Notes under the pieces: generated by a model
The model's input: only the letters and a program-made list of their open reading frames with translations
The model's database searches: none
What the model was told of the DNA's origin: nothing
Made by a program: the position numbers and the translations under genes
Shown here: piece after piece, positions 1 through 64,000 of the stretch
Layout of the letters: every line of letters starts with the position of its first letter
Position numbering within the stretch: the first letter of the stretch is position 1
Virus record (IMG/VR): IMGVR_UViG_3300021420_000021
Coordinates: 30,267-94,266 of that record
Source of the DNA: a virus
Reading direction: 5' to 3' (one strand)
Length of the DNA: 64,000 nt

Positions 1-105
1 CGACAATTTGGAAGACCTTGTAAAGAACTTATGATACAGTCCGATCTCATGGGCGACCATGAGTGCGATTCTAGTGGAAACTAGAAATCCTAAACAATAA
101 TACCA
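1..105 (+). mobile_element. 3' part of a group I intron (P7 3' strand, P9-type hairpins) with the tail of an intron-encoded ORF, inside the probable capsid gene
   Basis: GATACAGTCC (33-42) resembles the group I S element (AGAUAUAGUCC). Two GNRA-capped hairpins follow: CTCATGG-GCGA-CCATGAG (46-63) and TTCTAGT-GGAA-ACTAGAA (69-86). Frame 1 reads ...ELMIQSDLMGDHECDSSGN*, as when intron ORFs run into the core. The 3' splice site is not resolvable. Confidence 0.65.
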
Positions 106-498
106 GTTGGACAAGCTAAGATGGACGAACTCGTCTCGGTCGATTTGACCGAAGTTATCGAGTTGCCGTCTAGCGGAGTGCAATTCTTTCAGACTAACCT
201 AGTCACTCAAAGTAACAATTACAAGTCTGTTGCTGGACTTGTAGGTCTTCGGACTTACATTTTTGGCAGAGACGGCGTATTTGCTATCAATCTAGGTGCA
301 AAAGGCGACACTGGCTATGGTGATGGCGAGTGGCGGAATATAGAATGCAATATTATGCAGAACGTTGCACCGACCGTCGCGGACCCCGAAGGCCTCATAC
401 CGGGATGGACTTCTTACAGAGTTCATTTCACCACGAGCCTCGGACCCGATACTACGATTCGGCAGAGACAAATTGATGCCGCTTCAGCCATAAGCTAA
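103..498 (+). CDS. probable major capsid protein, C-terminal exon
   Basis: No SD before ATG 121, and the frame is open from ~94 after the intron-like sequence. The C-terminus (RTYIFGRDGVFAINL...ADPEGLIPGWTSYRVHF) resembles N4-gp56-like capsid ends, and the ORF precedes decoration-type genes. Confidence 0.55.
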   Translation, partial: PVGQAKMDELVSVDLTEVIELPSSGVQFFQTNLVTQSNNYKSVAGLVGLRTYIFGRDGVFAINLGAKGDTGYGDGEWRNIECNIMQNVAPTVADPEGLIPGWTSYRVHFTTSLGPDTTIRQRQIDAASAIS

Positions 499-522
499 AC
501 AAAATAAAGGACTTAAATGTTC

Positions 523-551
523 TTGACTTGTTTGATGTTGTGTGGTAAAGT
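523..551 (+). promoter_or_regulatory. sigma70-like promoter
   Basis: TTGACT-17 bp-TAAAGT with TG extension. Confidence 0.6.
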
Positions 552-573
552 AGTACAGATGTAAATTTCGATA

Positions 574-627
574 GGGGTAGGGTGCCGCAATCACCTTACC
601 CTGATTCGATAGCTCTATTGCGGAGAG
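574..627 (+). promoter_or_regulatory. kissing-hairpin / pseudoknot element overlapping the SD (copy 1)
   Basis: Stem 574-584/592-602; loop CCGCAAT is perfectly complementary to ATTGCGG (617-623), itself the loop of CTCT/AGAG, overlapping SD GGAGAG. Confidence 0.7.
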
Positions 628-635
628 AAAATAAC

Positions 636-1220
636 ATGTTTGAAAAAGGCAATACTTTTAGTCAAGGCCGAAAAATTGGTTCGCACAGTGAACAAGAAAT
701 TCAAGCTTTAAAAGAACGCAATGCCGCCCGAAAGGGTCAACCTATCACATCTGAGAAAATGTTAGCCGCTTCGCGAGCGGGGTGCAAAGCAATGAACGCT
801 GTTAGGCACTTAAAAGCAGGCCATATTTTAGAAAATGTTGATTCTGTCGCCCTTACAGGTGATTGTCACATTTGTGGTCAAGTGCCGATTAAGGTAATGA
901 AGCATAGAGCGAATGGCGCTTTACGCGATCAATATTTATGTTGGGTTGGAACTCGTTGCAGAGAGACAGACGGAGCACCTGCCAAAGTCGCGTATAAGAA
1001 TCAAGCATTAGAGATGTGGAACAATCAACATGGCAATTGTGCTTTGTGTTACAAATACATGGTTCGCGCAGGAAACACCAACGAAGGTGCAACGTTAGAT
1101 CATTGTCACACGACCGGATTTATACGCGGCTTTATTCATCAAGGCTGCAATAAAGGTTTGGGTCACTTTTTAGACGACCCTGAAGTTTTAAAAATGGCTG
1201 CTGAGTATTTACTTAGATAG
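636..1220 (+). CDS. endonuclease VII-like (His-Me) free-standing homing endonuclease
   Basis: CALC...LDHCHTTGFIRGFIHQGCNKGLGHFLDDPEVLKMAAEYL; SD GGAGAG before ATG 636. Confidence 0.85.
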   Translation: MFEKGNTFSQGRKIGSHSEQEIQALKERNAARKGQPITSEKMLAASRAGCKAMNAVRHLKAGHILENVDSVALTGDCHICGQVPIKVMKHRANGALRDQYLCWVGTRCRETDGAPAKVAYKNQALEMWNNQHGNCALCYKYMVRAGNTNEGATLDHCHTTGFIRGFIHQGCNKGLGHFLDDPEVLKMAAEYLLR

Positions 1221-1240
1221 CCGGAAAAGGAACATGAATT

Positions 1241-2464
1241 ATGCCTATCCCCGCACAAACAACGGGTCTTGGAACCGCCGTCGCAGTCACGTTGGCGGGA
1301 ACTGGAGTCATACAGGAAAAGACACCTGTTGCTGGAACTCAAGGAATTTCGCACTACAATGTAACTCTGTCTTTGTCCGGGACCGGATTTCCGAGCACTG
1401 TCGCGGTCAGTGCTTCGACCATTGACGTTGCTGGAAACGTCGTTAGTAATGGCGGCGCTTCAGGATCGACGCAATTGGGCGCAGCCGCCGCAGCTTATGC
1501 TATTCTTGCCGCTGCTGGAATTACTAATACTGGCGCGACTGTCATTTCTGGCGGAAATATCGGTTCGTATCCGACTGCAACTGAAACCGGATTTACCGGG
1601 GCAAATTTTGTTCCTCCGGCGACGACTGATAACGCTGATGCACAAGCAGGACTCGCCGCCGCTTTGGTAACATATAACGCGCTATCGGCTTTGACTTTTA
1701 CGTCTTTGTCCGCGTCTTCGGCCAATTTAAGCACTCTTGGTAACGGAAGTACAGCTTCGACTTATACCGCAGGTAATTATTCTGCTGGCACAAGTATGGA
1801 CATTCCGACGAGTATTACTCTTGACGCGCAAGGTAATCCCGGCGCGGTATTTATATTTAAAGCCGGATCGACACTGACTCTCGAATCTAACGCGTCTGTT
1901 CTTCTTGTCAACGGCGCTCAAGCCGCGAACGTTTATTGGCTGGTCGGTAGTTCATTTACTTCGATCTTTGGAACTGTGTCCGTCATGAACGGAAATATTC
2001 TTGCCAATACAAGTATTACTCTTGGCGGTGGCGTCCTGAATGGCCGAGCGCTCGCCGGAATTGTGACTTCATCTGGCGCAGTTACAATTGCGACTGCCGA
2101 AGCAATTACAGTTCCCGGATTTTCGCAAAGCACAGCTTCAGGAATGAACGCAGTTAGTTATAATGCATGGCCGCGTTTGGTTGGCGGCGTTACACAGACT
2201 CGCGATGGTGTGACTCGTAATGCGCAAGATGTCACTGTTTCTTATCCGGCTCCGACTTCAGGTCCGGGCGGCGTTGCTGATGTGTCAGATGTCAATAATC
2301 CATTCCTTGTTACCGCGTATCGTGTCGGTCAAGCGTGGGTCGAATTCTTTTCTCCAACTTTCGGAAATTCCGAACCATTGGCGACAGATATTGAGTCGAA
2401 TTTGACCGAAGGTTTTCCGACCGATAAGATACAGGCCCAACTTTTAGTAAACGTCGTGAAGTAG
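1241..2464 (+). CDS. virion decoration-type protein with inserted DUF3494 ice-binding-like domain
   Basis: nt ~1472-2116 encode YAILAAAGITNTGATVISGGNIG...ITLDAQGNPGAVFIF...LLVNGAQAANVYWLVGSS...GNILANTSITLGGGVLNGRALA; the flanks are paralogous to the next two ORFs. Confidence 0.85.
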   Translation: MPIPAQTTGLGTAVAVTLAGTGVIQEKTPVAGTQGISHYNVTLSLSGTGFPSTVAVSASTIDVAGNVVSNGGASGSTQLGAAAAAYAILAAAGITNTGATVISGGNIGSYPTATETGFTGANFVPPATTDNADAQAGLAAALVTYNALSALTFTSLSASSANLSTLGNGSTASTYTAGNYSAGTSMDIPTSITLDAQGNPGAVFIFKAGSTLTLESNASVLLVNGAQAANVYWLVGSSFTSIFGTVSVMNGNILANTSITLGGGVLNGRALAGIVTSSGAVTIATAEAITVPGFSQSTASGMNAVSYNAWPRLVGGVTQTRDGVTRNAQDVTVSYPAPTSGPGGVADVSDVNNPFLVTAYRVGQAWVEFFSPTFGNSEPLATDIESNLTEGFPTDKIQAQLLVNVVK

Positions 2465-2483
2465 TTTAAAGAAAAGAGAAATC

Positions 2484-3041
2484 ATGTCTAATCCAGTTCC
2501 TCCCCATAATCCTACTGACGGATTGTCGTCTGCGTGTTTTGTGCAGCTATCAGGCACAGGCGTTATTGTCGATCCGAAGCAGACAAGACCGCCGTCTGCT
2601 AATTACCCAAATGCAGGACATTATGAAGTTACTTTGAGTGTTTCTGGCGCAAATGGTTTAGCGTCTTCTGTCGTTATAACACCATCACTTGTTGATGTGT
2701 CTAATACAGCGTATGCTTCGACTGCTGCGTCTTGGGTTTATCGGTCGTATAACGATCCTCAAGTAACCGAAGCAAGTCTTCCAACAGGACCGGGAAATCC
2801 GACTAATCTTGCGCCGAAGCCGACGCAGACTGCGAAACTTGCGTCTGTTAGCGCATCTGGAGCATCAACAGTAACCGTCACTGCGCTGTCTCCGGGCAAA
2901 GCAATTGTATCCGCAATTTACCCCACCTTCGATAACGCAGAAGGAAATGTTACAGTTGGCAATCTTGGCGGACCCTTGGCCGGAACTACAGTGCCGAAAG
3001 ATTATATTTTTTCATTTCTCGATGTAAAAATATTTCCGTAA
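2484..3041 (+). CDS. Ig-like virion decoration-type protein (paralog of 1241 without the insert)
   Basis: Shared motifs T.GL...V.L.GTG, HY.VTLS.SG, DV, SYN, VTA...G.A.V. Confidence 0.6.
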   Translation: MSNPVPPHNPTDGLSSACFVQLSGTGVIVDPKQTRPPSANYPNAGHYEVTLSVSGANGLASSVVITPSLVDVSNTAYASTAASWVYRSYNDPQVTEASLPTGPGNPTNLAPKPTQTAKLASVSASGASTVTVTALSPGKAIVSAIYPTFDNAEGNVTVGNLGGPLAGTTVPKDYIFSFLDVKIFP

Positions 3042-3059
3042 ATTTAGCAGAAAGGTATT

Positions 3060-3647
3060 ATGCCGCCTCTTTTTCCAAGTTCGCAGAACAGCTTAAATTA
3101 TACAACGGGCGTAGGAATTCCGGCCCGAGTTGCCCTTAGTGGGACCGCAGCCGGAGGTAATAGTGTGACACAGCAACAGTCCGCCACGATTGACGGAACT
3201 TCGTATGTTGTTCTTCAAATGCGTGGTCCTGAATACTATCTTCTGATGACTTTGCCGTCTGATACGTGTCAATTGAGTGCCGGGATTGTAGATGTCGCTG
3301 GCAATGCGAGCACGGTTGATGCGAGTAATACGTTTACTTATACATCGTGGAACGCGAGTTCGGTCGTATTATCGATGTCGAATACTGGAAGTGCATCAGG
3401 ATCGGAGTTCGTATCTTTTTCTGCCGCAAATATGGGTACAGGCTGGATGCCTTCGAATCTGGCATGGGAAAGTAAAGTTGTAACTATCTCTTCGTCTGGT
3501 TTGATTACTGCGAACGCAAAAGGCCATGCGGTAGTGGAGTGTCGCTACCCCTTAAGTAAAGCATCGAACAATCCCGTTACGAATGGTTTAAATACGACAG
3601 ACAACCCACAATTTATTGCGGCATTGCTTGTAATTCGAGTCAATTAA
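3060..3647 (+). CDS. Ig-like (Big_2-like) virion protein, third paralog
   Basis: TTGVG...VALSGT, DVAGN, VVTISSSGLITANAKGHAVV. Confidence 0.55.
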   Translation: MPPLFPSSQNSLNYTTGVGIPARVALSGTAAGGNSVTQQQSATIDGTSYVVLQMRGPEYYLLMTLPSDTCQLSAGIVDVAGNASTVDASNTFTYTSWNASSVVLSMSNTGSASGSEFVSFSAANMGTGWMPSNLAWESKVVTISSSGLITANAKGHAVVECRYPLSKASNNPVTNGLNTTDNPQFIAALLVIRVN

Positions 3648-3673
3648 TTATACATGATATAATAGGAGGAACT

Positions 3674-3991
3674 ATGTCTGATGATCGGAACTATATTGCT
3701 AGTTTAGAAGAGGCGCTCGAAGATATCACTGAAGATAATCTTAGATTGCGCAACACAAACAGAATTCTCCGGGCCGTAAATTCAGGACTTCGGTCGAAAC
3801 TTGAAATCGCGCATAAGAACGACGAAGAGTTTGTTTCGGCGTGTCAATGGGATGAAGAAATCGACGCTCGCGCCGCACAAATTGATTCAGAATCTGACTC
3901 GACAGGATATGTCGAGTATGTCGAAGAGAAATCTGACTATCCGCAAGGATTTCAAGAATATTGGGGAATTGGCAACACAAGTTATACGTAA
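3674..3991 (+). CDS. hypothetical coiled-coil acidic protein
   Basis: SD AGGGAG; TGATATAAT upstream; heptad-like N-terminal half. Confidence 0.6.
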   Translation: MSDDRNYIASLEEALEDITEDNLRLRNTNRILRAVNSGLRSKLEIAHKNDEEFVSACQWDEEIDARAAQIDSESDSTGYVEYVEEKSDYPQGFQEYWGIGNTSYT

Positions 3992-3994
3992 TTA

Positions 3995-4166
3995 AGTGAA
4001 CAAGGTTAAGAAAAAGTGGATTACTATTTCTTAGTCTAATCGGACGGACGGTCTAGAACGACCGCGAGATGTTAGTCGTTGTTGCGCCTGATCCGCGCAA
4101 AGAGACGCTGATTTCACTAGTGCAAGGGCTTCTCTGGGAGCCTGAACCGGAGGAGCACAAGCACTA
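3995..4166 (+). ncRNA. candidate two-domain structured RNA with complementary loops
   Basis: Closing helix 3995-4000/4113-4118; arms 4003-4037, 4049-4064 and 4071-4112; loops GGATT (4018-4022) and GATCC (4090-4094) are complementary; second hairpin domain 4118-4166. Confidence 0.55.
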
Positions 4167-4187
4167 CAATTTAAACGGAGGAGGAAA

Positions 4188-4667
4188 ATGAAGTTACTAA
4201 ACCGTATTAGAACTTGGTTGCTTTATAAGTTATGGAAGCCAAAGGATAAATCACCCGAAGAACTAGAGTTTGCGAGAGAAAAAGGTAAGATTTTAACTCA
4301 GCAAAAACAATGGGATGATCAAAGACATGTCGGATGTTCACACCTTAAAGGCGGGAATGTAGGGAACGTGTTTGGCGGCGATTTCAGTAAGTTTGCCCAA
4401 GGTTGGTATAACGGACAAAATGGGCAATACGCAGTAATCAAGCATCAGATGGCGAATGGCGATATTTATGTAAACTGTTTACGATGCGGTAAGAAGTGGA
4501 AAAAGCCAATAAGATCGTCATTTAAGAAAGAACAAGATTACTTAATAGCTCTTGCAGAGTACGAAACTGCTGTGAAGTTTCCTACGAATAATAGCATGTC
4601 TACATCGATTCAATTACGATTTTCTGACAATGGCGAAGCGCATCGTAAAGCGATAGAGAATAGTTAA
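4188..4667 (+). CDS. Zn-binding hypothetical protein (paralog of 5936..6577)
   Basis: CSHLKGG...QYAVIKHQM.NGDI.V.CLRCGK.W; strong SD GGAGGAGG. Confidence 0.75.
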   Translation: MKLLNRIRTWLLYKLWKPKDKSPEELEFAREKGKILTQQKQWDDQRHVGCSHLKGGNVGNVFGGDFSKFAQGWYNGQNGQYAVIKHQMANGDIYVNCLRCGKKWKKPIRSSFKKEQDYLIALAEYETAVKFPTNNSMSTSIQLRFSDNGEAHRKAIENS

Positions 4668-4693
4668 ATTTCGCAGTGTCATGAACTGTGAAC

Positions 4694-4736
4694 GGGCGAT
4701 AGCCTTCTACTATCGCCCACTCTTTAGAAGGGAGAG
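4694..4736 (+). promoter_or_regulatory. kissing-hairpin / pseudoknot element overlapping the SD (copy 2)
   Basis: Stem GGGCGATAG/CTATCGCCC; loop CCTTCTA is complementary to TAGAAGG (4725-4731), the loop of CTCTT/GAGAG. Confidence 0.75.
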
Positions 4737-4740
4737 AAGT

Positions 4741-5280
4741 ATGCGAATTGAAACAAACATAAGAAGCATTAAAGATTTATCCAACATGAAATTTGGTAGA
4801 TTGATACCGATTATGCCTATTGCAAAAGATAGGTTTAATAAGACGATATGGCTAATGTTGTGCGATTGCGGCAAGACAAAAGCTATAAACAGCGCAAATT
4901 TGAGTTCAAAACATACTCAGAGTTGCGGGTGTTTACGCGATGAGTGTCAGTCTGCGCTTAAACATGGTGCTAGTTGTCGCGGTAAGATAACGCCTGAGTA
5001 TCAAGCTTTTAGAGCGGCGAAAGAACGCTGTACTAACCCAAAGAATAAAGCATATAAATATTATGGCGGAAGAGGAATCGAGTTTCGTTTTGTTAGTTTT
5101 GAAGAGTTTTTTGCGGAGATAGGTTTACGACCCGACGCGATGTCGCTAGATAGGATTGAGGTAAACGGGCATTATGAAAAAGGGAATGTTCGTTGGGCGA
5201 CTCAAAGTCAGCAAGTACAAAATCGTAGATCACAGCCTGAAATTCTTTTACAGTATGCGGCAGCATTAGGAGGAGTGTGA
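4741..5280 (+). CDS. HNH homing endonuclease
   Basis: CDCG...SCGC; RC.NP...YYGGRGI...SLDRIEVNGHYEKGNVRWAT; start moved to the ATG after the SD. Confidence 0.85.
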   Translation: MRIETNIRSIKDLSNMKFGRLIPIMPIAKDRFNKTIWLMLCDCGKTKAINSANLSSKHTQSCGCLRDECQSALKHGASCRGKITPEYQAFRAAKERCTNPKNKAYKYYGGRGIEFRFVSFEEFFAEIGLRPDAMSLDRIEVNGHYEKGNVRWATQSQQVQNRRSQPEILLQYAAALGGV

Positions 5281-5951
5281 GTCAACCAACACAAGAGGAG
5301 ATTCAACGTCTTCAGGGAACACGGCTCAATACGGAGAAAGCACCGTGGCAGACGTATTCTGAGGAGTTGGATGTGAAGATGTCGCCAGAGTTAGCGGCAG
5401 AAGTTGCCGACTACAGCACGCGATATCACGACTCAGAATCTAGTAATCAGAATAAAGAAGAATTGGCCCGATGGCAAGAGCAGAATTATGACGCGATGGG
5501 CGAATATCGATGGGCAAGTCCAGAAGAATATGCCGATATTGAAGCTCGAATCGGACGAATTATGCATCACAGCGAATTCGTGACGCGATTGAAGAAGATC
5601 GGCGTTCGATGTGCGTTACGCGATCATCCGCAAACAGATAAATTGACTTTGCTTGTACAACGCGGAAATGATGTTTTAAAGCCATATGAAGTTGGATGTT
5701 GGATAAAGAATGGATTCGCGCCAGAATTTTCAGTCATGGGATTTGATGAGCATGGAGTTCCACTCGCAGAGCGTTACAGGGGTTGGCGCACCGCGATTCT
5801 TCAGCTTATTCTTAAACAAGTATTGACGGAAGAACAAGCGCATAAAGAATTTGGAAGTACAGATCGATGTTGTGCCGGGAGATATAATTCAATACTTCAC
5901 GGCATCAGGAATACAGTAGATAAAGAGGAGGAGCAATGTCAGACGAAGTAA
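5277..5951 (+). CDS. hypothetical protein (head cluster)
   Basis: 224 aa, SD AGGAG, overlaps both neighbours. Confidence 0.7.
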   Translation: MSQPTQEEIQRLQGTRLNTEKAPWQTYSEELDVKMSPELAAEVADYSTRYHDSESSNQNKEELARWQEQNYDAMGEYRWASPEEYADIEARIGRIMHHSEFVTRLKKIGVRCALRDHPQTDKLTLLVQRGNDVLKPYEVGCWIKNGFAPEFSVMGFDEHGVPLAERYRGWRTAILQLILKQVLTEEQAHKEFGSTDRCCAGRYNSILHGIRNTVDKEEEQCQTK

Positions 5952-6577
5952 AGAAACATTCTGCGACAGAAGAGTTGGCGCAGTTAGACTTACAGATTAA
6001 GCGCGAAGAACTTGAACAGTTGAAATTGTCAAGACAAGAGCGCGAATATTCGATCAAAGATTTGAAAGGAAGACTAGCCGAGCGCGACGTAAAAGAACTT
6101 CAGAAGAAAGAAGATCGTGAAGCGCAAGGCCGGACTTTCGCGCAGCAGAGAGGAACTGACGAAGCTCGTTGGAAGATTTGTACGCATAAAAAGGGCGGAA
6201 ACGTCAGTCAGCGCGATATGCGTGTTCTGAGTACAGGCGGAAACGCCGCGCAATACGCAGTTATGAAGCACCAGATGATTAATGGTGATATTTGGGTCCG
6301 TTGTTTGCGTTGCGGTAAAACTTGGTCGCCGCCGCTGAAATCGAAGTTCTATTTTGATAATCGCGGTAAGCAAGTTCCGGCGCATTCGGGCGAATTTAAC
6401 AAAGACCGTTTTGACGCAGCAGTTCTTGATTATCAACGCGCAGTTGCATTCGAAACGAATAATACGATGTCCGGATCGGTCCAAGTTCGGTTCTCCCGAT
6501 GGGACGAAAAGAGTCAGCAACTCGTTGATGCATCGAAAGACTACGCCGAATCGATTGCCGATACGACATTGCGCTAG
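5936..6577 (+). CDS. coiled-coil plus Zn-binding protein (paralog of 4188..4667)
   Basis: CTHKKGG...QYAVMKHQMINGDIWVRCLRCGKTW...FETNNTMS. Confidence 0.75.
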   Translation: MSDEVKKHSATEELAQLDLQIKREELEQLKLSRQEREYSIKDLKGRLAERDVKELQKKEDREAQGRTFAQQRGTDEARWKICTHKKGGNVSQRDMRVLSTGGNAAQYAVMKHQMINGDIWVRCLRCGKTWSPPLKSKFYFDNRGKQVPAHSGEFNKDRFDAAVLDYQRAVAFETNNTMSGSVQVRFSRWDEKSQQLVDASKDYAESIADTTLR

Positions 6578-6628
6578 AATTAACGTCGCCGCTGAGTGCG
6601 GTTTGCGCCCCTAAAACGGGAACACTCT

Positions 6629-6667
6629 TCGGGCGGGTTTGATTTAAAGATCGCCCGCCCGATTTTT
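6629..6667 (+). terminator. intrinsic terminator
   Basis: TCGGGCGGG...CCCGCCCGA followed by TTTTT. Confidence 0.7.
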
Positions 6668-6687
6668 ATATTGTGTAGAAAGTAGAA

Positions 6688-7773
6688 ATGGCAACTTCAA
6701 ACAGCACTCTGACCTTGCAAGAATTAGTGGACGACTGTAAATCAATGGCCGATCTTGCGCCCGCGTTAGCGACAGGCGGATATTCTGATCAACCCGCGCT
6801 TTCAATCGCCAATGACGTGATGCAGAATATGGTCGCGGGCGGGCCTGAAGGTCAGCCGTTTAACTGGAAATGGAATCGCATGGTCGAGACTCCATTTTTC
6901 ATTAATTCGTGGCAGCAAGATTATTTCATCCCGAACCTTGTTACACTTGGATGGCTTGAAAGTTGCACCGCATCTTGTTTCTCTACGACACAATTTCCCA
7001 AGCCGATTTTACCGATTGAAGTAAAACGAGACTTGTTGATCGTTAGTTTACAGACTTCGCAAACTGCGAAGATTTGCTGGATGCAAAATGACACTATGTT
7101 GGCAGGAACTTGGGGGCAAACAGAACAAGCTTCAGCAACAGGATTGGCGAATCCGGGTCCGGGCGTTGTTATCACGAATCCGGCAAATCAGCCGTCAATG
7201 CCGATCAATCCTACGACACAGGTGAAAGACGCTTTTGGCAATTTGTGGGTTGTGACGACTTACGGGACTTGCGGCAGTTCGAATCCATTTGCGACGAATC
7301 TTAATCCAGCATTTCCGACATTGCAGAATCAAAGCATTGTATCGACTACAGTAAACGATGGAACTGTTGTTTGGACCGCAGTTAATCCGAAAGGTCAAGG
7401 ATTTCGAATCAATCCACTTCCCGGCCAAACCGGGCCAGTTTGGTTAATTCAACCAGTCGGCCAGAACCGAGTTCAAAGACTGACGAGTTACGGACAATTT
7501 CTTGATCCGATTCCAGATGATTTTTATACATTTTTCAAACAAGGATTTTTCGCCCAATGTTATCGCCGTTCGCCCGATCCAAAAGTCCGGGCGAAGTTCG
7601 AAATGGAATATCAGCTATGGCAAAAAGCATTAGTCAATGCCGTCAGACAAGGCGCACGAGAAATCGATGATTGGGGCTTTTATCCAACATCGAATGTCAT
7701 GGATGGAACTGGATACGGAGGTTGGGTTGGTGCAACGCCCGCACTACCGTATGGCCCCTGGCAAGGTTATTAG
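6688..7773 (+). CDS. head-tail adaptor / tail tubular A-like protein with carbohydrate-binding-like insert
   Basis: Position; PFNWKWN...QDY as in adaptor proteins; insert DAFGNLWVV...DGTVVWT; paralog of 7972. Confidence 0.55.
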   Translation: MATSNSTLTLQELVDDCKSMADLAPALATGGYSDQPALSIANDVMQNMVAGGPEGQPFNWKWNRMVETPFFINSWQQDYFIPNLVTLGWLESCTASCFSTTQFPKPILPIEVKRDLLIVSLQTSQTAKICWMQNDTMLAGTWGQTEQASATGLANPGPGVVITNPANQPSMPINPTTQVKDAFGNLWVVTTYGTCGSSNPFATNLNPAFPTLQNQSIVSTTVNDGTVVWTAVNPKGQGFRINPLPGQTGPVWLIQPVGQNRVQRLTSYGQFLDPIPDDFYTFFKQGFFAQCYRRSPDPKVRAKFEMEYQLWQKALVNAVRQGAREIDDWGFYPTSNVMDGTGYGGWVGATPALPYGPWQGY

Positions 7774-7975
7774 AATCAATAATTTACAGACAATTTCACT
7801 ATATTGTGTACAAAGATGTTGATCATGAGCATGAGAAACCCGGCACGCATCGTGGCATTCTTTGCGCATGGTGTAACACAGCACTCGGCAGATTAGAGCC
7901 GAATATGCAGAAAGTCTTAGAATATCTGGCCGAGTATGGAAAATACTACGAGCCTCCGCTAAAGGATTTAAATGC
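7774..7975 (+). pseudogene. truncated endonuclease VII remnant
   Basis: Only VDHEHE...HRGILCAWCNTALGRLE...LEYL remains; no N-terminal CxxC and no plausible start. Confidence 0.65.
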
Positions 7976-8940
7976 CCGCTTTGAGCACAATTACGCTAGA
8001 AATGACGATGGATTGGGCGAAACGCCTTAGTTTTAACCGCAACTTTGGAATCGGTAATTCTCTTGAACCCGCGCTTACGTCTGCAAACATGGTCGCTCAG
8101 ACGATTCTTTCGCCTCCATTTGACTTCTGGTGGAATTCTCAAGAGATAAGCTTTACGTGTTCGACAGCGCCTCCGGTCGCGAACATTACAAACGTCGCGA
8201 TTACAAGTAAAATTGTAACTCTGTTGATGATAAATACGTTTGTTCAGAATGATCAAGTTTTAATCGCGTCTTTAGTGACTGCGGCGTTTCTTAATGGCGC
8301 AGTATTGACTGTTTTGACGGCATCGCCAACACAGATTACGGCTTATTTTAATCATGCCGACTATGTTTCTGCCGCCGATACAGGGACTGCAACAAAAAGC
8401 ACGACTCAAGATTATACAGTCAATATCCCTAATTTTTCTCACATCGAACATGCGTCTGTATACGATATATTTACGAACAGTCAGACGACCGGAACTGTCG
8501 GCAAGAAGTGGTGGGAACTAGAAGTAAAGAATAATCTGTCTTTAGATTCTACTCTCGGTCGGCCTCAGTTTATCAATCCGCAATTTGAAGATGTTAATAG
8601 TAACGTTACATTTCGAATGATGCCTGCGCCGAGTCAGAATTACCCTGTCGCACTTCACGTTCAGTTAGCGCCGCCGTTGTTTACGAGTTTGAATCAAACA
8701 TGGTCGCCGCTTCCTGACTTTATGCAACACATTTATTCATGGGGTTTTTTAAGTCTGATGTGGGCCTTTGCGGATGATCCGCGTGTTGGTTTCGCGAATC
8801 AAAAATTTACATCTAGTCTGCTCGCCCGCGCAGATGGGCTATCTCAAGAAGAACGCGACACGTTTCTCAACAATTGGAATATGTTGACTGGAACACAGCA
8901 ACAACAACGAGCACAAGGAACGCAGATGCGAGGTATGTAG
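7972..8940 (+). CDS. second adaptor / tail tubular A-like paralog
   Basis: STITL..., PAL..AN, PFDFWWN, QDY and PD motifs shared with 6688. Confidence 0.55.
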   Translation: MPALSTITLEMTMDWAKRLSFNRNFGIGNSLEPALTSANMVAQTILSPPFDFWWNSQEISFTCSTAPPVANITNVAITSKIVTLLMINTFVQNDQVLIASLVTAAFLNGAVLTVLTASPTQITAYFNHADYVSAADTGTATKSTTQDYTVNIPNFSHIEHASVYDIFTNSQTTGTVGKKWWELEVKNNLSLDSTLGRPQFINPQFEDVNSNVTFRMMPAPSQNYPVALHVQLAPPLFTSLNQTWSPLPDFMQHIYSWGFLSLMWAFADDPRVGFANQKFTSSLLARADGLSQEERDTFLNNWNMLTGTQQQQRAQGTQMRGM

Positions 8941-9254
8941 TGGCTCAACGACAGATCATAAATGGCGGCTTCCAGCTTCCTAACGGGTCGCCACTAGCAC
9001 TCGGGTATTTAAAAATGCGGTTAAATGTTGATGCTACGACCGGAGTAGATCAGATTGTCGCGGGCCGAGTTGTAACTGTTCCACTTGATAGTAATGGGAA
9101 TATATCTGGCGCAGTTTTAGTTTGGCCGAATGATCAGCTTATTCCAATTAATACGGTTTATGTAACTCAAGCATTTAGCGCATCAGGTCAACTATGTTGG
9201 CATGAAGAATTAAGCATTCCTTCGGGCGCAGGATCATATAGTTTGTCAGGATAA
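8940..9254 (+). CDS. virion protein, paralog of the N-terminal domain of 9263
   Basis: GTG start overlapping the upstream stop; GGFQ..G..LA.GYL.M.L, LDS.G, VW.NDQ, ASGQL. Confidence 0.65.
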   Translation: MAQRQIINGGFQLPNGSPLALGYLKMRLNVDATTGVDQIVAGRVVTVPLDSNGNISGAVLVWPNDQLIPINTVYVTQAFSASGQLCWHEELSIPSGAGSYSLSG

Positions 9255-9262
9255 GGAAATAC

Positions 9263-10447
9263 ATGTCAGCACCAACTAAGGTCCAGCTTATCGGCGGACA
9301 TTTTCAAGACCTTTCCGGAAATGTTTTAGCAAATGGTTATCTTCGGATGTTTCTTAGTTCTGATGAATTGGTAACAGGGGTCGGCTTTATTTGCAGCGGT
9401 GTTTTTGTACAAATACAATTAGATTCTGCGGGAAGTGTTGCAAGTTCAACAAGCACGCCGCCTGCTGCAAATCAGTTTGTTTGGGGCAATGATCAAATGG
9501 CCCCGACTAATAGTTATTATCGTGTTTTTGGCTATGCCGCAAGCGGGCAACTTGCTTTCGGCCCCGATAATCAGCAAGTTATCGGCAATGGCGGAACGTT
9601 CGATGTCGGTACTTGGATACCAAATTCTGTCATAAGTTGGCAACCGCCGATTCAGCCGTTAACACTTGAAGTAAACAGTGTATTAGCTGGATCACAAACG
9701 CTATTGAATCTTAACGCAGGATCAGGAATAACTTTGACCGATAATGGATCGGGTCAAGTTACTGTCGCATCTAGTCTCGCAGCGCTATTATTAGAAACGA
9801 ACGGAACGCCGAATACATCGCAGACATTATTGAATTTAGCCGCAGGTACAGGTATTACGATTACAAATCCTAGCGGCGGTGAAGTTTTGATTTCGTCTAC
9901 TACATCTGGATCACCTTCCGGATCGAATGTAATATTTATCGATGAAGCACAAAAAAATGCAGGTTCCGGATTTAATGGCGCAGCTACTGATTGTATTATT
10001 GTTCGAGTTCCTGCTAGTTCTGTAGCCGCAATAGGTAGTAAAGTCATAGTTACGATCAATTTTTCTGCGCTCGGATCAAGTTCAATAAAGATGACTCCTG
10101 TATTACGACGGACTCTTCCGGGCGGAACAGCTTTTACCGATACGACTGCAATTACATTTGGTGGCAGCGCTACGCCTACTTTTACAGGAAGTACTTTAAC
10201 GTATACATCAGACGATGTTTCTTGTACTATCGATAGTGCCCATGATAATTATTTCATATTTAATGAAACAACTGTGACAGGTACGCCCGCCTACTATACT
10301 TTTGTAGAAAATTATATTACTAAATGTAGCGGAGAAGTAACTAACGGCGTGAATTATTCTACCGTGTCATCGATACCGAGTTTACCGACTTTGCTCAGTT
10401 TGTTGTCTACACAAAGTACTCTTGTTTCAAGTATCGTAATTGGATAA
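9263..10447 (+). CDS. tail fibre/appendage protein
   Basis: Attachment-type N-terminus, repeated SQTLLNL.AG.GIT.T, S/T/G-rich beta C-terminus. Confidence 0.6.
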   Translation: MSAPTKVQLIGGHFQDLSGNVLANGYLRMFLSSDELVTGVGFICSGVFVQIQLDSAGSVASSTSTPPAANQFVWGNDQMAPTNSYYRVFGYAASGQLAFGPDNQQVIGNGGTFDVGTWIPNSVISWQPPIQPLTLEVNSVLAGSQTLLNLNAGSGITLTDNGSGQVTVASSLAALLLETNGTPNTSQTLLNLAAGTGITITNPSGGEVLISSTTSGSPSGSNVIFIDEAQKNAGSGFNGAATDCIIVRVPASSVAAIGSKVIVTINFSALGSSSIKMTPVLRRTLPGGTAFTDTTAITFGGSATPTFTGSTLTYTSDDVSCTIDSAHDNYFIFNETTVTGTPAYYTFVENYITKCSGEVTNGVNYSTVSSIPSLPTLLSLLSTQSTLVSSIVIG

Positions 10448-10456
10448 GGAAAGTAA

Positions 10457-13400
10457 ATGTCGAACGCGTTGCAGGCCGCTGGCGCTCAGCCGGACAAACA
10501 AACTAAATTCACAAATTTATATACAGGCCGTTTCTTTTCAGGAATCTGGACAAATCGTTCTCCATTACGTGATGCTGCTTCGACTCGAATAGAAGAAAAG
10601 TTTTACGGGCCACGTGGCGATGCAATGATCGCGGGATCGAACGTCGAAATTACGAATAGGCTGACTTTAGGTCGAAGACCCGGAAATCCGGTTTACGACA
10701 ATGTTAATACTTTTACTAATGTTCTGAGTTTTGACGATTTTCGTATCAGCAAGGGCTTATCTGACATTTTCGGAACGGTGACCGAACAAGTCGATACAAT
10801 GATCGACACAAGCGCTGCTCTATTTGCCGAGAATAGTGCTTTTGTTCTTCAAGGCGGCGTCAATCCAACGACAGTATTTACGAAGTCTCCCGGCGCGGGA
10901 CAAAGTTATGGAATTCAAGTCGGAAACGAATGGTATTTTGGCAACGGCGCGGATAATAAAAAGTGGCTTCAGTCTTTATTTGTTCGATCAAGTGCAAGCA
11001 ATAATGCGACTTTAAATCTTAATTCGTATCCGTTCATGGATACATTTTTGATTAGTAATCCGACGACGAATCCGCAGATTCAGCAATTAATTGGTGCCGC
11101 TGTTCAATCGGGCGCGTCAGGTTCAGTCAATAATATTAACGTCACGAACGTCGTTTTGACGAATGAAGTGTTGACACTTACGACTTCCGCCGCTCCGTTT
11201 ACGACACAGCCTATTGGCACGCAGTTTATGCTATGGGGATTTACAAATCCTGCTACGACATTTTTGAACGGTTCGACTATTACTTTGACTGTCGCTTGGT
11301 CGGGAACGACTATTACTGCGACTTGGACCGGAACGCACGCAAATATGTCGCAGGCGGATACAGCGGTCATTCAAATTGAAAAAGGTGGTACGAACTCTGT
11401 TACAAATACACTTGTACTCGGTCCTACGGTTCCGACATGGGGAACAGTTGCGCCAAGTGCCGCTAACGATTTCATGGGCAGTGTAACGATTGACGGACAG
11501 GCGATTTGGGTCAATCGTGGAATAACTGTCGAAAATTGGGGATTAGCAGCACCGACTGAAGATTTGACTTCAGGTCCGGGCGGAATTTCGTTAACTGGTG
11601 CGGCTTCAGGATTTTCTCCAAATACGTTTTTTGCTCCAGCAAGTGTATTCATAGACCCTAATGGTAATTTATGGGAAGTGACAACCGGAGGCAAATCTGG
11701 CGCAACTGAACCTGCTTGGCCCGCTTCGCCTACGTTTAGTGTAAAGCATGACATTTTTGCAGTTTCAGTCGCAGCTAACGTCGCGACTATATATTGTACG
11801 ACTTTGCCGAGTCCGGGTCAAAGTGTGCAACTTTTCGGGTTACAACAAGCGAACGGAAATGGCGGCGCGCCGAATCTCAACGGCGTGACTTTGACCGTCG
11901 CGACAACCGGAGCAAATTTCTTTACTGCGCCTTTTACGTTCTCAGGGACTTATCCGGCGACTGGTGATGGCGCGGATCAAGGATATGCTATATTTTATGG
12001 TACGACTCAAGCAGACGGAAGTGTAGTCTGGACAAGTCTGCAAAGCGCCGCATCGATGGTTTGGGCTGCGCATACGCATTATCATCAAGATGATTTTTTA
12101 GTCGCGCCTACAGGGTCGAGTACATCGTTATTTCGGTTAAGCAAGAATACGCAACCGTTTATTCAGTCTGATGGAGCGCTATTAAGTACTCTTTATCCAA
12201 CGTATAATTCAAGCCCGATAACCGGATCGTTTAACGCGATTGCAAATCCGATAACTATTAATTCTTGGGCGGATAATTCTAATCCCGCCCGAGGGTTTAA
12301 CGGCGCGTTTAGTCAATCGTATTTATCGGTTCCGACATCCGGATCAGCCGCTGTTTCTACGCCTGTTCCGGGGTCTTTATACGCCGTAACAAATTCGACA
12401 GCAGGCGGCGGACCCGAACAAAGCGGGCCGAACGTCTACTTCTTTGCCGTCAACGGCGCGGGCGAAATAGGTGCGTCAACAGATAGCGGACAAGCTCAAA
12501 ATTGGGAAGCTTCGTTTATTTGTAAAATTTACATTCCTGCTCCCGGAACTTATACGTTTTCTCTTTTACACGATGATGGTGCTTTTTTTTCATTCGATAA
12601 TATTTCTACTTCTGCGTTTTTGACTATTGGTTCGCAGACGAATGTTCCGCCAACGTTTTCCGGATCAGGCGGAAAAACTGCTATTCAAGGTTATACCGGA
12701 GTTGTCGGAAATAATAACTCCGGCGTTACTACAGATTCAGCGACTTGGAGATTTCCAACAGCAGGCGATTACACATTAGAAATTAATTGGAAAGCTTGGC
12801 AAAACGCAGAAGAGATGATTTTTACTTGCCAGAGTTTTAATCTTGCAAGCAGTCCCGACGAATCCGGAACAAATCAACCTGCTTGGCCCGCTTTTACGAC
12901 TACTGGAGCGACCGCGAGTACGACGACTGGAATTACGTTTGGTACAGGCGACGTTATCAAAGAAGCAGGCGGTCAGTATACGTGGAGCAATTTAGGTCCG
13001 ACGAGCGCATATAATGTCTGGTTTGCAAATACGACTTATACCGTGTCAGGAACGCCGATTGTTGATACGAATGGAAATGAACAGCTTCCAATTCAACCCG
13101 GCGTAACTGGATCGACTGCGCCTGTATTCAACGGGACATTGAACGGGATTACGACGATATCCGGATCAACGTTACAGTTTATCAACGCCGGAGGTGTGCC
13201 AATTCAGCCGAACACTCCGGGAAAGATTACGGCTACGAGCGCCCAAGGTTGGATTTATGGGATCGCACTTGTCAATACGTTAGATAATACTGTTTCGAAT
13301 ATTGGGCCGATAGGCCCGCCGAACAGCGCAGGCGGTGTAGGAACAGGGCCACTTATTAGCGGACAAGTTACGTTCTCTCCGGGTGCGGGATTGCCAACTG

Positions 13401-15355
13401 ATCTGACTCAAATCGATCCACAAGCTGATTACGTAGCTATTTTTAGAACGACTGACGGTTTTTCGACTTTGTTACTTATACCGAGTAACGGAAATACCGA
13501 TTATACTGTTCCGTTGACTCAGTATTTACAAAGTGGTTATGTTGATACGACGCCCGATACAGGCTTAGATACGCTCATTCAAGCTGCCGCAGCCGGAGAA
13601 AACACCCCTCCGCTACCGGGCGCGGTTAATCTGACGTATCATTTAAACCGTATTTGGTACTCAATCGGCAATACTGTATATTATACAACCGGGCCGTTAG
13701 CGCCAGTAGGAAACGGTATTAATGGAACTTCGCCATTGAACTTTGACGGTGTGACTTCTTTAATCACTCGATTAGTTCCATCTTCGATAGGCATGTTAGT
13801 GTTCACCGTTTCGGATATTTATATAATCCCGAATCAGGGCAGAACGATTCTTCCGAGTCTTCCGTATGTTCCGGGCGTAGGATTGTCGAGCTATAATGCT
13901 CTTGATATATCAGGGCCGTTAGTCGGCTTCTTTTCGACTGATCATCAGTTTATTAACTTCAATCCTAGCGCGGGCGTCAACATCGTTTCGATGCCAATTG
14001 GCGACCAGTTCCGTAAGAACACCGGACAACCGGGAACATCTTGGAACCCGAAAAATGTCTACGTCGCTTGGTATGTCAACGGCGAAGACATGGGATGGTT
14101 TGTTGCGGACGGCGTTAATGGGTGGTATAGGCTGATTAACAATCCCGCACCCGATTTCGGGCAAAGCTGGAGTCCGTTTGCCACAATTGTAAACGGCGTA
14201 AAAGCTATTAAATCTGTTGAAACCGCTCCGGGAGTACATAATTTACTTCTAGGCCCGTCTTCTTCAGCACCTATTAATCCTTCTCAGTTAGGATCAGCCG
14301 GGAATTACGCACTACTCGCGTATTCTGGAATTACAAATACAGGTTCGTCTGTCATCTTCGGGAATGTTGGTACTGTGACTGCAACGGTTACTCCGGGTGG
14401 ATGGACTCTTGTTCCGCCATCAGTCATAGATAACGCAGACGCAGCAACAGCCGAAGTCGCCGCTCTTGCCGCGTATAATTTTTACGCAGCATTGACGCCA
14501 ACGAAATCCGGGCTGTCTAATCTTTCGACAGGCGGAAACGGAAGTACAGCTTCGACCTATACAGCCGGAGTTTACGCCGGAGCGTCGAGTTTGTCGATGC
14601 CGACAGGAATTACTCTTGATGGCCAAGGTAATACTAATTCTATATTCGTATTCCAAGCCGGATCGACTGTAAATCTTGCGTCCGGACAATCGGTCAATCT
14701 TATTAACGGCGCACAAGCAAGCAACGTATTCTGGGTCGTTGGTACTTCGCTAACAACTGTTGCAACAAGTACAATGGTCGGGACAATTCTTGCTCAAATA
14801 TCTGTCACATTAGGCGGCGGAATTTTGAACGGGCGTGCTCTTGCTGGAATCGGCGGATCAAGCGGGGCGGTAACTATTTCTGCCGCAACTGCGATTACTA
14901 TTTCAGCCGGATTGCCGACAGGTTCCGGATTTATTCGATTTAGAAATCTTGATGCTTCTTCCGATGGCGGAACAGGATTGACGAACGGATTGACTTATCC
15001 TGCATACGGAGTATTCGGATCATACGTACTCGCGCAACCCGGTCAAGTCGCGCAAGTTGCATTCGTTACGACTGACTCAGTAAATACGGGAAGTCCGTTA
15101 ATTTTAGGGCTTTTGATAGACGAAGCTTTGCCTTATTTTACCGGAAGTTTTGAGATGTTGAAGAACTGGACGACCGATCCTCCGGGATTACCCGCCAGTA
15201 AATCAATTCTCGGACAACGCTTTTATTTGTCTGAGCTTCCCAATTCCGCAGCGGCGTTACGCCATATGCAAATCATGTGCCAATGGCCTAGCGAAAGTGC
15301 GCTTAATGAATTGCAGAGCTTTACGGTATTTGGCGATTATGTTCAGGAGCAGTAG
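10457..15355 (+). CDS. large tail nozzle / tubular B-like protein with PA14-like, CBM-like and DUF3494 inserts
   Basis: N-terminal NVEITNRLTLGRRPG typical of nozzle proteins; PA14-like IYIPAPGTYTFSLLHDDG (~12500-12830); DUF3494 at ~14285-14910. Confidence 0.7.
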   Translation: MSNALQAAGAQPDKQTKFTNLYTGRFFSGIWTNRSPLRDAASTRIEEKFYGPRGDAMIAGSNVEITNRLTLGRRPGNPVYDNVNTFTNVLSFDDFRISKGLSDIFGTVTEQVDTMIDTSAALFAENSAFVLQGGVNPTTVFTKSPGAGQSYGIQVGNEWYFGNGADNKKWLQSLFVRSSASNNATLNLNSYPFMDTFLISNPTTNPQIQQLIGAAVQSGASGSVNNINVTNVVLTNEVLTLTTSAAPFTTQPIGTQFMLWGFTNPATTFLNGSTITLTVAWSGTTITATWTGTHANMSQADTAVIQIEKGGTNSVTNTLVLGPTVPTWGTVAPSAANDFMGSVTIDGQAIWVNRGITVENWGLAAPTEDLTSGPGGISLTGAASGFSPNTFFAPASVFIDPNGNLWEVTTGGKSGATEPAWPASPTFSVKHDIFAVSVAANVATIYCTTLPSPGQSVQLFGLQQANGNGGAPNLNGVTLTVATTGANFFTAPFTFSGTYPATGDGADQGYAIFYGTTQADGSVVWTSLQSAASMVWAAHTHYHQDDFLVAPTGSSTSLFRLSKNTQPFIQSDGALLSTLYPTYNSSPITGSFNAIANPITINSWADNSNPARGFNGAFSQSYLSVPTSGSAAVSTPVPGSLYAVTNSTAGGGPEQSGPNVYFFAVNGAGEIGASTDSGQAQNWEASFICKIYIPAPGTYTFSLLHDDGAFFSFDNISTSAFLTIGSQTNVPPTFSGSGGKTAIQGYTGVVGNNNSGVTTDSATWRFPTAGDYTLEINWKAWQNAEEMIFTCQSFNLASSPDESGTNQPAWPAFTTTGATASTTTGITFGTGDVIKEAGGQYTWSNLGPTSAYNVWFANTTYTVSGTPIVDTNGNEQLPIQPGVTGSTAPVFNGTLNGITTISGSTLQFINAGGVPIQPNTPGKITATSAQGWIYGIALVNTLDNTVSNIGPIGPPNSAGGVGTGPLISGQVTFSPGAGLPTDLTQIDPQADYVAIFRTTDGFSTLLLIPSNGNTDYTVPLTQYLQSGYVDTTPDTGLDTLIQAAAAGENTPPLPGAVNLTYHLNRIWYSIGNTVYYTTGPLAPVGNGINGTSPLNFDGVTSLITRLVPSSIGMLVFTVSDIYIIPNQGRTILPSLPYVPGVGLSSYNALDISGPLVGFFSTDHQFINFNPSAGVNIVSMPIGDQFRKNTGQPGTSWNPKNVYVAWYVNGEDMGWFVADGVNGWYRLINNPAPDFGQSWSPFATIVNGVKAIKSVETAPGVHNLLLGPSSSAPINPSQLGSAGNYALLAYSGITNTGSSVIFGNVGTVTATVTPGGWTLVPPSVIDNADAATAEVAALAAYNFYAALTPTKSGLSNLSTGGNGSTASTYTAGVYAGASSLSMPTGITLDGQGNTNSIFVFQAGSTVNLASGQSVNLINGAQASNVFWVVGTSLTTVATSTMVGTILAQISVTLGGGILNGRALAGIGGSSGAVTISAATAITISAGLPTGSGFIRFRNLDASSDGGTGLTNGLTYPAYGVFGSYVLAQPGQVAQVAFVTTDSVNTGSPLILGLLIDEALPYFTGSFEMLKNWTTDPPGLPASKSILGQRFYLSELPNSAAALRHMQIMCQWPSESALNELQSFTVFGDYVQEQ

Positions 15356-15358
15356 CAT

Positions 15359-16084
15359 ATGCCCTCGATAAAAGATGCTGTTAACGCAAATCTCGAAGGA
15401 TATGCGCCAGCAGCAAAATTGCCTGTCATATATGAGATGATCAATAACGACAAGCCAAGGGCCAACCCTGCAATTCGTTGTCCCTTGCCGCCATTTAATC
15501 TTGATCCTGATACGTTACGTCAATTTGAAACAGGAAATTCATCGCCGCAAATTCGTGTTCTTCCTGTTCCGGCGCAAACTGGAAATACGACAACGATTAT
15601 TAAATCAGGCGGATTTATCGGAAGTATTGGAACTTCATCTTCGAGTTCTAGTTCCGGATCGGGTTCAGGCGGATCGGGCGGTTCCGGATCGAATAATCTT
15701 ACGCTTAAAAGTGTTGTTCTTACGACCGGATCGATTGCAGTCGGTGGAAGTTTTCTTGGAACAGCGCTAATGGCGAAGTCGTTTCAATTAATTTCTTTGA
15801 CTACGAATCAACCTTGCGATGTGCGAATTTACGGCGCAGCCGCAATTCAATCATTTGACGCAACTCGGGCGATAGATGCGCCCGTTCCGGCAGAAGTGTC
15901 AGATAATATTATTGCCGATGTAATTTTTGACACATTGCCGTTTACGTGGGGCTTCCAAAACGCCGCAGGCGCAAACCAAGACCTTCCGCAGAGTACAAAT
16001 GTTTATGTCAGTGTTTTAAATACCGGAAACACAACGTTGTCGCCTGTACAAGTGACGATCAGCTACGTAGCCTTAGAATCTTAG
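15359..16084 (+). CDS. virion structural protein with Ser/Gly linker
   Basis: SSSSSSSGSGSGGSGGSGS linker followed by a beta-rich domain. Confidence 0.6.
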   Translation: MPSIKDAVNANLEGYAPAAKLPVIYEMINNDKPRANPAIRCPLPPFNLDPDTLRQFETGNSSPQIRVLPVPAQTGNTTTIIKSGGFIGSIGTSSSSSSSGSGSGGSGGSGSNNLTLKSVVLTTGSIAVGGSFLGTALMAKSFQLISLTTNQPCDVRIYGAAAIQSFDATRAIDAPVPAEVSDNIIADVIFDTLPFTWGFQNAAGANQDLPQSTNVYVSVLNTGNTTLSPVQVTISYVALES

Positions 16085-16095
16085 GAGACACAACC

Positions 16096-16659
16096 GTGGG
16101 AAATCGCCAAGTCTGGCCTTCGAGCCTGTTTCCTCTTCGTGGAGATTTGAGTGCCGAAGCAGGCGCAACGACAGTCAAAGTTATCGGAATCCAAGGCACG
16201 CCCGTCTCTAACGTCGCGCCGACTACGACGAATCAGACATTGATTTATAATAGTGGGACTAATCAATACGCGCCGGGAATTCTTTTACCCGAACTCGTTG
16301 CTTCTGTCGATTTAACCCGATTACATGCAAACGCGTCCGGAACACTTTATGCGAATGCGGCAGTTTCGGGCCAATATGACATCGGCGCTTATGTAGTCTG
16401 TACACAATCGTCGTCTGTTGGCGACATTCCGGGAATTCTTATTACGTGGACCGACGCGGATACAGGAATTGTAAAAACGAATGAGATAACAAGTCCGACA
16501 GATGGAACTGTAGTTGGAAATTATAATAGCGGACTAATGCGAGTTAGCGCCGAAATTGCGACGAATATTAATTGGGCGACGACAGGATATGTCGGCTATG
16601 TCGCTTATGGCGACGTATTTTATTCGCTTCATTTGAGTTGTGTTCTTGTGTCGGTGTAG
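16096..16659 (+). CDS. virion/tail protein
   Basis: SD AGGAG plus GTG 16096; LRGDLS...VIGIQG.PVS fibre-like motif. Confidence 0.6.
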   Translation: MGNRQVWPSSLFPLRGDLSAEAGATTVKVIGIQGTPVSNVAPTTTNQTLIYNSGTNQYAPGILLPELVASVDLTRLHANASGTLYANAAVSGQYDIGAYVVCTQSSSVGDIPGILITWTDADTGIVKTNEITSPTDGTVVGNYNSGLMRVSAEIATNINWATTGYVGYVAYGDVFYSLHLSCVLVSV

Positions 16660-16666
16660 GAGGATT

Positions 16667-16900
16667 GTGAAACGATATTTGATTGTATTGGCGTTGCTTG
16701 GAACTTTATTCGCCCAAGGGCATAATAAATCGCAAGAAGTTCACGCGAATTGCTGTTTATGTCTTTGCAAAGCGCAAGACGAGACAAAGTGTTCTCGGAT
16801 GTGCATTCGGTTACAACATAGTAAGCGAATTATTTATGAAAAAGAAATGAATGAATGCACTAAAAGCTGTAAAAAACACGGAGTCATACAACTTCAGTGA
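16667..16900 (+). CDS. small Cys-rich protein with signal peptide
   Basis: SD AGGAGG plus GTG; KRYLIVLALLGTLFAQG; 8 Cys. Confidence 0.55.
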   Translation: MKRYLIVLALLGTLFAQGHNKSQEVHANCCLCLCKAQDETKCSRMCIRLQHSKRIIYEKEMNECTKSCKKHGVIQLQ

Positions 16901-16911
16901 GGGACAGCTAA

Positions 16912-17535
16912 ATGATAGAAGAAATTAAATATTGTGAGTGTGGCTGTGGGAAACCTGCGCCTATCGCAGACCGTAACGTTAAACGTAATGGATGGGTAAA
17001 AGGGCAAGCTAAACGTTTTATTCGAGGTCATGGATCGATTGCGCTATTTAAGAGTCCGCGATATGTAGAAAAAATGCAGGCTGTACTGACTGGCGCACCT
17101 AGCAAGTTACGCGGACGAAAGCAGCCGCTTGAACATCGTGCAAAGAAAATTAGATCGCTTACCGGTAAAGAGCCGATAATGAGTCCGTTTATTTCTGCTT
17201 TTATATCATTACAAAAAGGCCGTTGGATTGCAGGCGGCAAAAAACTTCATGCTCGCGCTGTGTGGGAACATTTTAACGGCCCTGTGCCAGCCGGGTTTCA
17301 TGTGCATCATAAAAATGGCGACCCATCAAAAATAGAAAGCGACAATATTGATAATCTTATGTTACTTACTGCGGAATGGAATTTACGGTTTATGCCGCAA
17401 CTAGCAGCAGGTTTTGGTATTCATGAGTCTGATGTGACAAAAGCCTATATTGAAGTCGAACATATTCCTTATAAGGATAGGTTTCCAGCAGTTTGTCGAA
17501 TATTATTAGATCAGCAGGTTGATTATGGTAAATAG
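16912..17535 (+). CDS. HNH homing endonuclease
   Basis: CECGCG...RFIRGH; HARAVWEHFNGPVPAGFHVHHKNGD...DNIDNL. Confidence 0.8.
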   Translation: MIEEIKYCECGCGKPAPIADRNVKRNGWVKGQAKRFIRGHGSIALFKSPRYVEKMQAVLTGAPSKLRGRKQPLEHRAKKIRSLTGKEPIMSPFISAFISLQKGRWIAGGKKLHARAVWEHFNGPVPAGFHVHHKNGDPSKIESDNIDNLMLLTAEWNLRFMPQLAAGFGIHESDVTKAYIEVEHIPYKDRFPAVCRILLDQQVDYGK

Positions 17536-17905
17536 TCGGCCTTTGATTGAAGATGATTTACCGACATTGCAATCTGCACTTGAAAACTCTCCGCATCCGG
17601 ATCAAAAAGTTGAGCACTATGTTGGCGATAATAAGTATTGCGAAATTTATTCTGACGAATCCGGGCCTATCGGTATTTTACGGTATACAAAAACGTTAAG
17701 ATTATGCGCGACTTGGGTAAATAACGAAGATCGGGCGAGAAACGCCGCATCGATTATTCAAGCAGTCGAAGATGCAATTGCAAAAGCAAAAGCAAACGGA
17801 TTTAGTGAAATAATTTTTCAGACCGATTCTCCTTCTTATGCAAAATTTTGTGTCGATAAGTTAGGTTTTTTAGAGAGTCGCGGTGAGTTTATTAAGTATG
17901 TGTAA
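17525..17905 (+). CDS. GNAT-fold-like protein (T7 gp13-like position)
   Basis: Precedes the ejection proteins; ends AKFCVDKLGF like GNAT motif B. Confidence 0.45.
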   Translation: MVNSRPLIEDDLPTLQSALENSPHPDQKVEHYVGDNKYCEIYSDESGPIGILRYTKTLRLCATWVNNEDRARNAASIIQAVEDAIAKAKANGFSEIIFQTDSPSYAKFCVDKLGFLESRGEFIKYV

Positions 17906-17916
17906 AGGACATCAGC

Positions 17917-18585
17917 ATGTGCGATGCCAGTAGTCAACAGAAGCAAGCGGCAGGGACATTAAATACGCTCACAAATAGTATGATGAATCAAGTTTCCCAA
18001 GTGTTCGGCAACGATCAATCAGTTTTTAATAATCTGATGAGCGCGAATCAAGGGATTGTCGCGGGCGGACCCGGACAACAAGGATTTAGTCAAGCTGAGT
18101 TAAATTCGATGAATGCTCAAGCGATTACGAATAACGCGAATCAATATCGTAATGTTGCTGGTGCTGCGAAAGCCGGACAAGCCGCAGTCGGCGGCGGAAA
18201 TACAGCATTAGCGTCTGGCGCGACTACTGCGGCAAACGAGAGTATTGCCGAACAAGCGGCTGCGAATACGTCTAATCAGTTAGCCGGGATAACGCAAGCC
18301 AATTACGCGCAAGGCAATCAAAACTTCTGGCGAGCGCAACAAGGCGAACAAGGCGCTGCTGGAACGTTCAATAACATGGCGTCTCTTGATAGCGCGGCTT
18401 CGAATACAGCGAATCAAAATTTACAAGCGCAGACTCAGATCGGCAATGCTGCAAATTGGTGGCAGAAACCTGTTATGGGGTTAGTTAGTGCAGGAGCAAA
18501 TCTCGCTTCAGGCGGCATTAGCGGCGTTGCTGGAAGTGCTTTAGACATGGCTTCTAACGCGACTTCAAACATGGCAGGGGCTTAG
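17917..18585 (+). CDS. internal virion / ejection protein 1
   Basis: MC start, Ala/Gln/Asn/Gly-rich, podoviral gene order. Confidence 0.6.
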   Translation: MCDASSQQKQAAGTLNTLTNSMMNQVSQVFGNDQSVFNNLMSANQGIVAGGPGQQGFSQAELNSMNAQAITNNANQYRNVAGAAKAGQAAVGGGNTALASGATTAANESIAEQAAANTSNQLAGITQANYAQGNQNFWRAQQGEQGAAGTFNNMASLDSAASNTANQNLQAQTQIGNAANWWQKPVMGLVSAGANLASGGISGVAGSALDMASNATSNMAGA

Positions 18586-18591
18586 GAGCAT

Positions 18592-20790
18592 ATGGCAGAC
18601 GAAGTAAGCAATATTCCCGATCAAAGCGCAAGTAGCGGCGCGAATCCTAATACTCAACAACAAGCACAGCAGGATCAGGCTGCGAGTCCGGCTAATTCGA
18701 CTGCTTCGTCTGTTCAGAATCCAGCCCAAGCGCAGGCCCAAACACTGCCTCAAGGCCAAAGTCAGACCGTTACGCCTAAGCCAACACCACAAGCGCCAAA
18801 GCCGAATCCACAGCAAAGCGCTTATCGTGGTATTCTTGAAATGCTTGGTGGCGGGCCAGTTAAATTTAATCATACTGATCCTGAGACGGGGAAAGTTTCG
18901 CAAGTCATCGAACATCGACCTGCAAAAGCCGTAGGAATGGGCATTCTTTCTGCCGCGTTAGCAGGAATGTTTGCAGGCGCAGGACAAACTAGTCTCGCCG
19001 GAGCCGCGCAAGCGGGATCAGCCGTAGGACAAGCAGCGGCACAGAAACCAAGTCAGCAAGCGCAACAGAGAGACGATAAAGCTTATGCGAGTCAAATTGG
19101 TACGACCGATCATAATCTTAAAGTTCATCAGATGATGCTTGCGAATACGCAGCAACAAGGTTCGATTATGCAATCGTCAATTGATGATGCAGAACCGATC
19201 ATCAACTCTCTTGAAAATGCGCAAAAAGACGCGCCGCAACAGTTGATTAAGAAACAAGGTGTGACTGAAGACGAGTTGAATAAAATGCTTCAGGACAAGT
19301 CTGCTCATGTCACTCGCGATTCTGTTCTTCCTGATGGTATGGCCGATGTTTATGATGAAAACGGCAAGCAAGTCATGAATCCTGACGGAACGCCGAAGAA
19401 GACTTTTACATATACAGTATACGATCATAACGGACTTGTAAGTCTTACAGACGAATTACGAAAAGCGAATCCTGAACTCGTATCTGCCGCAGCCGGACAA
19501 CAATTGCCCGTAAAAGCGTTAGCTTCGCTTTGGCGTAAACGCGGAGAATCGTCTGCTGCACAAGGCTATGTCAACGATTTCCAGAAGCGTTTGAAAACAA
19601 TGACCGGACAAGATCAAGAGCCGATTGATCTTAAAGATGCTATCGATAAAGACCCAATTCTCGCAGGAGTCAAACCGATTCTCGGGCGATATGCAGGAAT
19701 GGACCCGGATAAAGCACTCGAAAAAATGCAGACTGATAAAGTTGATCCGAATGTTATCGGATCGTTTCAGCGATTACTTGGAATTAATCAGGGCGATTTG
19801 GCTGAAAGCCGCGCAAAAATAGAACGCGAAGAACGTATTAGAGAAGACGAAGAGAAACAAAAAGCAATATCGGCGCAAACATTACAGCGCGAGAAAGATT
19901 TAGCCGACTATAAGAAAAAGATCGGTATAACATCCGATAATTCATCGATTTCTAACGATACGTCATTCCCACATGAATGGGTTGATTCTAAGTCTGGAAT
20001 GCATTATGATCTTTCTGATCCTATTATGAACATGGTCGAAGGAAATGAAGACCCGACGCAGATGACTAAGAGAAGCAAGTCATATAATCAAGACTTGAAA
20101 ATGGCGAATGCGTATTCGTTTGCTCGATACGGAAAACCGTTTGATCTTGCGCAAGCACAGTCAGATTATAAGTATGCGACTGCGGGCGGAACTCAGAATA
20201 CACTTAAACTTCTTCAATCTTTGACAGGTGACAATAAGAATAATTCCGGAACGTTTAAACAATTAGAAGATAGATTTAATGATTTAGGAAATACACAAAT
20301 TCCTAAAGTCAATAACATCTTTAATTGGCTGTCAACGAACGCGGGCCAACCCGGAGTTCCTGCTTTTGATGCGACTCTTTTGGGCGTTGCTGACGAATAT
20401 GGTAAAATTCTTGGCGGCGGTGTTGCGACAGATTCGTCCAGAAACGAAGCGAAAGAAATTATCAACAAAGCATTTAGCGACCAACAGGGTAAAGCTGCTC
20501 TGAACGCAATTCGTGGCACTTTGGCGAACCGTCAGAATGCAATGGTTGGCGATAATCGCTATTTAGCGAAGCAATATGGTAAGATGGATCAACCGGGCCA
20601 AACCAACCAAACACAGACGCAGAATCAAACACAAGCGCCTGATAAACAGAAGATTATACAAAGTATAACACTTCCCGGAGGCGGACATCCGGTCGATGTA
20701 AAATTCGGGCCAAATGGGTCTATGATCGTGTGGAGCGGTAAAGCTGGCGATTCGTGGATAAATCCGGTCACCAATCAACCAGTAAAGTAA
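18592..20790 (+). CDS. internal virion / ejection protein 2
   Basis: 732 aa, helical, Gln-rich N-terminus, hydrophobic Gly/Ala segment. Confidence 0.55.
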   Translation: MADEVSNIPDQSASSGANPNTQQQAQQDQAASPANSTASSVQNPAQAQAQTLPQGQSQTVTPKPTPQAPKPNPQQSAYRGILEMLGGGPVKFNHTDPETGKVSQVIEHRPAKAVGMGILSAALAGMFAGAGQTSLAGAAQAGSAVGQAAAQKPSQQAQQRDDKAYASQIGTTDHNLKVHQMMLANTQQQGSIMQSSIDDAEPIINSLENAQKDAPQQLIKKQGVTEDELNKMLQDKSAHVTRDSVLPDGMADVYDENGKQVMNPDGTPKKTFTYTVYDHNGLVSLTDELRKANPELVSAAAGQQLPVKALASLWRKRGESSAAQGYVNDFQKRLKTMTGQDQEPIDLKDAIDKDPILAGVKPILGRYAGMDPDKALEKMQTDKVDPNVIGSFQRLLGINQGDLAESRAKIEREERIREDEEKQKAISAQTLQREKDLADYKKKIGITSDNSSISNDTSFPHEWVDSKSGMHYDLSDPIMNMVEGNEDPTQMTKRSKSYNQDLKMANAYSFARYGKPFDLAQAQSDYKYATAGGTQNTLKLLQSLTGDNKNNSGTFKQLEDRFNDLGNTQIPKVNNIFNWLSTNAGQPGVPAFDATLLGVADEYGKILGGGVATDSSRNEAKEIINKAFSDQQGKAALNAIRGTLANRQNAMVGDNRYLAKQYGKMDQPGQTNQTQTQNQTQAPDKQKIIQSITLPGGGHPVDVKFGPNGSMIVWSGKAGDSWINPVTNQPVK

Positions 20791-20802
20791 GTAAGGAGCA
20801 AC

Positions 20803-23800
20803 GTGGGCGATCCTAATGATGTGACAATTCCTCAGCCGCTGGTATCGGGCGCGACTGATCAACCGAATGCGCCACAATCAGGCCAGCCGCAAGCAGCCCC
20901 GCCTGTTCCTGAAGGCTTTTCTGATACACCTGTGTCTTCTGCCCCGGCTGCCCCGGCTGTTCCGGCAGGCTTTTCTGACACGCCACAAACTCAAGATAAT
21001 CCTAATTCTGTTGATCATCACGGTCTTTTATCTCGTGCTTGGGATTGGTTAAATAAGCCAATTGCTGATAATGTCATGCCGAAAGATATGAAAACGGCAG
21101 ATATTATGAAAGCGCTCGCTTATGAGAAATTGTTTGGAAAACCTTATATTCCGGGCGTTAATGATTTCGATACCGCCGAAGAACAACATTTGGGTGAAAG
21201 TCCGACTCGTCATGCTTTGAAGACTTTTATTGCAGGCGCGGCCAAAGATACCGCAAATATGGCGGCGGGATTTACATCTCCACTTCAAGCCGGATTAATG
21301 GCGACAGGTGCAGGCGAAGCCGGATTACTTGGCAAAACCGCAGCTACTATTGCGAAACCTGTTGGCGCGTTAGCCGGAACTGCATTTGCAGGCGCAGGCG
21401 CAGCACAATCTTATCAAGCTGTAAAAGATGCAGTCACAAATGGACTGACTCCAGAAAACACCCAACAAGGGTTGATGGGCGCGTCAATGATTGCCGGAGG
21501 CACAGCCGGAGCAATTAAAGGCGTAAGTCCTGCGATTAGTAAAATTGCCGGATCATTACGTCCAACGACGGAGACTGTCGGTTCGACCGAAGTCCCTGTA
21601 CGTGGTACAGGACTGTTAGCCAGACTCGCACAAAAGACTGTACCTGATACAATGTCAAGATTTGCGAAAGAGCAAACCGGGCCAGCCGTCGCTAAAGGAA
21701 TTGGAACTGTTGCAAAAGAAGCAGCCGGAACCGAAGGAGTTGTTTCTCCAGATCAGCATGATCGTTTGGGTATTCGCGGAGTAGCAGATGAAGTAGCAGA
21801 CAGATCGAAAGCGGTATTCCAGAAATTAGATGAAGTTTCTGGTAATATGTTGTCAGAAGCGCAAACGATGGCCGATGACGCATCGGGAGATTATTCAAGT
21901 GCAGGACGAAAAGAATATCGTCAAGCAATGGATTTGCAAGATGCAATTTTTGATAACTATAAGAATCATTCTGAACTTCAAGGAATGGACTTAGATCAAG
22001 CGAAAGCTGATTGGCGGCAACAAGTTGCTTTACGTGAGATAAGTAAAAAGCTGACAGGCGGGACCGAAGCTTCGGAATCGGGGGCGCAAGATTATCAATT
22101 TAAGCAAGGAAAGCAATTAGCCGAATCAGTCGATTCGCTCGTAAAGAATGATAAAGATGTTTTACAGAGAGCCGGATTTAACGAAGATCATATTGATCAG
22201 TTACAAAAATTCGGGCGAATAATCCGTGAACAAGGAAATACACCTAAGTTCTCTGGTTATATGGGCGGGATTGCAAAAGCTCTTGCCGGATTGACTGGAG
22301 CGCATTTTCAAGGTGCTGGCGGCGCACTTGGCGGTGTTGTAGCAGAAACAGCGGCAGAACACGCGGGCGGCTGGTTAGCAGATCGAATGCTTGGTAAAGT
22401 TTTGACAACGCCAGCGGCATTGCCGATTTTGACTGAAGGATTAAGCAAGAATATCGACCCCGCGATAGTTACGAATCAATTAAAATCTGCGATTGCGACG
22501 GCTGATCCGGGATGGGCTGCAAAGACGGGCGAAATATTGTCTAATTTGTGGCATGATGAATCAGGTAATTTAACAATTCCCGGAACTGGACAGACTGTCG
22601 GAACTGCCGAAGGCGCAAAAGCCGATACAGCCTTTTTTCAACAAGCAAAAGATGAATTGGGCGAAGATGCGTCTTTTTCCGATGTCGCAAAACGTGCTCA
22701 AGAAATGAAGACGCAAGCGAATCTTTCTGGACCCGGCGCAGAAGGCGCAGGATCAGTTGAAGCGATTAATCGGGCGAATACAGAGAAAGCGCAAGGAGTT
22801 AAACGAGTCGTCGTCGATACAAGAACCGGACAAGAACGACCGTTAATTGGTGTTGACGCAGTTGATTATCAAGCAAAGCCGTATGAATCAGTTGAATTTC
22901 GAGGCGGCGACAGAGATGGCGAAATAATCGATCAGGGCCGATCTGCGCGTGCATACGAACGAAAGTATTCGGGCGAAGAACGACGTGGAATTGAACGCAA
23001 GACGATGAATGCGGCTGAATTAGAAGATGCTATGAAGAATCGTAAGCCGATTCACACGCCGTTTAACGATACCGAAGGCGCGATGGCAACGATTGCACGC
23101 GATCAGAACATGCCGAAGCATCCGGGCGAAAGAACTGTTGCCGAAGAAGCGCAAGCAGCGGCGCACCATGAAAACGGCGGATCGACATTTAGTCCGGAAG
23201 GTCAGAACCTTAATGGAGTCGATAAATATTCTGTTGGCTCTTATCCAGAGCGAACAGAGCAATCGGACATTCTTACGCCTAATAGTCTGAAGGCTTTTAA
23301 AGATAGAAATGCTGATCTGTTGAATCAGCCCGATCACGCGGTTGGAACTTGGAAAGATACAGATACCGGAAAACATGTTCTTGATGTTGCAAAACTTTAC
23401 GACGACAGAGATGCCGCGATTGCTGCCGGACAAGCCGCTAACCAAAAGAGTATTTATCATCTCGGAACTGGCGAACTTGTCGATACAGGCGGAACTGGAG
23501 AAACCCCCACTGGACGTGTCGGACAAAGAAAGCCGACCGGGAAAGCCGAAGCGGGCCACGATCCAAGTCTTAACCTCGGCATGGATGTCATAAATAAAGC
23601 CGGGGCCGATAAACCTGAATATCTTCAGAAACTGGCCGACAAAGTTGCTCAATATCCGACGATGAAATATGCTCCTGAAGGCGCAGACGAATCGTTTGAT
23701 CCTGAAGCAATGGCGACGACTGATCCGCACAAGATTTTGAATAATTTCGTAAAGCAAGCCGCCGATAATATTGAATGGTTGCATAATCAAGTTCCGCCCG

Positions 23801-24951
23801 ATATCAGAGAAATGTCGAAGAACTGGTATGATTCTGCGAACAAGATGACGAAAGACCAAGCTGAAAAGTATGGAATTTCACATCCGCAAGCCGCAGCCGT
23901 GACAGCCGTTCTTTCGCCGCAGAATCCTTGGGATAATAACATCTCATTGGCGAACCGAGTTCTTGATGTTTGGAAGAACCGACAGAATTTCAAATGGTCG
24001 CCCGAGATGTCTAAGAAAGCGGCCAGTTTACTCGGCCAATCAAAGAATATCGATGACGCTTTAGAACTTATACATGGTAAAACGTTTGCACAATTGAAAG
24101 ACGCAGACCCGGAAACCGAAGCCGCGATGAAAGGACTTTGGACTCGGATTTACGACGAAGCGCACAACCCAAGAACGTTTGAGCGATGGGCACCAGATGG
24201 TACGACTCGGGGAATCGCCCGTAACGCGGGCGGAAGTCCGGCGAATGCATCTTGGTTCTCGATTCTTCCTATCTCCAAGGCAATCAGTGTCTTAGAAGAT
24301 GGATCAATGGATAATATTCACGAACAATTGGGCGATGCTCATAAAGTTCGTAATTTTTATAATAATATCATTGACCCGAACTCAAAAATGGGCGATACTA
24401 CTGTTGATACACATGCGGTAGGAGTTGCGCACTTAAGCCCTTATAGTTTAGACGCACAAGAAGTGAAAGATAACTTCGGCGGATCGAGTCATAAGAATGC
24501 GAAATTCGGGCTAAAAGGCACTTATCCGCTTTATGCTGAAGCGTATAAACAAGCGGCTGACAGATTGGGAATTTTGCCCCGACAGTTACAGTCGATCACT
24601 TGGGAAGGAATTCGGTCGTTATTTAAAGACAAGAGTCCTGAACTGCAAGGCGCGGTTCGCGATATCTGGAAGGATCATCAAGATGGCAATATCACAATCG
24701 ATGACGCAAGAAAACGGATTATCGAAGCCGCAGGCGGATTCAAGCCGACCGACTGGCAATCCGATATTGGCGCTAATGAAGAAGCTGAACAGCCCGCAAA
24801 CGCGACAGGCGTACCTCGAACTGGCGTATCTCAAGAAGAACCCCAAACTCAGTCCAGAGGAAGAAGCCGAACTTCCGGAGCAGTTTCAACTTCCGGAAAT
24901 CGACAAAGCCAAATCGAAAACGTCTACAAAGCAGTAACGGGCGGAAAATAA
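20803..24951 (+). CDS. large internal virion / ejection protein 3 with C-terminal enzymatic-looking domain
   Basis: 1382 aa; Gly/Ala membrane-like segments; C-terminal WY...AAVTAVLSPQNPW...HKVRNFYNNI...TVDTHA...LQSITW. Confidence 0.65.
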   Translation: MGDPNDVTIPQPLVSGATDQPNAPQSGQPQAAPPVPEGFSDTPVSSAPAAPAVPAGFSDTPQTQDNPNSVDHHGLLSRAWDWLNKPIADNVMPKDMKTADIMKALAYEKLFGKPYIPGVNDFDTAEEQHLGESPTRHALKTFIAGAAKDTANMAAGFTSPLQAGLMATGAGEAGLLGKTAATIAKPVGALAGTAFAGAGAAQSYQAVKDAVTNGLTPENTQQGLMGASMIAGGTAGAIKGVSPAISKIAGSLRPTTETVGSTEVPVRGTGLLARLAQKTVPDTMSRFAKEQTGPAVAKGIGTVAKEAAGTEGVVSPDQHDRLGIRGVADEVADRSKAVFQKLDEVSGNMLSEAQTMADDASGDYSSAGRKEYRQAMDLQDAIFDNYKNHSELQGMDLDQAKADWRQQVALREISKKLTGGTEASESGAQDYQFKQGKQLAESVDSLVKNDKDVLQRAGFNEDHIDQLQKFGRIIREQGNTPKFSGYMGGIAKALAGLTGAHFQGAGGALGGVVAETAAEHAGGWLADRMLGKVLTTPAALPILTEGLSKNIDPAIVTNQLKSAIATADPGWAAKTGEILSNLWHDESGNLTIPGTGQTVGTAEGAKADTAFFQQAKDELGEDASFSDVAKRAQEMKTQANLSGPGAEGAGSVEAINRANTEKAQGVKRVVVDTRTGQERPLIGVDAVDYQAKPYESVEFRGGDRDGEIIDQGRSARAYERKYSGEERRGIERKTMNAAELEDAMKNRKPIHTPFNDTEGAMATIARDQNMPKHPGERTVAEEAQAAAHHENGGSTFSPEGQNLNGVDKYSVGSYPERTEQSDILTPNSLKAFKDRNADLLNQPDHAVGTWKDTDTGKHVLDVAKLYDDRDAAIAAGQAANQKSIYHLGTGELVDTGGTGETPTGRVGQRKPTGKAEAGHDPSLNLGMDVINKAGADKPEYLQKLADKVAQYPTMKYAPEGADESFDPEAMATTDPHKILNNFVKQAADNIEWLHNQVPPDIREMSKNWYDSANKMTKDQAEKYGISHPQAAAVTAVLSPQNPWDNNISLANRVLDVWKNRQNFKWSPEMSKKAASLLGQSKNIDDALELIHGKTFAQLKDADPETEAAMKGLWTRIYDEAHNPRTFERWAPDGTTRGIARNAGGSPANASWFSILPISKAISVLEDGSMDNIHEQLGDAHKVRNFYNNIIDPNSKMGDTTVDTHAVGVAHLSPYSLDAQEVKDNFGGSSHKNAKFGLKGTYPLYAEAYKQAADRLGILPRQLQSITWEGIRSLFKDKSPELQGAVRDIWKDHQDGNITIDDARKRIIEAAGGFKPTDWQSDIGANEEAEQPANATGVPRTGVSQEEPQTQSRGRSRTSGAVSTSGNRQSQIENVYKAVTGGK
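24683..24937 (+). CDS. small overprinted ORF (+1 frame) inside the end of ejection protein 3
   Basis: SD GGAAGGA 8 nt before ATG 24683; protein-like NPILALMKKLNSPQTRQAYLELAY...LSPEEEAELPEQFQ while the host frame is low-complexity. Confidence 0.5.
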   Translation: MAISQSMTQENGLSKPQADSSRPTGNPILALMKKLNSPQTRQAYLELAYLKKNPKLSPEEEAELPEQFQLPEIDKAKSKTSTKQ

Positions 24952-24954
24952 AGC

Positions 24955-24983
24955 TTGACAAGATTCGCCCGATTTGATAAAGT
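24955..24983 (+). promoter_or_regulatory. sigma70-like promoter
   Basis: TTGACA-17 bp-TAAAGT with TG extension. Confidence 0.7.
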
Positions 24984-24990
24984 TGTAATT

Positions 24991-25068
24991 GGTGTGCTGC
25001 CGAGCCATTGCGCAAATCGAGCAGAGGCGCGGGTGGTGCCTAGGCGTGAGCCGGAACCACCACAATTT
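24991..25068 (+). ncRNA. candidate small structured RNA / leader
   Basis: GC-rich island starting at the predicted TSS; GGTGGT.CC/GG.ACCACC stem capped by GGC-GTGA-GCC, then ACAATTTT. Confidence 0.4.
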
Positions 25069-25080
25069 TACTTTGTATAA

Positions 25081-25128
25081 CGGAAACTCAGAGCCTAAAG
25101 CTTTGGGTTTCCGGACCAATTTAGGAGG
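25081..25128 (+). promoter_or_regulatory. SD-overlapping pseudoknot element (copy 3, weaker)
   Basis: 13-bp stem 25081-25093/25101-25113; loop CCTAAAG can pair with TTTAGG (25120-25125) of SD AGGAGG. Confidence 0.55.
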
Positions 25129-25132
25129 ATTT

Positions 25133-25564
25133 ATGCTCAAACCGGAAGACTATTTAAAGAGCCAAGTTGTTGAAGTTGCTTGGAAATTCGGGCAAAGTTA
25201 TAATTCCGGACATTTGGCCGGATTGATGGTCATGAACGTTCTGTCGAATCGATTTAAAGCAGGCTTTGGATCGTATTTATCGATTCTTGAGACGATTCCA
25301 AACTTTATGGCCGAGAGTGAAATTCCGCCAATGAAATTAGATTCTGTTTGGAATCCTTTGTTTACAAAGCTGCTTCATGGGATTGAGGGCGCGTTTGACG
25401 GATCGGCGCAAGATTTGACAAAAGGTGCTTTATATTGGGGCGATCTTAATCGCATACAAAATCCGTGGTTTCAAGCTAAGATAATCGACGCTGTTGATGT
25501 AGTTACAGGTTTGCGCCGACATCCGATTGTGATGAATTCAAATAGTCTTAGTTTCTTCAAATAA
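25133..25564 (+). CDS. SleB/Hydrolase_2-like cell wall hydrolase homologue
   Basis: V..V..NR, DLTKGALYW, NPWF pattern; the expected catalytic Glu is not evident. Confidence 0.5.
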   Translation: MLKPEDYLKSQVVEVAWKFGQSYNSGHLAGLMVMNVLSNRFKAGFGSYLSILETIPNFMAESEIPPMKLDSVWNPLFTKLLHGIEGAFDGSAQDLTKGALYWGDLNRIQNPWFQAKIIDAVDVVTGLRRHPIVMNSNSLSFFK

Positions 25565-25728
25565 TTTATGCTTACTGAATGCTATATTCGTGATCAATAT
25601 GAAACAGAATTGGTCTTTTTGTGCGTGTCGGCAGAAATTGCGCGACAATTGCAAAGAGATTTACTTGTTACTGCGTTTAACTGGACAGAACAGGATATAG
25701 CTGATGGATTTAAAATTTAGGAGGATTT

Positions 25729-26046
25729 TTGCAAGCACGAATACGCGATTACGAAGAAATTCTTACGCTTCAGGAAAAGGCAATCGAAGCGTTAAAATCT
25801 ACGGCAGAAGTTTTGCAACAAGCTTTATACGTGTTAGAACGAGCGCGGGCCGAACACGGATATCAGCAACAAATGCCGTGGAATCAACCACAACAGGCAT
25901 ATTATATTTATCCGAGTAGCAGCGGTCCCGGAACGGCTTATGGTGGCGGAATGAATGTGAACAATCAAGCAGGTAATCAGCTTGTGCAATACAATACGGT
26001 GAAAGAGAATTTTGAGTATGTTCCAGAAACTATTTACAAGTATTAA
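25729..26046 (+). CDS. hypothetical coiled-coil protein
   Basis: SD AGGAGG plus TTG. Confidence 0.55.
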   Translation: MQARIRDYEEILTLQEKAIEALKSTAEVLQQALYVLERARAEHGYQQQMPWNQPQQAYYIYPSSSGPGTAYGGGMNVNNQAGNQLVQYNTVKENFEYVPETIYKY

Positions 26047-26368
26047 AGCTTTTCCTCACATTAAAGAAGCACTTTCGGAAAATGGGCGCGGAAGCTTCAG
26101 TCGATACGCATGTGCTTTTATTCTTATTAACGCGACTGCTTGGGTTTGGTATATGATTTTTAAGACTCATGTTTTGCCCGATTTTTCTTCGCTCGCGATG
26201 TATGTTCCGGCAACTTTGGCAACACTTTACGGGTCAAATCAAGTCAAGAACGTTGTGACCGCTTGGAAAGGCGGAAAACCGGAAGATGACGGAAGTAAAA
26301 TAGAAGATAAAGACGATAAAGATTCGAAGAAAATACTTGACAACGACGATAAACAGCAATATACTTAA
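26012..26368 (+). CDS. holin-like membrane protein
   Basis: Two hydrophobic segments, charged C-terminal tail, near the hydrolase gene. Confidence 0.5.
   Translation: MSMFQKLFTSIKAFPHIKEALSENGRGSFSRYACAFILINATAWVWYMIFKTHVLPDFSSLAMYVPATLATLYGSNQVKNVVTAWKGGKPEDDGSKIEDKDDKDSKKILDNDDKQQYT
26337..26365 (+). promoter_or_regulatory. sigma70-like promoter
   Basis: TTGACA-17 bp-TATACT, with ATG 26372 immediately after (possibly leaderless). Confidence 0.7.
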
Positions 26369-26371
26369 AAT

Positions 26372-26566
26372 ATGCAACCTTGGGAAACTAAACTCGAAGA
26401 CCCAAAAGAACTCATGTTAGAAGATATGAGGTTTATTGCAAAAAGCGTTAATATCGTGACGCGTAATTACTACCGATGTCATGGACGTTTTAGAGAGCGC
26501 GATTGGCAGTGGTTTTTCCCTACTTTTAAAGATTTTGTACGTGCGGCAAAAGAAACTGAAAGGTGA
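26372..26566 (+). CDS. hypothetical protein
   Basis: Directly after the promoter; GTGA overlap with the next gene. Confidence 0.5.
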   Translation: MQPWETKLEDPKELMLEDMRFIAKSVNIVTRNYYRCHGRFRERDWQWFFPTFKDFVRAAKETER

Positions 26567-27423
26567 TAATGGACGAGCAGTCATCGACTTTCAATAAACT
26601 TGAGATTATACAAAGTAAATTACAAGACTACGAGCCGACTGTAACCGAGTCGATGATTATTGCGGGCGAAGCGCGATATTTGAGTTGGGATTTTACACAT
26701 GTAAATATTCCACAGCTAGATTTGCTGCAAATAACCGACGTACAGTTCGGGCACAAACAATGCAAAGTCAGCAAGTTACAAGAGTACGTTGATTGGGTTC
26801 TTGATCAACCGCAGCGATATGTAGTTCTTGGCGGCGATCTTGTTGACGCCGGACATGTTCAAAGTAAAGGCAGTCCGTTTGAACAGATTGGTGATCCGCA
26901 GGAAGAAGCGTGGAGCTTTTGTGATATTATCGCGCCGATCCGACATAGAGTTTTAGGTTATGTCGGCGGAAATCACGAACGAAGATCGATTCCGACTTTT
27001 GGCGATCTTGGAAAGACGATTGCAACGATTTTGAAAGTGCCGTATTCGCCCGGTAAGCAACATCTTGACATCACATTTGGTGATCACAAGCCGTTTAAGA
27101 TTTCGATGCATCATTCCGGATCCGGAGGCGGCGGGACGGTCGGAGCTTTAGCAAATAGTCTCGGTCGATTGATGTCGCAAGGCGATTCACAGCTTTATCT
27201 TTGCGGACATTTACATCGAGCGATGGTGCTTACAGATTTTCGCGAATATAGAAACGGCGCAGGAGAAATGAAATTACAGAAAGTTGTTGGTGCAAGAGGT
27301 TCGTCGTTCTTGGGACACTATGGCACGTACAGCGAAATTATCATGGGAACTTCGCCGCAAGCAGTAATGATGCCACTGGTGACAATTGAAAAGAACGGGC
27401 ACTGGAGTGTAAATACGAAATAG
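26563..27423 (+). CDS. calcineurin-like metallophosphoesterase
   Basis: TDVQFG, GGDLVD, GNHE, HH, GHLH motifs. Confidence 0.85.
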   Translation: MIMDEQSSTFNKLEIIQSKLQDYEPTVTESMIIAGEARYLSWDFTHVNIPQLDLLQITDVQFGHKQCKVSKLQEYVDWVLDQPQRYVVLGGDLVDAGHVQSKGSPFEQIGDPQEEAWSFCDIIAPIRHRVLGYVGGNHERRSIPTFGDLGKTIATILKVPYSPGKQHLDITFGDHKPFKISMHHSGSGGGGTVGALANSLGRLMSQGDSQLYLCGHLHRAMVLTDFREYRNGAGEMKLQKVVGARGSSFLGHYGTYSEIIMGTSPQAVMMPLVTIEKNGHWSVNTK

Positions 27424-27496
27424 GAAATCTATGAAAGATACAATGGGCAGTATTTCAAGTAATTTTAAATAAAATCACGTATTCTGAGGAGGATAT

Positions 27497-27745
27497 ATGA
27501 GCGACGAACACAATCACGAAGAACAACCGAGAGAGCATATTAAACTAGACGGATCAATGGGCGTTGGCGAAAATGCTTTATTGACGATTATCACAAAAGA
27601 CGATCTTCATGGCGAACTTGAAGAGACTTATCAATTCCCGTTTGCTTTGATCAATTTTTCGACACTCAATACTTGTCTCGCTTATAACTTTTTGCGCGGA
27701 TTTAAGATCGTCCGGCAAGAGAAAGTTAAAGAGGAAGTTCTGTGA
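27497..27745 (+). CDS. hypothetical protein
   Basis: SD GAGGAGG. Confidence 0.6.
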   Translation: MSDEHNHEEQPREHIKLDGSMGVGENALLTIITKDDLHGELEETYQFPFALINFSTLNTCLAYNFLRGFKIVRQEKVKEEVL

Positions 27746-28131
27746 AATTCTTCTCTTTGTCTAAAGACGGCGGCGCTGAATCTCATGTCACAGGATTTTT
27801 CTTCGTAGAGATTAAGAAACTATTCTCTATTGTTCTATTGCATTTCGCCAATGGAACACGAGACGCATATCACAGTCATGCATTTAACGCTGTGACTTGG
27901 GTCATTAAAGGCGAGTTCCAAGAGCACATGCTTGATGGAAAAGTCAATATTTTTAAGCCAAGTTTTAGACCGAAAATTACACCGCGTTCGACGTTTCATA
28001 AAGTCAAAAGTGTCGGATCAACTTGGGCGATTTCATTTCGCGGTCCTTGGGTTAATACATGGCGTGAATATTTGCCGAGCAGTAAATCGTTTGTGACTTT
28101 GACTCACGGTCGTAAGGTCGTGGCGTCATGA
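27742..28131 (+). CDS. cupin-fold protein
   Basis: YHSHAF...G...E...FHKV cupin metal motif. Confidence 0.6.
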   Translation: MKFFSLSKDGGAESHVTGFFFVEIKKLFSIVLLHFANGTRDAYHSHAFNAVTWVIKGEFQEHMLDGKVNIFKPSFRPKITPRSTFHKVKSVGSTWAISFRGPWVNTWREYLPSSKSFVTLTHGRKVVAS

Positions 28132-28571
28132 AAATATATTTAGCCGCAGCGTGGTCAAGACGCGAAGAGATTTCTCGTGTTGCGGACCGTCTTCGCACTG
28201 TTGGTATTGAGATAACGTCGAATTGGCTGACTGAAGAGACAGCATTACAAACGGTCGCGAAAGAAAAGTTTCTTCGGGATCGAGCGTATATTGATTTGGC
28301 CGATGTAGATCGGGCCGATGCGCTAGTTCGGTTTACTGATCCAGAAGCAATCACAATAAGTGCTGAAGCTATTCCACGGTGTTTGCTTTCTGGTGCTCGA
28401 ATGGTCGAAATGGGCTATGCTTTGGCGAAAGGTAAGACAGTTTACGTCGTTGGTGGCAAACAGAACGTATTCGATAGAATTGGTTCGATTATACATGTAC
28501 AAGATACCGATGCGCTAGTGAAATTGTTATCTCAGGAGGATCATGAACGAAGTTCAAGCGCCGAAGTCTAA
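28128..28571 (+). CDS. nucleoside 2-deoxyribosyltransferase-like protein
   Basis: KIYLAA, DLADVDRAD, GARMVEMGYALAKGK. Confidence 0.75.
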   Translation: MKIYLAAAWSRREEISRVADRLRTVGIEITSNWLTEETALQTVAKEKFLRDRAYIDLADVDRADALVRFTDPEAITISAEAIPRCLLSGARMVEMGYALAKGKTVYVVGGKQNVFDRIGSIIHVQDTDALVKLLSQEDHERSSSAEV

Positions 28572-29088
28572 AGCACTCGGGTCAAATCCTAAAGATTTAC
28601 TCGGGTCAAAGAAAGCAGATGCGACAAAAGTTCCTGCAATCGCAATTGCTTGGGAATCTTTGGCAATGATGGACGGCGCAGGGAAGTACGATCCTTATAA
28701 TTGGCGTGCGAATAAAGTAGTCGCGTCGATTTACATCGCCGCAGCAAAACGTCATCTTGATGCGTGGTTTGAAGGTGAAGAAGAAGCAGAAGATTCTGGT
28801 TGTCATCATCTCGGTCATGCGCGAGCGTGTCTCGGTATTCTTTTAGATGCCCAAGAAACGGGTAATCTTCTTGATGATCGACCAGTAACAGAAACTTCAA
28901 AAGGCGTTCTTAGTCGGGTTATGAATAAGATCGCGTCGAAAATCCCTGCGATGCAAGAGAGACACAGAAAGTTTCATGAAAATAAGAAACCGCAATGTGT
29001 TTCATTTGATGGCGGCTGTGACGGCGATTTAATTGGCTTAGAACACGAATTGCACTGCCCCGCATTGAGCGAATCTGAGCGAATCTGA
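28543..29088 (+). CDS. dATP/dGTP diphosphohydrolase-domain protein (DUF5664-like)
   Basis: NPKD..G.KK, GA.KY..YNWR, RHL.AW.EGE...DSG.HHLGHA.AC. Confidence 0.75.
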   Translation: MNEVQAPKSKALGSNPKDLLGSKKADATKVPAIAIAWESLAMMDGAGKYDPYNWRANKVVASIYIAAAKRHLDAWFEGEEEAEDSGCHHLGHARACLGILLDAQETGNLLDDRPVTETSKGVLSRVMNKIASKIPAMQERHRKFHENKKPQCVSFDGGCDGDLIGLEHELHCPALSESERI

Positions 29089-29103
29089 ACGAATCTGAAC
29101 GAA
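29066..29103 (+). repeat. 10-bp tandem repeat (TGARCGAATC x~3.8)
   Basis: Read directly; spans the stop of 28543..29088. Confidence 0.85.
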
Positions 29104-29386
29104 CATATGTAGACGATATTCCGTTTTAACATCGGGCAAGTAGCTTATGGCTACTCTTCCCGCAGACGCCCATCGGAAGGCCAACGCCTGACTTCGCGCT
29201 GTCTTAGCCCATTTACAGGATGGGACTACTTGGGCTTAATTAACCGAAAGGATTTATGAACAAGCAAGAGCCAAAGTCTGAATTGGCTAAAGATTATCCT
29301 TGTATATTTAATAACTACTTCAGTCAAGATAAAAAACCCTCGCCGCCACTCGGACACGAAATTCCCAAAGATAGACAGGACGAACT

Positions 29387-29764
29387 ATGTTGCTAATCGC
29401 TACTTATACAACTTATGAAATGTTAAAGTATTGGTTACCCTTGATTTCTGCGGGCGGTATTGTCATTAAAGCGTACTTGACAGCGAAGAAAAACATTAGT
29501 GAGTATACGAATGCGTTGCTTCACAATCATATGGCAGGCATTGAAGCAGCGGCCAAGAGTACTGAAATTGAGACTAAAAAGACAAATGAGTTATTGAAAT
29601 CTTCGGGCGATCATTATCAAACTGTCGTAACTAAACTCGATACAGTATTCGAGAATATGAATCAGCATCAAGAAAAGCAAATGCAAGTTTGGACTGGAGT
29701 TGCAAATACTTTGGCAATTCTTGAGGATCGTTCGCGAGTTTCACGCCGCGCAAGGAAGAAATAA
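29387..29764 (+). CDS. membrane-anchored coiled-coil protein (holin/antiholin-like)
   Basis: N-terminal TM segment plus coiled coil and basic tail. Confidence 0.45.
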   Translation: MLLIATYTTYEMLKYWLPLISAGGIVIKAYLTAKKNISEYTNALLHNHMAGIEAAAKSTEIETKKTNELLKSSGDHYQTVVTKLDTVFENMNQHQEKQMQVWTGVANTLAILEDRSRVSRRARKK

Positions 29765-30051
29765 TGCAGACATCAAAAGTCAGTATCGATGATAATCAAG
29801 ATAAAGTTGCAACAACGCTTCTCGGAATGCGAACTTCCGAACATGACACGATTCAGTCGCGAACTACAGGCCGAATGCACGAAATCGCGATTACGCCAGT
29901 TGGCGGCGGACTTGTGCCTAAGAATCCATTCGCGAGCGCTGCTCAAAGAAGTTATATGCACGCAAATCCAGAAGTTCTCGGTAAAAAAGGTTTAGCCGAA
30001 TGGGACGCGGCGAGCAAAGGTCAGAAAGTACCTTACAAAGTAAAGAAGTAG
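29764..30051 (+). CDS. hypothetical phage protein
   Basis: PF.S.AQR.YMHA...EWD motif; TAATG coupling. Confidence 0.55.
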   Translation: MQTSKVSIDDNQDKVATTLLGMRTSEHDTIQSRTTGRMHEIAITPVGGGLVPKNPFASAAQRSYMHANPEVLGKKGLAEWDAASKGQKVPYKVKK

Positions 30052-30135
30052 TTTTGCACCGCTGAACAAGGGATTCCTTCGGGAAGCAGCGATGAGTGCG
30101 TGATGCCTTGCTTGGGCGCATTCTAGGATAATTCG

Positions 30136-30564
30136 ATGTTTAAGTTTTTCCGGCGTACTTGTCTTTATATTCTTATAATTCCTGTTTTATTCACTTTTCT
30201 CGGCGCATTGAGTAATCAAATCGTATTACAAGCGAATCACGACACTTTTCCTGTAATGATCAGCAACGCAAAATTATTTGAACATAAACACGCATTGGCG
30301 AAAATTGCTGAATCGGATTCAGACGCCGATGCTGTTGAAAAAGCGACATTACGATTAGTCGAACTTGATCATGGATTTCTCGATGATACTCATATTGTTA
30401 TGACCGACAAGACGCATTTCAATTTTTTAGCCGACGTATTTGATTTCCGGCATGAAGGAATTGAAAGCATTGGCGATTTATTACTCAAACTTGGCGAATT
30501 TACTTGGACTTACGTGCCGTTTATTTTCGTCTTTGCTGTGATCGGTAAATTGAAGAATCTATAA
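30136..30564 (+). CDS. membrane protein (DUF5317-like)
   Basis: N..V..AN...PV, H......T....LAD, SIGDLL. Confidence 0.5.
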   Translation: MFKFFRRTCLYILIIPVLFTFLGALSNQIVLQANHDTFPVMISNAKLFEHKHALAKIAESDSDADAVEKATLRLVELDHGFLDDTHIVMTDKTHFNFLADVFDFRHEGIESIGDLLLKLGEFTWTYVPFIFVFAVIGKLKNL

Positions 30565-30570
30565 GGCTGT

Positions 30571-30867
30571 ATGGCAAATATTTCTAATATTAAAAAAGTT
30601 CCGGTTTCAATTCAAGGTAATCCGAGCGGTTCTGTAGTGCCGATTACGATTTTATGGCAATCGCCATTTTTTGATACGAATTATGCCATTAGCATAACTC
30701 TCGAAAATACATCCGATTTATCTGAATTGACGTTAGGTACGGGATATCTATACTTTAAAAATATGATTAACGTTACTCCAGCGGGTTGTACTGTTCTGCT
30801 TGGCGCGTATTCACCGACTTCAGCGGTTCTTACCGGAGTGGTTCACGCAATCGCTTCACATCAATAA
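30571..30867 (+). CDS. small beta protein (fibre tip/lectin-like)
   Basis: ITILWQSPFFDTNYAISIT...HAIA. Confidence 0.45.
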   Translation: MANISNIKKVPVSIQGNPSGSVVPITILWQSPFFDTNYAISITLENTSDLSELTLGTGYLYFKNMINVTPAGCTVLLGAYSPTSAVLTGVVHAIASHQ

Positions 30868-30888
30868 TATTTAAATTTAGGAGGATTT

Positions 30889-31614
30889 ATGGCCGATATT
30901 ACAGTCCCGCAAGAAATACTTACACAATTACATTCAGACTTTACTTCGTTGGCAACTAAACACGCGACAACTTCTTTTGCCGCTCTCGGTGTTCTTGTTA
31001 TCGTTCTTATTCTTGCCGGACTTGGCGGCTGGATCGGTTTGCGTGAATACGACGCTCAATTAGCCAAAGCGCAAGTCACCGAACAGAAGTACGAAGCGGC
31101 TCAAAAGACGCTGACTGATCTGTTGGCGTCTGACGCCAAAGAACGGGCGCAATTACAAGCGCAGCAGCAAAGTTTAGTCAATCAAATCGCTAAAAGAGAT
31201 AAAACCCCGCCTGCGCCAGCCGTAACAGCAGCTTTACAGCCAAATGCGACTGCTGAAACCGCTGCAAACGCGCTAGGGCTTGTTTTTAGCCTTTCCCCCT
31301 ATCCGAGTGCCACTATAGACAATAAAATCGCTCTGAGTGTCCCTAATGCGCAAGAATTGATATCTGATGGGGTTGAACTTAATAAGCTTCGGCCCGATTT
31401 AACGGATACGAAGATGTTGTATGGGTTAGAACAACAAAAAAGTGCCAGTCTAAATAAAGACATTGTACAGTGTACTGATACGTTAAAAGATGCTCAAAAA
31501 TCTATCGCTGCGTATAAGAAGATTGCTACACGAAGTCGTTGGAAAAAGTTTCTCGATGGCGCAGAAAAAGTAGGACTTGTAATTGCCGGAGCAGCGATAG
31601 GCCATGTAGTTTAG
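30889..31614 (+). CDS. spanin-like membrane-anchored coiled-coil protein
   Basis: N-terminal TM, long coiled coil, hydrophobic C-end, adjacent to a peptidoglycan enzyme. Confidence 0.5.
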   Translation: MADITVPQEILTQLHSDFTSLATKHATTSFAALGVLVIVLILAGLGGWIGLREYDAQLAKAQVTEQKYEAAQKTLTDLLASDAKERAQLQAQQQSLVNQIAKRDKTPPAPAVTAALQPNATAETAANALGLVFSLSPYPSATIDNKIALSVPNAQELISDGVELNKLRPDLTDTKMLYGLEQQKSASLNKDIVQCTDTLKDAQKSIAAYKKIATRSRWKKFLDGAEKVGLVIAGAAIGHVV

Positions 31615-31621
31615 GAGATTT

Positions 31622-32014
31622 ATGTGGAAGTTTGAATCAAGTACGGGCCGATTATTCGATCCGAATCAGACGCACATCGCGTCCGGATACGCCGGGGGCG
31701 ATAAGGGGCTACACAAAGAAGGAATTAACAACCCTAAATTTCAGTCCGTACACAATATCGGGCCTTTGCCCGAGGGAATTTACACAATGGGAACTCCGGT
31801 CGAAGGGAGTCATCTCGGGCCGCTTGCAATACCCTTAATACCTGATGTAAGCAATGAAATGTTTGGACGCAGCGGTTTTTTCATACATGGCGATCACATT
31901 GGCGCTCCGGGAACAGCGTCTGACGGATGTATGATTTTCGCGCACGATATTCGGACTTTGTTGAGTCAATCGCAAGATAGACAAATTCAAGTTGTCGCGG
32001 TAATAGGATCGTAA
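31622..32014 (+). CDS. Tlde1/DUF2778 L,D-transpeptidase-like peptidoglycan enzyme (candidate endolysin)
   Basis: GYAG...NNP....HNIGPLPEGIY...GRSGFFIHGD...ASDGCMI. Confidence 0.8.
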   Translation: MWKFESSTGRLFDPNQTHIASGYAGGDKGLHKEGINNPKFQSVHNIGPLPEGIYTMGTPVEGSHLGPLAIPLIPDVSNEMFGRSGFFIHGDHIGAPGTASDGCMIFAHDIRTLLSQSQDRQIQVVAVIGS

Positions 32015-32331
32015 TGCTGGTAATCTTGATTGTAAATATTTTATGTCTTATCGGTTCTTTATGCGCAGCTTATCACGCTTATAAACAAGCAAATGACGCT
32101 CATACGTATTGTGACGGCGCACACGAATCTACTATGGCCGCAGGAGGATTTATGAATCGCGCCGAAGCAGCGTCTTTGATTGCTAAAATAAGTTCTAGTA
32201 AAGCAGAAGAACACGCTGCGAAAGCGCAAATCTTTTCGCCTACTCATGAAATGTGTTCTACATGTAAATCTCAAGTCGCCCGATTTGAGAAATCAGAAGA
32301 CGGTTCGGTTAAATGTTTTAACTGCAAGTAA
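32014..32331 (+). CDS. membrane protein with C-terminal Zn ribbon
   Basis: N-terminal TM; CSTC...CFNC. Confidence 0.55.
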   Translation: MLVILIVNILCLIGSLCAAYHAYKQANDAHTYCDGAHESTMAAGGFMNRAEAASLIAKISSSKAEEHAAKAQIFSPTHEMCSTCKSQVARFEKSEDGSVKCFNCK

Positions 32332-32420
32332 TTCGCCCAATTAGTCCGATTCACAAATCAGTTATGTTAACGCTTGTTTGGAAAGTCCTAGAACGCGTTT
32401 AGGAAAACTAGGAGCTAAAT

Positions 32421-34718
32421 ATGGCAGTATCAAACGTAGGCGGACCCGGAAATCAAGACGGTAGTCCGATTCGAATGACAGGAGAACAAATCGGAGGAAA
32501 AGGCCCGGACGGAAATTTTCATATTTTTTCAACCGATGTTTTTGGCGCGTTAAACGTCAATACGTCCGGAGGAGGCGGGAGTTCTAGCGTTAACCTTGTA
32601 ATGGTCGGCGGCGCGGCTATCGCGCTCGGCCAGACAACAATGGCTGCGTCTTTGCCCACAACAATTGCATCTAATCAATCTGCAATTCCTGTTTCCGGAA
32701 CTGTGACTTCAAATCAAGGGACTGCGAACACGATTGCGAATTCATGGCCTGTCGAAATTACGAACGGCACGGTTGTTCTAGGAACGCCAAGTAACCCTTT
32801 AAGAATTGATCCTACAGGCACGACTGTTCAACCTGTATCTGGCACTGTTGCCTTATCGGGCACTTCAGCATTTAATTTAACCCAATGGGCCGGAACTGTT
32901 TTAGGAACACCAACAAATTATGGAACTTCTCCCGGAGCAGTTATCGCGGGATCAGTTAATGCTTTCGTTACAAATACCGTTGCGACTACTTTAGCATCTA
33001 CAACGATTACCGGAACTGTCGCTGTAACTCAATCGACTTCACCTTGGGTCGATAATTTGACTCAAGTCGCTGGAATCGTTCTTGGCGCGACTGCCGTTAC
33101 TGCCTTCGGAACTGCGCCTGCGGCTGCAAACGTTCCGGGCGTCAATTCGTCTTTATTCTCCGGCACGACCGCGCTTACGAATACTGCCGGAGCATTAAAC
33201 GTCAGTATTACAAGTTCCGCGACTGCTCAAACAGTCGAAGGCGATGAAACTAATAATGCCGCCGCTCCTGAAGCTGCCGCTGCGCTTGAAGTTCTGCCTG
33301 CTATTGCTAACGCCGCATCTCCAGCATGGACTGAAGGATTTAACGTTCTTGAGTCAGTCGATCTTTCAGGAAGACAGCGCATTCGTGGGACTTTGACTCC
33401 GAATACCGCTGCGCCTAGCTCCGATGGTCAAATGGCACTTACGACTATTGCTAATGCTGTCGCGCCCACATACATAGAAGGAGATTTAGTACTCGCGTCC
33501 GTTGACCTTAGTGGCGCAACTCGCATTATAGGGACGCGAACGAGTAATAGCGCTGCTCCGACTTTTGAAGTAAACGTACAGCCTGCTTTAGCGAATGCCG
33601 CTTCACCTACATGGACTGAAGGAAATCAAGTCCTTGAGTCTGTTGATTTAACGGGCCGTCAACGCATTCGTGGTACGCTTACTAATAATAACGCCGCCCC
33701 GACTGCTGATTTAATAGAAAACATGCCTGCTATTGCAACTACCGCAGCGCCGTCGTATACTACTGGCAATGCGGTCATGCTTTCGACTGATTTATCTGGA
33801 AATCTTCGCGTCACCCCAACTACAATCGGAACGCTGACAAATAACAATGCCGCACCCGGAATAATAAATTTAGGTGTTCTTCCTGCTTTGGCAAACGCGG
33901 CTTCACCGTCTTGGACTGAAGGATTTCAAGTCTTAGAATCAGTCGATTTGACTGGAAGACAAAGATCTAGAGGAACTTTAACACATAATAATGCTGCACC
34001 AGCAGCCGATAATATCGGTGTTTTACCTGCGCTAGCAAACGCGGCAGCGCCTTCTTTTACAGAAGGCGATCAAGTTCTTTTATCAACAACTTTAACAGGC
34101 TCATTGCGTACATCAGTAGCCGGGACGTTAGTTAATAACAATGCCGCACCAGTCGGAACTAACGTTGGTGTTCTTCCTGCAATCGCTAACGCAGCCGCGC
34201 CTTCATGGACAGAAGGACGACAAGTCCTCGAATCTGTCGATCTTGCCGGAAATATGCGAGTCGGTGTTCAGAACTTAACAACTCCCCCGTCTTTGGCAAC
34301 AGGTAATACTGCGCAATTACAAGCAGATTACGTAGGCAGTTTATTTGTAAAACCGTATCGCAGAAGTGAAACTGTTTCACAAGCAACGACAATTGCGGCT
34401 TCTTCAGCCGCAACGACCGTTCTTGCCGCGCAAGCAGCGGGCATATTTGCAGATATCAGTAATTTTATTATAACTGTTACGCCGAGTACTGCAACAGCGG
34501 CAGCATTTACAGCTACACTAAGCGACGGCACTAAAAATTATTTATATGATTTGTCATTTGGTGGAACTCTTGGAACAGCAGTTAGCGATGATCAAACGAT
34601 ATCGTTTAATCCACCGTTGCCAGCCACAACCGCAGCGACAGCGTGGACTGTACAATTAAGTTCGTCGTCACCAACAGTGCACATAACCGTTGTTGCGGTA
34701 TTACAAAAAGCCAGCTAG
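32421..34718 (+). CDS. fibre-like protein with seven ~48-aa repeats
   Basis: Ala/Thr-rich; repeats GTL.NNNAAP...LPA.ANAA.P.WTEG..VL.S.DL.G at ~33240-34270. Confidence 0.75.
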   Translation: MAVSNVGGPGNQDGSPIRMTGEQIGGKGPDGNFHIFSTDVFGALNVNTSGGGGSSSVNLVMVGGAAIALGQTTMAASLPTTIASNQSAIPVSGTVTSNQGTANTIANSWPVEITNGTVVLGTPSNPLRIDPTGTTVQPVSGTVALSGTSAFNLTQWAGTVLGTPTNYGTSPGAVIAGSVNAFVTNTVATTLASTTITGTVAVTQSTSPWVDNLTQVAGIVLGATAVTAFGTAPAAANVPGVNSSLFSGTTALTNTAGALNVSITSSATAQTVEGDETNNAAAPEAAAALEVLPAIANAASPAWTEGFNVLESVDLSGRQRIRGTLTPNTAAPSSDGQMALTTIANAVAPTYIEGDLVLASVDLSGATRIIGTRTSNSAAPTFEVNVQPALANAASPTWTEGNQVLESVDLTGRQRIRGTLTNNNAAPTADLIENMPAIATTAAPSYTTGNAVMLSTDLSGNLRVTPTTIGTLTNNNAAPGIINLGVLPALANAASPSWTEGFQVLESVDLTGRQRSRGTLTHNNAAPAADNIGVLPALANAAAPSFTEGDQVLLSTTLTGSLRTSVAGTLVNNNAAPVGTNVGVLPAIANAAAPSWTEGRQVLESVDLAGNMRVGVQNLTTPPSLATGNTAQLQADYVGSLFVKPYRRSETVSQATTIAASSAATTVLAAQAAGIFADISNFIITVTPSTATAAAFTATLSDGTKNYLYDLSFGGTLGTAVSDDQTISFNPPLPATTAATAWTVQLSSSSPTVHITVVAVLQKAS

Positions 34719-34732
34719 TTAATAGGAGAAAT

Positions 34733-34945
34733 ATGGCGAATACTTACATAGTTACATCTTTAACAACATCAGGCAATACAGTCAATGTATCTGGTACAGT
34801 CAATGGCGTTTCTGTGCAAACCGCATATCCCGCGAGTACGACATTTGCGAGCGCTCTTTTATTTCAGGCATTTATCGGGCCGCTAATGCTTGCACAAGCG
34901 CCTTTACCGTCATTAGCAGGGTTTCAAGGCACTTGGTCGGCGTAA
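34733..34945 (+). CDS. small virion protein / fibre chaperone
   Basis: SD AGGAG plus ATG 34733. Confidence 0.55.
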   Translation: MANTYIVTSLTTSGNTVNVSGTVNGVSVQTAYPASTTFASALLFQAFIGPLMLAQAPLPSLAGFQGTWSA

Positions 34946-34959
34946 GCGCATAGGAGATT

Positions 34960-35190
34960 ATGACAACAGCAAATCAGATAACTTACCCGAAGATGTATAT
35001 CGAAGGCCCGGATACGAATGGCAGTACAAATCTTTATGTCGCAGATGTAAATTCTCAAGATCAACTTTTGACAGGTGGCGGAACTGGAATCGCGATATTG
35101 AAAATGGGGCCACGAAGTATGATTACAGGCCCGAGCGGTTATATAGCTTCGGTCGATTCTCTAGGTAATCTCGCAACAAGCAACGGTTAA
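34960..35190 (+). CDS. small protein made of the module that begins 35205
   Basis: QI.YPK..I.GP...ADVNSQ.QLLT. Confidence 0.6.
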   Translation: MTTANQITYPKMYIEGPDTNGSTNLYVADVNSQDQLLTGGGTGIAILKMGPRSMITGPSGYIASVDSLGNLATSNG

Positions 35191-35204
35191 GATAGGACAG
35201 AATA

Positions 35205-36704
35205 ATGGCGTTAACACAGTCACAAATCGAATTCCCGAAAGTTTTTATTACAGGCCCTTCGGGCTTCATAGCAGATGTAAATTCTCAAGGTCAACTATTG
35301 ACTTCTGGGTCCGGGGGTGGGGGTGGTGTTACAACTCTTAACACTTTGACCGGGGCGATTACACTTGCAGCCGGAACTGGAATAACAATTACACCGTCTG
35401 GAAATACGTTGACAATTGCTTCAACAGGTAGCGGAACAGTTACGTCATTTAGTTCTGGCAACCTTGACGCGATTGCGACGACTTCTGTTGCAACGCCGAC
35501 AACTACGCCCGCATTGACATTTACTTTATCGACACAAACGGCAAATACAGTTTGGGCGGGTCCGACAACCGGATCAGCCGCAGCACCGACATTTCGTGCT
35601 CTCGTCGCAGCCGATCTTCCAGCCGGAACAGGAACTGTCACGAGTGTCAGCTTTACAGGCGGATTAATTTCTATCGCAACGCCGACGACTACTCCGGCTT
35701 TGACTATTGCCGGAACAAGCGGCGGAATTCCGTACTTTTCTAGCGCGACAACTTGGGCGTCTTCGGCTATTCTTGCCGCAACAGGATTAGTTATCGGCGG
35801 TGGTGCAGGAACAGCGCCAGCTACGAATACGGCTTTAACTTTTACAGGTGCGACATTGACAGTCGGACTCGCTGGAACGAGTAGCGGAATTCTTGCGCTC
35901 GCGGGATCGACATCAGGACAAGCAACATTTACTGCACCAGCGATTGCAGGAACTGCATCAAATGCCGTGACTATGAGCAACGCTATTCTTGGCCCGATGT
36001 TAGGCGGAGCAGTTCCGACCTATTCGTTTACAGGCGCGACAACTACCGGACTAGGATGGGACACAGGGGCCGGGTCAATGACTTTTGCGATTGCCGGTTC
36101 TGAGGCGTACCGATTTGCTGCTAATCTATTGGAAGTTTCAGGGGCGTCGTTTGGCATAATCTGGAACAACGCCGGAAACATGGGCGGGTCTTTTGATTTG
36201 GGCCTATTCCGCGCAGGTGCAGGAGTGTTAGAAATTAGTAATAGTTCGTCTGCTAACGCGCTCGGTTCTTTAAACCTCGCGAAGATAACGAACTACAACG
36301 CAGTAGCAACTACTGGCGCGGGAGTTCCTTCTGAAGTCGGCGTGGTCACTGCTACGACCGCTTCTGCTGCGGTGACGGCGACAACTCTTTTAGCCGCTCC
36401 AGTTGCGGGAACTTTATATCGCGTATCGGCGTATCTAAAGATCACAGTCGCGACTACAACCCCCGTTGCTGGACCTATTACATTAACATATAAAGATAAC
36501 GACGGAGTCGCGCAATCAATAGTTATGCCACTTGCGAACGCAACAGGCGCTGTAGTAGCACCGTGGGCCACTGGTAGCACTACTACCACACCCGTAAATG
36601 GTAATTCTTACATATACGCAGGCGCAGGAACTGCAATCGCGTATGCCATTGCGTTCTCTGGTACAGGCACTTACGAATATCGCCTAGTGTGCGAAGCGCT
36701 ATAA
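35205..36704 (+). CDS. tail fibre protein
   Basis: GTVTS...TPTTTPALT repeats, AGPTTGSAAAPTFRALVAADLP fibre motif. Confidence 0.75.
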   Translation: MALTQSQIEFPKVFITGPSGFIADVNSQGQLLTSGSGGGGGVTTLNTLTGAITLAAGTGITITPSGNTLTIASTGSGTVTSFSSGNLDAIATTSVATPTTTPALTFTLSTQTANTVWAGPTTGSAAAPTFRALVAADLPAGTGTVTSVSFTGGLISIATPTTTPALTIAGTSGGIPYFSSATTWASSAILAATGLVIGGGAGTAPATNTALTFTGATLTVGLAGTSSGILALAGSTSGQATFTAPAIAGTASNAVTMSNAILGPMLGGAVPTYSFTGATTTGLGWDTGAGSMTFAIAGSEAYRFAANLLEVSGASFGIIWNNAGNMGGSFDLGLFRAGAGVLEISNSSSANALGSLNLAKITNYNAVATTGAGVPSEVGVVTATTASAAVTATTLLAAPVAGTLYRVSAYLKITVATTTPVAGPITLTYKDNDGVAQSIVMPLANATGAVVAPWATGSTTTTPVNGNSYIYAGAGTAIAYAIAFSGTGTYEYRLVCEAL

Positions 36705-36767
36705 ATGACAGAACAGCGTTGCAGTCGAATATGATATACAGGTAATAGAACTGTAAAGGCGTTAAAT

Positions 36768-37421
36768 ATGGCAACTATAAAAGAAGGCGGTTCGTTTGAG
36801 ACATTTAATGATGTTAAGGGCAATCCGCTAATATCATTAAATCGCGACGGAACAATTTTAAATCAAGGTTTGACATTTGCTGATGGCACGAAACAAGTGA
36901 CAGCCGGAGGATCGTCTGCACAACCGACTACGATTAATGGATTTGTTGGAACATTAATTAAAGACGCCGCAGGAAACGATTTAATGTTCATAGCGCCGCA
37001 AGGATCGGCGGGTCCGCAATATACTTATGTATGGTTTGGCGCGAATGCCGCAAACCCAACTTTAACAAATTATTCTATTGTTGCCGATACAATTGATCAA
37101 GGGTCGGAATTTGCCGATATATTTATCAATTCCACAGGTGGAAACTTTAACCTTATGAACAATAATGGTTTAGTTATGGAAGGCGGTGTACGGCTATCTA
37201 ATGGTGTTCACTCTCCGGGAAGTTTTTATATTGGTACAGGTTCGACTCAAAATACAACTGTGCCTTCTCTCGTATTAACAAATTCATCCAGTCCGACAAG
37301 CGCCGGGACAGCAGGAACTACAGGACAAGTGACTTGGGACGCGACTAACTTATACATTTGTACAAATGGCGGAAGCGTAGGCGCAGCAACGTGGAAAAAA
37401 GTAGCCTTATCAGCAGTGTAG
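36768..37421 (+). CDS. fibre/spike protein
   Basis: N-module shared with 37437; C-terminal GQVTWDATNLYIC...TWKKVAL. Confidence 0.7.
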   Translation: MATIKEGGSFETFNDVKGNPLISLNRDGTILNQGLTFADGTKQVTAGGSSAQPTTINGFVGTLIKDAAGNDLMFIAPQGSAGPQYTYVWFGANAANPTLTNYSIVADTIDQGSEFADIFINSTGGNFNLMNNNGLVMEGGVRLSNGVHSPGSFYIGTGSTQNTTVPSLVLTNSSSPTSAGTAGTTGQVTWDATNLYICTNGGSVGAATWKKVALSAV

Positions 37422-37436
37422 AAAGATTAAGAAATT

Positions 37437-39038
37437 ATGGCAATTCAAGCAGGCGGCGGAAATATACCTCAGCAAACTTTTGCGCAATTTAACGATCCAA
37501 ATGGTACGAAACTTATTGCCCTTAATCGAGATGGGACAATTTTAACACAAGGTATTAATTTCGCAGATGGTACGATTCAAGCGACATCGGGCATATTTGT
37601 AAGTGGAGCTATTCAAACTTCATCCGGATCATTTCCTGCAAATCTAAAAGGCGACGGCGTTACAGACAATACGGCTGCAATTAATGCGGCTTTGCTAATG
37701 CTTTTCAACGCTGGCGGCGGAACGCTTATATTTCCAATTGGTACTTTTTTAGTTCTCGGTCAAATCAATATTCCTAATGACGGCGGATCAGCATTTAATA
37801 ATGCTCCAATGCAGCCGTCTATTCGTATTACAGGTTCAGCAGCAGCGGGCGGGGTTGTACCGTGGCGCGGAACCGGCGCAGGGAATTCACTAGTCACATT
37901 CCAATCCGGGCCTGCGGATGGCGGATCAGTTCTTCTTTTAAATTATAATTCACCAACAGCAAAGATTTGCACTTTTGGCACAGGAATGTTAGAAATCGAC
38001 CGTTTGACACTGGCAGATAATTCAACCGATTCTGCGACTTTCTTTTTTACATCTAATACTGTTTGTCATATTCACGATGTTACGTTTTTAGGGAATACGA
38101 CTGCAACAGCTTCGATTTCATCGAATAACGACGCTATTTGGCTCGGTAATAACTTTGGTGTAGCAAATGGAACATTTAATGCACCGTTTCAAGGTTATGG
38201 AACAAGTATTAAAAATTGTTATTTCCAGAATATCAAACGCGCAGTATTCGGCCAAGCGTATGCGAATGGTGTGTTCGTAACTGAGAATACAATTTGGTCA
38301 TCTTGCGGTAATCACGGCGGCGCGGCAATTGTATTTGGTACAAATAGTTTTGGTTCCGGCGCGAACAGTAATTATATTTGTGGTAATCTTGCAGAAGTTT
38401 TATATTATAAATATTTCATTCAGATTATTGCAGGAATGGAAAACAAGATTATCGGAAACGATAGTTATGATCCTATCGGCGGAACGTTTACTGCATCAGT
38501 TAGATTTGAAGCATCAGCTTTTCCAAACTTTGTAATCGCCGGATTTTCAGGCGGATATCCGTATGTAAGTGATGTTCCTGTTACTAGTACTACTCCGGGA
38601 TTAAACACGTATATTGGCACGCCGGGAAGTTCTCAAATTAATTTTTTTGCGACTCCAATCGGTGTGACAATGATTGCAACTGCGGCATTGACTGCCGGAC
38701 AAATAGTTAAAATCGATCCGGCGAATACGAATGCGGTCATCGTTTGCACAACCGCCGATACCGGGGGCGGAATACCAATTGGCATTGCAGGTAATAGTGC
38801 CGGAGCAGGACAAAACGTTTATGTCATAACTGAAGGACTAGTTCGTTCAGGTTTAACATTTTCACCTATACTCGGAACAGGGACTGCAACACCCGGCCAA
38901 TTTGTTATCGTTGATACAACAACAAATGGTCGCGTTAAAACAACTTCAACTTATACAGCCGGAACGGTAATCGGAACTGTTGTTGCTACGCAAGCCAGTG
39001 TCGGCAACCCGGTTGGTTTGTTAATGGGATTACGATAG
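37437..39038 (+). CDS. tailspike-like beta-helix (pectate lyase 3-like) with C-terminal DUF2190-like domain
   Basis: GDGVTDNTAAINAAL...GGGTLIFPIGTF; Asn-ladder beta-helix; C-terminal ATAALTAGQIV...IGIA...AGQNV.VITEG. Confidence 0.75.
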   Translation: MAIQAGGGNIPQQTFAQFNDPNGTKLIALNRDGTILTQGINFADGTIQATSGIFVSGAIQTSSGSFPANLKGDGVTDNTAAINAALLMLFNAGGGTLIFPIGTFLVLGQINIPNDGGSAFNNAPMQPSIRITGSAAAGGVVPWRGTGAGNSLVTFQSGPADGGSVLLLNYNSPTAKICTFGTGMLEIDRLTLADNSTDSATFFFTSNTVCHIHDVTFLGNTTATASISSNNDAIWLGNNFGVANGTFNAPFQGYGTSIKNCYFQNIKRAVFGQAYANGVFVTENTIWSSCGNHGGAAIVFGTNSFGSGANSNYICGNLAEVLYYKYFIQIIAGMENKIIGNDSYDPIGGTFTASVRFEASAFPNFVIAGFSGGYPYVSDVPVTSTTPGLNTYIGTPGSSQINFFATPIGVTMIATAALTAGQIVKIDPANTNAVIVCTTADTGGGIPIGIAGNSAGAGQNVYVITEGLVRSGLTFSPILGTGTATPGQFVIVDTTTNGRVKTTSTYTAGTVIGTVVATQASVGNPVGLLMGLR

Positions 39039-39674
39039 TTAAAATCGCCAACCGACAATCGTTTGCAATTCTCCTGAACTCAATCGTTCTGATCGTTCTT
39101 TCGCTGTCAATTGAATACAGTTAATCGACTGATCGGAACACGTAATCGTCGCATGGCCGATCCAAATGCCGACTTTTTCTCTTAGGAAGAAGTGTCTCCC
39201 GAAAGTCCACCATAATTGAGTTTCAATGCCGTGCATTCCGTTGCTTTTGTCTGTTCCTGCGGTTTCGTAAGTCACAAAGATTTTACTTATATAACTGTTG
39301 AAATCACGGCCAATCGTCCCTTGCGGATTCCATGCGCTTTTACTATAATTCGGCGTATATAGTTTAAGCCATGTTGCTCCGGGGCCAAAATACCATTTTC
39401 CGGTCTTAATCAGCGTATTCGCTTCAAGATATCGCGTATGCCCGGACGAAGAAGTATTCGTATTATCGTCGTTCTTCCCGCCTGTCGAATATCCCGCTTC
39501 GGGCATAATGAAAAAGTGCGAACTTTCCCAGATTATGCCCGCGACTCCTGTTCCGCCTGCGGCTGACATTCCCGAGCCGTTCAAATTAACACCGCCCGAA
39601 ATAAACGGACTTGGCATTTGAGCAAAAGACAAAGTTGTCAATAAGCAGAATAATAGGGGGATTAATATTTTCAT
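39039..39674 (-). CDS. outer-membrane beta-barrel protein
   Basis: Signal peptide (SFA-Q), alternating aromatic strands, C-terminal VGWRF beta-signal. Confidence 0.65.
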   Translation of the reverse strand: MKILIPLLFCLLTTLSFAQMPSPFISGGVNLNGSGMSAAGGTGVAGIIWESSHFFIMPEAGYSTGGKNDDNTNTSSSGHTRYLEANTLIKTGKWYFGPGATWLKLYTPNYSKSAWNPQGTIGRDFNSYISKIFVTYETAGTDKSNGMHGIETQLWWTFGRHFFLREKVGIWIGHATITCSDQSINCIQLTAKERSERLSSGELQTIVGWRF

Positions 39675-39910
39675 GCTTGAACCGTTGGCACAGGAACTAA
39701 ATCAAGATCATCGTTTAACATAAAAGACTTTACGTCGATCTGATTGTCAACGGAAATCGTTGTCAGCGCCGCTTGCAACTTCTGGGTCAAATCAGTGTGT
39801 TGCGCGGTGACGGCGATAAGTTTACGTTGTAACGTCAGAACAGTAACTTTCTGAGCGTCGGTCAATGGCAAATTCGTTGTTTGTACTTCTACGTTTGTTT
39901 CTTCTGTCAT
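39671..39910 (-). CDS. hypothetical protein
   Basis: SD AGGAGAG. Confidence 0.55.
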   Translation of the reverse strand: MTEETNVEVQTTNLPLTDAQKVTVLTLQRKLIAVTAQHTDLTQKLQAALTTISVDNQIDVKSFMLNDDLDLVPVPTVQA

Positions 39911-39926
39911 ATTCTCTCCTTTTTAA

Positions 39927-40463
39927 CTAACACCCCATGTCCACGAATTTTACGTGTTTATTTTTATCAAGCCGTAAATTCGCGTTATATAAATCTCCGA
40001 AATACTCTCCAGTCAACCTTTTTATTAGCTTAATTATTAATACGCGTTCCCAAGTGATGTTGCCATAAGTTCGCATCGAGTGCGGATTTTCTGCTTTCCG
40101 GTCGCTATACTTATCATAATACTCCATTACTATGACGCCCGATTTTCGCTCAAAATAAAAAATCTTTGGTAGATAAGATCGCAGAACTTTATACTGATAC
40201 AATTTTTCAATCATTCGATTTTCCTCGCGTGAATGATATTCGCCATTTTCATACGGATCAGGGAATTTAATAACGAGATTTGTATCTTTTATACGATATA
40301 CTGCCCGAAACGCGCCTGAACCGACATGAATAAGTTTAAGTCCCAGATTCGATGCCGTAAGAAGATTCTCCGGACGATTTTCGCGTATTAGTTTCAACGC
40401 CCGAGTTTGTGTCATCTTTGGCGGCTTCTTTAGCTTTCTTGGCGTCGGCTTCTTTTTCATCAA
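39927..40463 (-). CDS. protein kinase-like (PKL fold)
   Basis: VGSGAFRAVY, VIK, E, DL..AN, FVDMG. Confidence 0.7.
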   Translation of the reverse strand: MMKKKPTPRKLKKPPKMTQTRALKLIRENRPENLLTASNLGLKLIHVGSGAFRAVYRIKDTNLVIKFPDPYENGEYHSREENRMIEKLYQYKVLRSYLPKIFYFERKSGVIVMEYYDKYSDRKAENPHSMRTYGNITWERVLIIKLIKRLTGEYFGDLYNANLRLDKNKHVKFVDMGC

Positions 40464-40737
40464 TTCTCCAATTCGTTCGCGGAATCCGGTCTATTTCTCT
40501 CGCGAGTTCAAATCTCTTCGTATCATAATCTGCAACTCGATCACGTTCAGCAGTCAATAAAGATATTGCAGCAGTTAGTGCTTTCTTTCGCAAAGCATCT
40601 TTTTCGTTTGCAAATTGCGCGTAAGCGTTATTGACCGCTTCAAGTCCATCAGACCACATTTCAAGTAATTCGTTATAAAATTGATATCGTGTTCCTTGAT
40701 CGGCTAAAGTTTTACGGATCACAGGCGGTTCGGCCAT
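40336..40737 (-). CDS. hypothetical helical protein (3' end overlaps the kinase)
   Basis: SD GAGGT; coupled to the upstream stop. Confidence 0.5.
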   Translation of the reverse strand: MAEPPVIRKTLADQGTRYQFYNELLEMWSDGLEAVNNAYAQFANEKDALRKKALTAAISLLTAERDRVADYDTKRFELAREIDRIPRTNWRIDEKEADAKKAKEAAKDDTNSGVETNTRKSSGESSYGIESGT

Positions 40738-41160
40738 TCATTTCACCTCGTTCTCAGATTTGACTTCCGACACGCCTAGAAGATTATGACAGCCGATACT
40801 TTGTACCGATTCATGGGCAATTCTTTCGTAGATTAACACGACCGGATTTTCTTTTCCTACGAATTTATCGAGAACGTTTTGCGCATCGCAGAAAAGTACA
40901 TCTTCAGTAAACAGAGTAAAAGTATGGGAGGGCTGAACACGAATGTTTAGATATTTTTTATCGCCCGATTCGATTACTGCGCCCGAAATTACATTTCCGG
41001 CCAAATAAAAGTTTGGATTATCTTGATATATGACAGCGCCGATTGAATTCTTGTGCCGCGAAGTCGTGTCGGCGTAACTTGCGTGGGCCAAAGACACACA
41101 GATAAGAACTAAGAACAGCGCGATCAATCCGAGTCCGATATACGCGGCAGTTTTTGACAT
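40738..41160 (-). CDS. exported/membrane-anchored protein
   Basis: N-terminal hydrophobic helix, AHA cleavage-like site. Confidence 0.6.
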   Translation of the reverse strand: MSKTAAYIGLGLIALFLVLICVSLAHASYADTTSRHKNSIGAVIYQDNPNFYLAGNVISGAVIESGDKKYLNIRVQPSHTFTLFTEDVLFCDAQNVLDKFVGKENPVVLIYERIAHESVQSIGCHNLLGVSEVKSENEVK

Positions 41161-41328
41161 ATTTTCGCCTCTTTTAAAATACTATCTCATCTATGAACTT
41201 CTTGTCAAGTTTTTTCTTAATATTTACGCGCCTGTTTTTCAGCCAAACTTTAATTATACGCGATACAAAACCTGAAACCGCGCCCGAAAGAATTGATGCG
41301 AAAATGAGATATAATACTTGTATAATCG

Positions 41329-41523
41329 TCATTCGGGCACTTTATGGCGATTTACAGCGCACTTTTTTCTACAAACGCCGCAACGCCAAGTCCCGAGTGT
41401 CGCTTCGGCGTCTTGAGACTTCAGACACGGCGATTTTGTCGCCGGAACAGAACAACACTTGCTCGTATATTGAAATACGGGCTTGTCACGAAAGACAACA
41501 GGCTTGTTATCGCGTTTCTTCAT
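41329..41523 (-). CDS. small Cys-rich Zn-finger protein
   Basis: SKCC...WRCGVCRKKC. Confidence 0.5.
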   Translation of the reverse strand: MKKRDNKPVVFRDKPVFQYTSKCCSVPATKSPCLKSQDAEATLGTWRCGVCRKKCAVNRHKVPE

Positions 41524-42064
41524 TACGTACCTTTCTTACAATTTGAATAGTCTTCAATGCGGGCGATAGTTGCATAAATTCCTCATACGTAAAATTATTA
41601 CTTTTCATACGATTGCATTCGCCACAGCAAACAGTGCAATTCAGAGCAGAATACCCAAGGTTGCTATCTTTTCGATCTAAATTTGATCCTACTCCTGCCA
41701 CATTTATTGAGTACTCTGACCATGATACCTCATCTCCGCAATAATGACAAGCTTTTATTTTTGTAAATTCAATAAATTCTTCATATGTCAGTTCAAATGA
41801 AAGACCCCGGCGCTCACTCTTATACGCAATATTGTTGTATAATGACTCATAAGGACGCTTTCTGCCGAGTTTCATACATCCACAACTTAAACTACTACCA
41901 CTCAATAAGCATGTAGCAAATACGTCTTTTACCAAGCTACAAACACAGCGACATGTATACTTATACATACCCCATCTTTTATCTTTGTGTTCCGGCACTC
42001 CTATAATAGTCCAGTAGCCAAAAACTTCTCCTACTCTTTTATGCCTTGATATCGGCCTTCCCAT
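41507..42064 (-). CDS. HNH-like endonuclease
   Basis: CRCVC...SCGC; CHYCG...LDRKDSNLGY...N...CC.ECNRMK. Confidence 0.8.
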   Translation of the reverse strand: MGRPISRHKRVGEVFGYWTIIGVPEHKDKRWGMYKYTCRCVCSLVKDVFATCLLSGSSLSCGCMKLGRKRPYESLYNNIAYKSERRGLSFELTYEEFIEFTKIKACHYCGDEVSWSEYSINVAGVGSNLDRKDSNLGYSALNCTVCCGECNRMKSNNFTYEEFMQLSPALKTIQIVRKVRNEETR

Positions 42065-43055
42065 AAAGTTCCTTATAATAATTATGCATCTTTTCAGTTA
42101 GTTTGTCAAGAGGAATATCTTCACGGCGATATTTTTCTTTTTCGCCTTTTATCGTTAACCATGCATTTCCCTCAACAAGTCCAATATGCAAGCAATGGTT
42201 GATAGTGTCGTCATGGATATTAAAACCTGTATCATAGAACAACGAAACCTCTGTCTCATGAAACGGCGCTCCGGCTTTGTTTTTCTGTGCTTTAATACTC
42301 ATTTTATGGCCGATTGCGTCTCCGTCTTTTGCATCGCCTTCTTTGATAACTCCACCTTTTGACATCGCCAATCGCCGGACTTCCAATCGTGTCGTCGCGG
42401 CGAATCTCAGCGCTCGTCCGCCCGAAGTCACTTCTGGATTACCGAATACAAGGCCGATCTTTTCTCGTATCTGATTGATAAATATGACAGTTGTGCCAGA
42501 TGTGGACACTGGTCCGACAAGTTTACGCATTGCCTGACTCATCATCCGCGCCTGCAAACCCATGTGCGAATCGCCCATATCACCTTCGAGTTCGGCCCGA
42601 GGGACTAACGCGCTGACAGAGTCTACAACTATAAGATCAACCGCTTTACTTTCAACAAGCGCGAGAACGATTTCTAGCGCCTGTTCTCCGAAGTCCGGCT
42701 GAGAAATTATAAGATCGTTCATGTTTACGCCGAGTTTAGATGCAAACGTCGGACTATACGCGTGTTCCGCGTCAACGAATGCGGCAATTCCGCCCGATTT
42801 CTGGCATTGGCCGATAATATGCGAACACAAAGCCGTTTTCCCCGAAGACTCCGGCCCGTATACTTCTATAATCCGGCCTTTCGGAACACCGCCGCAGCCG
42901 AAAACTTCGCGATCTAACGATGGCAGATTAGTCGATATTACCGGAATTTGCTGATTGACTTTCATCCCGTACTTCTGAAATGTTGTCGATCCCAATTCCT
43001 TATCCAGCTTCTTGCTGACTTCCTCTATCATCGCCCACTTCTCGGTTTGATTCAT
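42039..43055 (-). CDS. recA: RecA recombinase
   Basis: GRIIEVYGPESSGKT, DAEHA, VVDSVSALVPRAELEGDMGD, QARMMSQAMRKL, FINQIREKIG, GGRALRF. Confidence 0.95.
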   Translation of the reverse strand: MNQTEKWAMIEEVSKKLDKELGSTTFQKYGMKVNQQIPVISTNLPSLDREVFGCGGVPKGRIIEVYGPESSGKTALCSHIIGQCQKSGGIAAFVDAEHAYSPTFASKLGVNMNDLIISQPDFGEQALEIVLALVESKAVDLIVVDSVSALVPRAELEGDMGDSHMGLQARMMSQAMRKLVGPVSTSGTTVIFINQIREKIGLVFGNPEVTSGGRALRFAATTRLEVRRLAMSKGGVIKEGDAKDGDAIGHKMSIKAQKNKAGAPFHETEVSLFYDTGFNIHDDTINHCLHIGLVEGNAWLTIKGEKEKYRREDIPLDKLTEKMHNYYKELYGKADIKA

Positions 43056-43539
43056 TTTTCTCCTCGTTTTTCTGTTCTTCTTCAGCTTTCAACTTCGCAA
43101 CTGTGCTCATAAATCTCAGAAACATCTTCAAGAATTTGACTCCACGAAGTTTGATTACGAAGTCTTTTCCTTGTTCTTGAAACGCCCGATCAACTGCTTG
43201 TACCAGTTGTCCGTGTGAATTAAACCACACAAACCAACAATACTCGCAGTTCGTCGTTGGTTGATTCATCCGGTCAAGTTTATGCCCGCACAAATCGACC
43301 CGATCATGTCGAACTGTAAAATGCAATCGCCGGAGTACTCTTAATTCGGCTTCCGATATTTGTCTCGGAGCGGGTTGTAATTGATTGACGATTTCACTGG
43401 CAATGGCCGACTGAACGTTGGGCGGGCCGTTTTGATCGAATTCAGGCTCTGCCGCCCCTGCAATCGCGATTGTTCCTTGATCTGCCGCCTGATCAATTTG
43501 TTGACTTCCGCCAAAATTTCCACTTTCTTGATCTGCCAT
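43000..43539 (-). CDS. hypothetical Zn-binding protein
   Basis: CGH...CEYCW; SD AGGA. Confidence 0.6.
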   Translation of the reverse strand: MADQESGNFGGSQQIDQAADQGTIAIAGAAEPEFDQNGPPNVQSAIASEIVNQLQPAPRQISEAELRVLRRLHFTVRHDRVDLCGHKLDRMNQPTTNCEYCWFVWFNSHGQLVQAVDRAFQEQGKDFVIKLRGVKFLKMFLRFMSTVAKLKAEEEQKNEEKNESNREVGDDRGSQQEAG

Positions 43540-43739
43540 AAGTCTCGTCCTTTCTCATCTTTTTCATTCGCCCAAATCGGTCGCTTAATCTGTCGCCAAA
43601 AGTTTTTGTCGATCCTCGTTGGAATTTGCCCGAATTTTTGAGCTAATGACGTTGATAATCCGGGAATTAAACTTTCGCCCAATTCTTCACGAACTTGGGA
43701 ATTGACATCTGCGTTTCGGTCTAGTTTTGTCTCGGTCAT
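43341..43739 (-). CDS. hypothetical protein (3' half overlaps the next gene)
   Basis: GAGGCGAAAA leader before ATG. Confidence 0.45.
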   Translation of the reverse strand: MTETKLDRNADVNSQVREELGESLIPGLSTSLAQKFGQIPTRIDKNFWRQIKRPIWANEKDEKGRDLWQIKKVEILAEVNKLIRRQIKEQSRLQGRQSLNSIKTARPTFSRPLPVKSSINYNPLRDKYRKPN

Positions 43740-43788
43740 TGTTTTCGCCTCGTATACTAGGTTTATACAGATAAAATTATTTAAAAAC

Positions 43789-44184
43789 CTACCAAAATGG
43801 TTGAAACGCGCCGTGCTTAGTTAATCGAAACATGTTTTTATCAAATTCTCCGTCAAACGTTTTGCAATCTTCATCTACTCCGCAGGCAACATGGTTCATC
43901 TCATGTACAAGACACATCCCGACATAAGAAGCAAGATAGTTATGACGAAGACTTCGATCAACTTGTATTAGTTTTGGTATCCATTTCTTGCGCACAACTA
44001 TTTTCTTTCTGTTCTTATAGTTAGTTGTTGTGCGGCTAGTCCATTTCGCTCGTGCAACTGTTGTTCCGGGAAGATCGGCCCACTCAACGGGCAACCTTTT
44101 AGGCAATTTATTCTGAAAATAGTCTTTGTTCAGCCAACGATAAATTCCGCGCAACCATGCGTTTGACCCGGACCTAATTTTCAT
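43789..44184 (-). CDS. SprT-like zinc metalloprotease
   Basis: N..YF...LP; LVHEMNH (HExxH). Confidence 0.6.
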   Translation of the reverse strand: MKIRSGSNAWLRGIYRWLNKDYFQNKLPKRLPVEWADLPGTTVARAKWTSRTTTNYKNRKKIVVRKKWIPKLIQVDRSLRHNYLASYVGMCLVHEMNHVACGVDEDCKTFDGEFDKNMFRLTKHGAFQPFW

Positions 44185-44582
44185 ACTTGCGGCTTTCTGA
44201 TCGACAACAAATACTTTTGTACAGGATATAATCCGTTCGCAATAAATTTTGCGCCTATACGCTGTTCATATGAATGGCGTTTAGGGCCAAGTAAACGATC
44301 TGCGAACATCTCACGTTCGATATAATCATTCGAGTCATAAACTGAGTATACAGCCCAAAAACGAAGTAATTGATCTTCATTGACATGCGCTTCAACTATC
44401 TTTTCTATGTCACAACGCAGATCAGTCAAAGATGGTCGCGCCGGATTCTTTGTCACCGTTCCGCCGCCATTCGCCCAAACAGCCGCGCCGATTCCTGTGT
44501 CTTTCGCAGAACGATAAGAAGACATCAGTTCGTCAAAGGCCAGCTTGTTCTCACGGAAATGTTTTGGCGTTTTTTCTTTCAT
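44181..44582 (-). CDS. hypothetical protein
   Basis: ATGA-coupled ORF. Confidence 0.6.
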   Translation of the reverse strand: MKEKTPKHFRENKLAFDELMSSYRSAKDTGIGAAVWANGGGTVTKNPARPSLTDLRCDIEKIVEAHVNEDQLLRFWAVYSVYDSNDYIEREMFADRLLGPKRHSYEQRIGAKFIANGLYPVQKYLLSIRKPQV

Positions 44583-44989
44583 TTCTTCGCCTTTCTCTTG
44601 CGTTTCTTTATTTTATTTACAGGCAATTTCGGTTCGTACGCGCCGCGTTCTCGAAGAATTTTCTCCCATTTCTGCAAATACGCTAACAATCTATCAACAG
44701 GTAAATTTTGTTTTTCGACAACGCCGACCAAATATTTATTGCATAAAAAGCAAAGACAGCCTCTTGAGCAAAGTCCGCAAAAATTTTTTAATCGACGCGG
44801 ACAACAGCCGTGAAAATGATCTTGATATGCTGTAAAAGTCTTACCATTCTTGTCTTTCTTAGGCGGAAATGGCCGACCGCAAATTGCACACCCGCCGTCT
44901 TGTTCTTCGATTAGTTTATTCTGTTGTGCAAGCGTTAACTTGTACGTCTTTTGCAGACGTGCGTCTTTTGCTTTCTCGGCAGAGGTCAA
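44579..44989 (-). CDS. endonuclease VII-like protein
   Basis: Q.GGCAIC...DHFH..C....CG.C.RGCLC..CN. Confidence 0.8.
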   Translation of the reverse strand: MTSAEKAKDARLQKTYKLTLAQQNKLIEEQDGGCAICGRPFPPKKDKNGKTFTAYQDHFHGCCPRRLKNFCGLCSRGCLCFLCNKYLVGVVEKQNLPVDRLLAYLQKWEKILRERGAYEPKLPVNKIKKRKRKAKK

Positions 44990-45201
44990 TTTATCCTCCG
45001 AAATCCGGCATCTCGGAACATTTCTCGCGCGTGTGGCGCGATTTTAAAAATATATGCATACGCGTCCGTGTTGCACAAACCCGCCACATATAAAGAATAC
45101 AAGTCGCTGTATTCTGCGTCTTCGTGAGTAACATAAGCTTTGACGCCTGTATTCGCCATAAATGTCAGTATTTCGTATTGCCGCTTATTGAGTTCAATCA
45201 T
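44986..45201 (-). CDS. hypothetical protein
   Basis: Coupled ORF. Confidence 0.45.
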   Translation of the reverse strand: MIELNKRQYEILTFMANTGVKAYVTHEDAEYSDLYSLYVAGLCNTDAYAYIFKIAPHAREMFRDAGFRRIN

Positions 45202-45449
45202 TTTGTGCCCGATTTCTCAGTTAACGACCATTTACTTATTTCAACATCTCCATATGATCCGAGTTCAGCCTTGTATCCAAGGGTTTTTAAATGTTTAATT
45301 GTTTTAAGAGCTAAAGCATCTGCTTTAGAAATTCGAACTTCTATCGCTTTATTCTCGGCTTGTTGTCTCGCATATGCTTCGGGCGGACATGGTTCGCCAA
45401 AATGAAAACTACTTAGCCCACAGTCAACACAGTATTCATGATTTCCCAT
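45198..45449 (-). CDS. hypothetical protein
   Basis: TAATG coupling to the helicase stop; CVDCG. Confidence 0.5.
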   Translation of the reverse strand: MGNHEYCVDCGLSSFHFGEPCPPEAYARQQAENKAIEVRISKADALALKTIKHLKTLGYKAELGSYGDVEISKWSLTEKSGTK

Positions 45450-47110
45450 TATTTTGCCCTCTTTGATATTTTCTGATCGATAAAATGCGCCGCTTGTCCG
45501 CGTGTCAATGTCGCGGGCCAAGGTTTGCCGCCGTATAATTTCTTCAACAATCCTAATTGTGCCGAAGTTGCTTCTTTTGTGTTCCAACTAGACTTACGAT
45601 CTACAAGATGTACAGAACCTTCGGCCCGAGTACGAATTGCGTTATCCGCCGCCGCAAAAGCCTCCTCCATTGTCGGCCTTTGCCCGATCACATCGATTCC
45701 CCGGATTTGACCTTTAATTTCCCAGCCATCAAGCATATTCTGTTGGATATGTACAAATCCCGCCGCTTCGCCGTTTCTGCCTTTGGGAATCGACATCCGA
45801 TACCCTCCAGTCGCACTTTTACACCATTTGAAATCACTCGCCGCTTCGACTTCTGCGGGAAAACGAATTTCGAACAGATTAATATTCTCAACGAATGACT
45901 TCAAATCTGTTACTTTTTGCAGCTTCATGAAATCGATATTCGGATTTTCTTCTTGCGCTTTTTCGATTTCTTTAACTGATTTAAACAAACTTTGGCCGCA
46001 TAAGTCTAATTTATCAGGCAATCCCATCAACGTCGGAACGGTGCATAAAGTATGATCACCGGACATATCACAAACATCAAGAACGATCAAGTCTTTCTTA
46101 CCTTCGAATAATCGCGTTCCGCGCCCGCAACCTTGATTAAATCGAACCGGACTTTTAGTCGGAACAGCCCACACAACACAACTTATGTTCGGAATGTCAA
46201 CGCCTTCAGAGAGAATTTGAACATTGCACATTATAGTCGTGTCTGTCGCTTCAAACGCAGCTAGTTTTTCTGCCCGAAGTGGGTCTTCGCCATGAACGTA
46301 TTCTGCTTTAACTCCTGCTAGTTTAAACTCTTCAGACAACGCAGCAGCATGGGCAACACTGCCGCAGAATACAATCGTCTGTCTGTTCTCGCCTACTTTA
46401 TTCCATGCTTCAACGATATTTGCATTTCTTTCAGGGTTATTGATCGTCTCGGCTAGTTCTACAGGTTTAAAATCCCCGCCCGCAGTTCCGACGTTTTCAA
46501 TGCTCGTCTTCGTGTCAATTCGATAACCGCGAATATCAACAAGCCAGCCTTCGTCAATCGCAGTTCTTAATCCATAAACATAACTAATCTTTTTATATAG
46601 TGTAGAAAGCGCTTTACCGTCAGTGCGTTGGGGCGTTGCTGTAAAGCCAATTAACAGTTTTTTAGAATCGGGCGTTAAAACACCCGCCATCTCCAGAATA
46701 TTAATGTAACTTTGTGCAGTAGAATGATGACATTCGTCCACACACACTTTATCGATTGAAGACCAGTCAATTTTTTCATTTCGTTTACTTCCTTTCCGCC
46801 CCAAAGTCGCGACACTTGCAACGATTATATCTGAATCTTGATCCGCGACATCTCCGGCCATTTCTTTTGAGACTTTAAGATTCGGATTCGCCGCTCGAAG
46901 CTTTGTAATAGCTTGGTCAATTAGTTCTGTTCTGTGGGCTAAAACAAGTGTCTTTCCGGGCAAAATGTCTTTTAAATGTTCTGGAAGATTAGAAAATATT
47001 TGAGTCTTACCAGTTCCGGTTGCAGCAGAGACAACAAGACTGCTATATCCGTCTTCGTAATCAGACCGGATCGCGTCAAGTGCTCGTTTTTGATATTCGC
47101 GCAATGGCAT
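45449..47110 (-). CDS. superfamily II DExH helicase
   Basis: LREYQ, ATGTGKT, DECH, TAT, QGCGRGTR. Confidence 0.9.
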   Translation of the reverse strand: MPLREYQKRALDAIRSDYEDGYSSLVVSAATGTGKTQIFSNLPEHLKDILPGKTLVLAHRTELIDQAITKLRAANPNLKVSKEMAGDVADQDSDIIVASVATLGRKGSKRNEKIDWSSIDKVCVDECHHSTAQSYINILEMAGVLTPDSKKLLIGFTATPQRTDGKALSTLYKKISYVYGLRTAIDEGWLVDIRGYRIDTKTSIENVGTAGGDFKPVELAETINNPERNANIVEAWNKVGENRQTIVFCGSVAHAAALSEEFKLAGVKAEYVHGEDPLRAEKLAAFEATDTTIMCNVQILSEGVDIPNISCVVWAVPTKSPVRFNQGCGRGTRLFEGKKDLIVLDVCDMSGDHTLCTVPTLMGLPDKLDLCGQSLFKSVKEIEKAQEENPNIDFMKLQKVTDLKSFVENINLFEIRFPAEVEAASDFKWCKSATGGYRMSIPKGRNGEAAGFVHIQQNMLDGWEIKGQIRGIDVIGQRPTMEEAFAAADNAIRTRAEGSVHLVDRKSSWNTKEATSAQLGLLKKLYGGKPWPATLTRGQAAHFIDQKISKRAK

Positions 47111-47352
47111 TACGGTTTCCAACCTCGCAATCGTGTGAATTTAACTTCGCCGTCGATCAACTCAATCTTCAAAAATCCGTCGTGATGCGCGTTGTGACAC
47201 GTTCGGCAAATCGTTATAATATTATGCAATTCGTCTTTACCGCCCTGTGATACATGTACAATATGATGCGGATCGAGCGCGAATGTGCAGCTACAATGTA
47301 CACAATGCCAATCGTCCCGGTCGAAACACAGTTTGCGTAAATTCTTATCCAT
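47110..47352 (-). CDS. HNH endonuclease
   Basis: RDDWHCVHC...HHI....GG....N....C..CH...H. Confidence 0.85.
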   Translation of the reverse strand: MDKNLRKLCFDRDDWHCVHCSCTFALDPHHIVHVSQGGKDELHNIITICRTCHNAHHDGFLKIELIDGEVKFTRLRGWKP

Positions 47353-47609
47353 TAATATCGCTTGTGCGGGGAACTTTCCCCGGTCTTAAAATTGATATAA
47401 TCGACTCCAACATAAGGGCGACCATTCGGATTAAACCAAAAACGGGACTCTATGATTCCGTTAACGGAGTTTGTATTACTGCTCTTTATTTCGTTTATAC
47501 TGTTAGCTAGAACCTCATCGGCAGCAAAATCTTTATTATGCAGAACATAAGCACGCGCATTCATAAGTAGCAACCATGCGCCGCGCAACTGAAGTTCTTT
47601 TTTAGTCAT
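47352..47609 (-). CDS. hypothetical protein
   Basis: Coupled ORF. Confidence 0.45.
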   Translation of the reverse strand: MTKKELQLRGAWLLLMNARAYVLHNKDFAADEVLANSINEIKSSNTNSVNGIIESRFWFNPNGRPYVGVDYINFKTGESSPHKRY

Positions 47610-47614
47610 ATAAT

Positions 47615-48604
47615 TTACGCCTCGACCGCATAGAATTTAAACGCTTCATCTTTATAGTCTATAACAATGTCTTCAACCGTGTCAAGCTGTTTCGTAGAAA
47701 TTGCCCGCGCACAAGGCAACATAATTTCTTTTTCGATTGTACGCCGTAAACTTCGAGCGTTATATCGTTTGTCGTAGCCTCTTTTCAAGAGTTCGGCCAA
47801 AGCCGCAGGAGTCGGAATCAACTTAGAAAAATTAGACGAAAAGAGAATACTTTGGGCTTTTCTAATTTCTAACCCGAGAATTTCTTTCATGTCTTGGATT
47901 GTCAAAGTTTTGAAACACACGATTTCGTCTAAACGATTAAGAAATTCAGGCGTAAATTTTCGTCTTGCCGCCGACATCGCCGCGTCTTCAACTTGTTGAT
48001 TATCCCGTTCGTCGTCTTCTTTGCCAAATCCGAGAACGCCGTGATCGGAATTAATCGCGCCGACATTCGATGTCATAATAATTATACAGTCTTTAAACAA
48101 AGTTGTCGAGTTATCACCTAAAGTGACAGTTCCTTTATCGAGAATACTAAGTAAAAGATGCCAAAGCGCGTCACTTGCTTTCTCGATTTCGTCAAAGAGA
48201 ATGATCGAAACGGGCATGTCTTGGGTCTGGACTGCGTTTAACGCTTTCTGTGTCAATCGTGCGGGCGTTTCTTTATGCCCGAGATATCCCGGAGGAGAGC
48301 CGATCAACTTAGCGATTTCGTGTGAATGCTGAAATTCACCGCAGTCGATTCGGACCATATTTTTATTCGACCCGAACAGCCCTTCGCACAAAGCCTCGAC
48401 TGTAGATGTTTTGCCTGTCCCGGTCGGCCCGAGAAACAAGAGACTTCCAATCGGGCGATCTTTATCGCACAATCCGCCAAGAAACTTCTCAAGAACATTC
48501 GTCAAAGCAAGAGTCGCAGGTTCTTGACCGATGATCCGATTAGCAAATTTCTCTTGTAACGCGATTGCTTTAAGACTGTGCTTCGACGTGTCGATAGCTC
48601 GCAT
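47615..48604 (-). CDS. stand-alone ClpA/ClpB D2-type AAA+ ATPase
   Basis: GPTGTGKT, LIGSPPGYLG pore loop, LFDEIEKA, PEFLNRLD, ARSLRRTIE. Confidence 0.85.
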   Translation of the reverse strand: MRAIDTSKHSLKAIALQEKFANRIIGQEPATLALTNVLEKFLGGLCDKDRPIGSLLFLGPTGTGKTSTVEALCEGLFGSNKNMVRIDCGEFQHSHEIAKLIGSPPGYLGHKETPARLTQKALNAVQTQDMPVSIILFDEIEKASDALWHLLLSILDKGTVTLGDNSTTLFKDCIIIMTSNVGAINSDHGVLGFGKEDDERDNQQVEDAAMSAARRKFTPEFLNRLDEIVCFKTLTIQDMKEILGLEIRKAQSILFSSNFSKLIPTPAALAELLKRGYDKRYNARSLRRTIEKEIMLPCARAISTKQLDTVEDIVIDYKDEAFKFYAVEA

Positions 48605-48722
48605 AAGCCTCCTAGCAAGTTCTTACGAAGTTCTTACCAAGTTATAAGTATAAAGCCGATTATCGCACCGATTGCTGCGCCGATAAGAAAGCCATAAGAG
48701 AAAGTCGCGATTAGAAATTGAA

Positions 48723-48935
48723 TCAAAATGAAAGCCGCAATTCTTGACCTTTTTCGCGAATTGCTTTTGCGAGAAGATAAACTTTTTCAAAATCGTTAAA
48801 ATCGACAACAACCGGATACGGATACTCAACAAACGCAAGTGCGATTCCGCCAATGATATTGCCACATTCCGATTCAACTCCTACGCACATTAAATTTCCT
48901 TGTACCGACCCTGCTGTATGTAATTCTAGTTTCAT
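48723..48935 (-). CDS. hypothetical protein
   Basis: Coupled ORF. Confidence 0.45.
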   Translation of the reverse strand: MKLELHTAGSVQGNLMCVGVESECGNIIGGIALAFVEYPYPVVVDFNDFEKVYLLAKAIREKGQELRLSF

Positions 48936-49270
48936 GATTGGACCTTTCCGTAAATCTTTCTATATCCTTCTGTCGCCCACATACATTCGTCGCATATCGT
49001 ATATTCGCCCGGATTTACAAAATTCGCCCAATAGGAATCGCCCGAGCAGTCATAGTATCCGGCTGTTACTGGCGAATCACTCTTAACAAATTTCTCATCG
49101 CATCGGGCACAAAAGACATAAGTTTGCGGATCAAATACACGATTTGCTTCGATTATACAGATCAGAAATCCGATCACGGCGCAACCGAAATTAAATCCGC
49201 CGCCAATCGGTATAAGTAAAACGTTGACTGAAGCAAAGATAAGAGTCAGCCACCAGATAATTTTATACAT
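48932..49270 (-). CDS. membrane protein with Zn finger
   Basis: Two TM segments; CARC...CDEC. Confidence 0.5.
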   Translation of the reverse strand: MYKIIWWLTLIFASVNVLLIPIGGGFNFGCAVIGFLICIIEANRVFDPQTYVFCARCDEKFVKSDSPVTAGYYDCSGDSYWANFVNPGEYTICDECMWATEGYRKIYGKVQS

Positions 49271-49964
49271 CTTTATCTAACCCCGTATCGTCGGGGATTT
49301 CAAACGAATTCACTGGATCAGACAGAAAATCCAACGCAATTGCCTCGATTGCCGCGCCGTCAGTTGCATCTTTGCTAATTCCTTCGTCATCTTTGCTGAC
49401 TGAACCGATATTCTTCTTCGCCGCTGCGATTGCCTTACGAACGACTTCGCGAGCCGAATGTTTGAGACTAATGTTTAGCCAGACGAGAGAATCATCGCCT
49501 GTCAACCCTTGAATCGTTGCGACTTCTTGCTTAATCTCATCAAGTGATTTAGTTGCGGCACTAGTTACAAGATTGTTAATCAGCGTCTCTGTACAAGGAC
49601 CGCCGTCATAACACGCATTAGGATCAAGTCGTGAAATCGCCCGAAGCTTGGACAAACCGATTGGCTCATACGTTTCACGCGGAACACCCGCCGCGTTCAT
49701 GACTTCTCTTATCTTTACAAGATAGTAAAGTTTGCTCAATTTTAGATCAAGCGTCTTCCCGTATTCGGCAAACGTGTTATATTTTGGTTTGAAATATCCA
49801 TTGCTTTTAATGTCATAAGCCAAGTCCATCACATCGAATGTTGATCCGCTAAGTCCTTTGATCAACTTATTCAATTGATTTCGCGCCTTAGCCGCTGCGC
49901 CAGCTTCTTGTTCGCCCACGATTACTTGGGGCTGCAAATCGGTAACTGTGTCGTACATTTCCAT
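49263..49964 (-). CDS. hypothetical protein (possibly DNA-binding)
   Basis: 233 aa, SD AGGAG. Confidence 0.65.
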   Translation of the reverse strand: MEMYDTVTDLQPQVIVGEQEAGAAAKARNQLNKLIKGLSGSTFDVMDLAYDIKSNGYFKPKYNTFAEYGKTLDLKLSKLYYLVKIREVMNAAGVPRETYEPIGLSKLRAISRLDPNACYDGGPCTETLINNLVTSAATKSLDEIKQEVATIQGLTGDDSLVWLNISLKHSAREVVRKAIAAAKKNIGSVSKDDEGISKDATDGAAIEAIALDFLSDPVNSFEIPDDTGLDKDV

Positions 49965-49972
49965 AATTTCTC

Positions 49973-51124
49973 CTATACGTGTGAATCAACTAACGGTTTT
50001 ACACCCGATACTTTACTTTTAAGCATTTTCCAGATAATCGGACGAACATTTTTTCCATCTAACATTGCAAAAAGAACACCCGAAATCGGCTTGTTCTGTT
50101 CATTCGTAAAAAGTTCTGCCCATTGCTTGCGTGTCGGCAATTCATTTCCGTAAGGCGGCGCGTTTAACACTGCTCGGGCGCAAATAAACATTGTTTCTGC
50201 CGCGTCATTAATTTGCTTGTATTCGTTCTCCAAATATCGCCGCCACTTGCTAAGAAAATGACTAAACCAAGGGTTTGTTTCGTTCGTCCATTGATCTAAA
50301 ACGCTCGTCCAGCTATTCTCTAGCGCTTCGAGAATGCGTTTCGGGCTAGTTTGTGTCACAATACGATGGATTTTCAAGTATTCGAGTAGTTTCACCTTGA
50401 GACGAAATGGCGTCTGCCCCTGTCTACACCACACGAGCACAAAGCCTTCAAAGTTCTGCTTATTCGTATTCGCTTCTTTTAATGCTTTCTCCATCGTGAA
50501 ACTGTACTTTTCAGGAATGGACAAACTGTTCAAAGACGCATACTGACACAAATCATCGTAATCAACTTCTTCGCCCGTTTCGTTATCGATCAATGCGAGC
50601 AATGTCAACCCTTCTCGTTTTCCATAGTCAACAACGATCCGCAGATTCGGCGTCAATCCTTCAAACACAGGAGTAAATCCCGGACGCCAGCGCCAATTCG
50701 GGCGATGTTTCTGATACCATTTCGTCGCCCACTTTGCATGAACTGAATTGAACGAACTCTTACTCGCGATATAATCTTTCCCATTGTAATTGTACAAGAT
50801 ACAAAGAAATCCGTCCATTTTTTCGTAAATCTCAGGCTCGCCCGGAGGAAGTAAATTTACAGTATCAGAAAGAATCGCTTGTCCGTAATTAAAGAATTTC
50901 TCAAATGGTCGAGCAACAATTTCAAATGTTTCTGTATTGTAAATCAGCCCGCGACATTTTGTTGTTACAGAATCCCAAACATTATCATAAACCGCCTTTC
51001 GGCCATAACACATAATCGCGAGCGGAAATTCGTCATGAAAGTTCCGGTCGATCAAACACGAATCGATATATTCATCAAGTTTGTCGGCGTCGATTCCCAA
51101 GTACGTGAATAAATTCATAATCAC
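49973..51124 (-). CDS. T4 Rnl1-like RNA ligase
   Basis: CRGLI...ARPFEKFFN, EKMDG (adenylated Lys), FE, EGFV, KVK..EY. Confidence 0.85.
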   Translation of the reverse strand: MIMNLFTYLGIDADKLDEYIDSCLIDRNFHDEFPLAIMCYGRKAVYDNVWDSVTTKCRGLIYNTETFEIVARPFEKFFNYGQAILSDTVNLLPPGEPEIYEKMDGFLCILYNYNGKDYIASKSSFNSVHAKWATKWYQKHRPNWRWRPGFTPVFEGLTPNLRIVVDYGKREGLTLLALIDNETGEEVDYDDLCQYASLNSLSIPEKYSFTMEKALKEANTNKQNFEGFVLVWCRQGQTPFRLKVKLLEYLKIHRIVTQTSPKRILEALENSWTSVLDQWTNETNPWFSHFLSKWRRYLENEYKQINDAAETMFICARAVLNAPPYGNELPTRKQWAELFTNEQNKPISGVLFAMLDGKNVRPIIWKMLKSKVSGVKPLVDSHV

Positions 51125-51420
51125 CCCGCGTTAAAAGATGAACAAATTACGCCTGCTTCAACTCCCGGCGCGGCTTTGCCAAGATATTCCACATCGACTT
51201 GATCCGCATCAGCCCAACAATAATTATGAACCTCTTTTGACTCTGAAGTTGTATGTCCGGGCCAAATCCACCACCAAGAATCGTCATGATATGTATAAAC
51301 GAAATCATTTATGGCCGGATATATTTTTCGGGCTGATTCTTCATCTTCTGCCACGACAACAGCAGAGTCGTAAGTGTCGTAGTCATTATTGACGCCCTGT
51401 GAGATGAGATAAAGATTCAT
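51121..51420 (-). CDS. conserved phage hypothetical protein
   Basis: NDYDTYDSAVVVAEDEE.AR...VICSSFNAG. Confidence 0.65.
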   Translation of the reverse strand: MNLYLISQGVNNDYDTYDSAVVVAEDEESARKIYPAINDFVYTYHDDSWWWIWPGHTTSESKEVHNYCWADADQVDVEYLGKAAPGVEAGVICSSFNAG

Positions 51421-51612
51421 TAATCCGCCTTTAGTTCAGGATGTTCTGTTTGAATTTCTTTCTTGATATCGCGATCAACACCGTCGATAATCGCGTTCTG
51501 ATGCTCAGTTTTACGTCCGGGCGCATTCTTTCGCCCGCCGTTACTTTGTACAAACGTTTTTCCGTTTAGCCAAGATAACTTCGGCAAATCGCGCATATTT
51601 CACCTCTATATG

Positions 51613-51641
51613 AATATACTATGTATTCGGATGATTGTCAA
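51613..51641 (-). promoter_or_regulatory. sigma70-like promoter
   Basis: TTGACA-17 bp-TATATT. Confidence 0.7.
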
Positions 51642-52686
51642 CAAATTTCTTTTCACAGGCCGCGCACATCGTTTCTGCGCCGTTACAGCCTTTCTTTCGG
51701 CGCGAGCCTTTGTACTTTGTATAATCGAGACATTGCAATTGTCGTTCCGCCGCAAGTACTTCTTTCGCCCGATCACGTTTCTGAGTCTTGATATCGTCAA
51801 TTCGGTCTTCGATCTTATGAACTGATCTATAAAGTGCCAACGCGTTCAGAAATCCTTGAAAGTCTTGGTCAAATAAATCTTGACCTGTCACATGCCACGG
51901 ATCGAATTCCGCATCATCTTTCCCGAGTCTTATGATCCATCGGTCGTCAATCGTTTTGCCCGATTCTTCCTGAATTGCCTGTTGGTAGGCCGAAGTTTGG
52001 AGCAAATATTCGATATAAAGATAATTACTCGTTTTCCAATCAACGAGCGTATATCGGCCTTTAAACGTCGCCGGGCAACATTCTTTATCGGTACATGAGT
52101 CAACAAATGCGAGTCCATCTGCTGTTCCGGCGTAGTTATATTTCCGGGAGAAGCATTTACGCTCTGTCGAAATCCATCTGACATTATGTTTATGCATCCA
52201 TTCAAGGGCGGCGGTAACGGCGTTTGCGGCTCGTTCATCAGATGGAAATTTGGAGAGTAATTCAAGTCGTCTGTCCTCTTTCTCTTCGATTATACTTTGT
52301 ATATAATTCTCAATCCATTCGTGGGCCGCGTGCCCGGTTTCGCCTGCTGCTTCGAGTTCTTCTTTGTCAGCTTTCTTTGCTTGGGCGATCAGTTCATCTA
52401 ATGTCGTTGAAAGATCAAGTTCACTTAATTCCCAAAGGGGTAAGCCGATAATTAGCTTTTTTAATTTCTCAAGTGCTTTCTTTACGGCCCATCGCATCAA
52501 AACTTCCGACTTGTCGATAATATGACAAACTGTCGTTACTCCGTCTTGACGTTCTCTTGATCCGTCTGGAAGAACGCGATAATAACTCCATTTTGACTGA
52601 TCGAATAGTAAAGTTTCTGTTCCGCCGTAAAAAGAATAACTCGGCAAATCGCCAAAGCCGTCTGCGTAAAGAATCAGCGGCTTCAA
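51619..52686 (-). CDS. PD-(D/E)xK exonuclease-like protein
   Basis: GVTTV, G...HEWIE, YAGTADG, VDWKTS, Q.SAY. Confidence 0.8.
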   Translation of the reverse strand: MKPLILYADGFGDLPSYSFYGGTETLLFDQSKWSYYRVLPDGSRERQDGVTTVCHIIDKSEVLMRWAVKKALEKLKKLIIGLPLWELSELDLSTTLDELIAQAKKADKEELEAAGETGHAAHEWIENYIQSIIEEKEDRRLELLSKFPSDERAANAVTAALEWMHKHNVRWISTERKCFSRKYNYAGTADGLAFVDSCTDKECCPATFKGRYTLVDWKTSNYLYIEYLLQTSAYQQAIQEESGKTIDDRWIIRLGKDDAEFDPWHVTGQDLFDQDFQGFLNALALYRSVHKIEDRIDDIKTQKRDRAKEVLAAERQLQCLDYTKYKGSRRKKGCNGAETMCAACEKKFVDNHPNT

Positions 52687-53195
52687 TTCATCTCCGAACT
52701 TACTTCCGGGCGAAATGATTCAAATCTGACTCGACCTTCGTCGATTGCGCGTTTTACCTGAACTTGTCTTGAATTCAATTTTGCAACGCCAGTTTTGACA
52801 TCAAGAAGAACGACCGATTTCAATATTCCTTCGTCAAGTCCGTCGAAGATCAAATAATCAATCGGAGCGCCGATAAAGTGCGAGTCTTTCGGATTGTAAT
52901 TAAATCCATTCAAATACGGCGCAAATTGTTCTGAAATCAATCCCCGATTTACGGCCCGAGATATTTTGACTGCACTTGCGCGTTCTTTTTCTGTATGTTC
53001 GAATTTCCAATCTGCAAACTTTAATTCGTATTCGCCCGCGACTAAAGATTTATGTCGTTCGAGTTCCGATTGCATTTGTTCTTGCGCTTGCATTCGAATC
53101 GCAGTCGTATCGGCGTCTTGTTTCGCGAGCAAGTTTGAATATCTGCGCCAAAGAATTATGACGATTATACACAATACAATGATTGCTATTAGCAT
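52683..53195 (-). CDS. membrane-anchored Holliday-junction-resolvase-like endonuclease
   Basis: N-terminal TM; G...EQFAPY...FIGAPIDYLIFDG...DVKTG. Confidence 0.75.
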   Translation of the reverse strand: MLIAIIVLCIIVIILWRRYSNLLAKQDADTTAIRMQAQEQMQSELERHKSLVAGEYELKFADWKFEHTEKERASAVKISRAVNRGLISEQFAPYLNGFNYNPKDSHFIGAPIDYLIFDGLDEGILKSVVLLDVKTGVAKLNSRQVQVKRAIDEGRVRFESFRPEVSSEMN

Positions 53196-53212
53196 GAATC
53201 CTTTCTAATAGT

Positions 53213-53533
53213 TTAAATCCATTCTGGACCGAACGGCCCTTGACACGTTGCGCCAATATTACCGCAGTCAGTTGGCACTTTGTTTTTATCGATTACATCA
53301 TGAATCGTCCGAAGCGCCATCGCCGCCAACTGGATCAATTCCGTTCGCATTTGGGGCCGAGTATCGCGATTCTTATTCAAATTATACTTTTTAACTTCGT
53401 CCCAGAATTCATCAAATTCTTCTTTGATAACTCCATAACCTTCGTGCGGCCCGTTAATTGGCGCGAATAAAGATTGCGCCCGATTTACTTCGGCGGCGAC
53501 TTCTTGTACAAGACCATCGACTATATAGCTCAT
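53213..53533 (-). CDS. MazG-like NTP pyrophosphohydrolase
   Basis: HEGYGVIKEEFDE...ELIQLAAM. Confidence 0.55.
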   Translation of the reverse strand: MSYIVDGLVQEVAAEVNRAQSLFAPINGPHEGYGVIKEEFDEFWDEVKKYNLNKNRDTRPQMRTELIQLAAMALRTIHDVIDKNKVPTDCGNIGATCQGPFGPEWI

Positions 53534-53855
53534 TTCTTTTTCTCCTGTTTATTCTTCGCCTGACTCGCGACAAGATCAAGCGCGTCTTTATACAAATAAA
53601 GTCCTTGAAATTGCGGTTCGCGCCAACGCCACGGACTAGATATATTAAGTTTCTTCCAGCCGTGTTTAAAAAGCCGCGCTTCGCCGTCAGGATCAGACTT
53701 AATTTTGATATTTTTCATTCGTCTTTCTTTGAACAATATTGTCAAGTATTTCGCCTGTCAAACGTTGTTCAACCGAAGATTCGTTAATTTTCAGAACACG
53801 AATCCCAGACTTGTTTTGAACTTGAATCAAATCATCTTGATGAATACTTGGAAAT

Positions 53856-54806
53856 TCAGACATATATTTTCTCCTGTGCGCGAATGCGCTTAATATATCC
53901 ATTATCGACTGCATTCAGAAACTTGTCAACATAATTCGGATCATAAGCGGCACAAATATCCGGATAGTGCTCGACTGCAAACTCTCGGAAATATCCGGAA
54001 GTCAATGTCGTTCCTATTCTCATCATCGACCACTGAAACGCCGATTTCGCGTCAGCCAATTTCTTGCCTTCATAAAGCATAGGCAAAATTCCGCGCTCAA
54101 GGGCGATTACATACGCTTCTTCGAGAACGCATTGAATTTGTTGTTCATAAGTCAATTCAAAGAACTTCTCTTTGCTCGATTTTACCGTCCCGGATGAACT
54201 GTCAGCAATATACGTAAACATCGGCCATTCGCGGTGCGCCATGACATGATGAATTTCATCGTGTTCGAAAGTGTGATTAGAAACATCATCTTTAAAGAAT
54301 TCATCTTTCGATTTATTCAAACTTGGCGGGCGTTTCGTATGTTTCGTTTCTTCGGCCTTTAGCTTCGTAATTTCGGGCATCGAATCAACGCCGCCGACTA
54401 AGTCTTTCAGGAGATGATAATCACGAATGTGCTTTTCCCAATGTCGAGCGAGAAATCTGTGTGACCGCTTTAACGAATAAAGCATGTCAATACTTGCAAG
54501 CGCAATCGGTTCGCCGTAAACTTCAATCGCTGAATTTGATTCTTTACGGCCCGCGATATAAGCCGCCGTTGCAGGAGATTCTTCAGCTATCTGGAATTCA
54601 ATTGCACGAAACGGTAAATTGGGCGGATTATACACGATATAATGGCCGTTTGATACATGTTCACAATCTCTGTGAATATCGTGTCGCCAACAGAAATCGA
54701 TCATTTCTTCCGTCGTACACATGATATCTAAATCTTGCGGACGACGAAATTCAATACCGAGAAATCGGCAATGATCGGCTAAAGCTGTTGATCCGATGAT
54801 GATCAT
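53856..54806 (-). CDS. nucleotidyltransferase-like phage protein
   Basis: IIGS.AL...DLD; K.SH...W.KH..D; HD..H...EEAYV.A.ER. Confidence 0.65.
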   Translation of the reverse strand: MIIIGSTALADHCRFLGIEFRRPQDLDIMCTTEEMIDFCWRHDIHRDCEHVSNGHYIVYNPPNLPFRAIEFQIAEESPATAAYIAGRKESNSAIEVYGEPIALASIDMLYSLKRSHRFLARHWEKHIRDYHLLKDLVGGVDSMPEITKLKAEETKHTKRPPSLNKSKDEFFKDDVSNHTFEHDEIHHVMAHREWPMFTYIADSSSGTVKSSKEKFFELTYEQQIQCVLEEAYVIALERGILPMLYEGKKLADAKSAFQWSMMRIGTTLTSGYFREFAVEHYPDICAAYDPNYVDKFLNAVDNGYIKRIRAQEKIYV

Positions 54807-54817
54807 AAGAACCTCGT

Positions 54818-55078
54818 TTACCAGCAATTAGACGATTCGTAGCTTTCTTCGTAAACTGGTTCGACTTCTTCAGACGACTCAAACGCGCTCAATTGCTTAA
54901 ATCGTTCTTGAAGTTCTTGTTCAGTGGGAACAACGATTGTCGCGCCGATTTTCTTTGCTTTCGCGGCGATACTTCGGAATTCAGATTGCGCGTCTTCAAT
55001 CGTCAAATCGCGGCGATTAAGCGAGTCCATAACAGTCGCAATCTGTTGATAAATTTGAGTAATTGTTTCTTTTGCCAT
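54818..55078 (-). CDS. hypothetical protein
   Basis: SD AGGAGG; acidic tail. Confidence 0.6.
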   Translation of the reverse strand: MAKETITQIYQQIATVMDSLNRRDLTIEDAQSEFRSIAAKAKKIGATIVVPTEQELQERFKQLSAFESSEEVEPVYEESYESSNCW

Positions 55079-55085
55079 AATCCTC

Positions 55086-55745
55086 CTAAATTTCTACAAT
55101 CCAAGGTTTGTTTACGACTTCGTAAGCTTCATTTACGACACTCGCGTTAAAGAATTCTGTTCCGTTGACTGATTTATGACCGTATCCGCAATGAACGTGT
55201 CCGAATACGTGTACTTTAGGGCGAATAGTCATAACTCTTAGGTTCAAATCGGCACATCCGACATGTTCATTCCATACACGATCTAAAACTCCCATCGGCG
55301 GGCCGTGTGTAATAAGTACGTCTGTATTCTGCGGAATCAAATCCCAACGTTCTCGGATTTGCCCGCCACGATACGCGTTAAACGCCCATCCGCCAAACCA
55401 AGGCGTAAACGGACTTCCATAAAACTTTACGCCGTCAATCACTGCGCCCGAATCGCGCAAATAATGAACGTCTTTAAAGAAGTCATTACGCAAAATATCT
55501 TCGCAGTTCTCTTGCATAAATGCTTGACACGCCCAATCGTGATTGCCTGCGATTGCTACGACGTGGGCAAATCTCTTCGTCTGTTCGTTCAGCCAATCTG
55601 TGGCGTTTTTTAATTCTTTAATGCGATGTTTATTGTCCGGATCGCCATTACACAAATCTCCGGCGTGAACGAGAACATCACAACCATCAGGCAAAACAAG
55701 TTGATCATGGAGAGAATGCGTATCGGAAATCAAGCAAAGTTTCAT
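55086..55745 (-). CDS. metallophosphoesterase
   Basis: ISDTH, HAGD, GNHD, THGPP, FGHVH. Confidence 0.9.
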   Translation of the reverse strand: MKLCLISDTHSLHDQLVLPDGCDVLVHAGDLCNGDPDNKHRIKELKNATDWLNEQTKRFAHVVAIAGNHDWACQAFMQENCEDILRNDFFKDVHYLRDSGAVIDGVKFYGSPFTPWFGGWAFNAYRGGQIRERWDLIPQNTDVLITHGPPMGVLDRVWNEHVGCADLNLRVMTIRPKVHVFGHVHCGYGHKSVNGTEFFNASVVNEAYEVVNKPWIVEI

Positions 55746-55747
55746 TG

Positions 55748-55987
55748 TTATCCTTTTATAACTTTCCAATCGTTCGTGTATTTCAGAACTCCGTCTCCGA
55801 CGAGCATTAAAACCGCGCCGCGCATGTCATATTTATCCGGGCGCGGATAGATTCGGCCTCGAACCTCCTCAAAGAACGCTGAAGCACAAAGGCCGGGAAA
55901 TTGCTTGACAACTGCTAAACAAACTTTTTTTAACGCATTATATTCTTCAATCTTGCCGCTTTCGTGTAGATTCCAAAGTTTGCTCAT
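55748..55987 (-). CDS. hypothetical protein
   Basis: SD GAGG. Confidence 0.5.
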   Translation of the reverse strand: MSKLWNLHESGKIEEYNALKKVCLAVVKQFPGLCASAFFEEVRGRIYPRPDKYDMRGAVLMLVGDGVLKYTNDWKVIKG

Positions 55988-56242
55988 TCGGCCTCTTTTT
56001 GTACTTCGTATAATCCTTCGCCAATACTCTGACGAACGATCAGTTCTTTCGTCGTTGCTTCGGTCTTCGTCTTGGCCGTTCCGACAATTTCGCCGTCAAG
56101 AAGAATCTCGAATGATTCGTCCCAAAGAGCTTCGATTTTGACTCGGTTAGACATAAGATTAAGAAGTGGCCCGGATCGATCTAGTCGCCTCCGGGCCTAA
56201 AGCCTAAGCAGGATAAGTGCAACTGCTGGCCCCTCTATTAAA

Positions 56243-56271
56243 AGTATACGAAATACAAAGATCGATGTCAA
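56243..56271 (-). promoter_or_regulatory. sigma70-like promoter followed by a structured leader
   Basis: TTGACA-17 bp-TATACT. Confidence 0.75.
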
Positions 56272-56489
56272 GAGAAATCGAGTGTGTTTTCGACAAATAG
56301 TTCCGAGTCGCATAACGAATAAAAGTGATTGGGTGATGATCTGTTCCAAATTTCTATTCTTCGCATTGCCTCTTCTGTTGAAATTCCGCCATTTTCATCT
56401 TCCGTCCATTCAATTCGTGAAAAATCTTTAAACGCCCATAACTTGTTCTTATAGATCGGACCATCAACGAGAAAATGTGTCACTCTCAT
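56268..56489 (-). CDS. hypothetical protein
   Basis: ATGA-coupled ORF. Confidence 0.45.
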   Translation of the reverse strand: MRVTHFLVDGPIYKNKLWAFKDFSRIEWTEDENGGISTEEAMRRIEIWNRSSPNHFYSLCDSELFVENTLDFS

Positions 56490-57094
56490 CGAAATTTTCT
56501 GCCTTCGGTACTCGGCAGCGGCAAACGCTTTTCTTCGTAATATTCGTTCGTCGTCGGTGTTTTGCCGTCAGGTTCGCCCGGAATACAAGACCCGCTATAC
56601 GTAATCCCCATCAGCACTCCGGTGAACTCTTGATCGTTTTCCATTCTGTGCGCGTCGATCCGAAGACTATTTCCGCAAAATCTAAGTTTTACAAGACTGC
56701 GCGAATGATCTGTGACTTCGATTGCTGCTTTCAAAAGATTGATTAGGCTCTTTGCGTTAACGACAATACTCGCAGTCTGCTTATTTGAATCGACAATTCC
56801 TTGTTCGAGATTCGGAACTGTAAATCGGCCCGAGGTTTTCGCTTCTAATCCTTCGGGCAAACTTACAGATTCCTCGTCTTCAGGTTTAATCTTACTGAGT
56901 GTATCTTTGGTGTATATAACAGGCTCATGTAAAGTGGTATTTTGGCCCTTCGGCAATGTTACACGTATAATGCTCGTCGTGTCTGTACAAAGAATTCCTT
57001 TCGGCCCGACAAACGCGTATTCGAATTTATCTTCGCCCATCGCGTGAAGCGCGGCGAAACATTTTTTATTGAGAATAAATCTTCGTTCAGACAT
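56486..57094 (-). CDS. hypothetical protein, possibly DNA-clamp-like fold
   Basis: Ends VNAKSL..LL...VKLRF....LRI...GVLM, reminiscent of beta-clamp domains. Confidence 0.45.
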   Translation of the reverse strand: MSERRFILNKKCFAALHAMGEDKFEYAFVGPKGILCTDTTSIIRVTLPKGQNTTLHEPVIYTKDTLSKIKPEDEESVSLPEGLEAKTSGRFTVPNLEQGIVDSNKQTASIVVNAKSLINLLKAAIEVTDHSRSLVKLRFCGNSLRIDAHRMENDQEFTGVLMGITYSGSCIPGEPDGKTPTTNEYYEEKRLPLPSTEGRKFR

Positions 57095-57636
57095 TTTTCG
57101 CGCCCCCGAATAACGAATATAGCATACTTGTCAAGAAAAATCTACTCCCCGGAAAAGTCACGTAAATTTGTATTTAGAAATCATATACTATTTTTTCTAA
57201 ATTCCGGACATTTCAGAAAGTTAAAAAAAGTAACAATATTTTTTAATTACTGTATAAATTTTACACTTACTGCGTTTTTTCGCGCTATTCGCATTTGCAG
57301 TCCCGTACAGCGTCGATAGCTTTCTGATGGCTCTAAACCTCGTTTCTCGAATAATTATCTCTCATATTGGCCTGTATTGCGTTTTCTGTACCCTTATAAG
57401 GGCCGATTAGGTCGTAAACTGCCGCTATATAGGTACTTCCAATTACCAGTGTATTCCGTCATACCAGAGCGTTAACTGTCGGCCCGAGTCTCGTTCTACG
57501 TGTGCTGCTATCTCCCGCCGACATGATCCGCAATCGTCCGTGCCAAGCGGACAATGCGCGACACAGCAATGACTATGGCGCAAACGAGAATTACACTCTG
57601 TATAAATCTTATCGCGCAACGCGAGAGTCGGAATTC

Positions 57637-57897
57637 TCATACTATTAACTCTTCTTGACTCGCGCATATGCCTAAAATCATTTGCTTACACGATTCAGGA
57701 TCAGGATCAACAATCGAATATGTCCATTGCTTGTTTCCGTCCGGGCCATTCCAATATTCCATTAAACTGCGCGTATTCGTCTTTGGCACAATCGGCTGCG
57801 CATACGCAGTTAGCGACATTATTACATCTGGAAATGTGCCTTTACTCACTGCCCGGATCATAACTTTATCTGTATCTGTCCCGTCATCCAAAATCAT
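57637..57897 (-). CDS. hypothetical protein
   Basis: SD GAGGA, coupled. Confidence 0.5.
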   Translation of the reverse strand: MILDDGTDTDKVMIRAVSKGTFPDVIMSLTAYAQPIVPKTNTRSLMEYWNGPDGNKQWTYSIVDPDPESCKQMILGICASQEELIV

Positions 57898-58280
57898 ATG
57901 GCCGATTCCTCTTGTTTGCCCGAATGATTGAAATATCTCACACGAGTTACTCCCGCGAGTCGCGCCAGTTCAAGACAATTTGCACAAGGCTTTGAACATC
58001 CGAGACTGCCGTCTGCTCGTCTACGCGCAACATAAAGAGTCAATCTTGCGCCTACGTCATAATAGTTGCGCCTAATCAAAGCTACGTGTTCCGCGTGAAT
58101 CGTCCGAACGAATGCCCGATTGTCTGAATCAGGATGAGTCGAATTCCAGCGATTTGCGCCGACTGACAAAAGTCGATTGCCCGAAAATAACGCAGCGCCC
58201 ATCCGTAATCCCGGACGCGGCGCGTTACTTAACAAAGCGGTCGCCAATGCGACATCGAAACCTCGGGCGATAGAATTCAT
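57894..58280 (-). CDS. cytidine/dCMP deaminase-family protein
   Basis: HAE...SKPCANC Zn motif. Confidence 0.8.
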   Translation of the reverse strand: MNSIARGFDVALATALLSNAPRPGLRMGAALFSGNRLLSVGANRWNSTHPDSDNRAFVRTIHAEHVALIRRNYYDVGARLTLYVARRRADGSLGCSKPCANCLELARLAGVTRVRYFNHSGKQEESAI

Positions 58281-58626
58281 AATTAGATCAGAACTTGATC
58301 AGAACTTAATCAGCACATAACAAATTAGTGCCATGACCGCTAGAGTCGCAATTATCGGCCCAAAATGAACGATCAATCCCCACCACAGAAATACATTCAC
58401 GATCAGTGCGATAAGAACAACCGTGAGAAATCGCCAATTTAGAGTCATAAACCTCCAACAGAACCAAGGCAGCCGCTTTTGGCTGCCCCGACTCCGTTCC
58501 ATTACTTCTTTTTGGGCGCAAATTTGCCGATGTTAGCGAATATTTCTTCATCCGATGCTGTTACAGCGCGATAAAGAATCTTTTCAATCAATTTTTTAGA
58601 TGCTTTAGGTGTCTGTTTCTTTGCCA

Positions 58627-59532
58627 TTAGCTTACCTCCGTTTCTGGCGCGGCTCTGAATTTCCTTCCACGTACCTCGACTAACGCGCCGATACTCTGTG
58701 TAACTTCTTTGAATTGCGATTGCAAATCGAGTCTCAAAGTCTCAGAATTCTTGATCTTTTCAACGTCAATACCGGACATAATCGCTTTCAATTTGTCCAT
58801 TTCGATCTGCAATTCCTTCGAGTCAGTGACATTTCTGAGATCAAACGTATTCAGAAATTCTTGCAACTTCGTGACGTGTACGGCGTACAATTTCTTCGAC
58901 TTTCCATCCGCGTCAGGAGTCAATCGGTCAAGAAGAGTTTGTACAAGTTCATGTGCCGTTGTCGCAAGCGCTTGCCCGATTCCAGCAGCCGCTTCCATCA
59001 GCATCTCATGCGCTTTTTCTTTCTCCGCCGCGAATACGCCCGGAGCAACTGACTTGAGATGACCGGGAACTGAGAAAGAAATGAATTGATAAGTGAAAGT
59101 GAACTGCGCTCGGACTTCTTCTTTTGTGGGAAATTCTTTTGCGATGAAATGCTCTTTCAATTCGATTTCCGCTTGATCAATCTGATCGTCATAAACTCCG
59201 ATAAACGCGTCAACGAGTGCCGGACGAGTTTGAGTGTAATTATGAAGAATCGCATCGATCTGCTCAATCGCCGCAATCGGCGCAAAACGAATTCCGACAT
59301 CATAAGGCAGACAAATCGCGTCAATCTGTGCCTTAATCTCGTTATCTGCTTTTGCAATCGCCTTTAATTCGGGCGAAACGAGCAATTTCTTTTGGTGAGT
59401 AAACCGCGATTCGACCGCCTCAGATTGGATTCCGATATCGACTTTGCGCGTAACTCCGAATCGGCCAAAGTTGAGACGTAGAAAAACCGTTTTGTCAATC
59501 AGTGAATCTAGATTAGTCGTTTCGATTGTCAT
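58627..59532 (-). CDS. DUF3150-like helical protein
   Basis: KKLL...L..I, ..FP..EEVR..F, F..RNV...EL, LR pattern; SD AGGAG. Confidence 0.6.
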   Translation of the reverse strand: MTIETTNLDSLIDKTVFLRLNFGRFGVTRKVDIGIQSEAVESRFTHQKKLLVSPELKAIAKADNEIKAQIDAICLPYDVGIRFAPIAAIEQIDAILHNYTQTRPALVDAFIGVYDDQIDQAEIELKEHFIAKEFPTKEEVRAQFTFTYQFISFSVPGHLKSVAPGVFAAEKEKAHEMLMEAAAGIGQALATTAHELVQTLLDRLTPDADGKSKKLYAVHVTKLQEFLNTFDLRNVTDSKELQIEMDKLKAIMSGIDVEKIKNSETLRLDLQSQFKEVTQSIGALVEVRGRKFRAAPETEVS

Positions 59533-59626
59533 TGTTTTGTTTCTCCTGTCGTACTTGATATAACTCTTTGAGTGTATCTCGAATTATCAGCCGATACGTT
59601 GCAGCTTTAAAAGACGCACTAACCGC

Positions 59627-59655
59627 ATTCTCTAGCAAATAAATTGCGCTGTCAA
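59627..59655 (-). promoter_or_regulatory. sigma70-like promoter
   Basis: TTGACA-17 bp-GAGAAT. Confidence 0.5.
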
Positions 59656-59678
59656 GTGAATTTAATTTGCCGATCATT

Positions 59679-60077
59679 TTACTCTCCTATAAACCACGAA
59701 TTCAAAAATTTTATTTCTGCGTCGATTGCGTCTTTCCTGTTGCGCCATGTTTTAACGCACTCGCCCGTATTATCCCACAACGGACGTACGACGTTAGGAT
59801 AAACATGCTTGTATCGTAGAATCGGCCCGCCTACAGGTTTTGTATTGACTCTCCAGAAAATCGGCCAATTTCTCGTAAACTCTGACATTCGGCCTTTGTC
59901 GCCTAAAACTTGTCGCAGGCCGTGAAAGATTATACGAAGTACAAAGTTATTCGGTTCGACGTGACTCGCCCGCGAAACATTCGCACCTTCGAGTAATGGA
60001 CTTTCGTGCATGAATTCTAGGACGAGAAATTTCATATCGCCCGATTCATCGATTACGAATGTAAGTTCTTGGGGCAT
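59679..60077 (-). CDS. conserved hypothetical RASHVEP-motif protein
   Basis: TAATG-coupled start MPQELTFVIDESG; SRASHVEP, W......VGGP.L, R.DA..AE. Confidence 0.65.
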   Translation of the reverse strand: MPQELTFVIDESGDMKFLVLEFMHESPLLEGANVSRASHVEPNNFVLRIIFHGLRQVLGDKGRMSEFTRNWPIFWRVNTKPVGGPILRYKHVYPNVVRPLWDNTGECVKTWRNRKDAIDAEIKFLNSWFIGE

Positions 60078-60268
60078 TAGTTTTTCTGCTGCAATTTTGT
60101 CTGTGTCAAACACGGCCTGTTGAATTCCGGTTTGTGCGTCACATGGTCCGACTTTCCGACCGCACGCGCAAAACCTTCCTGAATTGCGGCACAACCTTTA
60201 CCTTGATATCCAGCAAGATCAACAGAAACTTCGCCGGATTCATCAATTTCCACAGTTATGATTTTCAT
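60077..60268 (-). CDS. DUF2997-like protein
   Basis: ITVEIDESGEV.....GYQGKGC...KPEF. Confidence 0.7.
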   Translation of the reverse strand: MKIITVEIDESGEVSVDLAGYQGKGCAAIQEGFARAVGKSDHVTHKPEFNRPCLTQTKLQQKN

Positions 60269-60278
60269 ATATTCCTTT

Positions 60279-60680
60279 CTACGCTTGCAAATATTTGATA
60301 ACAGTCTTTCCGTTTACGACTTGGCGCGACATCAATTTTGCGCCGATTCGCTTTGCTTCTTTCGCAGTCGTTCGATTTGCGTAGTTCTTCTTTAGATCAG
60401 TTAACCATTTTGTATTGTGTTTGCCCGAGTCGAACTGAGAAATGATGGCCGAATATCTGCCATCAGGAGTCTTGACAAAGCCGATGTCATTCGCGGCAGC
60501 GCCTACAAACTTGCGCCGAACTATGACATTCGCTTTCTCGGGCCGAGTATCGCCGTGATATCCCACTAAGTTTTGCGCTTCGTCATGAACTTCGACATTA
60601 TTATAACCCATATCGCCCAAAGCAGCAACAAGGCATTCACGATCTTTGTACTGCGTTTCGAGACTTGCGTAAGCTGACAT
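60279..60680 (-). CDS. DUF1257 (Ycf35-like) protein
   Basis: MS.Y....T...D...L..AL..MG...L.GY.G...A.V.......NDIGF....DGRY. Confidence 0.75.
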   Translation of the reverse strand: MSAYASLETQYKDRECLVAALGDMGYNNVEVHDEAQNLVGYHGDTRPEKANVIVRRKFVGAAANDIGFVKTPDGRYSAIISQFDSGKHNTKWLTDLKKNYANRTTAKEAKRIGAKLMSRQVVNGKTVIKYLQA

Positions 60681-60781
60681 AATTTTCTCCTAGTAGTAAA
60701 TCGCGTACCAGCGCTGAAGTTTTATGCTCCGAACAAGTTGATAATTTCTAATTTTCTTCATAAATTCGGCCCTCTACAACG

Positions 60782-60809
60782 ATTATACACGTACAAAATC
60801 TTGTGTCAA
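60782..60809 (-). promoter_or_regulatory. sigma70 consensus promoter
   Basis: TTGACA-16 bp-TATAAT. Confidence 0.75.
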
Positions 60810-60936
60810 GCTTTCTTTTCGCCCGATTTTGCCCGAAAGTGCTATTACTAAAGTTACTCCGCTCGGATTTTCAAAATGGCGTTTATCTCACATGCAATCC
60901 AGCCGACTGCAATTCCAAACATAAACCCAAAATATA

Positions 60937-62493
60937 TCATCGCATTTTCCTTCCCGTAGTCGTAACAGTCGGGACGTGTGTAATCTCAGTCTTAGGCGCG
61001 GTATAAGTATAAAGGCCCGGATGTGACGCGCTAAGAAAGCGATTGTGGGCCGATTGCTGTAATTCCGCCATTGCTTCCGAATGTGACTTCATCAAAGGCA
61101 CGACATAGCGCGAAGCTTCCATGAGTGTCGAACCCATCATATCGGCTTTGTCACACATCGAATCGATTTCGCGCCCGGTAAACATATCCATTTCTGGAAT
61201 CTCTGTCGTTTGCTCGGACGTGAGTTTATATTTCGCAATTTTCAGTCTCAGAATCTCGGCTCGTTCATCGGCATTCGGAGGAGCGAAAAAGAAAATTCCA
61301 CCTTTCTCGAATCGTGAGATTAACTCTGCGGGCAGACCGCGCAAACTATTCGCAGTCGCGCATAACAAGATTTGACCATCAGATATCGCTTCGACTACCG
61401 CTTCAGCGTTTCGTAAATTCTTGCCCGAATTGCCGACTAAAGAATCTTGCATTCCCGCGATATCGAAATTTATGACCGGAACCTCGAATTCTCCTCCGAG
61501 ACAGTAAATGATATGCGACTTCGATGCTCCGGGAACGCCAAGAAACAACGTACAGACAACTTTCTTGTCTTCGACCCACGAAAGAAAGTTCCCGAGTAAA
61601 TCGCCCTTGACTCCACTTGTATCAGTTCCCGCCCCCGCAAAGGCTTTCTCGATTTCATCAACGCGGAGAATTACTTTCGCACCACGTTTTCCTTTCATGA
61701 TCTGCGTCAGATACGTTTTGATGTTCGTTAATCCGCCTGCGTCTTTCAGTGTTTCCGGGCCTGTGTAAAAGCTAAGACCGGGACACGCGGAAACGATATC
61801 GCGCTTTCTCTGCCACATTCCAGCGATATCTAATTTGCTCGTTTTTAGATCGATGTGCATTGCCGTTGCTTGGTCCGAAGGGAATGCCGCGATTCCGACA
61901 AGTGCGTCAGCACTTTTCTCTAATATTTCTTCAGTCGGAGTTTTTGCGCCCGCGAATCCGAAACAGTCTTTTACGATCTGTTTAAGTTCGGCCCGAGTTG
62001 GCAATGGTTCTTCTAATGCGAGAACATCGTTATTCAATTCAGGTGGAAGAACAGTTCCGAGAACAGACAATAACACAAGCATATTTCCATTTGCTTTGTA
62101 CGAGTCTCGGACATTCCAAATGCCTTGTAGAACGAGTGGATCAGCCCAAAACAAATGTATATTGTGTACAAAACAGATGACATCTTCTGATGCGTATTCA
62201 AGGGCCGATAACGCAATCGGCAATTGCGCAGTCGCGCCCGCATCGACCTGAATCTTGCTAATCATGCTTGCGACTTCGGCAGAACCTTTGTCATTCTTGC
62301 CAATCAAACCGTGAATCGCATCCCAAGATACAAGCGGAGTTTTGTTAATCAATTCTTCGCCCGCAGTTTTCGTAAGTCCGGTAATCAAAGCTTTGCGGAC
62401 GTTTGTAATTGTCGAAGCGGCATCAGATGTTCTGACGCTGATAATCGGCGTACTGACGGCGCGTGCGGCGATAAATTGCTTTAGAAAATTCAC
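60937..62493 (-). CDS. Ycf46-like AAA+ ATPase with permuted motif order
   Basis: Degenerate N-terminal AAA, then GGLTNIK, Walker B VILRVDEIEK before Walker A GVPGASKS, SLVG, sensor ATAN, LPAELISRF. Confidence 0.8.
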   Translation of the reverse strand: MNFLKQFIAARAVSTPIISVRTSDAASTITNVRKALITGLTKTAGEELINKTPLVSWDAIHGLIGKNDKGSAEVASMISKIQVDAGATAQLPIALSALEYASEDVICFVHNIHLFWADPLVLQGIWNVRDSYKANGNMLVLLSVLGTVLPPELNNDVLALEEPLPTRAELKQIVKDCFGFAGAKTPTEEILEKSADALVGIAAFPSDQATAMHIDLKTSKLDIAGMWQRKRDIVSACPGLSFYTGPETLKDAGGLTNIKTYLTQIMKGKRGAKVILRVDEIEKAFAGAGTDTSGVKGDLLGNFLSWVEDKKVVCTLFLGVPGASKSHIIYCLGGEFEVPVINFDIAGMQDSLVGNSGKNLRNAEAVVEAISDGQILLCATANSLRGLPAELISRFEKGGIFFFAPPNADERAEILRLKIAKYKLTSEQTTEIPEMDMFTGREIDSMCDKADMMGSTLMEASRYVVPLMKSHSEAMAELQQSAHNRFLSASHPGLYTYTAPKTEITHVPTVTTTGRKMR

Positions 62494-62939
62494 TTTATTC
62501 TCCTTGGTTCGCCCGTTTCCGGATCAACGTGCCTAAAGAACACGACACGATAGCCCGTCGCATCTGATCCCCTGTGATGATTGCCCATATCTCCGTGCCG
62601 CGCTGTCCATCCATCAACCTCAAACGGCGCGAGAGCTTTGGCGATTCTTTCTTCTGATCCTTCGCCATAAGTATTGTCATTTGTGAAAGGAACGAATTCC
62701 TCTTTGTTCTCTGCTTTCATGCCAATAGGCGCGTCTGAAAACCACTCCATTTGTGCAGCACCTTGGGAACTTGTAAGCGCCTTTGTAAACTCATCAAGCG
62801 CCATCCAAACTTCACAGACGCGACAGCCGCTAATCTTGTCTGTAATAGTAATGTGCATCGGAATCGCGTTTCGACTACCTTGACTTCTGCACATCTGCAC
62901 TGTAGCGGCCAGCGTCTTTGATCCATTCGTTATTTTCAC
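62490..62939 (-). CDS. hypothetical protein
   Basis: SD GGAG, coupled to the AAA gene. Confidence 0.6.
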   Translation of the reverse strand: MKITNGSKTLAATVQMCRSQGSRNAIPMHITITDKISGCRVCEVWMALDEFTKALTSSQGAAQMEWFSDAPIGMKAENKEEFVPFTNDNTYGEGSEERIAKALAPFEVDGWTARHGDMGNHHRGSDATGYRVVFFRHVDPETGEPRRIK

Positions 62940-63462
62940 TTTGATTTCTCCATGAATAGCGGGTCAACTCGGTAATATCCGATTCGCCCATCTGTGTAAT
63001 ATCGATATTCAACATCTTCGTAAATAAACCCAATCTTGCGCGAGTTAACTAGCTTGTTTAGCGCCTGTTCTTGCTCTGGCGTGCAATCGGGCCAATTTCT
63101 CATTGTCGGCCCGCCTTCGTCATAAACGGGCGCGAATTCATCTCTAATGGGTCCGTAATACGTTCACCGTTAATCATCCAATCGAGCAAATCATGGTCAA
63201 CAGGTGCGAGTCCGCACAAAGCACAACCTTTGCCTGTATATGAGTTGTGTACTGTAAAAAGATGCTTTGGATCAATCATCGTTTTACTCCGATCAGTTTA
63301 CAGAATACACTGATTTTACATTCGGCGCAAATCAAATCGCCCGATGCGACCGGACTTCCGCAAACGCCACATGCGTTAGTGCTCGGTTTTGGCGTTTTCG
63401 GCCCGCGCTCTGATTTCTTAATTGCAATTCGTGAATACGACATGATTTTTCCTCGCTCGGAT

Positions 63463-64000
63463 TTAGTAATTTTCCGCTTCCGTTCGCGTGATAAAGAAAT
63501 GAATTCCGCCACCGCATTCGATCCATCGATCTTCATTCCATTTATCACATTTTACGATCTTGCCGACGCGATACTCCGTTTTATTATCGTATTGACTAAT
63601 GCCAACTTCTGCGCCGATGACTTCGAGAACTTTGACGTATTCGGCACGACATTTTCGTCCTGTGGCGTTACTTCGCTTTGCGTTCTTGCCGACTAAAACT
63701 TTCACGATTACGTCGTTATTACATTTCTTCCAGCCTGTGATCTGCCCGACTTCAGGCACAATAGACGATTGTGCAGCCAATAGCGGCGAGATGTTTTTCG
63801 CACCAGAAAGGTCCGCACTACGAAGGTTCGCACCATAAAGGTCCGCACTACGAAGGTCCGCACCATAAAGGTCCGCACCAGAAAGGTCCGCACTACGAAG
63901 GTTCGCACCAGAAAGGTCCGCACTACGAAGGTTCGCACCAGAAAGGTCCGCACTACGAAGGTTCGCACCAGAAAGGTCCGCACTACGAAGGTTCGCACCA
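63463..64000 (-). CDS. pentapeptide-repeat protein with DUF5758-like C-terminal domain (5' truncated by the window edge)
   Basis: Open frame [10 protein letters not shown] repeats, then GWKK...[14 protein letters not shown]...[14 protein letters not shown]. Confidence 0.85.
63799..64000. repeat. 15/30-bp coding tandem repeat
   Basis: CGCACCAGAAAGGTCCGCACTACGAAGGTT x~6.7, encoding A(D/N)Lxx pentapeptides. Confidence 0.9.

Follow-up and report, generated by a model that had tools for sequence, protein, structure and literature searches.

Phage genomes often carry homing endonuclease genes as selfish passengers, and the means by which phages tolerate them are understood for only a few cases in T-even phages. 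In these cases, the genes of I-TevI, I-TevII, I-TevIII, segB, and mobE of Aeh1 are repressed by hairpins that sequester the ribosome-binding site (review PMC2988022). This study analyzed a 64-kb stretch of viral DNA, hereafter the window, in which two nuclease genes are preceded by leaders consisting of a stable hairpin (H1) and a weak hairpin (H2) at the Shine-Dalgarno (SD) sequence. As in T-even phages, a leader RNA that can pair with the SD stands before a homing endonuclease gene, a leader hairpin holds the SD in its stem, and the nuclease would remain untranslated on long read-through transcripts. In contrast, the T-even elements are single hairpins with an embedded late promoter, so that late transcripts escape, whereas the anti-SD sequence is split here and the predicted topology is that of a pseudoknot or a kissing complex. 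An embedded promoter was not found, since H1 and H2 are mostly separated by 0-3 nt and the promoter-like site at the first locus lies 5' of the whole leader.

All features described here lie on the + strand and are numbered by window position. In leader 1, H1 (574..602) comprises a stem of 10-11 bp with 1-2 G.U pairs (574/575-584 with 592-601/602; RNAfold, -16.5 kcal/mol) and the 7-nt loop CCGCAAT (585-591). H2 (613..627) has 4 bp, formed by CTCT (613-616) and AGAG (624-627), and its 7-nt loop ATTGCGG (617-623) is the exact reverse complement of the H1 loop. The SD sequence GGAGAG occupies 622-627, and the ATG at 636 opens an Endonuclease VII-family gene (636..1220; Endonuclease_7, Pfam PF02945, 5e-16). 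A consensus scan predicted a sigma-70-like promoter at 523..551, with the -35 element at 523-528, a 17-nt spacer, and a TG-extended -10 element at 546-551; this is a consensus match only, at 9/12 positions plus TG, and TTGACA-17-TATAAT promoters occupy the homologous slots of relatives. A soil metatranscriptome contig spans the spliced capsid exon, leader 1, and the endoVII ORF, although an assembled contig cannot prove a single transcript. The contig continues through H1.

In leader 2, H1 (4694..4718) has 9 bp (4694-4702 with 4710-4718; RNAfold, -14.4 kcal/mol) and the 7-nt loop CCTTCTA (4703-4709). H2 and the SD region (4720..4736) follow, with 4-6 bp including CTCT (4720-4723) and AGAG (4733-4736), an SD at about 4731-4736, and the ATG at 4741. 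The earlier note had described a 7-nt second loop exactly complementary to the first at both sites. This description fits site 1; at site 2 the complement, TAGAAGG at 4725-4731, is indeed exact, but it lies within a 9-nt loop (4724-4732), and extending H2 to 6 bp makes it overlap this complement. A further hairpin, H0 (4670..4692), which was absent from the earlier reading, has 7 bp including one G.U pair and a 9-nt loop (4677-4685) that contains the palindromic hexamer TCATGA (4679-4684). The gene behind leader 2 encodes an HNH-type endonuclease (4741..5280; phrog_374, 2e-49) with no detectable pairwise similarity to the window endoVII, and the two nucleases are thus unrelated, as had been proposed. 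Leader 2 and the HNH ORF occupy a cassette at 4668..5268, bounded by the upstream stop codon (4665-4667) on one side and by the next gene's SD (5269-5275) on the other. At the empty sites of four relatives (L064, L080, L083, and L093), the stop codon adjoins the downstream SD directly; because leader and ORF are missing there together, the sequence comparison places leader 2 within the inserted unit and indicates that leader plus ORF is a single insertion. Most of 4641-5084, a stretch holding leader 2 and the beginning of the HNH ORF, is not covered by RNA contigs.

Both sites of the same architecture, reported earlier before the endoVII and HNH genes, are real, and a third copy lies in the same genome outside the window before a GIY-YIG/NUMOD3 gene. 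A strict descriptor (stem of at least 7, the whole 6-8-nt loop complemented within 25 nt, and a start codon within 16 nt) returned exactly these numbers, namely 3 sites in the 94-kb genome, each before a nuclease gene; the shuffled genome gave a mean of 0.32 sites, and 3 sites were reached in 0/60 shuffles. We collected 35 leaders from relatives of this Acidobacteria-type phage lineage, which has genomes of about 95 kb and a cultured relative, Tunturiibacter phage Tunturi_3, infecting Acidobacteriota; 29 leaders were parsed first, and 6 more were obtained by an H0-independent scan. Among the 31 assessable downstream ORFs, 28 matched nuclease families in family searches (Endonuclease_7, 21; GIY-YIG/NUMOD3, 3; HNH-type, 2; weak endoVII PHROG, 2), one further ORF, a fragment in L273, is a homologue of the window HNH gene, and two had no assignment. 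One look-alike (L265) has a non-complementary loop, and the ORF behind it has no Pfam match. An identical H1 loop stands before different nuclease families in some leaders, and the orthologous endoVII genes of window site 1 and L287 carry different leader classes. The leader lies inside an inserted unit and accompanies, with few exceptions, nuclease genes from several families; the idea that the element travels with nuclease cassettes was thus borne out.

The leader is missing before two other HNH genes and a LAGLIDADG gene of this genome, and many nuclease cassettes of relatives are without it. Other HNH cassettes of the lineage use a T-even-like layout. No leader was found at 27 loci of HNH homologues in other phage lineages or before six heg genes read upstream in a 50-kb stretch of phage T5 with the tRNA region, and Tunturi_3 gave matches at chance level only; on these sequence searches, the leader is therefore bound to one lineage and is not universal. 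A Megablast search of window positions 1-8000 against isolated phages gave no match.

The MAFFT alignment was not structure-consistent for H1 and H2, so these were analyzed with our own descriptor scripts, and H0 pairs were counted in the alignment. Across the 29 parsed leaders, the H1 loop takes 25 different sequences, each with a full complement. When the descriptor did not require complementarity, match lengths were bimodal, with a background of 1-4 nt against a group of 5-8 nt. A selection-independent test agreed: hairpins anchored on the H0 word alone showed a complement of at least 6 nt in 16/23 cases, compared with 1% in permuted pairs. The loop covariation claimed from the two window sites is thereby confirmed, and it extends to relatives of both window genes, which carry the architecture with other compensated loop pairs: the endoVII homologues in G001 and L287, 66-68% identical, have leaders with different loop pairs, and L273 (BLASTP, E 3e-17) has the same leader type as the window HNH gene with another pair. 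The H2 arms covary with the SD variant (CTCT/AGAG, TTCT/AGAA, and others), in 29/29 parsed leaders the SD 3' half coincides with the H2 3' arm, and the loop pairing always includes the 1-3 leading bases of the SD core. In the H0 stem, 6/7 pairs vary on both sides, with a score reached in 0/500 shuffles, and G.U combinations (12) exceed A.C combinations (4), an excess that favors a sense-strand RNA.

To judge which helices can coexist, we used A-form fibre geometry, a rough model that involves no 3D prediction. A cis kissing complex, in which H1, the loop-loop helix, and H2 are closed together, is feasible in only 4/29 leaders, including leader 1, whose linker is long enough. The other 25, including leader 2 with its 1-nt linker, exclude simultaneous closure of all helices in cis because their linkers measure only 0-3 nt; kissing hairpins, the fold assumed in the earlier note, therefore cannot be general. 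An H-type pseudoknot, in which the connecting loop crosses the shallow groove of stem 1, is allowed in leader 2 and in 28/29 leaders overall; its defining pairing, of the H1 loop with downstream bases, is supported by the covariation. The exception, L065, combines a 13-bp H1 with a 4-nt connector, and the pseudoknot is impossible there unless H1 partly opens. On its own, H2 has marginal stability (-9 to +2.5 kcal/mol); nearest-neighbour estimates for the loop duplexes are modest (-1 to -9 kcal/mol). As for a plain terminator, a simple scan called neither window H1; relatives have 2-7 T in the 10 nt 3' of H1, and the same bases form the H2 arm. H1 is similar to the generic GC-rich intergenic hairpins of the lineage.

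On the basis of these sequence comparisons, we consider it probable, though well short of certain, that free-standing homing-type nuclease genes of this lineage carry the element as a conserved modular 5' leader RNA, which lowers translation through an SD-occluding hairpin or pseudoknot that is mostly two-state. H1, a very stable GC-rich stem, exposes a loop of 6-8 nt that is complementary to the 6-8 bases ending in the SD 5' half, and the weak hairpin H2 has the SD 3' half as its purine 3' arm. The H1 loop and the H2 pyrimidine arm would thus constitute a split anti-SD covering the SD from two sides. Because both pairings cannot coexist in cis in most leaders, the RNA most likely alternates there between H1 plus H2 and the pseudoknot, in which H1 and the loop pairing would be closed and the 5' arm of H2 would serve as the crossing loop; a true kissing complex may form in a small number of leaders with long linkers, such as that of window site 1. 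In either state, part of the SD would be paired, and nuclease translation would be held down on transcripts reading through from neighbours with high expression, the capsid gene among them. We infer both in vivo formation of the pairing in RNA and repression of translation, the latter because the SD would be occluded and the T-even genes provide a precedent. The repression may be partial, because a single state pairs only about half of the SD.

The third hairpin plays no part in the cis pseudoknot model. H0 is present in most leaders as a covarying stem of 7-8 bp with a mostly 9-nt loop holding a palindromic hexamer; in loops with the core T-N-A-T-N'-A, N and N' are always complementary (A/T 17, T/A 4, C/G 3; 0/20000 permutations) although they are unable to pair inside a single loop. 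The word TAATTACC was considered as a general promoter word and rejected, its frequency being that of chance. The constraint on the hexamer could point to pairing between two RNA molecules, with repression dependent on RNA concentration: leaders might dimerize through palindromic H0 loops and kisses between H1 and H2 loops, or upstream transcripts ending after H1 might act on read-through mRNAs. Such trans action would also account for H2 being kept although it is too weak alone, for the palindromic H0 occurring in leaders whose 0-3-nt linkers forbid a cis kiss while the four kissing-capable leaders lack the palindrome, and for the two hexamer classes at sites 2 and 3 of one genome, which would be expected if copies must not cross-pair. 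Nevertheless, it is unnecessary where the cis pseudoknot is feasible, a kiss of six bases, all A/U, would be very weak, just two evolutionary events may lie behind the three hexamer classes, the H0 loops of other leader classes are non-palindromic, and neither the terminator scan nor the RNA contig indicates that transcripts end at H1. We regard trans action as unlikely. We are similarly doubtful of its most specific form, a self-dimerizing mRNA element in which two copies of one leader kiss through their H0 loops and each H1 loop pairs with the partner's H2 loop. If it were true, the dimer would lock both ribosome-binding sites in long coaxial stacks, nuclease translation would drop as the mRNA itself accumulates, amounting to dosage control at the RNA level, and the loop and hexamer would serve as addresses preventing cross-reaction between cassettes of one genome.

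The mutual exclusion of H2 and the loop pairing in most leaders would also suit an activator, in which H2 represses until the H1 loop, by pairing with the SD flank, opens it and partly frees the SD, the mechanism of the pseudoknot before repZ/repA in IncI-alpha/IncB plasmids; the pseudoknot state turns the H2 anti-SD arm into the crossing loop and leaves both the start codon and the 3' purines of the SD unpaired. This reading appears decidedly improbable to us, given that the loop pairing itself masks the first SD-core bases, no leader peptide was seen, and activation has no evident rationale before genes that are usually kept silent. A purely DNA-level role, with the hairpin modules as recombination or insertion points for cassette shuffling, in the manner of the PeSL motifs of T4-like phages, and loop complementarity without RNA function, would agree with the leader belonging to the inserted unit, with the modular exchange of leader classes and loops among nuclease genes, and with the generic appearance of H1. 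We consider it extremely unlikely: recombination needs sequence identity, but nearly every copy has a loop of its own, always with a matching complement, the G.U pairs function only as sense-strand RNA, and the H1-loop complement always adjoins the SD. The SD-occluding cis leader thus remains our preferred explanation.

The suggestion that the motif is undescribed agrees with our comparison with Rfam, which gave no family. The 64-kb window had no match in Rfam 15 at gathering thresholds, and permissive scans of the three genome copies and six copies from relatives gave sub-threshold matches only; RF02980 (freshwater-2) was rejected, with 21.7 bits against a threshold of 49.9 and E 4.6 in the third genome copy only and no match in the six other copies, and RF02996 (int-alpA) had no match at E<=10 in any stretch scanned. 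The literature searched contained no description of such a leader. The published 'unusual hairpin' of seg43(25) in Aeromonas phage 25 is not the same, its loop being non-complementary to the ribosome-binding region. The leaders would represent a portable RNA module, common to endoVII-type, HNH, and GIY-YIG genes, that combines a split anti-SD with a freely evolving loop address. Their many naturally compensated variants are ready material for testing how pseudoknots or kissing loops control translation initiation and could supply orthogonal translational locks.

The E. coli rpsO/S15 leader and the T4 gene 32 pseudoknot are translational operators bound by the encoded protein in autoregulation. 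They resemble the present leaders in that a hairpin loop pairs at the ribosome-binding site in one state and two hairpins form in the other; three unrelated nuclease families share the leader type here, which makes a protein ligand specific to one gene unlikely. The repZ/repA pseudoknot of IncI-alpha/IncB plasmids is an activator of translation, and an antisense RNA counteracts it. It shares with the present leaders, as do ColE1 RNA I/RNA II and CopA/CopT, features such as a stable hairpin loop pairing near the SD, fully complementary 6-7-nt loops, and a loop that serves as a specificity address, but no leader peptide was found in the phage leaders. For H0 only, the parallel is the HIV-1 dimerization initiation site, a 9-nt loop with a 6-nt palindrome: both have a central self-complementary 6-nt core whose variants stay palindromic, whereas H0 stands in a phage mRNA leader and its core is all or mostly A/U. 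The palindromic loop raises the possibility of phage mRNA dimerization. In T4-like phages, the PeSL composite terminator/promoter cassettes, whose defining features are sequence conservation and recombination (PMC2839356, PMC4122927), are likewise small repeated stem-loop regulatory modules beside variable genes and are swapped between loci, but loop-to-SD pairing is not described for them. Compared with the T-even hairpins, the present leaders include a third hairpin and rarely repeat a loop sequence, and they would constitute a second, structurally different solution for tolerating nucleases.

The leader upstream of the two nuclease genes is genuine: a modular RNA, associated with nuclease genes of phages, that covaries strongly. 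At site 1, on the plus strand, the GC-rich hairpin H1 (574-602) had a 10-11-bp stem and the 7-nt loop CCGCAAT, and the weak hairpin H2 (613-627), 11 bases after H1, paired CTCT with AGAG around ATTGCGG, the exact complement of that loop; the Shine-Dalgarno (SD) sequence GGAGAG (622-627) was shared between the loop and stem of H2, with the ATG at 636. At site 2, on the same strand, H1 (4694-4718) had a 9-bp stem and the loop CCTTCTA, and H2 (4720-4736), 1 base after H1, carried TAGAAGG (4725-4731) in a 9-nt loop closed by CTCT/AGAG, with the ATG at 4741. A re-reading of 574-627 and 4694-4736 thus bore out the earlier note, which had described one architecture with an H1 loop exactly complemented at the SD before two unrelated nucleases: the genes encode an Endonuclease_7-family and an HNH-type product, and pairwise comparison revealed no similarity between them. 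A strict descriptor (stem of at least 7, a whole 6-8-nt loop complemented within 25 nt, and a start codon within 16 nt) retrieved 3 sites in the entire 94-kb genome versus 0.32 expected. The remaining site, at genome 16226-16263 and beyond the window, lies before a gene in which searches detected a NUMOD3 motif, a weak match to GIY-YIG and a PHROG annotated 'homing endonuclease'. Also outside the window, genome 9241-9310 holds the TAATTACC word and then a stretch like the 3' arm of H1 in another leader, without a clean hairpin, and may be a decayed leader.

The gene 5' of site 1 encodes the major head protein, which has 82% identity to its homologue in Tunturiibacter phage Tunturi_3, a phage of Acidobacteriota originating from tundra soil, and 235 relatives in IMG/VR. 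Leaders were sought in 80 capsid-centred loci, with a covariance model on whole records and with two pattern scans, and at least 35 were collected over all searches. The 29 leaders parsed first contained 25 different H1 loops, and the complement spanned the entire loop in every one; because complementarity was a requirement of the first scan, two unbiased tests were added. A descriptor without this requirement gave a bimodal complement length (background 1-4 nt versus 5-8 nt), and a search anchored solely on the conserved upstream word yielded a complement of at least 6 nt in 16 of 23 hairpins, versus 1% of permuted loop/downstream pairs. Covariation in homologues, set beforehand as a test, was evident in G001 and L287, which carry homologues of the endoVII gene (66% and 68% identity), and in L273, which carries a homologue of the window HNH gene; all three kept the architecture with other compensated loops.

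Family searches of the 31 assessable downstream ORFs identified 21 of Endonuclease_7, three of GIY-YIG/NUMOD3 type, two of HNH type and two with a weak endoVII PHROG; the others were one fragment homologous to the window HNH gene and two without family assignment. In the relative L126 (7917-8063), stop codons interrupt the ORF behind an intact leader; this ORF may be a nuclease gene in decay that has retained its leader. In L265 (2553-2830, minus strand), the H1 3' arm, H2 and SD sequence are as in true leaders and the loop is non-complementary; the 76-aa ORF behind it had no Pfam match, and the hairpin is a natural negative control or else a leader that has recombined or decayed. The leader is not universal among nuclease genes: two HNH genes in this genome lack it, and their translation is coupled to that of the preceding ORF.

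The claim that the element is portable was also upheld. Where relatives have the two flanking genes of site 2 side by side, the stop codon of the first directly adjoins the SD of the second, and window 4668-5268, comprising a third hairpin (H0), H1, H2 and the HNH ORF, fills exactly the gap between them. Orthologous endoVII genes bear different leader classes, and the same H1 loop occurs with different nuclease families. These exact boundaries, class swaps and shared loops indicate that the leader travels with nuclease cassettes and is exchanged among them. Empty capsid-downstream slots of approximately 40 relatives (L054-L129) carry a generic GC-rich hairpin of GGGGCGG type after the capsid stop codon, and H1 resembles a derived form of this intergenic hairpin, which occurs throughout the lineage. 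A sub-threshold Mu-gpT-DE match (20.9 bits) was observed at 11063-11126 of L083.

The two-hairpin description was incomplete, since most leaders also carry H0 directly 5' of H1. With 16 leaders cleanly aligned by MAFFT, both sides had changed in 6 of the 7 pairs of the H0 stem, a score reached by none of 500 shuffles, and the excess of G.U over A.C (12 versus 4) favours a sense-strand RNA. The 9-nt H0 loop contains the hexamer TAATTA, TTATAA or TCATGA (the last in leader 2, 4679-4684, plus strand). Hexamer positions 2 and 5 were complementary in 24 of 24 cases (0 of 20000 permutations), without single-change intermediates, and their pairing inside one loop is impossible. H0 and its palindromic loop have no part in the repression model given below and would allow an RNA dimer, an unlikely reading. 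The H0 word was rejected as a general promoter signal, occurring at chance frequency. This H0 class is missing from site 1, G001 and a few other leaders, which have a sigma-70-like promoter upstream instead.

Whether the loop pairing amounts to kissing hairpins, as the earlier note proposed, was judged from A-form fibre coordinates, which match textbook groove-crossing distances and provide a geometric estimate rather than a 3D model. Folding energies of -12 to -22 kcal/mol make H1 very stable; the stability of H2 is marginal. A cis kissing complex, in which H1, the loop-loop helix and H2 coexist, must span approximately 45-67 A, and the linker sufficed in 4 of 29 leaders, including site 1 but not site 2. 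In 28 of 29 leaders the geometry permitted an H-type pseudoknot whose crossing loop is the 5' arm of H2. By this estimate, the kissing picture holds for a minority of copies only. Because H2 in its longest form also overlaps the complement of the H1 loop, most leaders are read as two-state RNAs that would form H1 together with either H2 or the pseudoknot. Part of the SD would be paired in both states, and the leader probably represses translation by this split anti-SD, formed by the H1 loop and the pyrimidine arm of H2.

The leader matched no Rfam family, in agreement with the suggestion that the motif is undescribed. Freshwater-2, a sub-threshold match that did not recur in other copies, was rejected as its identity, and int-alpA had no match in the stretches scanned with Rfam. 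In full-text literature searches, no homing endonuclease was described with a leader of loop-to-SD pseudoknot or kissing type; the catalogue in PMC10690425, which lists over 10,000 viral RNA candidates without names, may include the leader. The 'unusual hairpin' published for seg43(25) does not qualify, its loop not being complementary to the RBS region. No leader was found in Tunturi_3 or, in the scanned stretch of phage T5, before heg genes. In the T5 record (L264, 35078-35170, minus strand), the tRNA-Phe T-loop TTCAATT exactly complements 7 bases just 5' of the GGAG of the next ORF, T5.071, a single case that could be chance.

The major head gene is split, with aa 1-212 and aa 195-347 approximately 850 bp apart (genome 28818-30308, upstream of the window; window 43-495). 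A LAGLIDADG ORF lies inside the insert; it is transcribed from a TTGACA-17-TATAAT promoter of its own, and its leader is very short and not of the covarying type. Rfam detected no group I intron in the insert. In metatranscriptome contigs, the upstream exon continues directly at window 103, which indicates that the insert is spliced out. In a soil metatranscriptome, 80% of sampled words of window 300-5400 were present, and one contig linked the spliced capsid exon to window 103 and continued through leader 1 into the endoVII ORF (to 1145), although assembled contigs are no proof of a single transcript. T-even phages use RBS-sequestering hairpins where nuclease ORFs ride on abundant structural-gene RNA (PMC2988022), and the contig fits a similar arrangement here.

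Several HNH cassettes directly after the capsid gene in relatives (L055, L068 at 3135-3276, L095, L097, and L001 at 2940-2990) carry another type of hairpin, which overlaps the promoter with its 5' arm, following T-even logic. This arm consists of the spacer and -10 region of a sigma-70-type promoter, and the hairpin covers the SD and start codon, such that it would lock read-through RNA and leave RNA from the cassette's own promoter open. These promoter-hairpin cassettes of this Acidobacteria-type phage lineage share their locked/open logic with I-TevI/mobE.

Follow-up and report, generated by a model that had tools for sequence, protein, structure and literature searches.

Proteins with a DUF3494 domain form the main microbial ice-binding family. 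Known DUF3494 proteins are secreted or anchored to the cell and carry signal peptides, and they occur in nonfreezing habitats too. The proposed ice adhesin SfIBP_1 of Shewanella frigidimarina (6BG8) combines DUF3494 with Ig-like (Big) domains, arranged in tandem on a cell-surface protein. Big domains that accompany DUF3494, as in SfIBP_1, are thought to extend the binding domain from the surface.

Among phages, T4 Hoc, T5 pb10, and phi29 gp8.5 are small accessory Ig-like proteins of the head module, and the head fiber gene of phi29 directly follows the capsid gene. We know of no member of this group with a nested DUF3494 domain. Genes matching PF11999 have been described as "ice-binding-like" on Arctic Ocean viral contigs and were interpreted as auxiliary metabolic genes for cryoprotection of host cells, with their architecture left unanalyzed (Rahlff et al. 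2024, PMC11515562).

Here we describe a DUF3494 domain encoded within a window of 64,000 nucleotides, which is part of a 94-kb phage genome. The protein that carries it, P1, shares its Pfam family and fold with the microbial ice binders IBPv (5UYT), AnpIBP (7BWX), EfcIBP (6EIO), and FfIBP (4NU2), and differs from cellular ice binders of this family in having no signal peptide, in the nesting of the domain within a phage head-module domain, and in belonging to a separate phage clade. Like SfIBP_1, P1 combines DUF3494 with an Ig-like domain, but the solenoid is set into one loop of a lone Ig domain, with a virus particle rather than a cell as the presumed carrier. As in the Arctic Ocean study, PF11999 is carried by viruses of cold habitats; here, however, the domain is found in structural-module proteins of Acidobacteriota soil phages, as a swappable phage-specific cassette.

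Results

P1 contains a complete DUF3494 domain

P1 has a complete and genuine DUF3494/IBP-1 fold (Table 1). The Pfam profile PF11999 (Ice_binding) matches it with an E value of 3.6e-35 and a score of 122 bits against a cutoff of 28.7, and the match, which was reproduced at the genome level, covers P1 residues 88 to 283 (nucleotides 1502 to 2089) and profile positions 1 to 202 of 208. AF2 modeled the domain with a pLDDT of about 90 over approximately residues 77 to 293, as a discontinuous triangular beta-solenoid with a single long brace alpha-helix (residues 134 to 149). The best 31 Foldseek matches of the P1 model in the PDB are all DUF3494 ice-binding proteins (TM of 0.60 to 0.82 [target]), solved members of the family scoring 0.75 to 0.82, phmmer aligns P1 with 5UYT at an E value of 2e-27, and P1 is 30 to 38% identical to solved or proven ice binders. 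The initial annotation had placed an intact IBP-1/DUF3494 signature at about 1472 to 2116, between the motifs DVAGN (residues 62 to 66, nucleotides 1424 to 1438) and SYN (residues 306 to 308, nucleotides 2156 to 2164), and had proposed a PF11999 search and structure prediction as checks; the boundaries of the modeled domain agree with this placement, and both checks came out in its favor. A signal peptide, which had been judged absent, was likewise rejected here by inspection: the N terminus has no basic n-region, is modeled as beta-strands at residues 15 to 19 and 24 to 27, and corresponds to a scaffold strand motif conserved in the paralogs.

TABLE 1 Positions in the window of the capsid gene, P1 and its parts, the paralogs, and the second cassette
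Feature	Position	Strand	Remarks
Major capsid protein gene, 3' part	121..498	+	Identified by identity to capsid proteins of relatives
EndoVII-type endonuclease gene	582-1220		Sole gene between the capsid gene and P1
P1, scaffold protein with nested DUF3494 domain	1241..2464	+	407 aa, intact ORF
P1 N-terminal scaffold	1241..1465	+	Residues 1-75; conserved TGLG...GTG motif and DVAGN strand
DUF3494/IBP-1 beta-solenoid cassette	1469..2119	+	Residues 77-293; AF2 model, PF11999
P1 C-terminal scaffold	2120..2461	+	Residues 294-407; SYN strand, variable loop, Big_2-like hairpin G.A.VEF..PTF.N
P2, insert-free paralog	2484..3041	+	185 aa; one Big_2-like Ig sandwich (model)
P3, second insert-free paralog	3060..3647	+	195 aa; more divergent
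Second DUF3494 cassette	14282..14902	+	Residues 1276-1482 of a 1,632-aa virion protein (ORF 10457-15355); PF11999, E 1.4e-31

The domain interrupts a scaffold shared with two paralogs

As an internal insertion, DUF3494 genuinely interrupts a scaffold common to P1 and two insert-free paralogs. As had been noted before, P2 and P3 possess the same motifs with no insert, DVSN...SYN in P2 and DVAGN...SWN in P3, merely 13 to 15 residues apart. BLASTP aligns P1 with P2 at an E value of 2e-10 across the N-terminal 80 residues and adds a collinear C-terminal match. A profile of 28 insert-free paralogs (A3 HMM) matches P1 twice, at residues 2 to 71 (3e-10) and 353 to 406 (2e-7), with the DUF3494 domain falling between both matches. 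Because the paralog profile is split in two on P1, the domain is placed within a loop of the Big_2-like Ig fold, between DVAGN and SYN. An insertion between two separate domains was rejected, as the P2 model is one Ig domain spanning both flanks.

The scaffold was modeled with moderate confidence (pLDDT of 60 to 85 for the P1 flanks and P2). Residues 15 to 185 of the P2 model reach VIA-align Z scores of 8.0 to 8.4 with Ig-like domains (SbsC, LigA, and Big_2-CBM56), a Z score of about 8 being the usual best score for any model, so that these Ig matches are generic. Foldseek (PDB and BFVD), a wide VIA-align search, and an ESM Atlas search with P2, whose structure matches include Big_2 clusters, also returned generic Ig-like matches only. 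For P2, 20 homologs were found. Pfam gave no Big_2 or PKD match above the cutoff (PKD, 17.5 versus 23.5 bits in P2; Big_2, 17.1 versus 22.8 bits in a relative), and PHROGs assigned no family to P1, P2, or P3. Querying the PDB with a profile of the aligned paralogs produced no meaningful match. In the PHROGs and PDB profiles, no homology of P1 to P3 with Hoc, pb10, gpD, Dec, or gp8.5 was detected beyond generic Ig folds. The Ig-fold matches include tail as well as head proteins and, since they are generic, the fold of the scaffold does not distinguish head from tail.

The P1 gene belongs to the head module

The 3' part of the capsid gene at the start of the window is 77 to 84% identical to residues 219 to 343 of uninterrupted 343-aa capsid proteins of relatives and 78% identical to gp6 of phage Tunturi_3. 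Its 5' part, upstream of the window, matches the major head protein family phrog_1357 and is separated from the 3' part by an intervening sequence with a LAGLIDADG ORF, also upstream of the window. Searched against the PDB, the capsid profile gave weak N-terminal matches only. The module runs in the order terminase, SU10-type portal, capsid gene, and P1 to P3, and the earlier statement that P1 follows the capsid gene holds with the EndoVII-type gene alone intervening. The genes of P1 to P3 have short gaps and SD-like sites, and no terminator was seen between them.

The sole cultured relative is Tunturi_3, a podovirus with a 77-nm head that originates from Arctic tundra and infects Acidobacteriota; the phage group to which it belongs is prominent in cold soils. 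Like P1, Tunturi_3 gp7 (PP885686) adjoins the capsid gene (gp6) and has the same N-terminal motif (hhalign of the P1 N-terminal scaffold against gp7 residues 1 to 66, E value of 1.9e-5) and C-terminal Ig hairpin; the C terminus of P3 matches gp7 as well. Unlike in P1, an unrelated insert of about 180 residues with no Pfam match replaces DUF3494 in gp7, and no DUF3494 domain was detectable by tblastn in the Tunturi_3 genome. A locus scan based on a 9-sequence capsid alignment covered 35 related loci and located, in 31 of them, a scaffold-family gene at most 4.5 kb downstream of the capsid gene. Bare scaffolds account for 14 loci, scaffolds with DUF3494 for 8, and long forms with other inserts for 10. 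Pfam gave no family for these alternative inserts. A tblastn search of 50,697 phage records with P1 and with the lone domain gave zero matches at an E value of ≤1, under a low-complexity filter that could mask weak matches.

The cassette belongs to a phage-specific lineage

A phage-specific cassette lineage has been repeatedly swapped among virion proteins of the head module and the tail region. The second cassette of this genome is an insertion relative to Tunturi_3 gp19, flanked by sequence corresponding to gp19 residues ~1000 to 1012. The two copies of the genome are 56% identical to each other and are not sisters in the DUF3494 tree (FastTree, SH-like support), so that a recent duplication was rejected. 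One clade holds 56 of the 63 sampled phage copies, which are 56 to 78% identical to the P1 copy, and the closest bacterial copies are at most 47% identical to it. The same cassette is present in many phage proteins of 800 to 2,000 aa. The nearest cellular domains come from bacteria of ordinary or temperate soils, such as Streptomyces and Danish soil MAGs, and genomes of Acidobacteriaceae, which are possible hosts, encode DUF3494 at the ends of proteins of 1,100 to 1,400 aa.

The Thr/Ser-rich face is conserved

The DUF3494 insert is under strong purifying selection, with a dN/dS of 0.087 versus 0.14 to 0.19 in the flanking parts, as observed in one ortholog pair. The presumably flat Thr/Ser-rich face to which the initial annotation had drawn attention is both rich in these residues and conserved, the b-face being assigned at the sequence level through a 30%-identity alignment to AnpIBP. 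This mapping yields six rungs, each of which has Thr in column 4, for a predicted ladder of T95, T193, T213, T240, T260, and T282. The ladder contains counterparts of AnpIBP S153 and T156, at which substitution by Tyr causes a loss of activity; these two residues align with P1 S237 and T240. Across 56 phage copies, 86% of b-face residues are Thr, Ser, Gly, or Ala. Mean entropy is 0.79 at the predicted outward b-face positions, 0.90 at inward positions, and 1.33 in the remaining domain, and none of 10,000 random position sets had an entropy as low as that of the b-face. As the most constrained exposed surface, the b-face is therefore read as the working face. The Thr/Ser ladder is equally conserved in bacterial relatives from ordinary soils; the face is a family-wide trait and thus gives no means of telling ice binders apart from binders of other ligands.

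Discussion

Our results are best explained, with a probability that we put at roughly 0.55, by P1 being an accessory protein on the virion surface of a Tunturi_3-like podophage of Acidobacteriota, with its plug-in DUF3494 domain serving as a multivalent adhesin. The virus particle probably displays the domain on its surface. The base of P1 would be a Big_2-like Ig sandwich formed by the conserved N-terminal ~70 and C-terminal ~55 to 100 residues, common to the two tandem paralogs and to the postcapsid gene of nearly all relatives, and it may anchor P1 to the virion. The likeliest site of attachment is the capsid, with P1 acting as a decoration protein or head fiber. The loop between the DVAGN and SYN strands would be the plug-in site, here occupied by a complete DUF3494 beta-solenoid that may project from it like a peg. 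According to PMC11645318, the first and last coils of DUF3494 stack end to end (the coil order in AnpIBP is beta1-beta6-...-beta2), and therefore both chain ends would exit at one end, so that the solenoid can project. With the presumably flat Thr/Ser-rich b-face as the putative working face of the cassette, the many copies on a particle would adhere multivalently to an ordered, hydroxyl-matching surface. By analogy with the role proposed for Hoc, pb10, and gp8.5, weak multivalent adhesion may keep virions near their hosts; the likely hosts themselves encode DUF3494 in large proteins, and any ligand would hold the phage near such hosts. We infer the location on the virion and the capsid, including capsid attachment, as well as the projection geometry and the ligand, including any binding of ice. 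For the ligand, we tentatively favor the ice of frozen soil or the quasi-liquid layer on it, rate a polysaccharide of the host or matrix as somewhat less likely, and regard a mineral or other surface as the least likely of the three.

It is quite possible, at less than even odds, that P1 is on the virion and that its DUF3494 face binds a host or matrix polysaccharide (capsule, extracellular polymer, or LPS) with no role for ice, providing reversible primary adsorption as Hoc-type Ig proteins and tail spike beta-helices do. The presence of the cassette in a large tail-region protein and in other long phage proteins is consistent with this, as is the variability of the insertion loop, which holds other inserts in 10 of 35 loci, as expected for a specificity module; the Arctic origin of Tunturi_3, which has no DUF3494, and the temperate-soil source of the closest cellular domains point the same way, and the literature treats DUF3494 as ice binding and substrate binding alike. 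However, we found in the literature no demonstrated glycan ligand for any DUF3494 domain, P1 retains the key b-face residues and is 30 to 38% identical to ice binders of proven activity, and in cold soils the phage group is a prominent one.

More doubtful is the stronger proposal that the virion is an ice-binding particle, with dozens to hundreds of functional DUF3494 domains on its capsid and further copies on its tail. These would fix it to the surfaces of ice grains or to brine veins in frozen soil, or shield it from recrystallization damage, and the cassette would be traded among soil phages as an adaptation to cold habitats. A specific role in ice binding is weakened by three observations: most relatives, the Arctic Tunturi_3 among them, have a different insert or no insert in the same loop; the nearest cellular DUF3494 domains are from ordinary soil bacteria; and the Thr/Ser face is a family-wide trait.

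We consider it rather unlikely that P1 to P3 are short neck or tail fibers or appendages instead of capsid decorations, with the shared N terminus as a tail or adaptor anchor, as in podophages with several receptor-binding proteins per adaptor. The GenBank label of Tunturi_3 gp7, tail fiber protein, would agree with this, but it is an automatic structure-based annotation. A conserved N terminus with variable distal parts among paralogs is typical of fiber sets, and among the Ig matches are the SU10 tail protein 7z47_G and models of phage tail fibers. Against this, the P1 to P3 genes come right behind the capsid gene and are separated by three small, apparently nonstructural genes from the block that matches the annotated structural and tail genes of Tunturi_3 (gp12 onward), and the bare forms are single Ig domains of just 160 to 210 aa with no trimerization module.

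An auxiliary nonvirion gene, whose product, secreted or set free by lysis, would act as a cryoprotectant for the host or lysate, is the published interpretation of PF11999 genes on Arctic marine viral contigs (PMC11515562). For P1 it is highly improbable: no signal peptide is present, the N terminus being a conserved scaffold strand motif; the domain lies inside a member of a core head-module family that 31 of 35 relatives possess; and the second copy is nested in the 1,632-aa structural-module protein. Least probable of all is a functionless passenger in a permissive loop that tolerates varied inserts or none, since the insert has the lowest dN/dS of all P1 parts, its exposed b-face is conserved like the core, and the lineage has been retained in no fewer than 56 distinct phage copies.

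The occurrence of PF11999 on viral contigs was already known; our results instead point to a module of the virus particle. DUF3494 is placed in the conserved plug-in loop of a capsid-adjacent Ig-like protein, and its binding face is under strong selection. If P1 binds ice, it would represent, to our knowledge, the first example of ice binding as a structural function of a virus particle. It would then supply a concrete mechanism by which phages persist and meet their hosts in soils that freeze and thaw, as well as a natural multivalent ice-binding scaffold or nanoparticle. If P1 binds another ligand, the phage would offer a tractable system in which to find the non-ice ligand of DUF3494 that has long been sought. 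In both cases, the scaffold loop would be a natural display site in an abundant and barely studied group, the phages of Acidobacteriota.

Capsid-adjacent genes of the phage, with the second DUF3494 copy (window coordinates)
Feature	Position	Strand	Remarks
Capsid gene, 3' part	121-498	+	77-84% identical to residues 219-343 of relatives' capsid protein
EndoVII-type endonuclease gene (PF02945)	582-1220		Free-standing; between capsid gene and P1
P1	1241-2464	+	ORF encoding 407 aa
P2	2484-3041	+	185-aa ORF, next after P1
P3	3060-3647	+	195-aa ORF, after P2
Second DUF3494 copy	ORF 10457-15355, residues 1276-1482 (about 14282-14902)		PF11999, E value 1.4e-31

P1 contains a complete DUF3494 domain nested in an Ig-like scaffold

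The window spans bases 30267 to 94266 of a 94,266-bp IMG/VR virus record with an estimated completeness of 99%. One of the proteins encoded there, P1, contains a complete DUF3494 fold. PF11999 (Ice_binding, DUF3494) matched P1 residues 88 to 283 with an E value of 3.6e-35 over profile positions 1 to 202 of 208, and the score of 122 bits is well over the cut-off of 28.7 bits. In an AlphaFold2 model built with 30 full-length orthologs as input, residues 78 to 292, which agree with the domain span (1472 to 2116) of the initial annotation, had a pLDDT of about 90 and a single long helix (residues 134 to 149). The best 31 Foldseek matches of the model in the PDB were without exception DUF3494 ice-binding proteins, including 9LHN, 7BWX, 6EIO, 5UYT, 4NU2, 3WP9, and 6BG8 (target TM scores of 0.75 to 0.82 and identities of 30 to 38% for the best matches), and phmmer aligned P1 with IBPv (5UYT) with an E value of 2e-27. 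No family match to P1 was found in a PHROGs search.

The domain is truly nested in the scaffold. P1, P2, and P3 have in common the N-terminal ~70 residues (40% identity between P1 and P2; E value 2e-10) and a C-terminal hairpin (VTA..G.A.V....P.F.N), which bears out the proposal that two insert-free paralogs follow P1. A profile of 28 insert-free paralogs matched P1 in two pieces, residues 2 to 71 (3e-10) and 353 to 406 (2e-7), and P1 orthologs on other contigs gave the same two-piece match. As initially annotated, the insert follows the strand that ends in DVAGN (residues 62 to 66) and precedes the strand SYN (residues 306 to 308); the equivalent motifs are spaced only 13 to 15 residues apart in P2 and P3, and the solenoid is therefore situated within an Ig-domain loop. 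The coil order of the ice-binding protein AnpIBP is beta1-beta6-beta5-beta4-beta3-beta2 (PMC7277481), so that both chain ends exit at one end of the solenoid, and loop insertion would be geometrically easy for DUF3494. Scaffold models were of moderate confidence (pLDDT of 70 for P2); P2 residues 15 to 185 aligned as a single Ig-like sandwich with Big_2-type domains (Z of 6.5 to 8.4), and fold matches included SbsC, LigA, Big_2-CBM56, the phi29 gp8 Ig domains, the Douge capsid protein, the SU10 tail protein (7z47_G), and lambda gpV. Such matches are generic for this fold.

Genomic setting of P1

The genes upstream of the window are, in order, those for the large terminase, an SU10-type portal (PF23899), and a GT4 glycosyltransferase, followed by the 5' part of the major capsid gene (matching phrog_1357) and a LAGLIDADG ORF. 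The claim that P1 follows the capsid gene was confirmed, with a single EndoVII-type gene intervening. The capsid gene itself is split (14819-16765 of L003, a stretch of the same genome reaching upstream, or genome 28818-30764; window 1-498) into a 219-aa 5' part and a 125-aa 3' part with the LAGLIDADG endonuclease ORF between them, which looks like an intron with a homing endonuclease; relatives' capsid protein is encoded by one uninterrupted ORF (341 to 344 aa). The gap between the capsid gene and P1 is 246 nt in relatives L165 and L168 and 939 nt in L166 and L170, suggesting that endonuclease-type genes have been gained and lost at this spot. P1, P2, and P3 are separated by 18 to 19 nt, each is preceded by an A/G-rich Shine-Dalgarno-like site, and no terminators were found between them.

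The GT4 gene (L003 12253-13245; genome 26252-27244) comes after the portal gene and before the capsid gene; in the cultured podovirus Tunturi_3, the counterpart region carries one hypothetical gene and one for an acetyltransferase. The Ser/Thr-rich P1 to P3 might be glycosylated, which, if true, would be relevant to any binding assay. Further downstream, two paralogous genes (4188-4667 and 5936-6577) with a common zinc-ribbon-like motif, CLRCGK.W, lie on either side of an endonuclease-like ORF (4681-5280) and a gene for a 224-aa protein, and both match Tunturi_3 gp9 and gp11.

A plug-in loop in a core scaffold gene next to the capsid gene

A capsid-protein scan identified 322 viral stretches, of which 80 loci were fetched and 35 continued for 2.5 kb or more past the end of the capsid gene. 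The position after the capsid gene is conserved: in 31 of the 35, a gene of the scaffold family is found no more than 4.5 kb downstream. One bare scaffold gene of 162 to 211 aa was present in 14 loci, a DUF3494-bearing form in 8 (mostly beside a bare one), and a long form of 234 to 398 aa with other inserts lacking a Pfam match in 10; the order of bare and insert-bearing genes was not constant among relatives. The scaffold is thus a core gene in which one loop accepts different inserts. Scaffold-family proteins of 307 to 398 aa in L199, L200, L204, L207, L215, L226, L229, L231, L235, and L239 have inserts of 100 to 230 residues without a Pfam match in the same loop that holds DUF3494 in P1, and these are a pool of uncharacterised display modules.

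Among deposited phages, only Tunturiibacter phage Tunturi_3 (PP885686; portal identity 58.6%) is related, and its gene order is collinear. This podovirus (97.6 kb; head 77 nm, tail 21 nm) came from Arctic tundra meadow soil, with Tunturiibacter psychrotolerans (Acidobacteriota) as its isolation host, and it has metagenomic relatives in Stordalen Mire permafrost peat and also in Indiana, Colorado, and Washington soils (PMC11924767). Its gp7, encoded right behind the capsid gene (gp6), has the scaffold N terminus (hhalign E value 1.9e-5) and C terminus in common with P1, but its middle is unrelated to the P1 insert and has no Pfam match. No DUF3494 was detected in Tunturi_3 by tblastn of P1 and of the domain against phage records.

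A phage-specific, mobile pool of DUF3494 cassettes

The DUF3494 cassette (the insert) belongs to a phage-specific pool and has moved between proteins. Metagenomic homologs of P1 number more than 800; its full-length orthologs are 40 to 85% identical, and many proteins of 300 to 700 aa, often on contigs of 60 to 110 kb, have only the DUF3494 domain in common with it (60 to 78% identity). P1 relatives are encoded on 117 viral stretches, among them proteins of 1400 to 2100 aa with an internal domain. The best cellular matches among 185,579 species genomes reached only 36 to 47% identity and were mostly from Acidobacteriaceae and other Acidobacteriota, Streptomyces and other Actinomycetota, and Chloroflexota, often with the domain at the C terminus of a large protein (about 570 to 1400 aa). 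In a tree of 146 domains (63 viral, 83 cellular; FastTree only, SH-like support), 56 of the 63 viral copies formed one clade (support 97) that included none of the 83 cellular copies. Within it, copies from capsid-adjacent genes, giant proteins, and other contexts were intermixed, with at least four changes of scaffold context on well-supported branches.

The second DUF3494 copy in the window is 56% identical to that of P1, is not its sister in the tree, and, in comparison with Tunturi_3 gp19, is an inserted segment flanked by the equivalent of gp19 residues ~1000 to 1012. The 1632-aa protein that carries it is homologous to gp19, labeled a head decoration protein in GenBank. A further DUF3494 protein (817 aa; 38% identity to P1 residues 15 to 366 by tblastn) is encoded on contig L085 (JAOAPC010000012.1; 96,133 bp), assigned to an Acidobacteriaceae MAG. 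This contig is as large as a phage genome and may derive from a phage or prophage, and its placement gives a hint of which hosts phages with DUF3494 infect.

Selection on the insert and its predicted binding face

The insert and its b-face (the solenoid face matching the AnpIBP ice-binding site known from experiments, mapped onto P1 by phmmer alignment) are under strong selection. Between P1 and its 85%-identical ortholog, a single pair with pS of about 0.5, dN/dS was 0.087 for the insert, 0.14 for the N-terminal scaffold, and 0.19 for the variable C-terminal loop. The Thr/Ser-rich face that had been anticipated is present at the level of the alignment: the six rungs (AGiTnT, GAvTiA, TSiTlG, SSfT..G, STlTlE, and TSiTlD) all have Thr in column 4 (T95, T282, T260, T240, T213, and T193), and S237 and T240 correspond to critical AnpIBP residues. 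Across 56 phage-clade copies, mean entropy was 0.79 at the 24 outward b-face positions (86% T/S/G/A), 0.90 at inward b-face positions, 1.33 in the rest of the domain, and 1.66 in the brace helix; 10,000 sets of 24 positions drawn at random elsewhere in the domain all had a higher mean than the outward b-face. Predicted to be exposed yet constrained like the core, the outward b-face is probably the binding face. Bacterial soil relatives have the same ladder, so that it is a mark of the family rather than a specific sign of ice binding.

Role, ligand, and novelty

Our literature search found no paper connecting DUF3494 with phage virion proteins. PF11999 genes on Arctic Ocean viral contigs have been interpreted as auxiliary genes for host cryoprotection (PMC11515562), and bacterial proteins that combine DUF3494 with Big domains have been described as putative ice adhesins. 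Three things appear to be new: that the domain is nested in the plug-in loop of a capsid-adjacent scaffold, that the swappable cassettes form a phage-specific lineage, and that this lineage occurs in soil podophages of Acidobacteriota.

We propose that the scaffold anchors P1 on the particle, most likely on the capsid, that the solenoid would project outward, and that many copies together may form a multivalent adhesin. Ice is a candidate ligand, given the homology to proven ice binders with key residues kept, the published activity of the canonical DUF3494 proteins covered by the literature consulted, and the cold-soil ecology of the only cultured relative. However, that Arctic isolate lacks the domain, and the loop acts as a variable specificity site; DUF3494 proteins are also known from habitats that do not freeze and may have substrates other than ice, the closest cellular copies are from ordinary soil bacteria, and the cassette is also used by tail-region proteins, whose usual task is host-surface binding. 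The likely hosts, Acidobacteriaceae, have DUF3494 domains of their own at the termini of large proteins. A phage displaying the same kind of adhesin would stay on the substrate of such hosts, whatever the ligand.

Follow-up and report, generated by a model that had tools for sequence, protein, structure and literature searches.

The window analyzed here, a stretch of 64,000 nucleotides, corresponds to bases 30267-94266 of a 94,266-bp IMG/VR virus record. Upstream of the locus of interest lie genes for a large terminase of the classical type (TerL), an SU10-type portal, and a major head protein, the last one split by a LAGLIDADG gene. The locus itself is a 196-nt gap between two plus-strand ORFs (3674-3991 and 4188-4667), positioned within the late structural operon between the block of capsid, decoration, and F3 genes and the connector/tail block. 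As judged from comparative sequence analysis, this gap holds a folded, evolutionarily conserved, and previously undescribed structured RNA. The upstream gene F3 (3674-3991, plus strand) encodes a coiled-coil-like protein of 105 aa and, according to synteny and alignment, precedes the RNA in every relative. On the other side, F0-short (4188-4667, plus strand) encodes a Cys/His, Zn-finger-like protein without a Pfam family. It is the first gene of a cassette inserted at 4188-5280, the second being an HNH endonuclease gene (4681-5280, plus strand). The ancestral downstream gene F1 (5277-5951, plus strand; 224 aa) comes next, with a longer F0 paralogue 3' of it (5936-6577) and two related large ORFs, F5 (6688-7773 and 7972-8940). 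Two Cys/His F0 paralogues are located near the RNA in all relatives, and homing-endonuclease genes are frequently inserted beside the element.

Searches of Pfam and PHROGs yielded no match for F3, F0, F1, or F5. In PDB profile searches, F1 had no match and F0 matched only spurious designed-TPR entries. The ESM Atlas contained no usable match for the neighboring proteins, and AlphaFold models F1 poorly (pLDDT 63). The sole blastn match among GenBank phages is a segment of 77 bp inside the Zn-finger gene, shared with phage Tunturi_3.

The region 3992-4190 is predicted by RNAfold to fold with an energy of -61.6 kcal/mol (z = -3.0), and none of 200 shuffled sequences folds equally well; the structure at 3995-4166 is far beyond chance. 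The z-score of the minus strand is -2.4, compared with -3.0 for the plus strand. The minimum-energy fold reproduces the two-domain architecture suggested in a first-pass annotation of this DNA, with a multibranch domain I (3995-4118) followed by a long hairpin, domain II (4118-4166), both on the plus strand. Domain I is closed by helix H0, in which AGUGAA (3995-4000) pairs with UUCACU (4113-4118). Hairpin P1 (4007-4033) is formed by AGUG (4015-4018), the triloop GAU (4019-4021), and UACU (4022-4025), and is extended by UAAGAAA/UUUCUUA. Hairpin A (4039-4070) has outer pairs 4039-4040/4069-4070, a GA-rich 4x4 internal loop (4041-4044/4065-4068), and a stem 4045-4050/4059-4064 that carries the 8-nt loop A (4051-4058), G-UCUAGA-A, with a palindrome at 4052-4057. 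Its lowest-energy register in the window is CGGUC/GACCG with the loop UAGAAC, which buries two palindrome bases, and the register typical of the family has an A-A mismatch in this copy. Hairpin B (4071-4112) is built of the pairs 4071-4075/4108-4112, 4078-4080/4104-4106, 4082-4085/4097-4100, and 4086-4087/4095-4096, and carries the 7-nt loop B (4088-4094), CUGAUCC, with a GAUC core. In domain II, the outer stem pairs UAGUGC (4118-4123) with GCACUA (4161-4166), and the 10-bp core pairs GCUUCUCUGG (4128-4137) with CCGGAGGAGC (4147-4156), as had been correctly read in the first-pass annotation (GCTTCTCTGG with CCGGAGGAGC). The 5' arm of domain II is CU-rich and anti-SD-like, and the 3' arm is GA-rich and SD-like.

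To collect relatives, we searched viral contigs with the Zn-finger protein. As a single sequence it retrieved no match, and an alignment-based protein search succeeded, so that 160 loci were fetched from viral and metagenome contigs via F0 homologues. An nhmmer search with the gap sequence detected the RNA once per locus, in every case on the gene strand; in the relatives it is found not beside the F0 gene but 0.9-1.7 kb upstream, directly after F3. RNAalifold analysis of an alignment of 27 sequences (A3) gave 22 consensus pairs, 20 of them with compensatory double changes. The covariance model built from this alignment identified one plus-strand copy in each of 79 loci, including those fetched through F1, which we refer to as group 1; the genome of the window also contains one copy. 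Within a 41-row model alignment (A6), 91.4% of the helix cells are paired, compared with 65.9% after shuffling and 35-43% when the partners are slid along the alignment. Structural conservation, one of the checks proposed in the first-pass annotation, is thus evident, with double changes in 29 of the 33 pairs of this 41-sequence alignment. The other proposed check, an Rfam search, returned nothing even at permissive thresholds: the region 3500-4700 of the window matched neither pRNA (RF00044) nor any other family at E <= 10, and four relatives had no match at E <= 0.1. The helix cells include 178 G-U and only 24 A-C combinations, and this excess of G-U cells implies selection on the plus-strand RNA rather than on DNA.

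Group 1 RNAs share one setting: they belong to the late structural operon in podophages of Acidobacteriota with genomes of 90-100 kb. Together with the second group described below, the RNA was found in 190 of the 241 fetched loci; the others are mostly short contigs. A scan of bacterial genomes yielded just two MAG contigs and therefore gave no sign of prophage copies. Several other identities were considered and rejected. A tRNA-like cloverleaf has unsuitable sizes and loops, and ARAGORN predicted 0 tRNA/tmRNA genes in the window. The ideas that UGGAUUACC imitates the 3' end of 16S rRNA, or that loop B could pair with GGAUCA, suffer from a wrong order of the elements and from a match that is not universal.

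The individual helices are conserved to different degrees. In the subgroup that includes the window, H0 is 5-6 bp long and constant in position, with the variants GUGGA/UCCAC, UCGAA/UUCGA, and GCAAA/UUUGC; here it is only moderately supported. RNAduplex pairing of the upstream and downstream flanks gave weak z-scores (mean -0.49), and a test of helix length reached significance for 12 of the 38 sequences, chiefly those in which the RNA overlaps F3. In this F3-overlap subgroup H0 reaches 8-10 bp, UUUGAUGC/GCAUCAAA, with the variants GAUGU/ACAUC and GGUGC/GCACY. Hairpin P1 has the family consensus GGUG-GAU-UACC, and its helix (alignment columns 3-7/11-15) shows double changes at four of five pairs (GGCG/UGCC, GCUG/UAGC, AUCUG/UAGGU). 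Covariation is observed at all eight stem pairs of hairpin A, and double changes at 13 of 14 pairs of hairpin B. Conservation of unpaired bases is seen in the GA-rich internal loop, in CUGAUCC, and in the triloop GAU. In many relatives the stretch from P1 to hairpin A simultaneously encodes the C-terminal tail of F3 (GGLPEP...), and in several, such as L016 and L062, the F3 stop codon falls inside loop A. A readthrough or frameshift signal at the F3 stop codon was rejected, this overlap being limited to one subgroup.

The most informative feature of the family is the behavior of the apical loops. Loop A follows a single plan, a G, a 6-nt palindrome, and an A, where the flanking G and A form a conserved mismatch. 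The palindrome is in register in 40 of 41 loop A sequences, the exception being the near-palindrome GCUAGA. Across these 41 sequences the column pairs 45-50, 46-49, and 47-48 are complementary in 99.2% of cases, and all three change in type: UA, GC, or CG at 45-50; CG, UA, GC, or AU at 46-49; UA, CG, or GC at 47-48. As a result, loop A is occupied by 11 different hexamers, UCUAGA, UGUACA, UGGCCA, GUUAAC, CGUACG, CUUAAG, GUCGAC, UUGCAA, UUCGAA, UACGUA, and UCGCGA. The hexamer of the window, TCTAGA, is rare in its genome (6 occurrences seen vs. 27.7 expected) and is nonetheless retained in loop A. Loop B has self-complementary core columns 84-87/85-86 (GAUC) and also covaries as a palindrome, less cleanly than loop A. 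Full hexamer variants are UGAUCA, UAAUUA, UCAUGA, and UAGCUA, while the palindrome is imperfect in most members, which have the GAUC core only, and in a UUGCUA subgroup. By these substitution patterns, both loops are shown to be under selection for self-complementarity.

Within one hairpin loop the two innermost pairs of loop A could not form, which points to complementarity between molecules. The covariation makes it probable that at least two copies of the RNA join by symmetric kissing through the self-complementary loops A and B. A dimer would result if both loops meet the same partner, and a chain if they meet different partners. Nearest-neighbor estimates favor an extended homodimer over two monomers both for hairpin A (-23.0 vs. 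-15.0 kcal/mol) and for hairpin B (-35.8 vs. -28.8 kcal/mol). The 6-bp AU-rich kisses themselves are weak by computed energy, from -3 to -9 kcal/mol.

Self-association had been anticipated in the first-pass annotation, which considered a multimerizing RNA, and this part of the proposal is supported by the palindromic covariation of loops A and B. The contact suggested there was a different one, between GGATT (4018-4022) and GATCC (4090-4094). Both sequences are indeed present at these positions: GGAUU consists of the P1 triloop with its closing bases, GAUCC belongs to loop B, and the two are complementary in most members. Among the 27 sequences, GGAUUA:UGAUCC is 81% paired and shows one double change; at four of its six pairs 5-11 of the 27 sequences are unpaired, and any change of loop B abolishes the pairing. 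As a route of multimerization this contact is not supported by the alignment, and it would be possible for the majority type.

A stable 3' hairpin of the domain II type was found in all 27 group 1 members with a downstream start located by script (the folding set included 29 members, two of which were not folded). Its predicted energies range from -20 to -38 kcal/mol, with one exception at -9.5 (L011), and its arms covary, as in GGCUUCUCC/GGAGAAGCC, GGUUCCCCCG/CGGGGGAGCC, and GGACGCCU/AGGCGUCC. For roughly half of the group 1 members, domain II supplies through its 3' arm the SD of the following gene, whose start codon is at the base of the hairpin; the remaining members have a free SD 20-30 nt further on. 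The SD is outside the hairpin stem in the window, L055, L102, L070, and others, as well as in group 2, and hence sequestration is not universal. Domain II is followed by ACAAGCAC and is not a canonical terminator, and a scan of 3992-4187 found no intrinsic terminator. In relatives L012 and L014 canonical U-tract terminators occur just upstream of the element, which thus heads the downstream expression unit. The F3 stop (3991) and the beginning of H0 (3995) leave no room for a promoter between them in the window, and scanning the gap for promoters and terminators gave no hit. The core motif GTGGATTAC was also considered as a repeated promoter and rejected, given its single exact occurrence in the window.

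The history of the downstream junction can be reconstructed from the closest relatives of the window, L163 and L164, in which F1 is 91% identical, the RNA abuts F1, and the cassette is absent. Both have GGAGGAGC-AUG-AGCAC within the hairpin, and in L163, the nearest of all, it opens F1. At the same place (4149-4163, plus strand) the window has GGAGGAGC-ACA-AGCAC, a fossil ribosome-binding site and start of F1. The octamer CGGAGGAG of the hairpin 3' arm (4148-4155) recurs exactly at 4176-4183, ahead of the ATG at 4188, as stated in the first-pass annotation; here it is a part of the working SD CGGAGGAGG that together with this ATG (4176-4190, plus strand) opens the Zn-finger-like gene. A third SD copy is located ahead of F1, at approximately 5267. 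Since L163 and L164 are devoid of the cassette and have AUG where the window has ACA, the comparison indicates that the Zn-finger-like and HNH genes were inserted at the F1 start, leaving the fossil site in the hairpin. By the same comparison, the ancestral domain II probably hid the F1 ribosome-binding site. These observations revise two earlier suggestions. The element had been considered a leader of the Zn-finger gene; about half of the relatives do use the 3' arm as the SD of the gene that follows, but the ancestral partner is F1. The 5' arm had been thought able to switch onto the repeated SD. The duplicate can pair with the anti-SD arm, but we read it, by comparison with L163, as a by-product of the cassette insertion, a scar rather than an evolved switch; inspection by eye revealed no alternative partner for this arm.

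A variant of the element built on the same plan, group 2, occupies the same genomic site in 111 further loci (42 distinct sequences). It has a P1 hairpin, GGTGGATTACC, which is near-invariant across the 42 sequences (a few have variants of one or two bases), and continues with two long hairpins that differ from those of group 1. The palindromes in the loop of the first hairpin vary (GGCC, GCGC, UGUACA, ACGCGU, CGUACG, UGCGCA), and the second hairpin has the loop 8-mers UUGGCCAA, UUAGCUAA, CUUUAAAG, UUGUACAA, CUUGCAAG, UCGCGCGA, and CUCAUGAG. The shuffle null for these palindromes is weak, as the segments tested include stem bases. The functioning SD of group 2 sits in the loop of a small hairpin, not in a hairpin stem. 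An example from a cultured phage is provided by Tunturi_3 (PP885686), which contains the group 2 variant in a 216-nt gap between gp8 and gp9. This podovirus has a genome of 97.6 kb and infects a member of the Acidobacteriota (PMC11924767), Tunturiibacter psychrotolerans X5P2.

Our explanation of the locus as a whole is a self-associating plus-strand RNA that is carried on the late structural mRNA and serves as a cis leader of the downstream block; we assign to it a probability of approximately 0.5. Its cis component, action as a leader of the connector/tail block, is plausible, if slightly doubtful when taken separately. Ancestrally, F1 would have had its ribosome-binding site in the 3' arm of domain II and its start at the hairpin foot. 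Because this site is in the 3' arm, the fold would throttle F1 translation and, possibly, mRNA decay. Such throttling would set the ratio of downstream to capsid proteins, and self-association could couple the throttle to the amount of late mRNA. In the window, the hairpin would carry a dead copy of the site, and the free duplicate would serve the inserted Zn-finger-like gene. A further, tentative step, which we regard as rather doubtful, is that a compact RNA self-assembling into dimers or chains within the late mRNA acts as an mRNA-dosage sensor for the connector/tail:capsid balance, or else as a component of virion assembly.

Another scenario is a stand-alone stable RNA excised from the late mRNA, with a function in trans or a part in structure or assembly. 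It could be a self-assembling particle, a scaffold, or a decoy, and its link to a ribosome-binding site would be incidental. The intact core in the window and in L082, where the downstream gene was replaced, agrees with such a role, as do the two self-complementary loops per molecule, which permit chains or rings, and the near-invariant P1 of group 2, which resembles a protein-binding or processing site. Homo-oligomeric phage RNAs, ROOL and GOLLD, are also known (PMC12286853). We nevertheless consider this scenario unlikely. The element has no promoter or terminator of its own, its length of 125-170 nt is small compared with the known cage-forming RNAs, and many relatives translate its 5' third as the F3 tail, which is odd for a stable RNA gene.

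Still less probable is a purely cis-regulatory leader, such as a protein operator or a ligand or temperature switch, that functions without self-association and uses the palindromic loops for some other partner. The fixed position directly 5' of the next ORF, the SD placed in a stem or displayed loop in all variants, the conservation of the unpaired bases named above, and the constant proximity of the two Cys/His F0 paralogues would all fit this type of regulation. However, a protein or ligand site should keep its bases, rather than exchange 11 unrelated hexamers while keeping self-complementarity alone. In addition, the downstream gene varies between relatives, and inspection by eye revealed no conserved alternative pairing.

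A further alternative is a ribozyme that cleaves itself, or a site dedicated to processing by an RNase, at which the strongly expressed capsid genes would be separated from the connector/tail block. The junction-type fold, the conserved unpaired nucleotides, and the location at an operon boundary with adjacent terminators in some relatives would be consistent with this; certain ribozymes, moreover, act as dimers. Against this stand the lack of any Rfam ribozyme match even at E <= 10, the failure to find a candidate cleavage site, and helices whose shortness and interruptions do not suit a classical RNase III site, and we regard this possibility as very improbable. Finally, we judge it very unlikely that the signal acts on DNA, whether as palindromic sites of a dimeric protein, as a hotspot of homing or recombination, or in replication or packaging. 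Hexamer palindromes are typical for DNA-binding proteins, and homing-endonuclease genes are often inserted beside the element. However, the ratio of 178 G-U to 24 A-C helix cells points to a strand-specific, RNA-level constraint, and stem sequences are free to differ from phage to phage. The palindrome is flanked by a G/A pair that forms a conserved mismatch, and GTGGATTAC occurs exactly only once in the window, with four one-mismatch matches, which is below the chance expectation.

To our knowledge, natural homo-oligomeric RNAs are rare, and the few bacterial and phage examples (OLE, ROOL, and GOLLD) are huge and of unknown function. The RNA described here is small enough to be convenient for synthesis, mutagenesis, probing, and cryo-EM, and the adjoining translation start offers a possible read-out. 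It is found in approximately 190 contigs from a widespread clade of Acidobacteriota phages of peat and tundra soils, and the presence of a variant in a cultured phage-host pair, Tunturi_3 and X5P2, makes the purpose of RNA self-association directly testable. If the role of a dosage sensor or an assembly RNA is correct, this would be the first natural homo-oligomeric RNA that is compact, amenable to genetics, and equipped with a readable output. The locus also records the insertion of a homing-endonuclease cassette at a structured ribosome-binding site, with a fossil copy remaining.

Among known systems, the first-pass annotation pointed to the pRNA of phage phi29, which has two distinct, mutually complementary loops, forms a ring on the prohead, and occurs in phi29-like phages with genomes of about 20 kb. 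Both RNAs are phage-encoded and similar in length, and loop-loop multimerization, a property of pRNA, is probable here. However, the loops of the window RNA are each self-complementary rather than complementary to each other, the pRNA model gave no match, and the genome is 94 kb long and encodes TerL and an SU10-like portal, in contrast to the small phi29-like phages. We therefore rejected membership in the pRNA family.

An analogue of loop A is the dimerization initiation site (DIS) of HIV-1, a short stem with an apical 6-nt palindrome between unpaired purines, AA-GCGCGC-A, that functions in dimerization and packaging of the genome of an RNA virus. Loop A has the form G-NNNNNN-A, and group 2 has loops of the 2+6+1 type, for example, UG-UGUACA-G. 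The present family shows two traits of symmetric kissing-loop RNAs of this type, a purine-flanked palindromic apical loop and covariation that preserves the palindrome, in group 2 likewise. The difference is that the present element belongs to the mRNA of a DNA phage and has a second self-complementary loop. The DIS hairpin is covered in a review (PMC7357161). Domain II, in turn, resembles SD-sequestering leaders such as the expression platforms of translational riboswitches and RNA thermometers: about half of the relatives have the GGAGG in front of the next gene paired with the CU-rich anti-SD arm, and the start codon at the hairpin foot. Unlike in these leaders, sequestration is lost in the window and absent from group 2.

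A screen of IMG/VR for structured RNAs used covariation in phage intergenic regions and yielded 8,495 unnamed candidates (Fremin, Bhatt & Kyrpides 2023, PMC10690425). Both the data source and the type of evidence coincide with ours. The main text of PMC10690425 contains no description of such an RNA family or of a palindromic-loop signature, and the window RNA may be among the 8,495 candidates.

A parallel to the inferred self-association is provided by OLE, GOLLD, and ROOL. Covariation of adjacent bases as palindromes in OLE L9.3 and GOLLD L21a reflects intermolecular contacts, as confirmed by cryo-EM (Kretsch et al. 2025, PMC12286853). As in the present family, the loop sequences switch among palindromes in a way that can be explained only between molecules, and GOLLD and ROOL are encoded by phages or prophages (PMC12286853). 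The Rfam scans revealed no sequence or model similarity of the window RNA to OLE, GOLLD, or ROOL. These are stand-alone genes of 500-800 nt or more, often near tRNA islands, whereas the window RNA, of approximately 125-170 nt, is located inside a structural operon and abuts a ribosome-binding site, and its oligomer is a prediction from covariation. Nevertheless, it displays the same symmetric-kissing signature as OLE and GOLLD, and does so on more hexamer variants.

The start of the ancestral downstream gene F1 is repeated in the window. Three copies of its Shine-Dalgarno (SD) sequence and first codons are present (window 4147-4190 and 5260-5290, compared with L163:2480-2520). The first, within the hairpin, is a fossil in which ATG has become ACA, and the second precedes the Zn-finger gene (both in region 4147-4190); the third precedes F1 itself, with GTG as the start codon (region 5260-5290). 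The closest relatives carry a single copy and have neither the Zn-finger nor the HNH gene (L163:2480-2520). The repeated F1 start is a target-site duplication left by the insertion of a gene cassette.

Mobile nuclease genes are found at this position in other phages as well. In several relatives (L077, L078, L011, and L159), homing-endonuclease genes of differing kinds, HNH-type and EndoVII-type (cluster F4), lie directly 3' of the RNA element; the window coordinates recorded with this observation are 582-1220 and 4681-5280. The boundary where the structured RNA meets F1 resembles an insertion hotspot for mobile nuclease genes. A LAGLIDADG endonuclease gene also interrupts the major head protein gene (G000:C1:28818-30764 in the whole genome; L162:15818-17350 and window 121-498), the N-terminal part of which matches PHROG 1357 (positions 24-223 of 356).

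The Cys/His (Zn-finger-like) family F0 is represented in the window by two paralogs (4188-4667 and 5936-6577). The number of paralogs varies by phage, with two (approximately 160 and 220 aa) in some and one in others. Residues C50, H52, K54-G-G, H86, C97, R99, C100, G101, and W104 are invariant, and searches of Pfam, PHROG, and PDB yielded no relative of the family.

On the upstream side, the reading frame of gene F3 crosses the closing helix, P1, and the 5' arm of hairpin A in many relatives (L016:3463-3744, L062:1772-2260, L055, L139, and others), where the overlap encodes a tail containing GGLPEPGTQ; in several of them the stop codon, UAG or UAA, falls inside the palindromic apical loop of hairpin A. 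The window's F3 and that of L043 end ahead of the RNA element, with a longer tail unrelated to the GGLPEPGTQ one. Some phages with the second RNA variant (group 2) have canonical intrinsic terminators, a GC stem with a six-T run, between F3 and the RNA element, approximately 30 nt before P1 (L012:2900-2917 and L014:2817-2832).

Genome-wide, palindromic hexamers are rarer than expected (1138 observed vs. 1528 expected), some much more so than others: GTCGAC, GGATCC, CTTAAG, CGTACG, and TCTAGA occur 0, 1, 2, 3, and 6 times, respectively, with 18-28 expected for each, and CTAG is much rarer than GATC (96 vs. 433). This pattern suggests restriction-site avoidance.

Parts of the RNA element show similarity or complementarity to the 3' end of bacterial 16S rRNA, with the E. 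coli molecule as reference. UGGAUUACC (window 4016-4026) is one base off the 16S segment UGGAUCACC, and UGAUCC of loop B (window 4088-4094) is complementary to the 16S GGAUCA. In E. coli 16S rRNA, GGAUCA adjoins the anti-SD on its 5' side. The 5' arm of domain II contains CUCC-type runs resembling the anti-SD. These matches may be coincidental.

What the first reader, a model, noticed from the sequence alone, without database searches (positions are those of the whole stretch)
14285..14910. Second DUF3494 domain grafted into the tail nozzle-like protein, apparently by intragenomic duplication
Seen: a second DUF3494 domain interrupts the C-terminal region of the 1632-aa protein, between LLLGPSS and GSGFIRFRNLD. 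Both copies share the unusual NLST.GNGSTASTYTAG segment, with matching DNA (AACGGAAGTACAGCTTCGAC at ~1742 and ~14537), and both end GRALAG...SSGAVTI. Inference: one domain was copied onto both head and tail, suggesting selection for whole-virion ice or surface binding.
Basis: partly seen in the sequence, partly recalled or inferred. Interest (0 to 1): 0.85.

Follow-up and report, generated by a model that had tools for sequence, protein, structure and literature searches.

The report
Swappable ice-binding-fold cassette on phage virion
A soil phage related to an Arctic Acidobacteria phage carries a complete ice-binding-type (DUF3494) domain in two different virion proteins, but the two copies are old cousins from a phage-specific pool of swappable cassettes, not a fresh duplicate pair.

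Summary
Window 14285-14908 encodes a full Pfam Ice_binding/DUF3494 domain. It is cleanly inserted into the 1632-aa protein (10457-15355) between LLLGPSSS and GSGFIRFRNLD. More than 100 homologues lack the insert, including gp19 of the cultured Tunturiibacter phage Tunturi_3. A second copy sits in the 407-aa protein at 1241-2464.

Recent intragenomic duplication is not supported. The copies are 58% (aa) and 59% (nt) identical, and synonymous sites are near saturation. Each copy has closer relatives in other phages. An AU test rejects them as one clade (p = 2e-8).

Both copies belong to a phage-specific DUF3494 clade. The nearest hits in cellular genomes are at most 47% identical. This clade is shuffled among at least five virion-protein scaffolds. 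In the large protein the insert behaves as an exchangeable cassette: flanks can be 85% identical while the inserts are 56%.

In all 8 related records with the large-protein insert, a second DUF3494 gene is also present. None of 17 complete relatives has any. Both domains are under purifying selection (dN/dS about 0.1).

The large protein has a beta-propeller that best matches podophage tail hubs such as P22 gp10. The small protein is an Ig-like frame, and its place on the head is unproven. Ice binding is plausible but untested. The scan also noted DUF3494 in virion-fibre-like proteins of other genomes.

The parts
10457..15355 (+). Large virion protein L (1632 aa), tail hub/nozzle-like and carrying the insert
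   Evidence: ORF and translation. It is 41% identical to Tunturi_3 gp19. More than 344 homologues exist, most without PF11999.
13280..14230 (+). Beta-propeller region of L (aa 942-1258)
   Evidence: AF2 model pLDDT is 80-90 here. VIA-align: P22 gp10 Z 12.6, rmsd 3.5, 200 residues aligned; GP4 Z 12.1; Sf6 Z 11.8; crAss001 muzzle Z 11.4-11.8. Generic WD40 propellers score Z 11-11.9. Foldseek/BFVD returns 'Tail tube B' and 'P22 Gp10'.
14180..14284 (+). Conserved segment upstream of the insert (ends LLLGPSSS plus a short linker)
   Evidence: pLDDT is 26-40 in the monomer model. It is conserved in insert-free homologues.
14285..14908 (+). DUF3494 / IBP-1-fold cassette in L (aa 1277-1484): the finding itself
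   Evidence: PF11999 E 1.4e-31. PDB sequence hits include IBPv 5uyt at 3.4e-26 and EfcIBP. Model pLDDT 80-93; VIA Z 30.6, rmsd 1.5 A over 197 residues to 7bwy. dN/dS is 0.10 against G002.
14909..15001 (+). Conserved segment downstream of the insert (GLPTGSGFIRFRNLDAS...)
   Evidence: pLDDT is 25-30. It is contiguous with the upstream segment in insert-free homologues.
15002..15352 (+). C-terminal beta-rich domain of L
   Evidence: Model strands 636-750. Conserved in all homologues. No Pfam hit.
1241..2464 (+). Small virion protein S (407 aa): an Ig-like frame with a DUF3494 insert, encoded just after the capsid gene
   Evidence: Model pLDDT 76, pTM 0.71. The frame (residues about 10-70 plus 300-407) matches Big_2/Ig-like domains at Z 8-8.7.
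1475..2119 (+). DUF3494 cassette in S (aa 79-293)
   Evidence: PF11999 E 3.6e-35. VIA Z 29.4 to 7bwx. dN/dS is 0.085 against G002.
2484..3041 (+). Insert-free paralogue of S (185 aa)
   Evidence: Its N-terminal 80 aa are 40% identical to S, E 4e-12. Ig-like leads come from the ESM Atlas.
3060..3647 (+). Second insert-free paralogue of S (195 aa)
   Evidence: BLASTP against S gives E 5e-6, and against the first paralogue E 5e-6.
1742..1761 (+). 20-nt tract identical to 14537-14556
   Evidence: P = 0.0034 given the amino-acid alignment and codon usage. The exact 20-mer is found only in this genome among 189 loci.
14537..14556 (+). 20-nt tract identical to 1742-1761: a possible micro gene-conversion tract

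Best explanation
SHOWN. The stretch encodes a complete, selectively maintained DUF3494 (IBP-1 beta-solenoid) domain. It sits as a cassette in a conserved inter-domain segment, just after the beta-propeller of a large tail hub/nozzle-like protein. The phage is a Tunturi-3-like soil podovirus, probably infecting Acidobacteriota. The cassette belongs to a phage-specific DUF3494 subfamily. Recombination moves this subfamily between related phages and between at least five virion-protein scaffolds. These include the Ig-like 407-aa protein next to the capsid gene of this same genome. The two copies here are cousins within that pool (58% identical), not a recent duplicate pair. A single 20-nt identical tract hints at a short gene conversion between them. 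INFERRED. The domains project from the virion as adhesion modules. There would be about six around the tail hub if the protein is hexameric like P22 gp10, plus an unknown number on the Ig-like protein. The most likely ligand is ice, meaning ice adhesion or local inhibition of recrystallisation in freeze-thaw soils (my estimate about 40%). Next most likely is host exopolysaccharide or cell surface (about 25%), then another ordered surface such as minerals (part of the remainder). The strict co-occurrence of the two display sites suggests selection for multivalent display.
For: Domain identity and fold. VIA Z is 26-31, rmsd 1.5-1.9 A, with 31-38% identity to experimentally studied IBPs. Clean insert against insert-free homologues. 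Phage-specific clade: 73 single-domain sequences separate from cellular multi-domain proteins with 100/99 support. The best match in 185,579 prokaryote species genomes is 42-47%. Not a sister pair: and the AU test at p 1.9e-8. Synonymous sites are near saturation. Cassette exchange: G003 vs P0133 has flanks 85/85% and insert 56%; G000 vs G003 has flanks 60/67% and insert 76%; P0148 vs P0146 has flanks 88/90% and insert 71%. Insert-bearing forms are scattered in at least 6 places on the backbone tree. Other scaffolds and sites. Co-occurrence: all 8 records with the L insert also carry a second PF11999 gene, and 0 of 17 complete relatives have any. Purifying selection: dN/dS 0.085-0.10. Tail-hub fold.
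Against: There is no experimental or habitat evidence for ice binding; the runs holding this DNA are labelled only 'soil metagenome'. DUF3494 proteins also occur in non-freezing habitats and may bind other substrates (PMC11645318). The only cultured relative comes from Arctic tundra and lacks the domain, as do 17 of 17 complete relatives, so the domain is dispensable. The tail-hub assignment rests on a propeller fold that generic WD40 proteins match almost as well, and on gene order. Exposure of the insert is inferred from low-confidence linkers in a monomer model with mean pLDDT 68. The co-occurrence counts are not corrected for shared ancestry.
Confidence: 0.55

Rival explanations
1. Host-recognition or exopolysaccharide-binding module. 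The DUF3494 solenoid is used as a receptor-binding or glycan-binding domain at the tail hub and on accessory proteins. It is swapped between phages to change host range or adsorption, and has nothing to do with ice.
For: Cassette exchange with conserved flanks is the typical behaviour of host-range modules. There is a 120-nt recombinant patch inside the domain between two 91%-identical phages. The same large protein carries a sub-threshold PA14-like carbohydrate-binding motif (E 6.7e-4). The domain also occurs in fibre-like scaffolds. DUF3494 occurs in ice-free habitats.
Against: The domain is 31-38% identical to proteins with measured ice-binding activity and superposes on them at 1.5-1.9 A. 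dN/dS of 0.085-0.10 shows no diversifying selection between close relatives. The same domain type sits on a protein encoded next to the capsid gene, which is an odd place for a receptor binder.
Confidence: 0.25
2. One reading: a recent duplication within this genome copied the head-protein domain into the nozzle-like protein, or the reverse.
For: There is a 20-nt identical tract with P 0.0034. The two copies share indels relative to the G003/G006 S-type domains. Third-position identity is higher within the genome (45%) than in comparisons with G003 (29-30%). In one relative (G009) S and L are 76% identical.
Against: Identity is 58% at the amino-acid level and 59% at the nucleotide level, against 56% expected from the amino acids alone. 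Each copy has closer relatives elsewhere. The copies lie in separate starred clades, and the AU test gives p 1.9e-8. The L-type insert is shared with G003, whose S domain belongs to another clade.
Confidence: 0.06
3. One ancient insertion into the large protein, followed by vertical descent and many clean losses, with no cassette exchange.
For: The insertion site is the same in all C-terminal insert forms, including the very divergent G010 domain. Clean loss by recombination with insert-free alleles is easy.
Against: Insert and flank identities are strongly incongruent. Backbone sisters G003 and P0133 carry inserts of different starred clades. Inserts of the large protein are sisters of small-protein domains in two lineages. 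Two other insertion sites exist, in P0180 and P0280.
Confidence: 0.05
4. An auxiliary metabolic gene reading: the phage makes a soluble ice-binding protein to cryoprotect its host, as proposed for PF11999 genes on Arctic marine viral contigs.
For: Viral PF11999 genes have been read this way (PMC11515562).
Against: Both domains are internal parts of proteins in the structural gene block. They have no separate ORF and no N-terminal signal sequence position. Insert-free orthologues of both frames exist.
Confidence: 0.02

Closest known systems
Microbial DUF3494 / IBP-1 ice-binding proteins (IBPv 5UYT, EfcIBP 6EIO, AnpIBP 7BWX/7BWY, FfIBP 4NU2, ColAFP 3WP9, SfIBP_1 6BG8)
   Same: Same Pfam family and same fold: Z 26-31, rmsd 1.5-2.3 A, 27-38% identity. 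SfIBP_1 and many bacterial members also combine the solenoid with Ig-like (Big) domains, as the 407-aa protein does.
   Different: Here the domain is not a secreted or cell-anchored protein. It is an internal insert in phage structural proteins. It belongs to a separate phage-specific clade (100/99 support; at most 47% identity to cellular genomes). Ice binding has not been tested.
Podophage tail hub / nozzle proteins (P22 gp10, Sf6 and GP4 homologues, T7 gp12 'tail tubular protein B', crAss001 muzzle)
   Same: A beta-propeller core gives the best non-IBP structural matches (Z 11.4-12.6). The gene lies between small tail genes and large internal-protein-like genes. The relative Tunturi_3 has a short-tailed (podovirus) morphology.
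   Different: No sequence-level membership: Pfam, PHROGs and a PDB profile search found nothing. The protein is three times longer, with extra repeat regions and a PA14-like region. No known hub protein carries a DUF3494 insert.
Accessory display domains on virions (Ig-like Hoc-type decoration, Big_2 domains on phi29 and other capsid and tail proteins)
   Same: A non-essential, surface-binding-type domain is added to structural proteins. It is present in some relatives and absent in others. The frame of the small protein is itself Ig-like.
   Different: The displayed module is an ice-binding-fold solenoid, exchanged as a cassette and gained at two sites together.
Viral PF11999 genes reported as cryoprotective AMGs (Arctic surface-microlayer vOTUs, PMC11515562) and DUF3494 proteins of Hyperionvirus
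   Same: The same Pfam family on viral genomes.
   Different: Those were read as stand-alone host-benefit genes. Here the domain is built into virion proteins. tblastn of this domain finds nothing in 50,697 GenBank phage records.

Membership tests
Pfam PF11999 Ice_binding (DUF3494) | HMM score above the curated gathering threshold | tested here: met
   110.3 bits (L) and 122 bits (S) against a cut-off of 28.7.
Pfam PF11999 Ice_binding (DUF3494) | IBP-1 fold: a triangular right-handed beta-solenoid with a long alpha-helix alongside | tested here: met
   The AF2 models have pLDDT 80-95 over the domain, with a helix at model 449-465 (L) and 134-149 (S). VIA Z is 30.6 (L) and 29.4 (S) to solved IBPs.
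Functional ice-binding proteins | Measured ice affinity, thermal hysteresis or recrystallisation inhibition | not testable with these tools
   The ice-binding face has no sequence motif that defines it. DUF3494 members exist in ice-free habitats (PMC11645318).
Functional ice-binding proteins | Occurrence tied to freezing habitats | tested here: inconclusive
   The runs holding the DNA are labelled only 'soil metagenome'. The cultured relative is from Arctic tundra but lacks the domain. IMG sample ids were not found in the paper's tables.
Podophage tail hub/nozzle (P22 gp10 / T7 gp12 class) | Beta-propeller core structurally matching solved hub proteins | tested here: inconclusive
   P22 gp10 scores Z 12.6 and ranks first among non-IBP matches, but unrelated WD40 propellers reach Z 11-11.9.
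Podophage tail hub/nozzle (P22 gp10 / T7 gp12 class) | Sequence-family membership | tested here: not met
   No Pfam or PHROG family other than PF11999 was found. A profile of 48 homologues finds no PDB chain at E <= 1.
Podophage tail hub/nozzle (P22 gp10 / T7 gp12 class) | Hexamer below the adaptor ring in the virion | not testable with these tools
   This needs cryo-EM or virion proteomics of a cultured member.
Capsid decoration protein (for the 407-aa protein) | Fold or sequence match to a known decoration protein, or a location on the capsid | tested here: inconclusive
   There is only a generic Big_2/Ig-like match at Z 8-8.7; such domains occur on capsids, tail tubes and connectors alike. 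The Tunturi_3 counterpart is auto-annotated 'tail fiber'.
Recent intragenomic duplicate pair | The two copies are each other's nearest relatives | tested here: not met
   The AU test gives p 1.9e-8.
Viral auxiliary metabolic gene | A stand-alone gene outside the structural proteins | tested here: not met
   Both domains are in-frame inserts in structural ORFs that have insert-free orthologues.

The most novel reading that the evidence does not exclude
A group of soil podophages makes the whole virion ice-adhesive, or ice-structuring, by installing a mobile phage-specific DUF3494 cassette at several virion sites at once. This would be the first structural use of ice-binding proteins by viruses, rather than host-benefit use. 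The joint gain of the tail-hub and Ig-like-protein copies would reflect selection for multivalent binding in freeze-thaw soils.
Probability: 0.3. Interest if true: 0.85.

Novelty: new variant of a known kind. Interest (0 to 1): 0.66.

Why it matters
Ice-binding proteins are known as secreted or cell-surface tools of cold-adapted microbes. On viral contigs they have been read only as host-helping genes. Here the same fold is built into the particle itself. It is exchanged like a tail-fibre cassette and is gained at two virion sites together. This gives a concrete, testable handle on how soil viruses persist and stay near their hosts through freezing. If the ligand is not ice, it shows what DUF3494 domains bind outside icy habitats, which is an open question for the family. 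It also provides natural with-insert and without-insert allele pairs for experiments. Finally, it suggests that the published 'head decoration' label of Tunturi_3 gp19 is probably wrong.

Tried and rejected
- PHROGs gave nothing for S, L or most neighbours.
- A PDB profile search with 48 L homologues gave nothing.
- tblastn of S, and of the L domain alone, against 50,697 GenBank phage records gave nothing.
- The ESM Atlas gave only unnamed viral clusters for L and sub-0.9 Ig-like leads for the paralogue.
- Habitat could not be established. Sequencing-run labels say only 'soil metagenome', and the IMG sample ids are not in the Tunturi paper's supplements.
- Rfam found no intron family between the two capsid-gene pieces.
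- The GC profile shows no compositional break at the insert.
- Independent capture of S and L from cellular hosts was considered and rejected, because both fall inside one phage-specific clade.
- No ice-binding-site motif test was attempted, because the family has no accepted sequence motif for that face.
Full report
**What is there.** The window is bases 30267-94266 of a 94,266-bp, 99%-complete IMG/VR virus record. The ORF at 10457-15355 (+) encodes 1632 aa, with a Pfam Ice_binding (PF11999, DUF3494) domain at aa 1287-1477 (E 1.4e-31). The ORF at 1241-2464 (+) encodes 407 aa, with the same family at aa 88-283 (E 3.6e-35). These are the only two copies in the genome. I call the small protein S and the large protein L. 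The two domains align at 56-58% identity.

**The phage.** The only relative among 50,697 GenBank phage records is Tunturiibacter phage Tunturi_3. It is 97.6 kb, was isolated from Finnish tundra soil, and infects Tunturiibacter psychrotolerans, an acidobacterium. It is a podovirus with a 77-nm head and a 21-nm tail (PMC11924767). The terminase, portal and major capsid genes lie just upstream of the window. The capsid protein is about 80% identical to that of Tunturi_3. An acidobacterial host for the window's phage is an inference from this kinship.

**The insert in L is real.** Tunturi_3 gp19 (1136 aa) is the orthologue of L and lacks the domain. Eight L orthologues were aligned. Four (G000-G003) carry about 215 extra residues between LLxGPxxx and xGxGxIxxRxLDAS. 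Three (G004, G005, Tunturi_3) run straight through. One is cut by its contig end. In the large protein database the family has more than 344 members. Most lack PF11999, and 19 of the best 120 carry it.

**What L is.** An AlphaFold2 model of aa 881-1632, built on 48 homologues, has mean pLDDT 68.
- The DUF3494 part has pLDDT 80-93. It superposes on solved ice-binding proteins at Z 26-31, rmsd 1.5-1.9 A and 27-38% identity.
- The region before it (aa 942-1258) is a beta-propeller.
- The best non-IBP matches of the propeller are podophage tail hubs: P22 gp10 Z 12.6, GP4 12.1, Sf6 11.8, the crAss001 muzzle 11.4-11.8, plus Pan3, Pa223, Pam1 and VP1.
- In BFVD the propeller matches 'Tail tube B' of cyanophage PP and three 'P22 Gp10' entries.
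- Generic WD40 propellers score nearly as high (Z 11-11.9), and no sequence-level family is found.

I therefore rate 'tail hub/nozzle-like' as likely (about 70%) but not as proven membership. The published automated label 'head decoration' for Tunturi_3 gp19 is probably wrong.

The insert sits in a conserved roughly 60-residue segment between the propeller and a C-terminal beta-rich domain. Both halves of that segment have pLDDT 25-40 in the monomer model. This fits a tethered, exposed domain, but it could also mean that the segment orders only in the assembled particle.

**What S is.** The S model has pLDDT 76 and pTM 0.71. It shows the DUF3494 solenoid (Z 27-29) inserted into one Ig-like/Big_2 domain, formed by residues about 10-70 and 300-407 (Z 8-8.7).
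- The next two ORFs (2484-3041 and 3060-3647) are insert-free paralogues. The N-terminal 80 aa of the first are 40% identical to S, E 4e-12.
- Relative G004 has an insert-free 207-aa orthologue at the same position.
- Ig-like domains of this kind occur on capsids, connectors and tail tubes.
- The Tunturi_3 counterpart is auto-labelled 'tail fiber'.

'Head' is therefore unproven for S.

**Are the two copies a duplicate pair? No.**
- S's domain is 70-78% identical to domains in many other proteins of 330-690 aa, several of them on contigs of about 95-110 kb.
- An exhaustive search of 1.84 billion representatives with the L domain finds relatives at 62-72% identity: P0086 72%, P0245 69%, P0249 and P0251 67%.
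- S and L are only 58% identical to each other.
- An IQ-TREE analysis of 85 domains puts all single-domain sequences in one clade (100/99), apart from cellular multi-domain proteins.
- Within that clade, S lies inside starred groups of 4, 10 and 16 sequences that exclude L. L groups with P0086 and the G003 insert.
- The AU test rejects S plus L as one clade (delta lnL 128.7, p 1.9e-8).
- At the DNA level the copies are 59.0% identical, against 56.1% expected from the amino-acid alignment and codon usage alone. Synonymous sites are thus almost saturated.
- The 20-nt run is still unusual (P = 0.0034). It is exact only in this genome. The next longest run is 13 nt. I read it as a possible short gene-conversion tract, not as a sign of recent duplication.

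**A phage-specific, shuffled cassette.** In one genome per species of 185,579 prokaryotes, the best matches are 42-47% identical. They are in Actinomycetota, Acidimicrobiia, Bryobacterales and Terriglobia, and none reaches 50%. The phage-type domain occurs in several places:
- In S-type proteins.
- In L at the C-terminal site.
- In L at two other sites: P0180 at aa 132-339, and P0280 upstream of the usual site.
- In about 685-aa homologues of window ORF 7972-8940.
- In homologues of the fibre-like ORF 32421-34718.
- In proteins that start with the domain.
- Twice in one 837-aa protein.

Insert and backbone evolve independently:
- G003 and P0133 have flanks 85% and 85% identical but inserts only 56% identical.
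- G000 and G003 have flanks 60% and 67% identical but inserts 76% identical.
- P0148 and P0146 have flanks 88% and 90% identical and inserts 71% identical.

Insert-bearing forms are scattered in at least six places on a backbone tree. Relative G010 carries a much more divergent, cellular-like DUF3494 at exactly the same site. S-type and L-type domains are starred sisters in two other lineages: G006_S with P0148/P0141 at 77-78%, and P0091 with P0126 at 76%. In G009 the genome's own S and L are 76% identical. Copying between the two scaffolds therefore does happen in this group; it is just not what links the two copies in this window. Between the 91%-identical genes of G000 and G001, a 120-nt patch inside the domain drops to 48-65% identity. 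This is a further sign of recombination.

**Selection and co-occurrence.**
- Between G000 and G002, dN/dS is 0.10 for the L insert (flanks 0.05-0.06). It is 0.085 for the S insert (frame about 0.145). Both inserts are maintained.
- All eight records with an L insert (G000-G003, G007-G010) also carry a second PF11999 gene of 343-420 aa. G008 carries three PF11999 genes in total.
- One record (G017) has S only.
- None of 17 complete relatives, nor G004, G005 or Tunturi_3, has any copy.
- The insert-bearing records fall into about five backbone lineages. The counts are not corrected for ancestry.

**Function.** All of this section is inference. The fold and 31-38% identity to proteins with measured ice binding make ice the single most likely ligand. 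Against this, DUF3494 proteins are also common in ice-free habitats and may bind other substrates (PMC11645318). The domain is dispensable in most relatives, including the Arctic isolate. I could obtain no habitat data. Cassette exchange and a sub-threshold PA14-like motif in L keep a host-surface or glycan-binding role open. I commit to 'virion-surface adhesion module displayed at two sites'. I estimate the ligand as ice at about 40%, and host surface or exopolysaccharide at about 25%. Another ordered surface such as minerals accounts for part of the remainder.

**Novelty.** Full-text searches found viral PF11999 genes treated only as cryoprotective auxiliary genes (PMC11515562). They found nothing on DUF3494 in phage structural proteins. 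BFVD holds DUF3494 proteins only from a giant virus among the top matches. Earlier notes of this scan report DUF3494 in fibre-like virion proteins of two other genomes; I did not check these.

Noticed in passing
L004:16819-18765 and window 121-498: The major capsid gene is split. Residues 1-212 are encoded at L004:16819-17478 (80% identical to Tunturi_3 MCP). Then comes an ORF matching HNH endonuclease PHROG 5046 (L004:17551-18351). The last roughly 125 residues are at window 121-498 (78% identical). This is most likely an intron with a homing endonuclease. Rfam finds no intron family there.
   Followed up: partly
L005:13829-14461 versus window 14285-14908: The large-protein genes of G000 and G001 are 91% identical in DNA. 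A patch of about 120 nt in the N-terminal part of the DUF3494 domain drops to 48-65% identity. This is a recombinant patch with no donor in my set; the best match is 71% at the amino-acid level.
   Followed up: partly
window 12539-12598 (L aa 695-714): The motif YTFSLLHDDGAFFSFD and its surroundings give a sub-threshold PA14 match (PF07691, E 6.7e-4, 19.9 bits against a cut-off of 24). This may be a carbohydrate-binding domain in the same large protein.
   Followed up: partly
proteins P0180, P0280; record G010 (L103, L185): The same large-protein family has the DUF3494 domain at two other positions: aa 132-339 in P0180, and upstream of the usual site in P0280. In G010 a much more divergent, cellular-like DUF3494 sits at exactly the usual site.
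   Followed up: partly
record G008 (L179-L181): One 39.7-kb viral contig carries three DUF3494-bearing genes, with open frames of 1641, 402 and 357 aa. The domains are 41-53% identical to each other.
   Followed up: no
window 582-1220 and 16912-17535: An endonuclease VII-like ORF and an HNH_3 ORF lie between structural genes. Relative G004 has a different small ORF between its capsid gene and its S orthologue. The structural block seems to be a target for homing-endonuclease genes.
   Followed up: no
L001:12001-15411 (Tunturi_3 gp19) and L001:1392-2330 (gp7): The GenBank/Phold labels are 'head decoration protein' for gp19 and 'tail fiber protein' for gp7. They do not fit the propeller/tail-hub-like fold of the gp19 orthologue, nor the Ig-like frame of the gp7 counterpart.
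   Followed up: partly
window 20803-24951: A 1382-aa protein with DUF7178 (E 2.5e-27) follows the tail genes. This is the position where T7-like phages encode large internal or ejection proteins. Its function was not examined.
   Followed up: no
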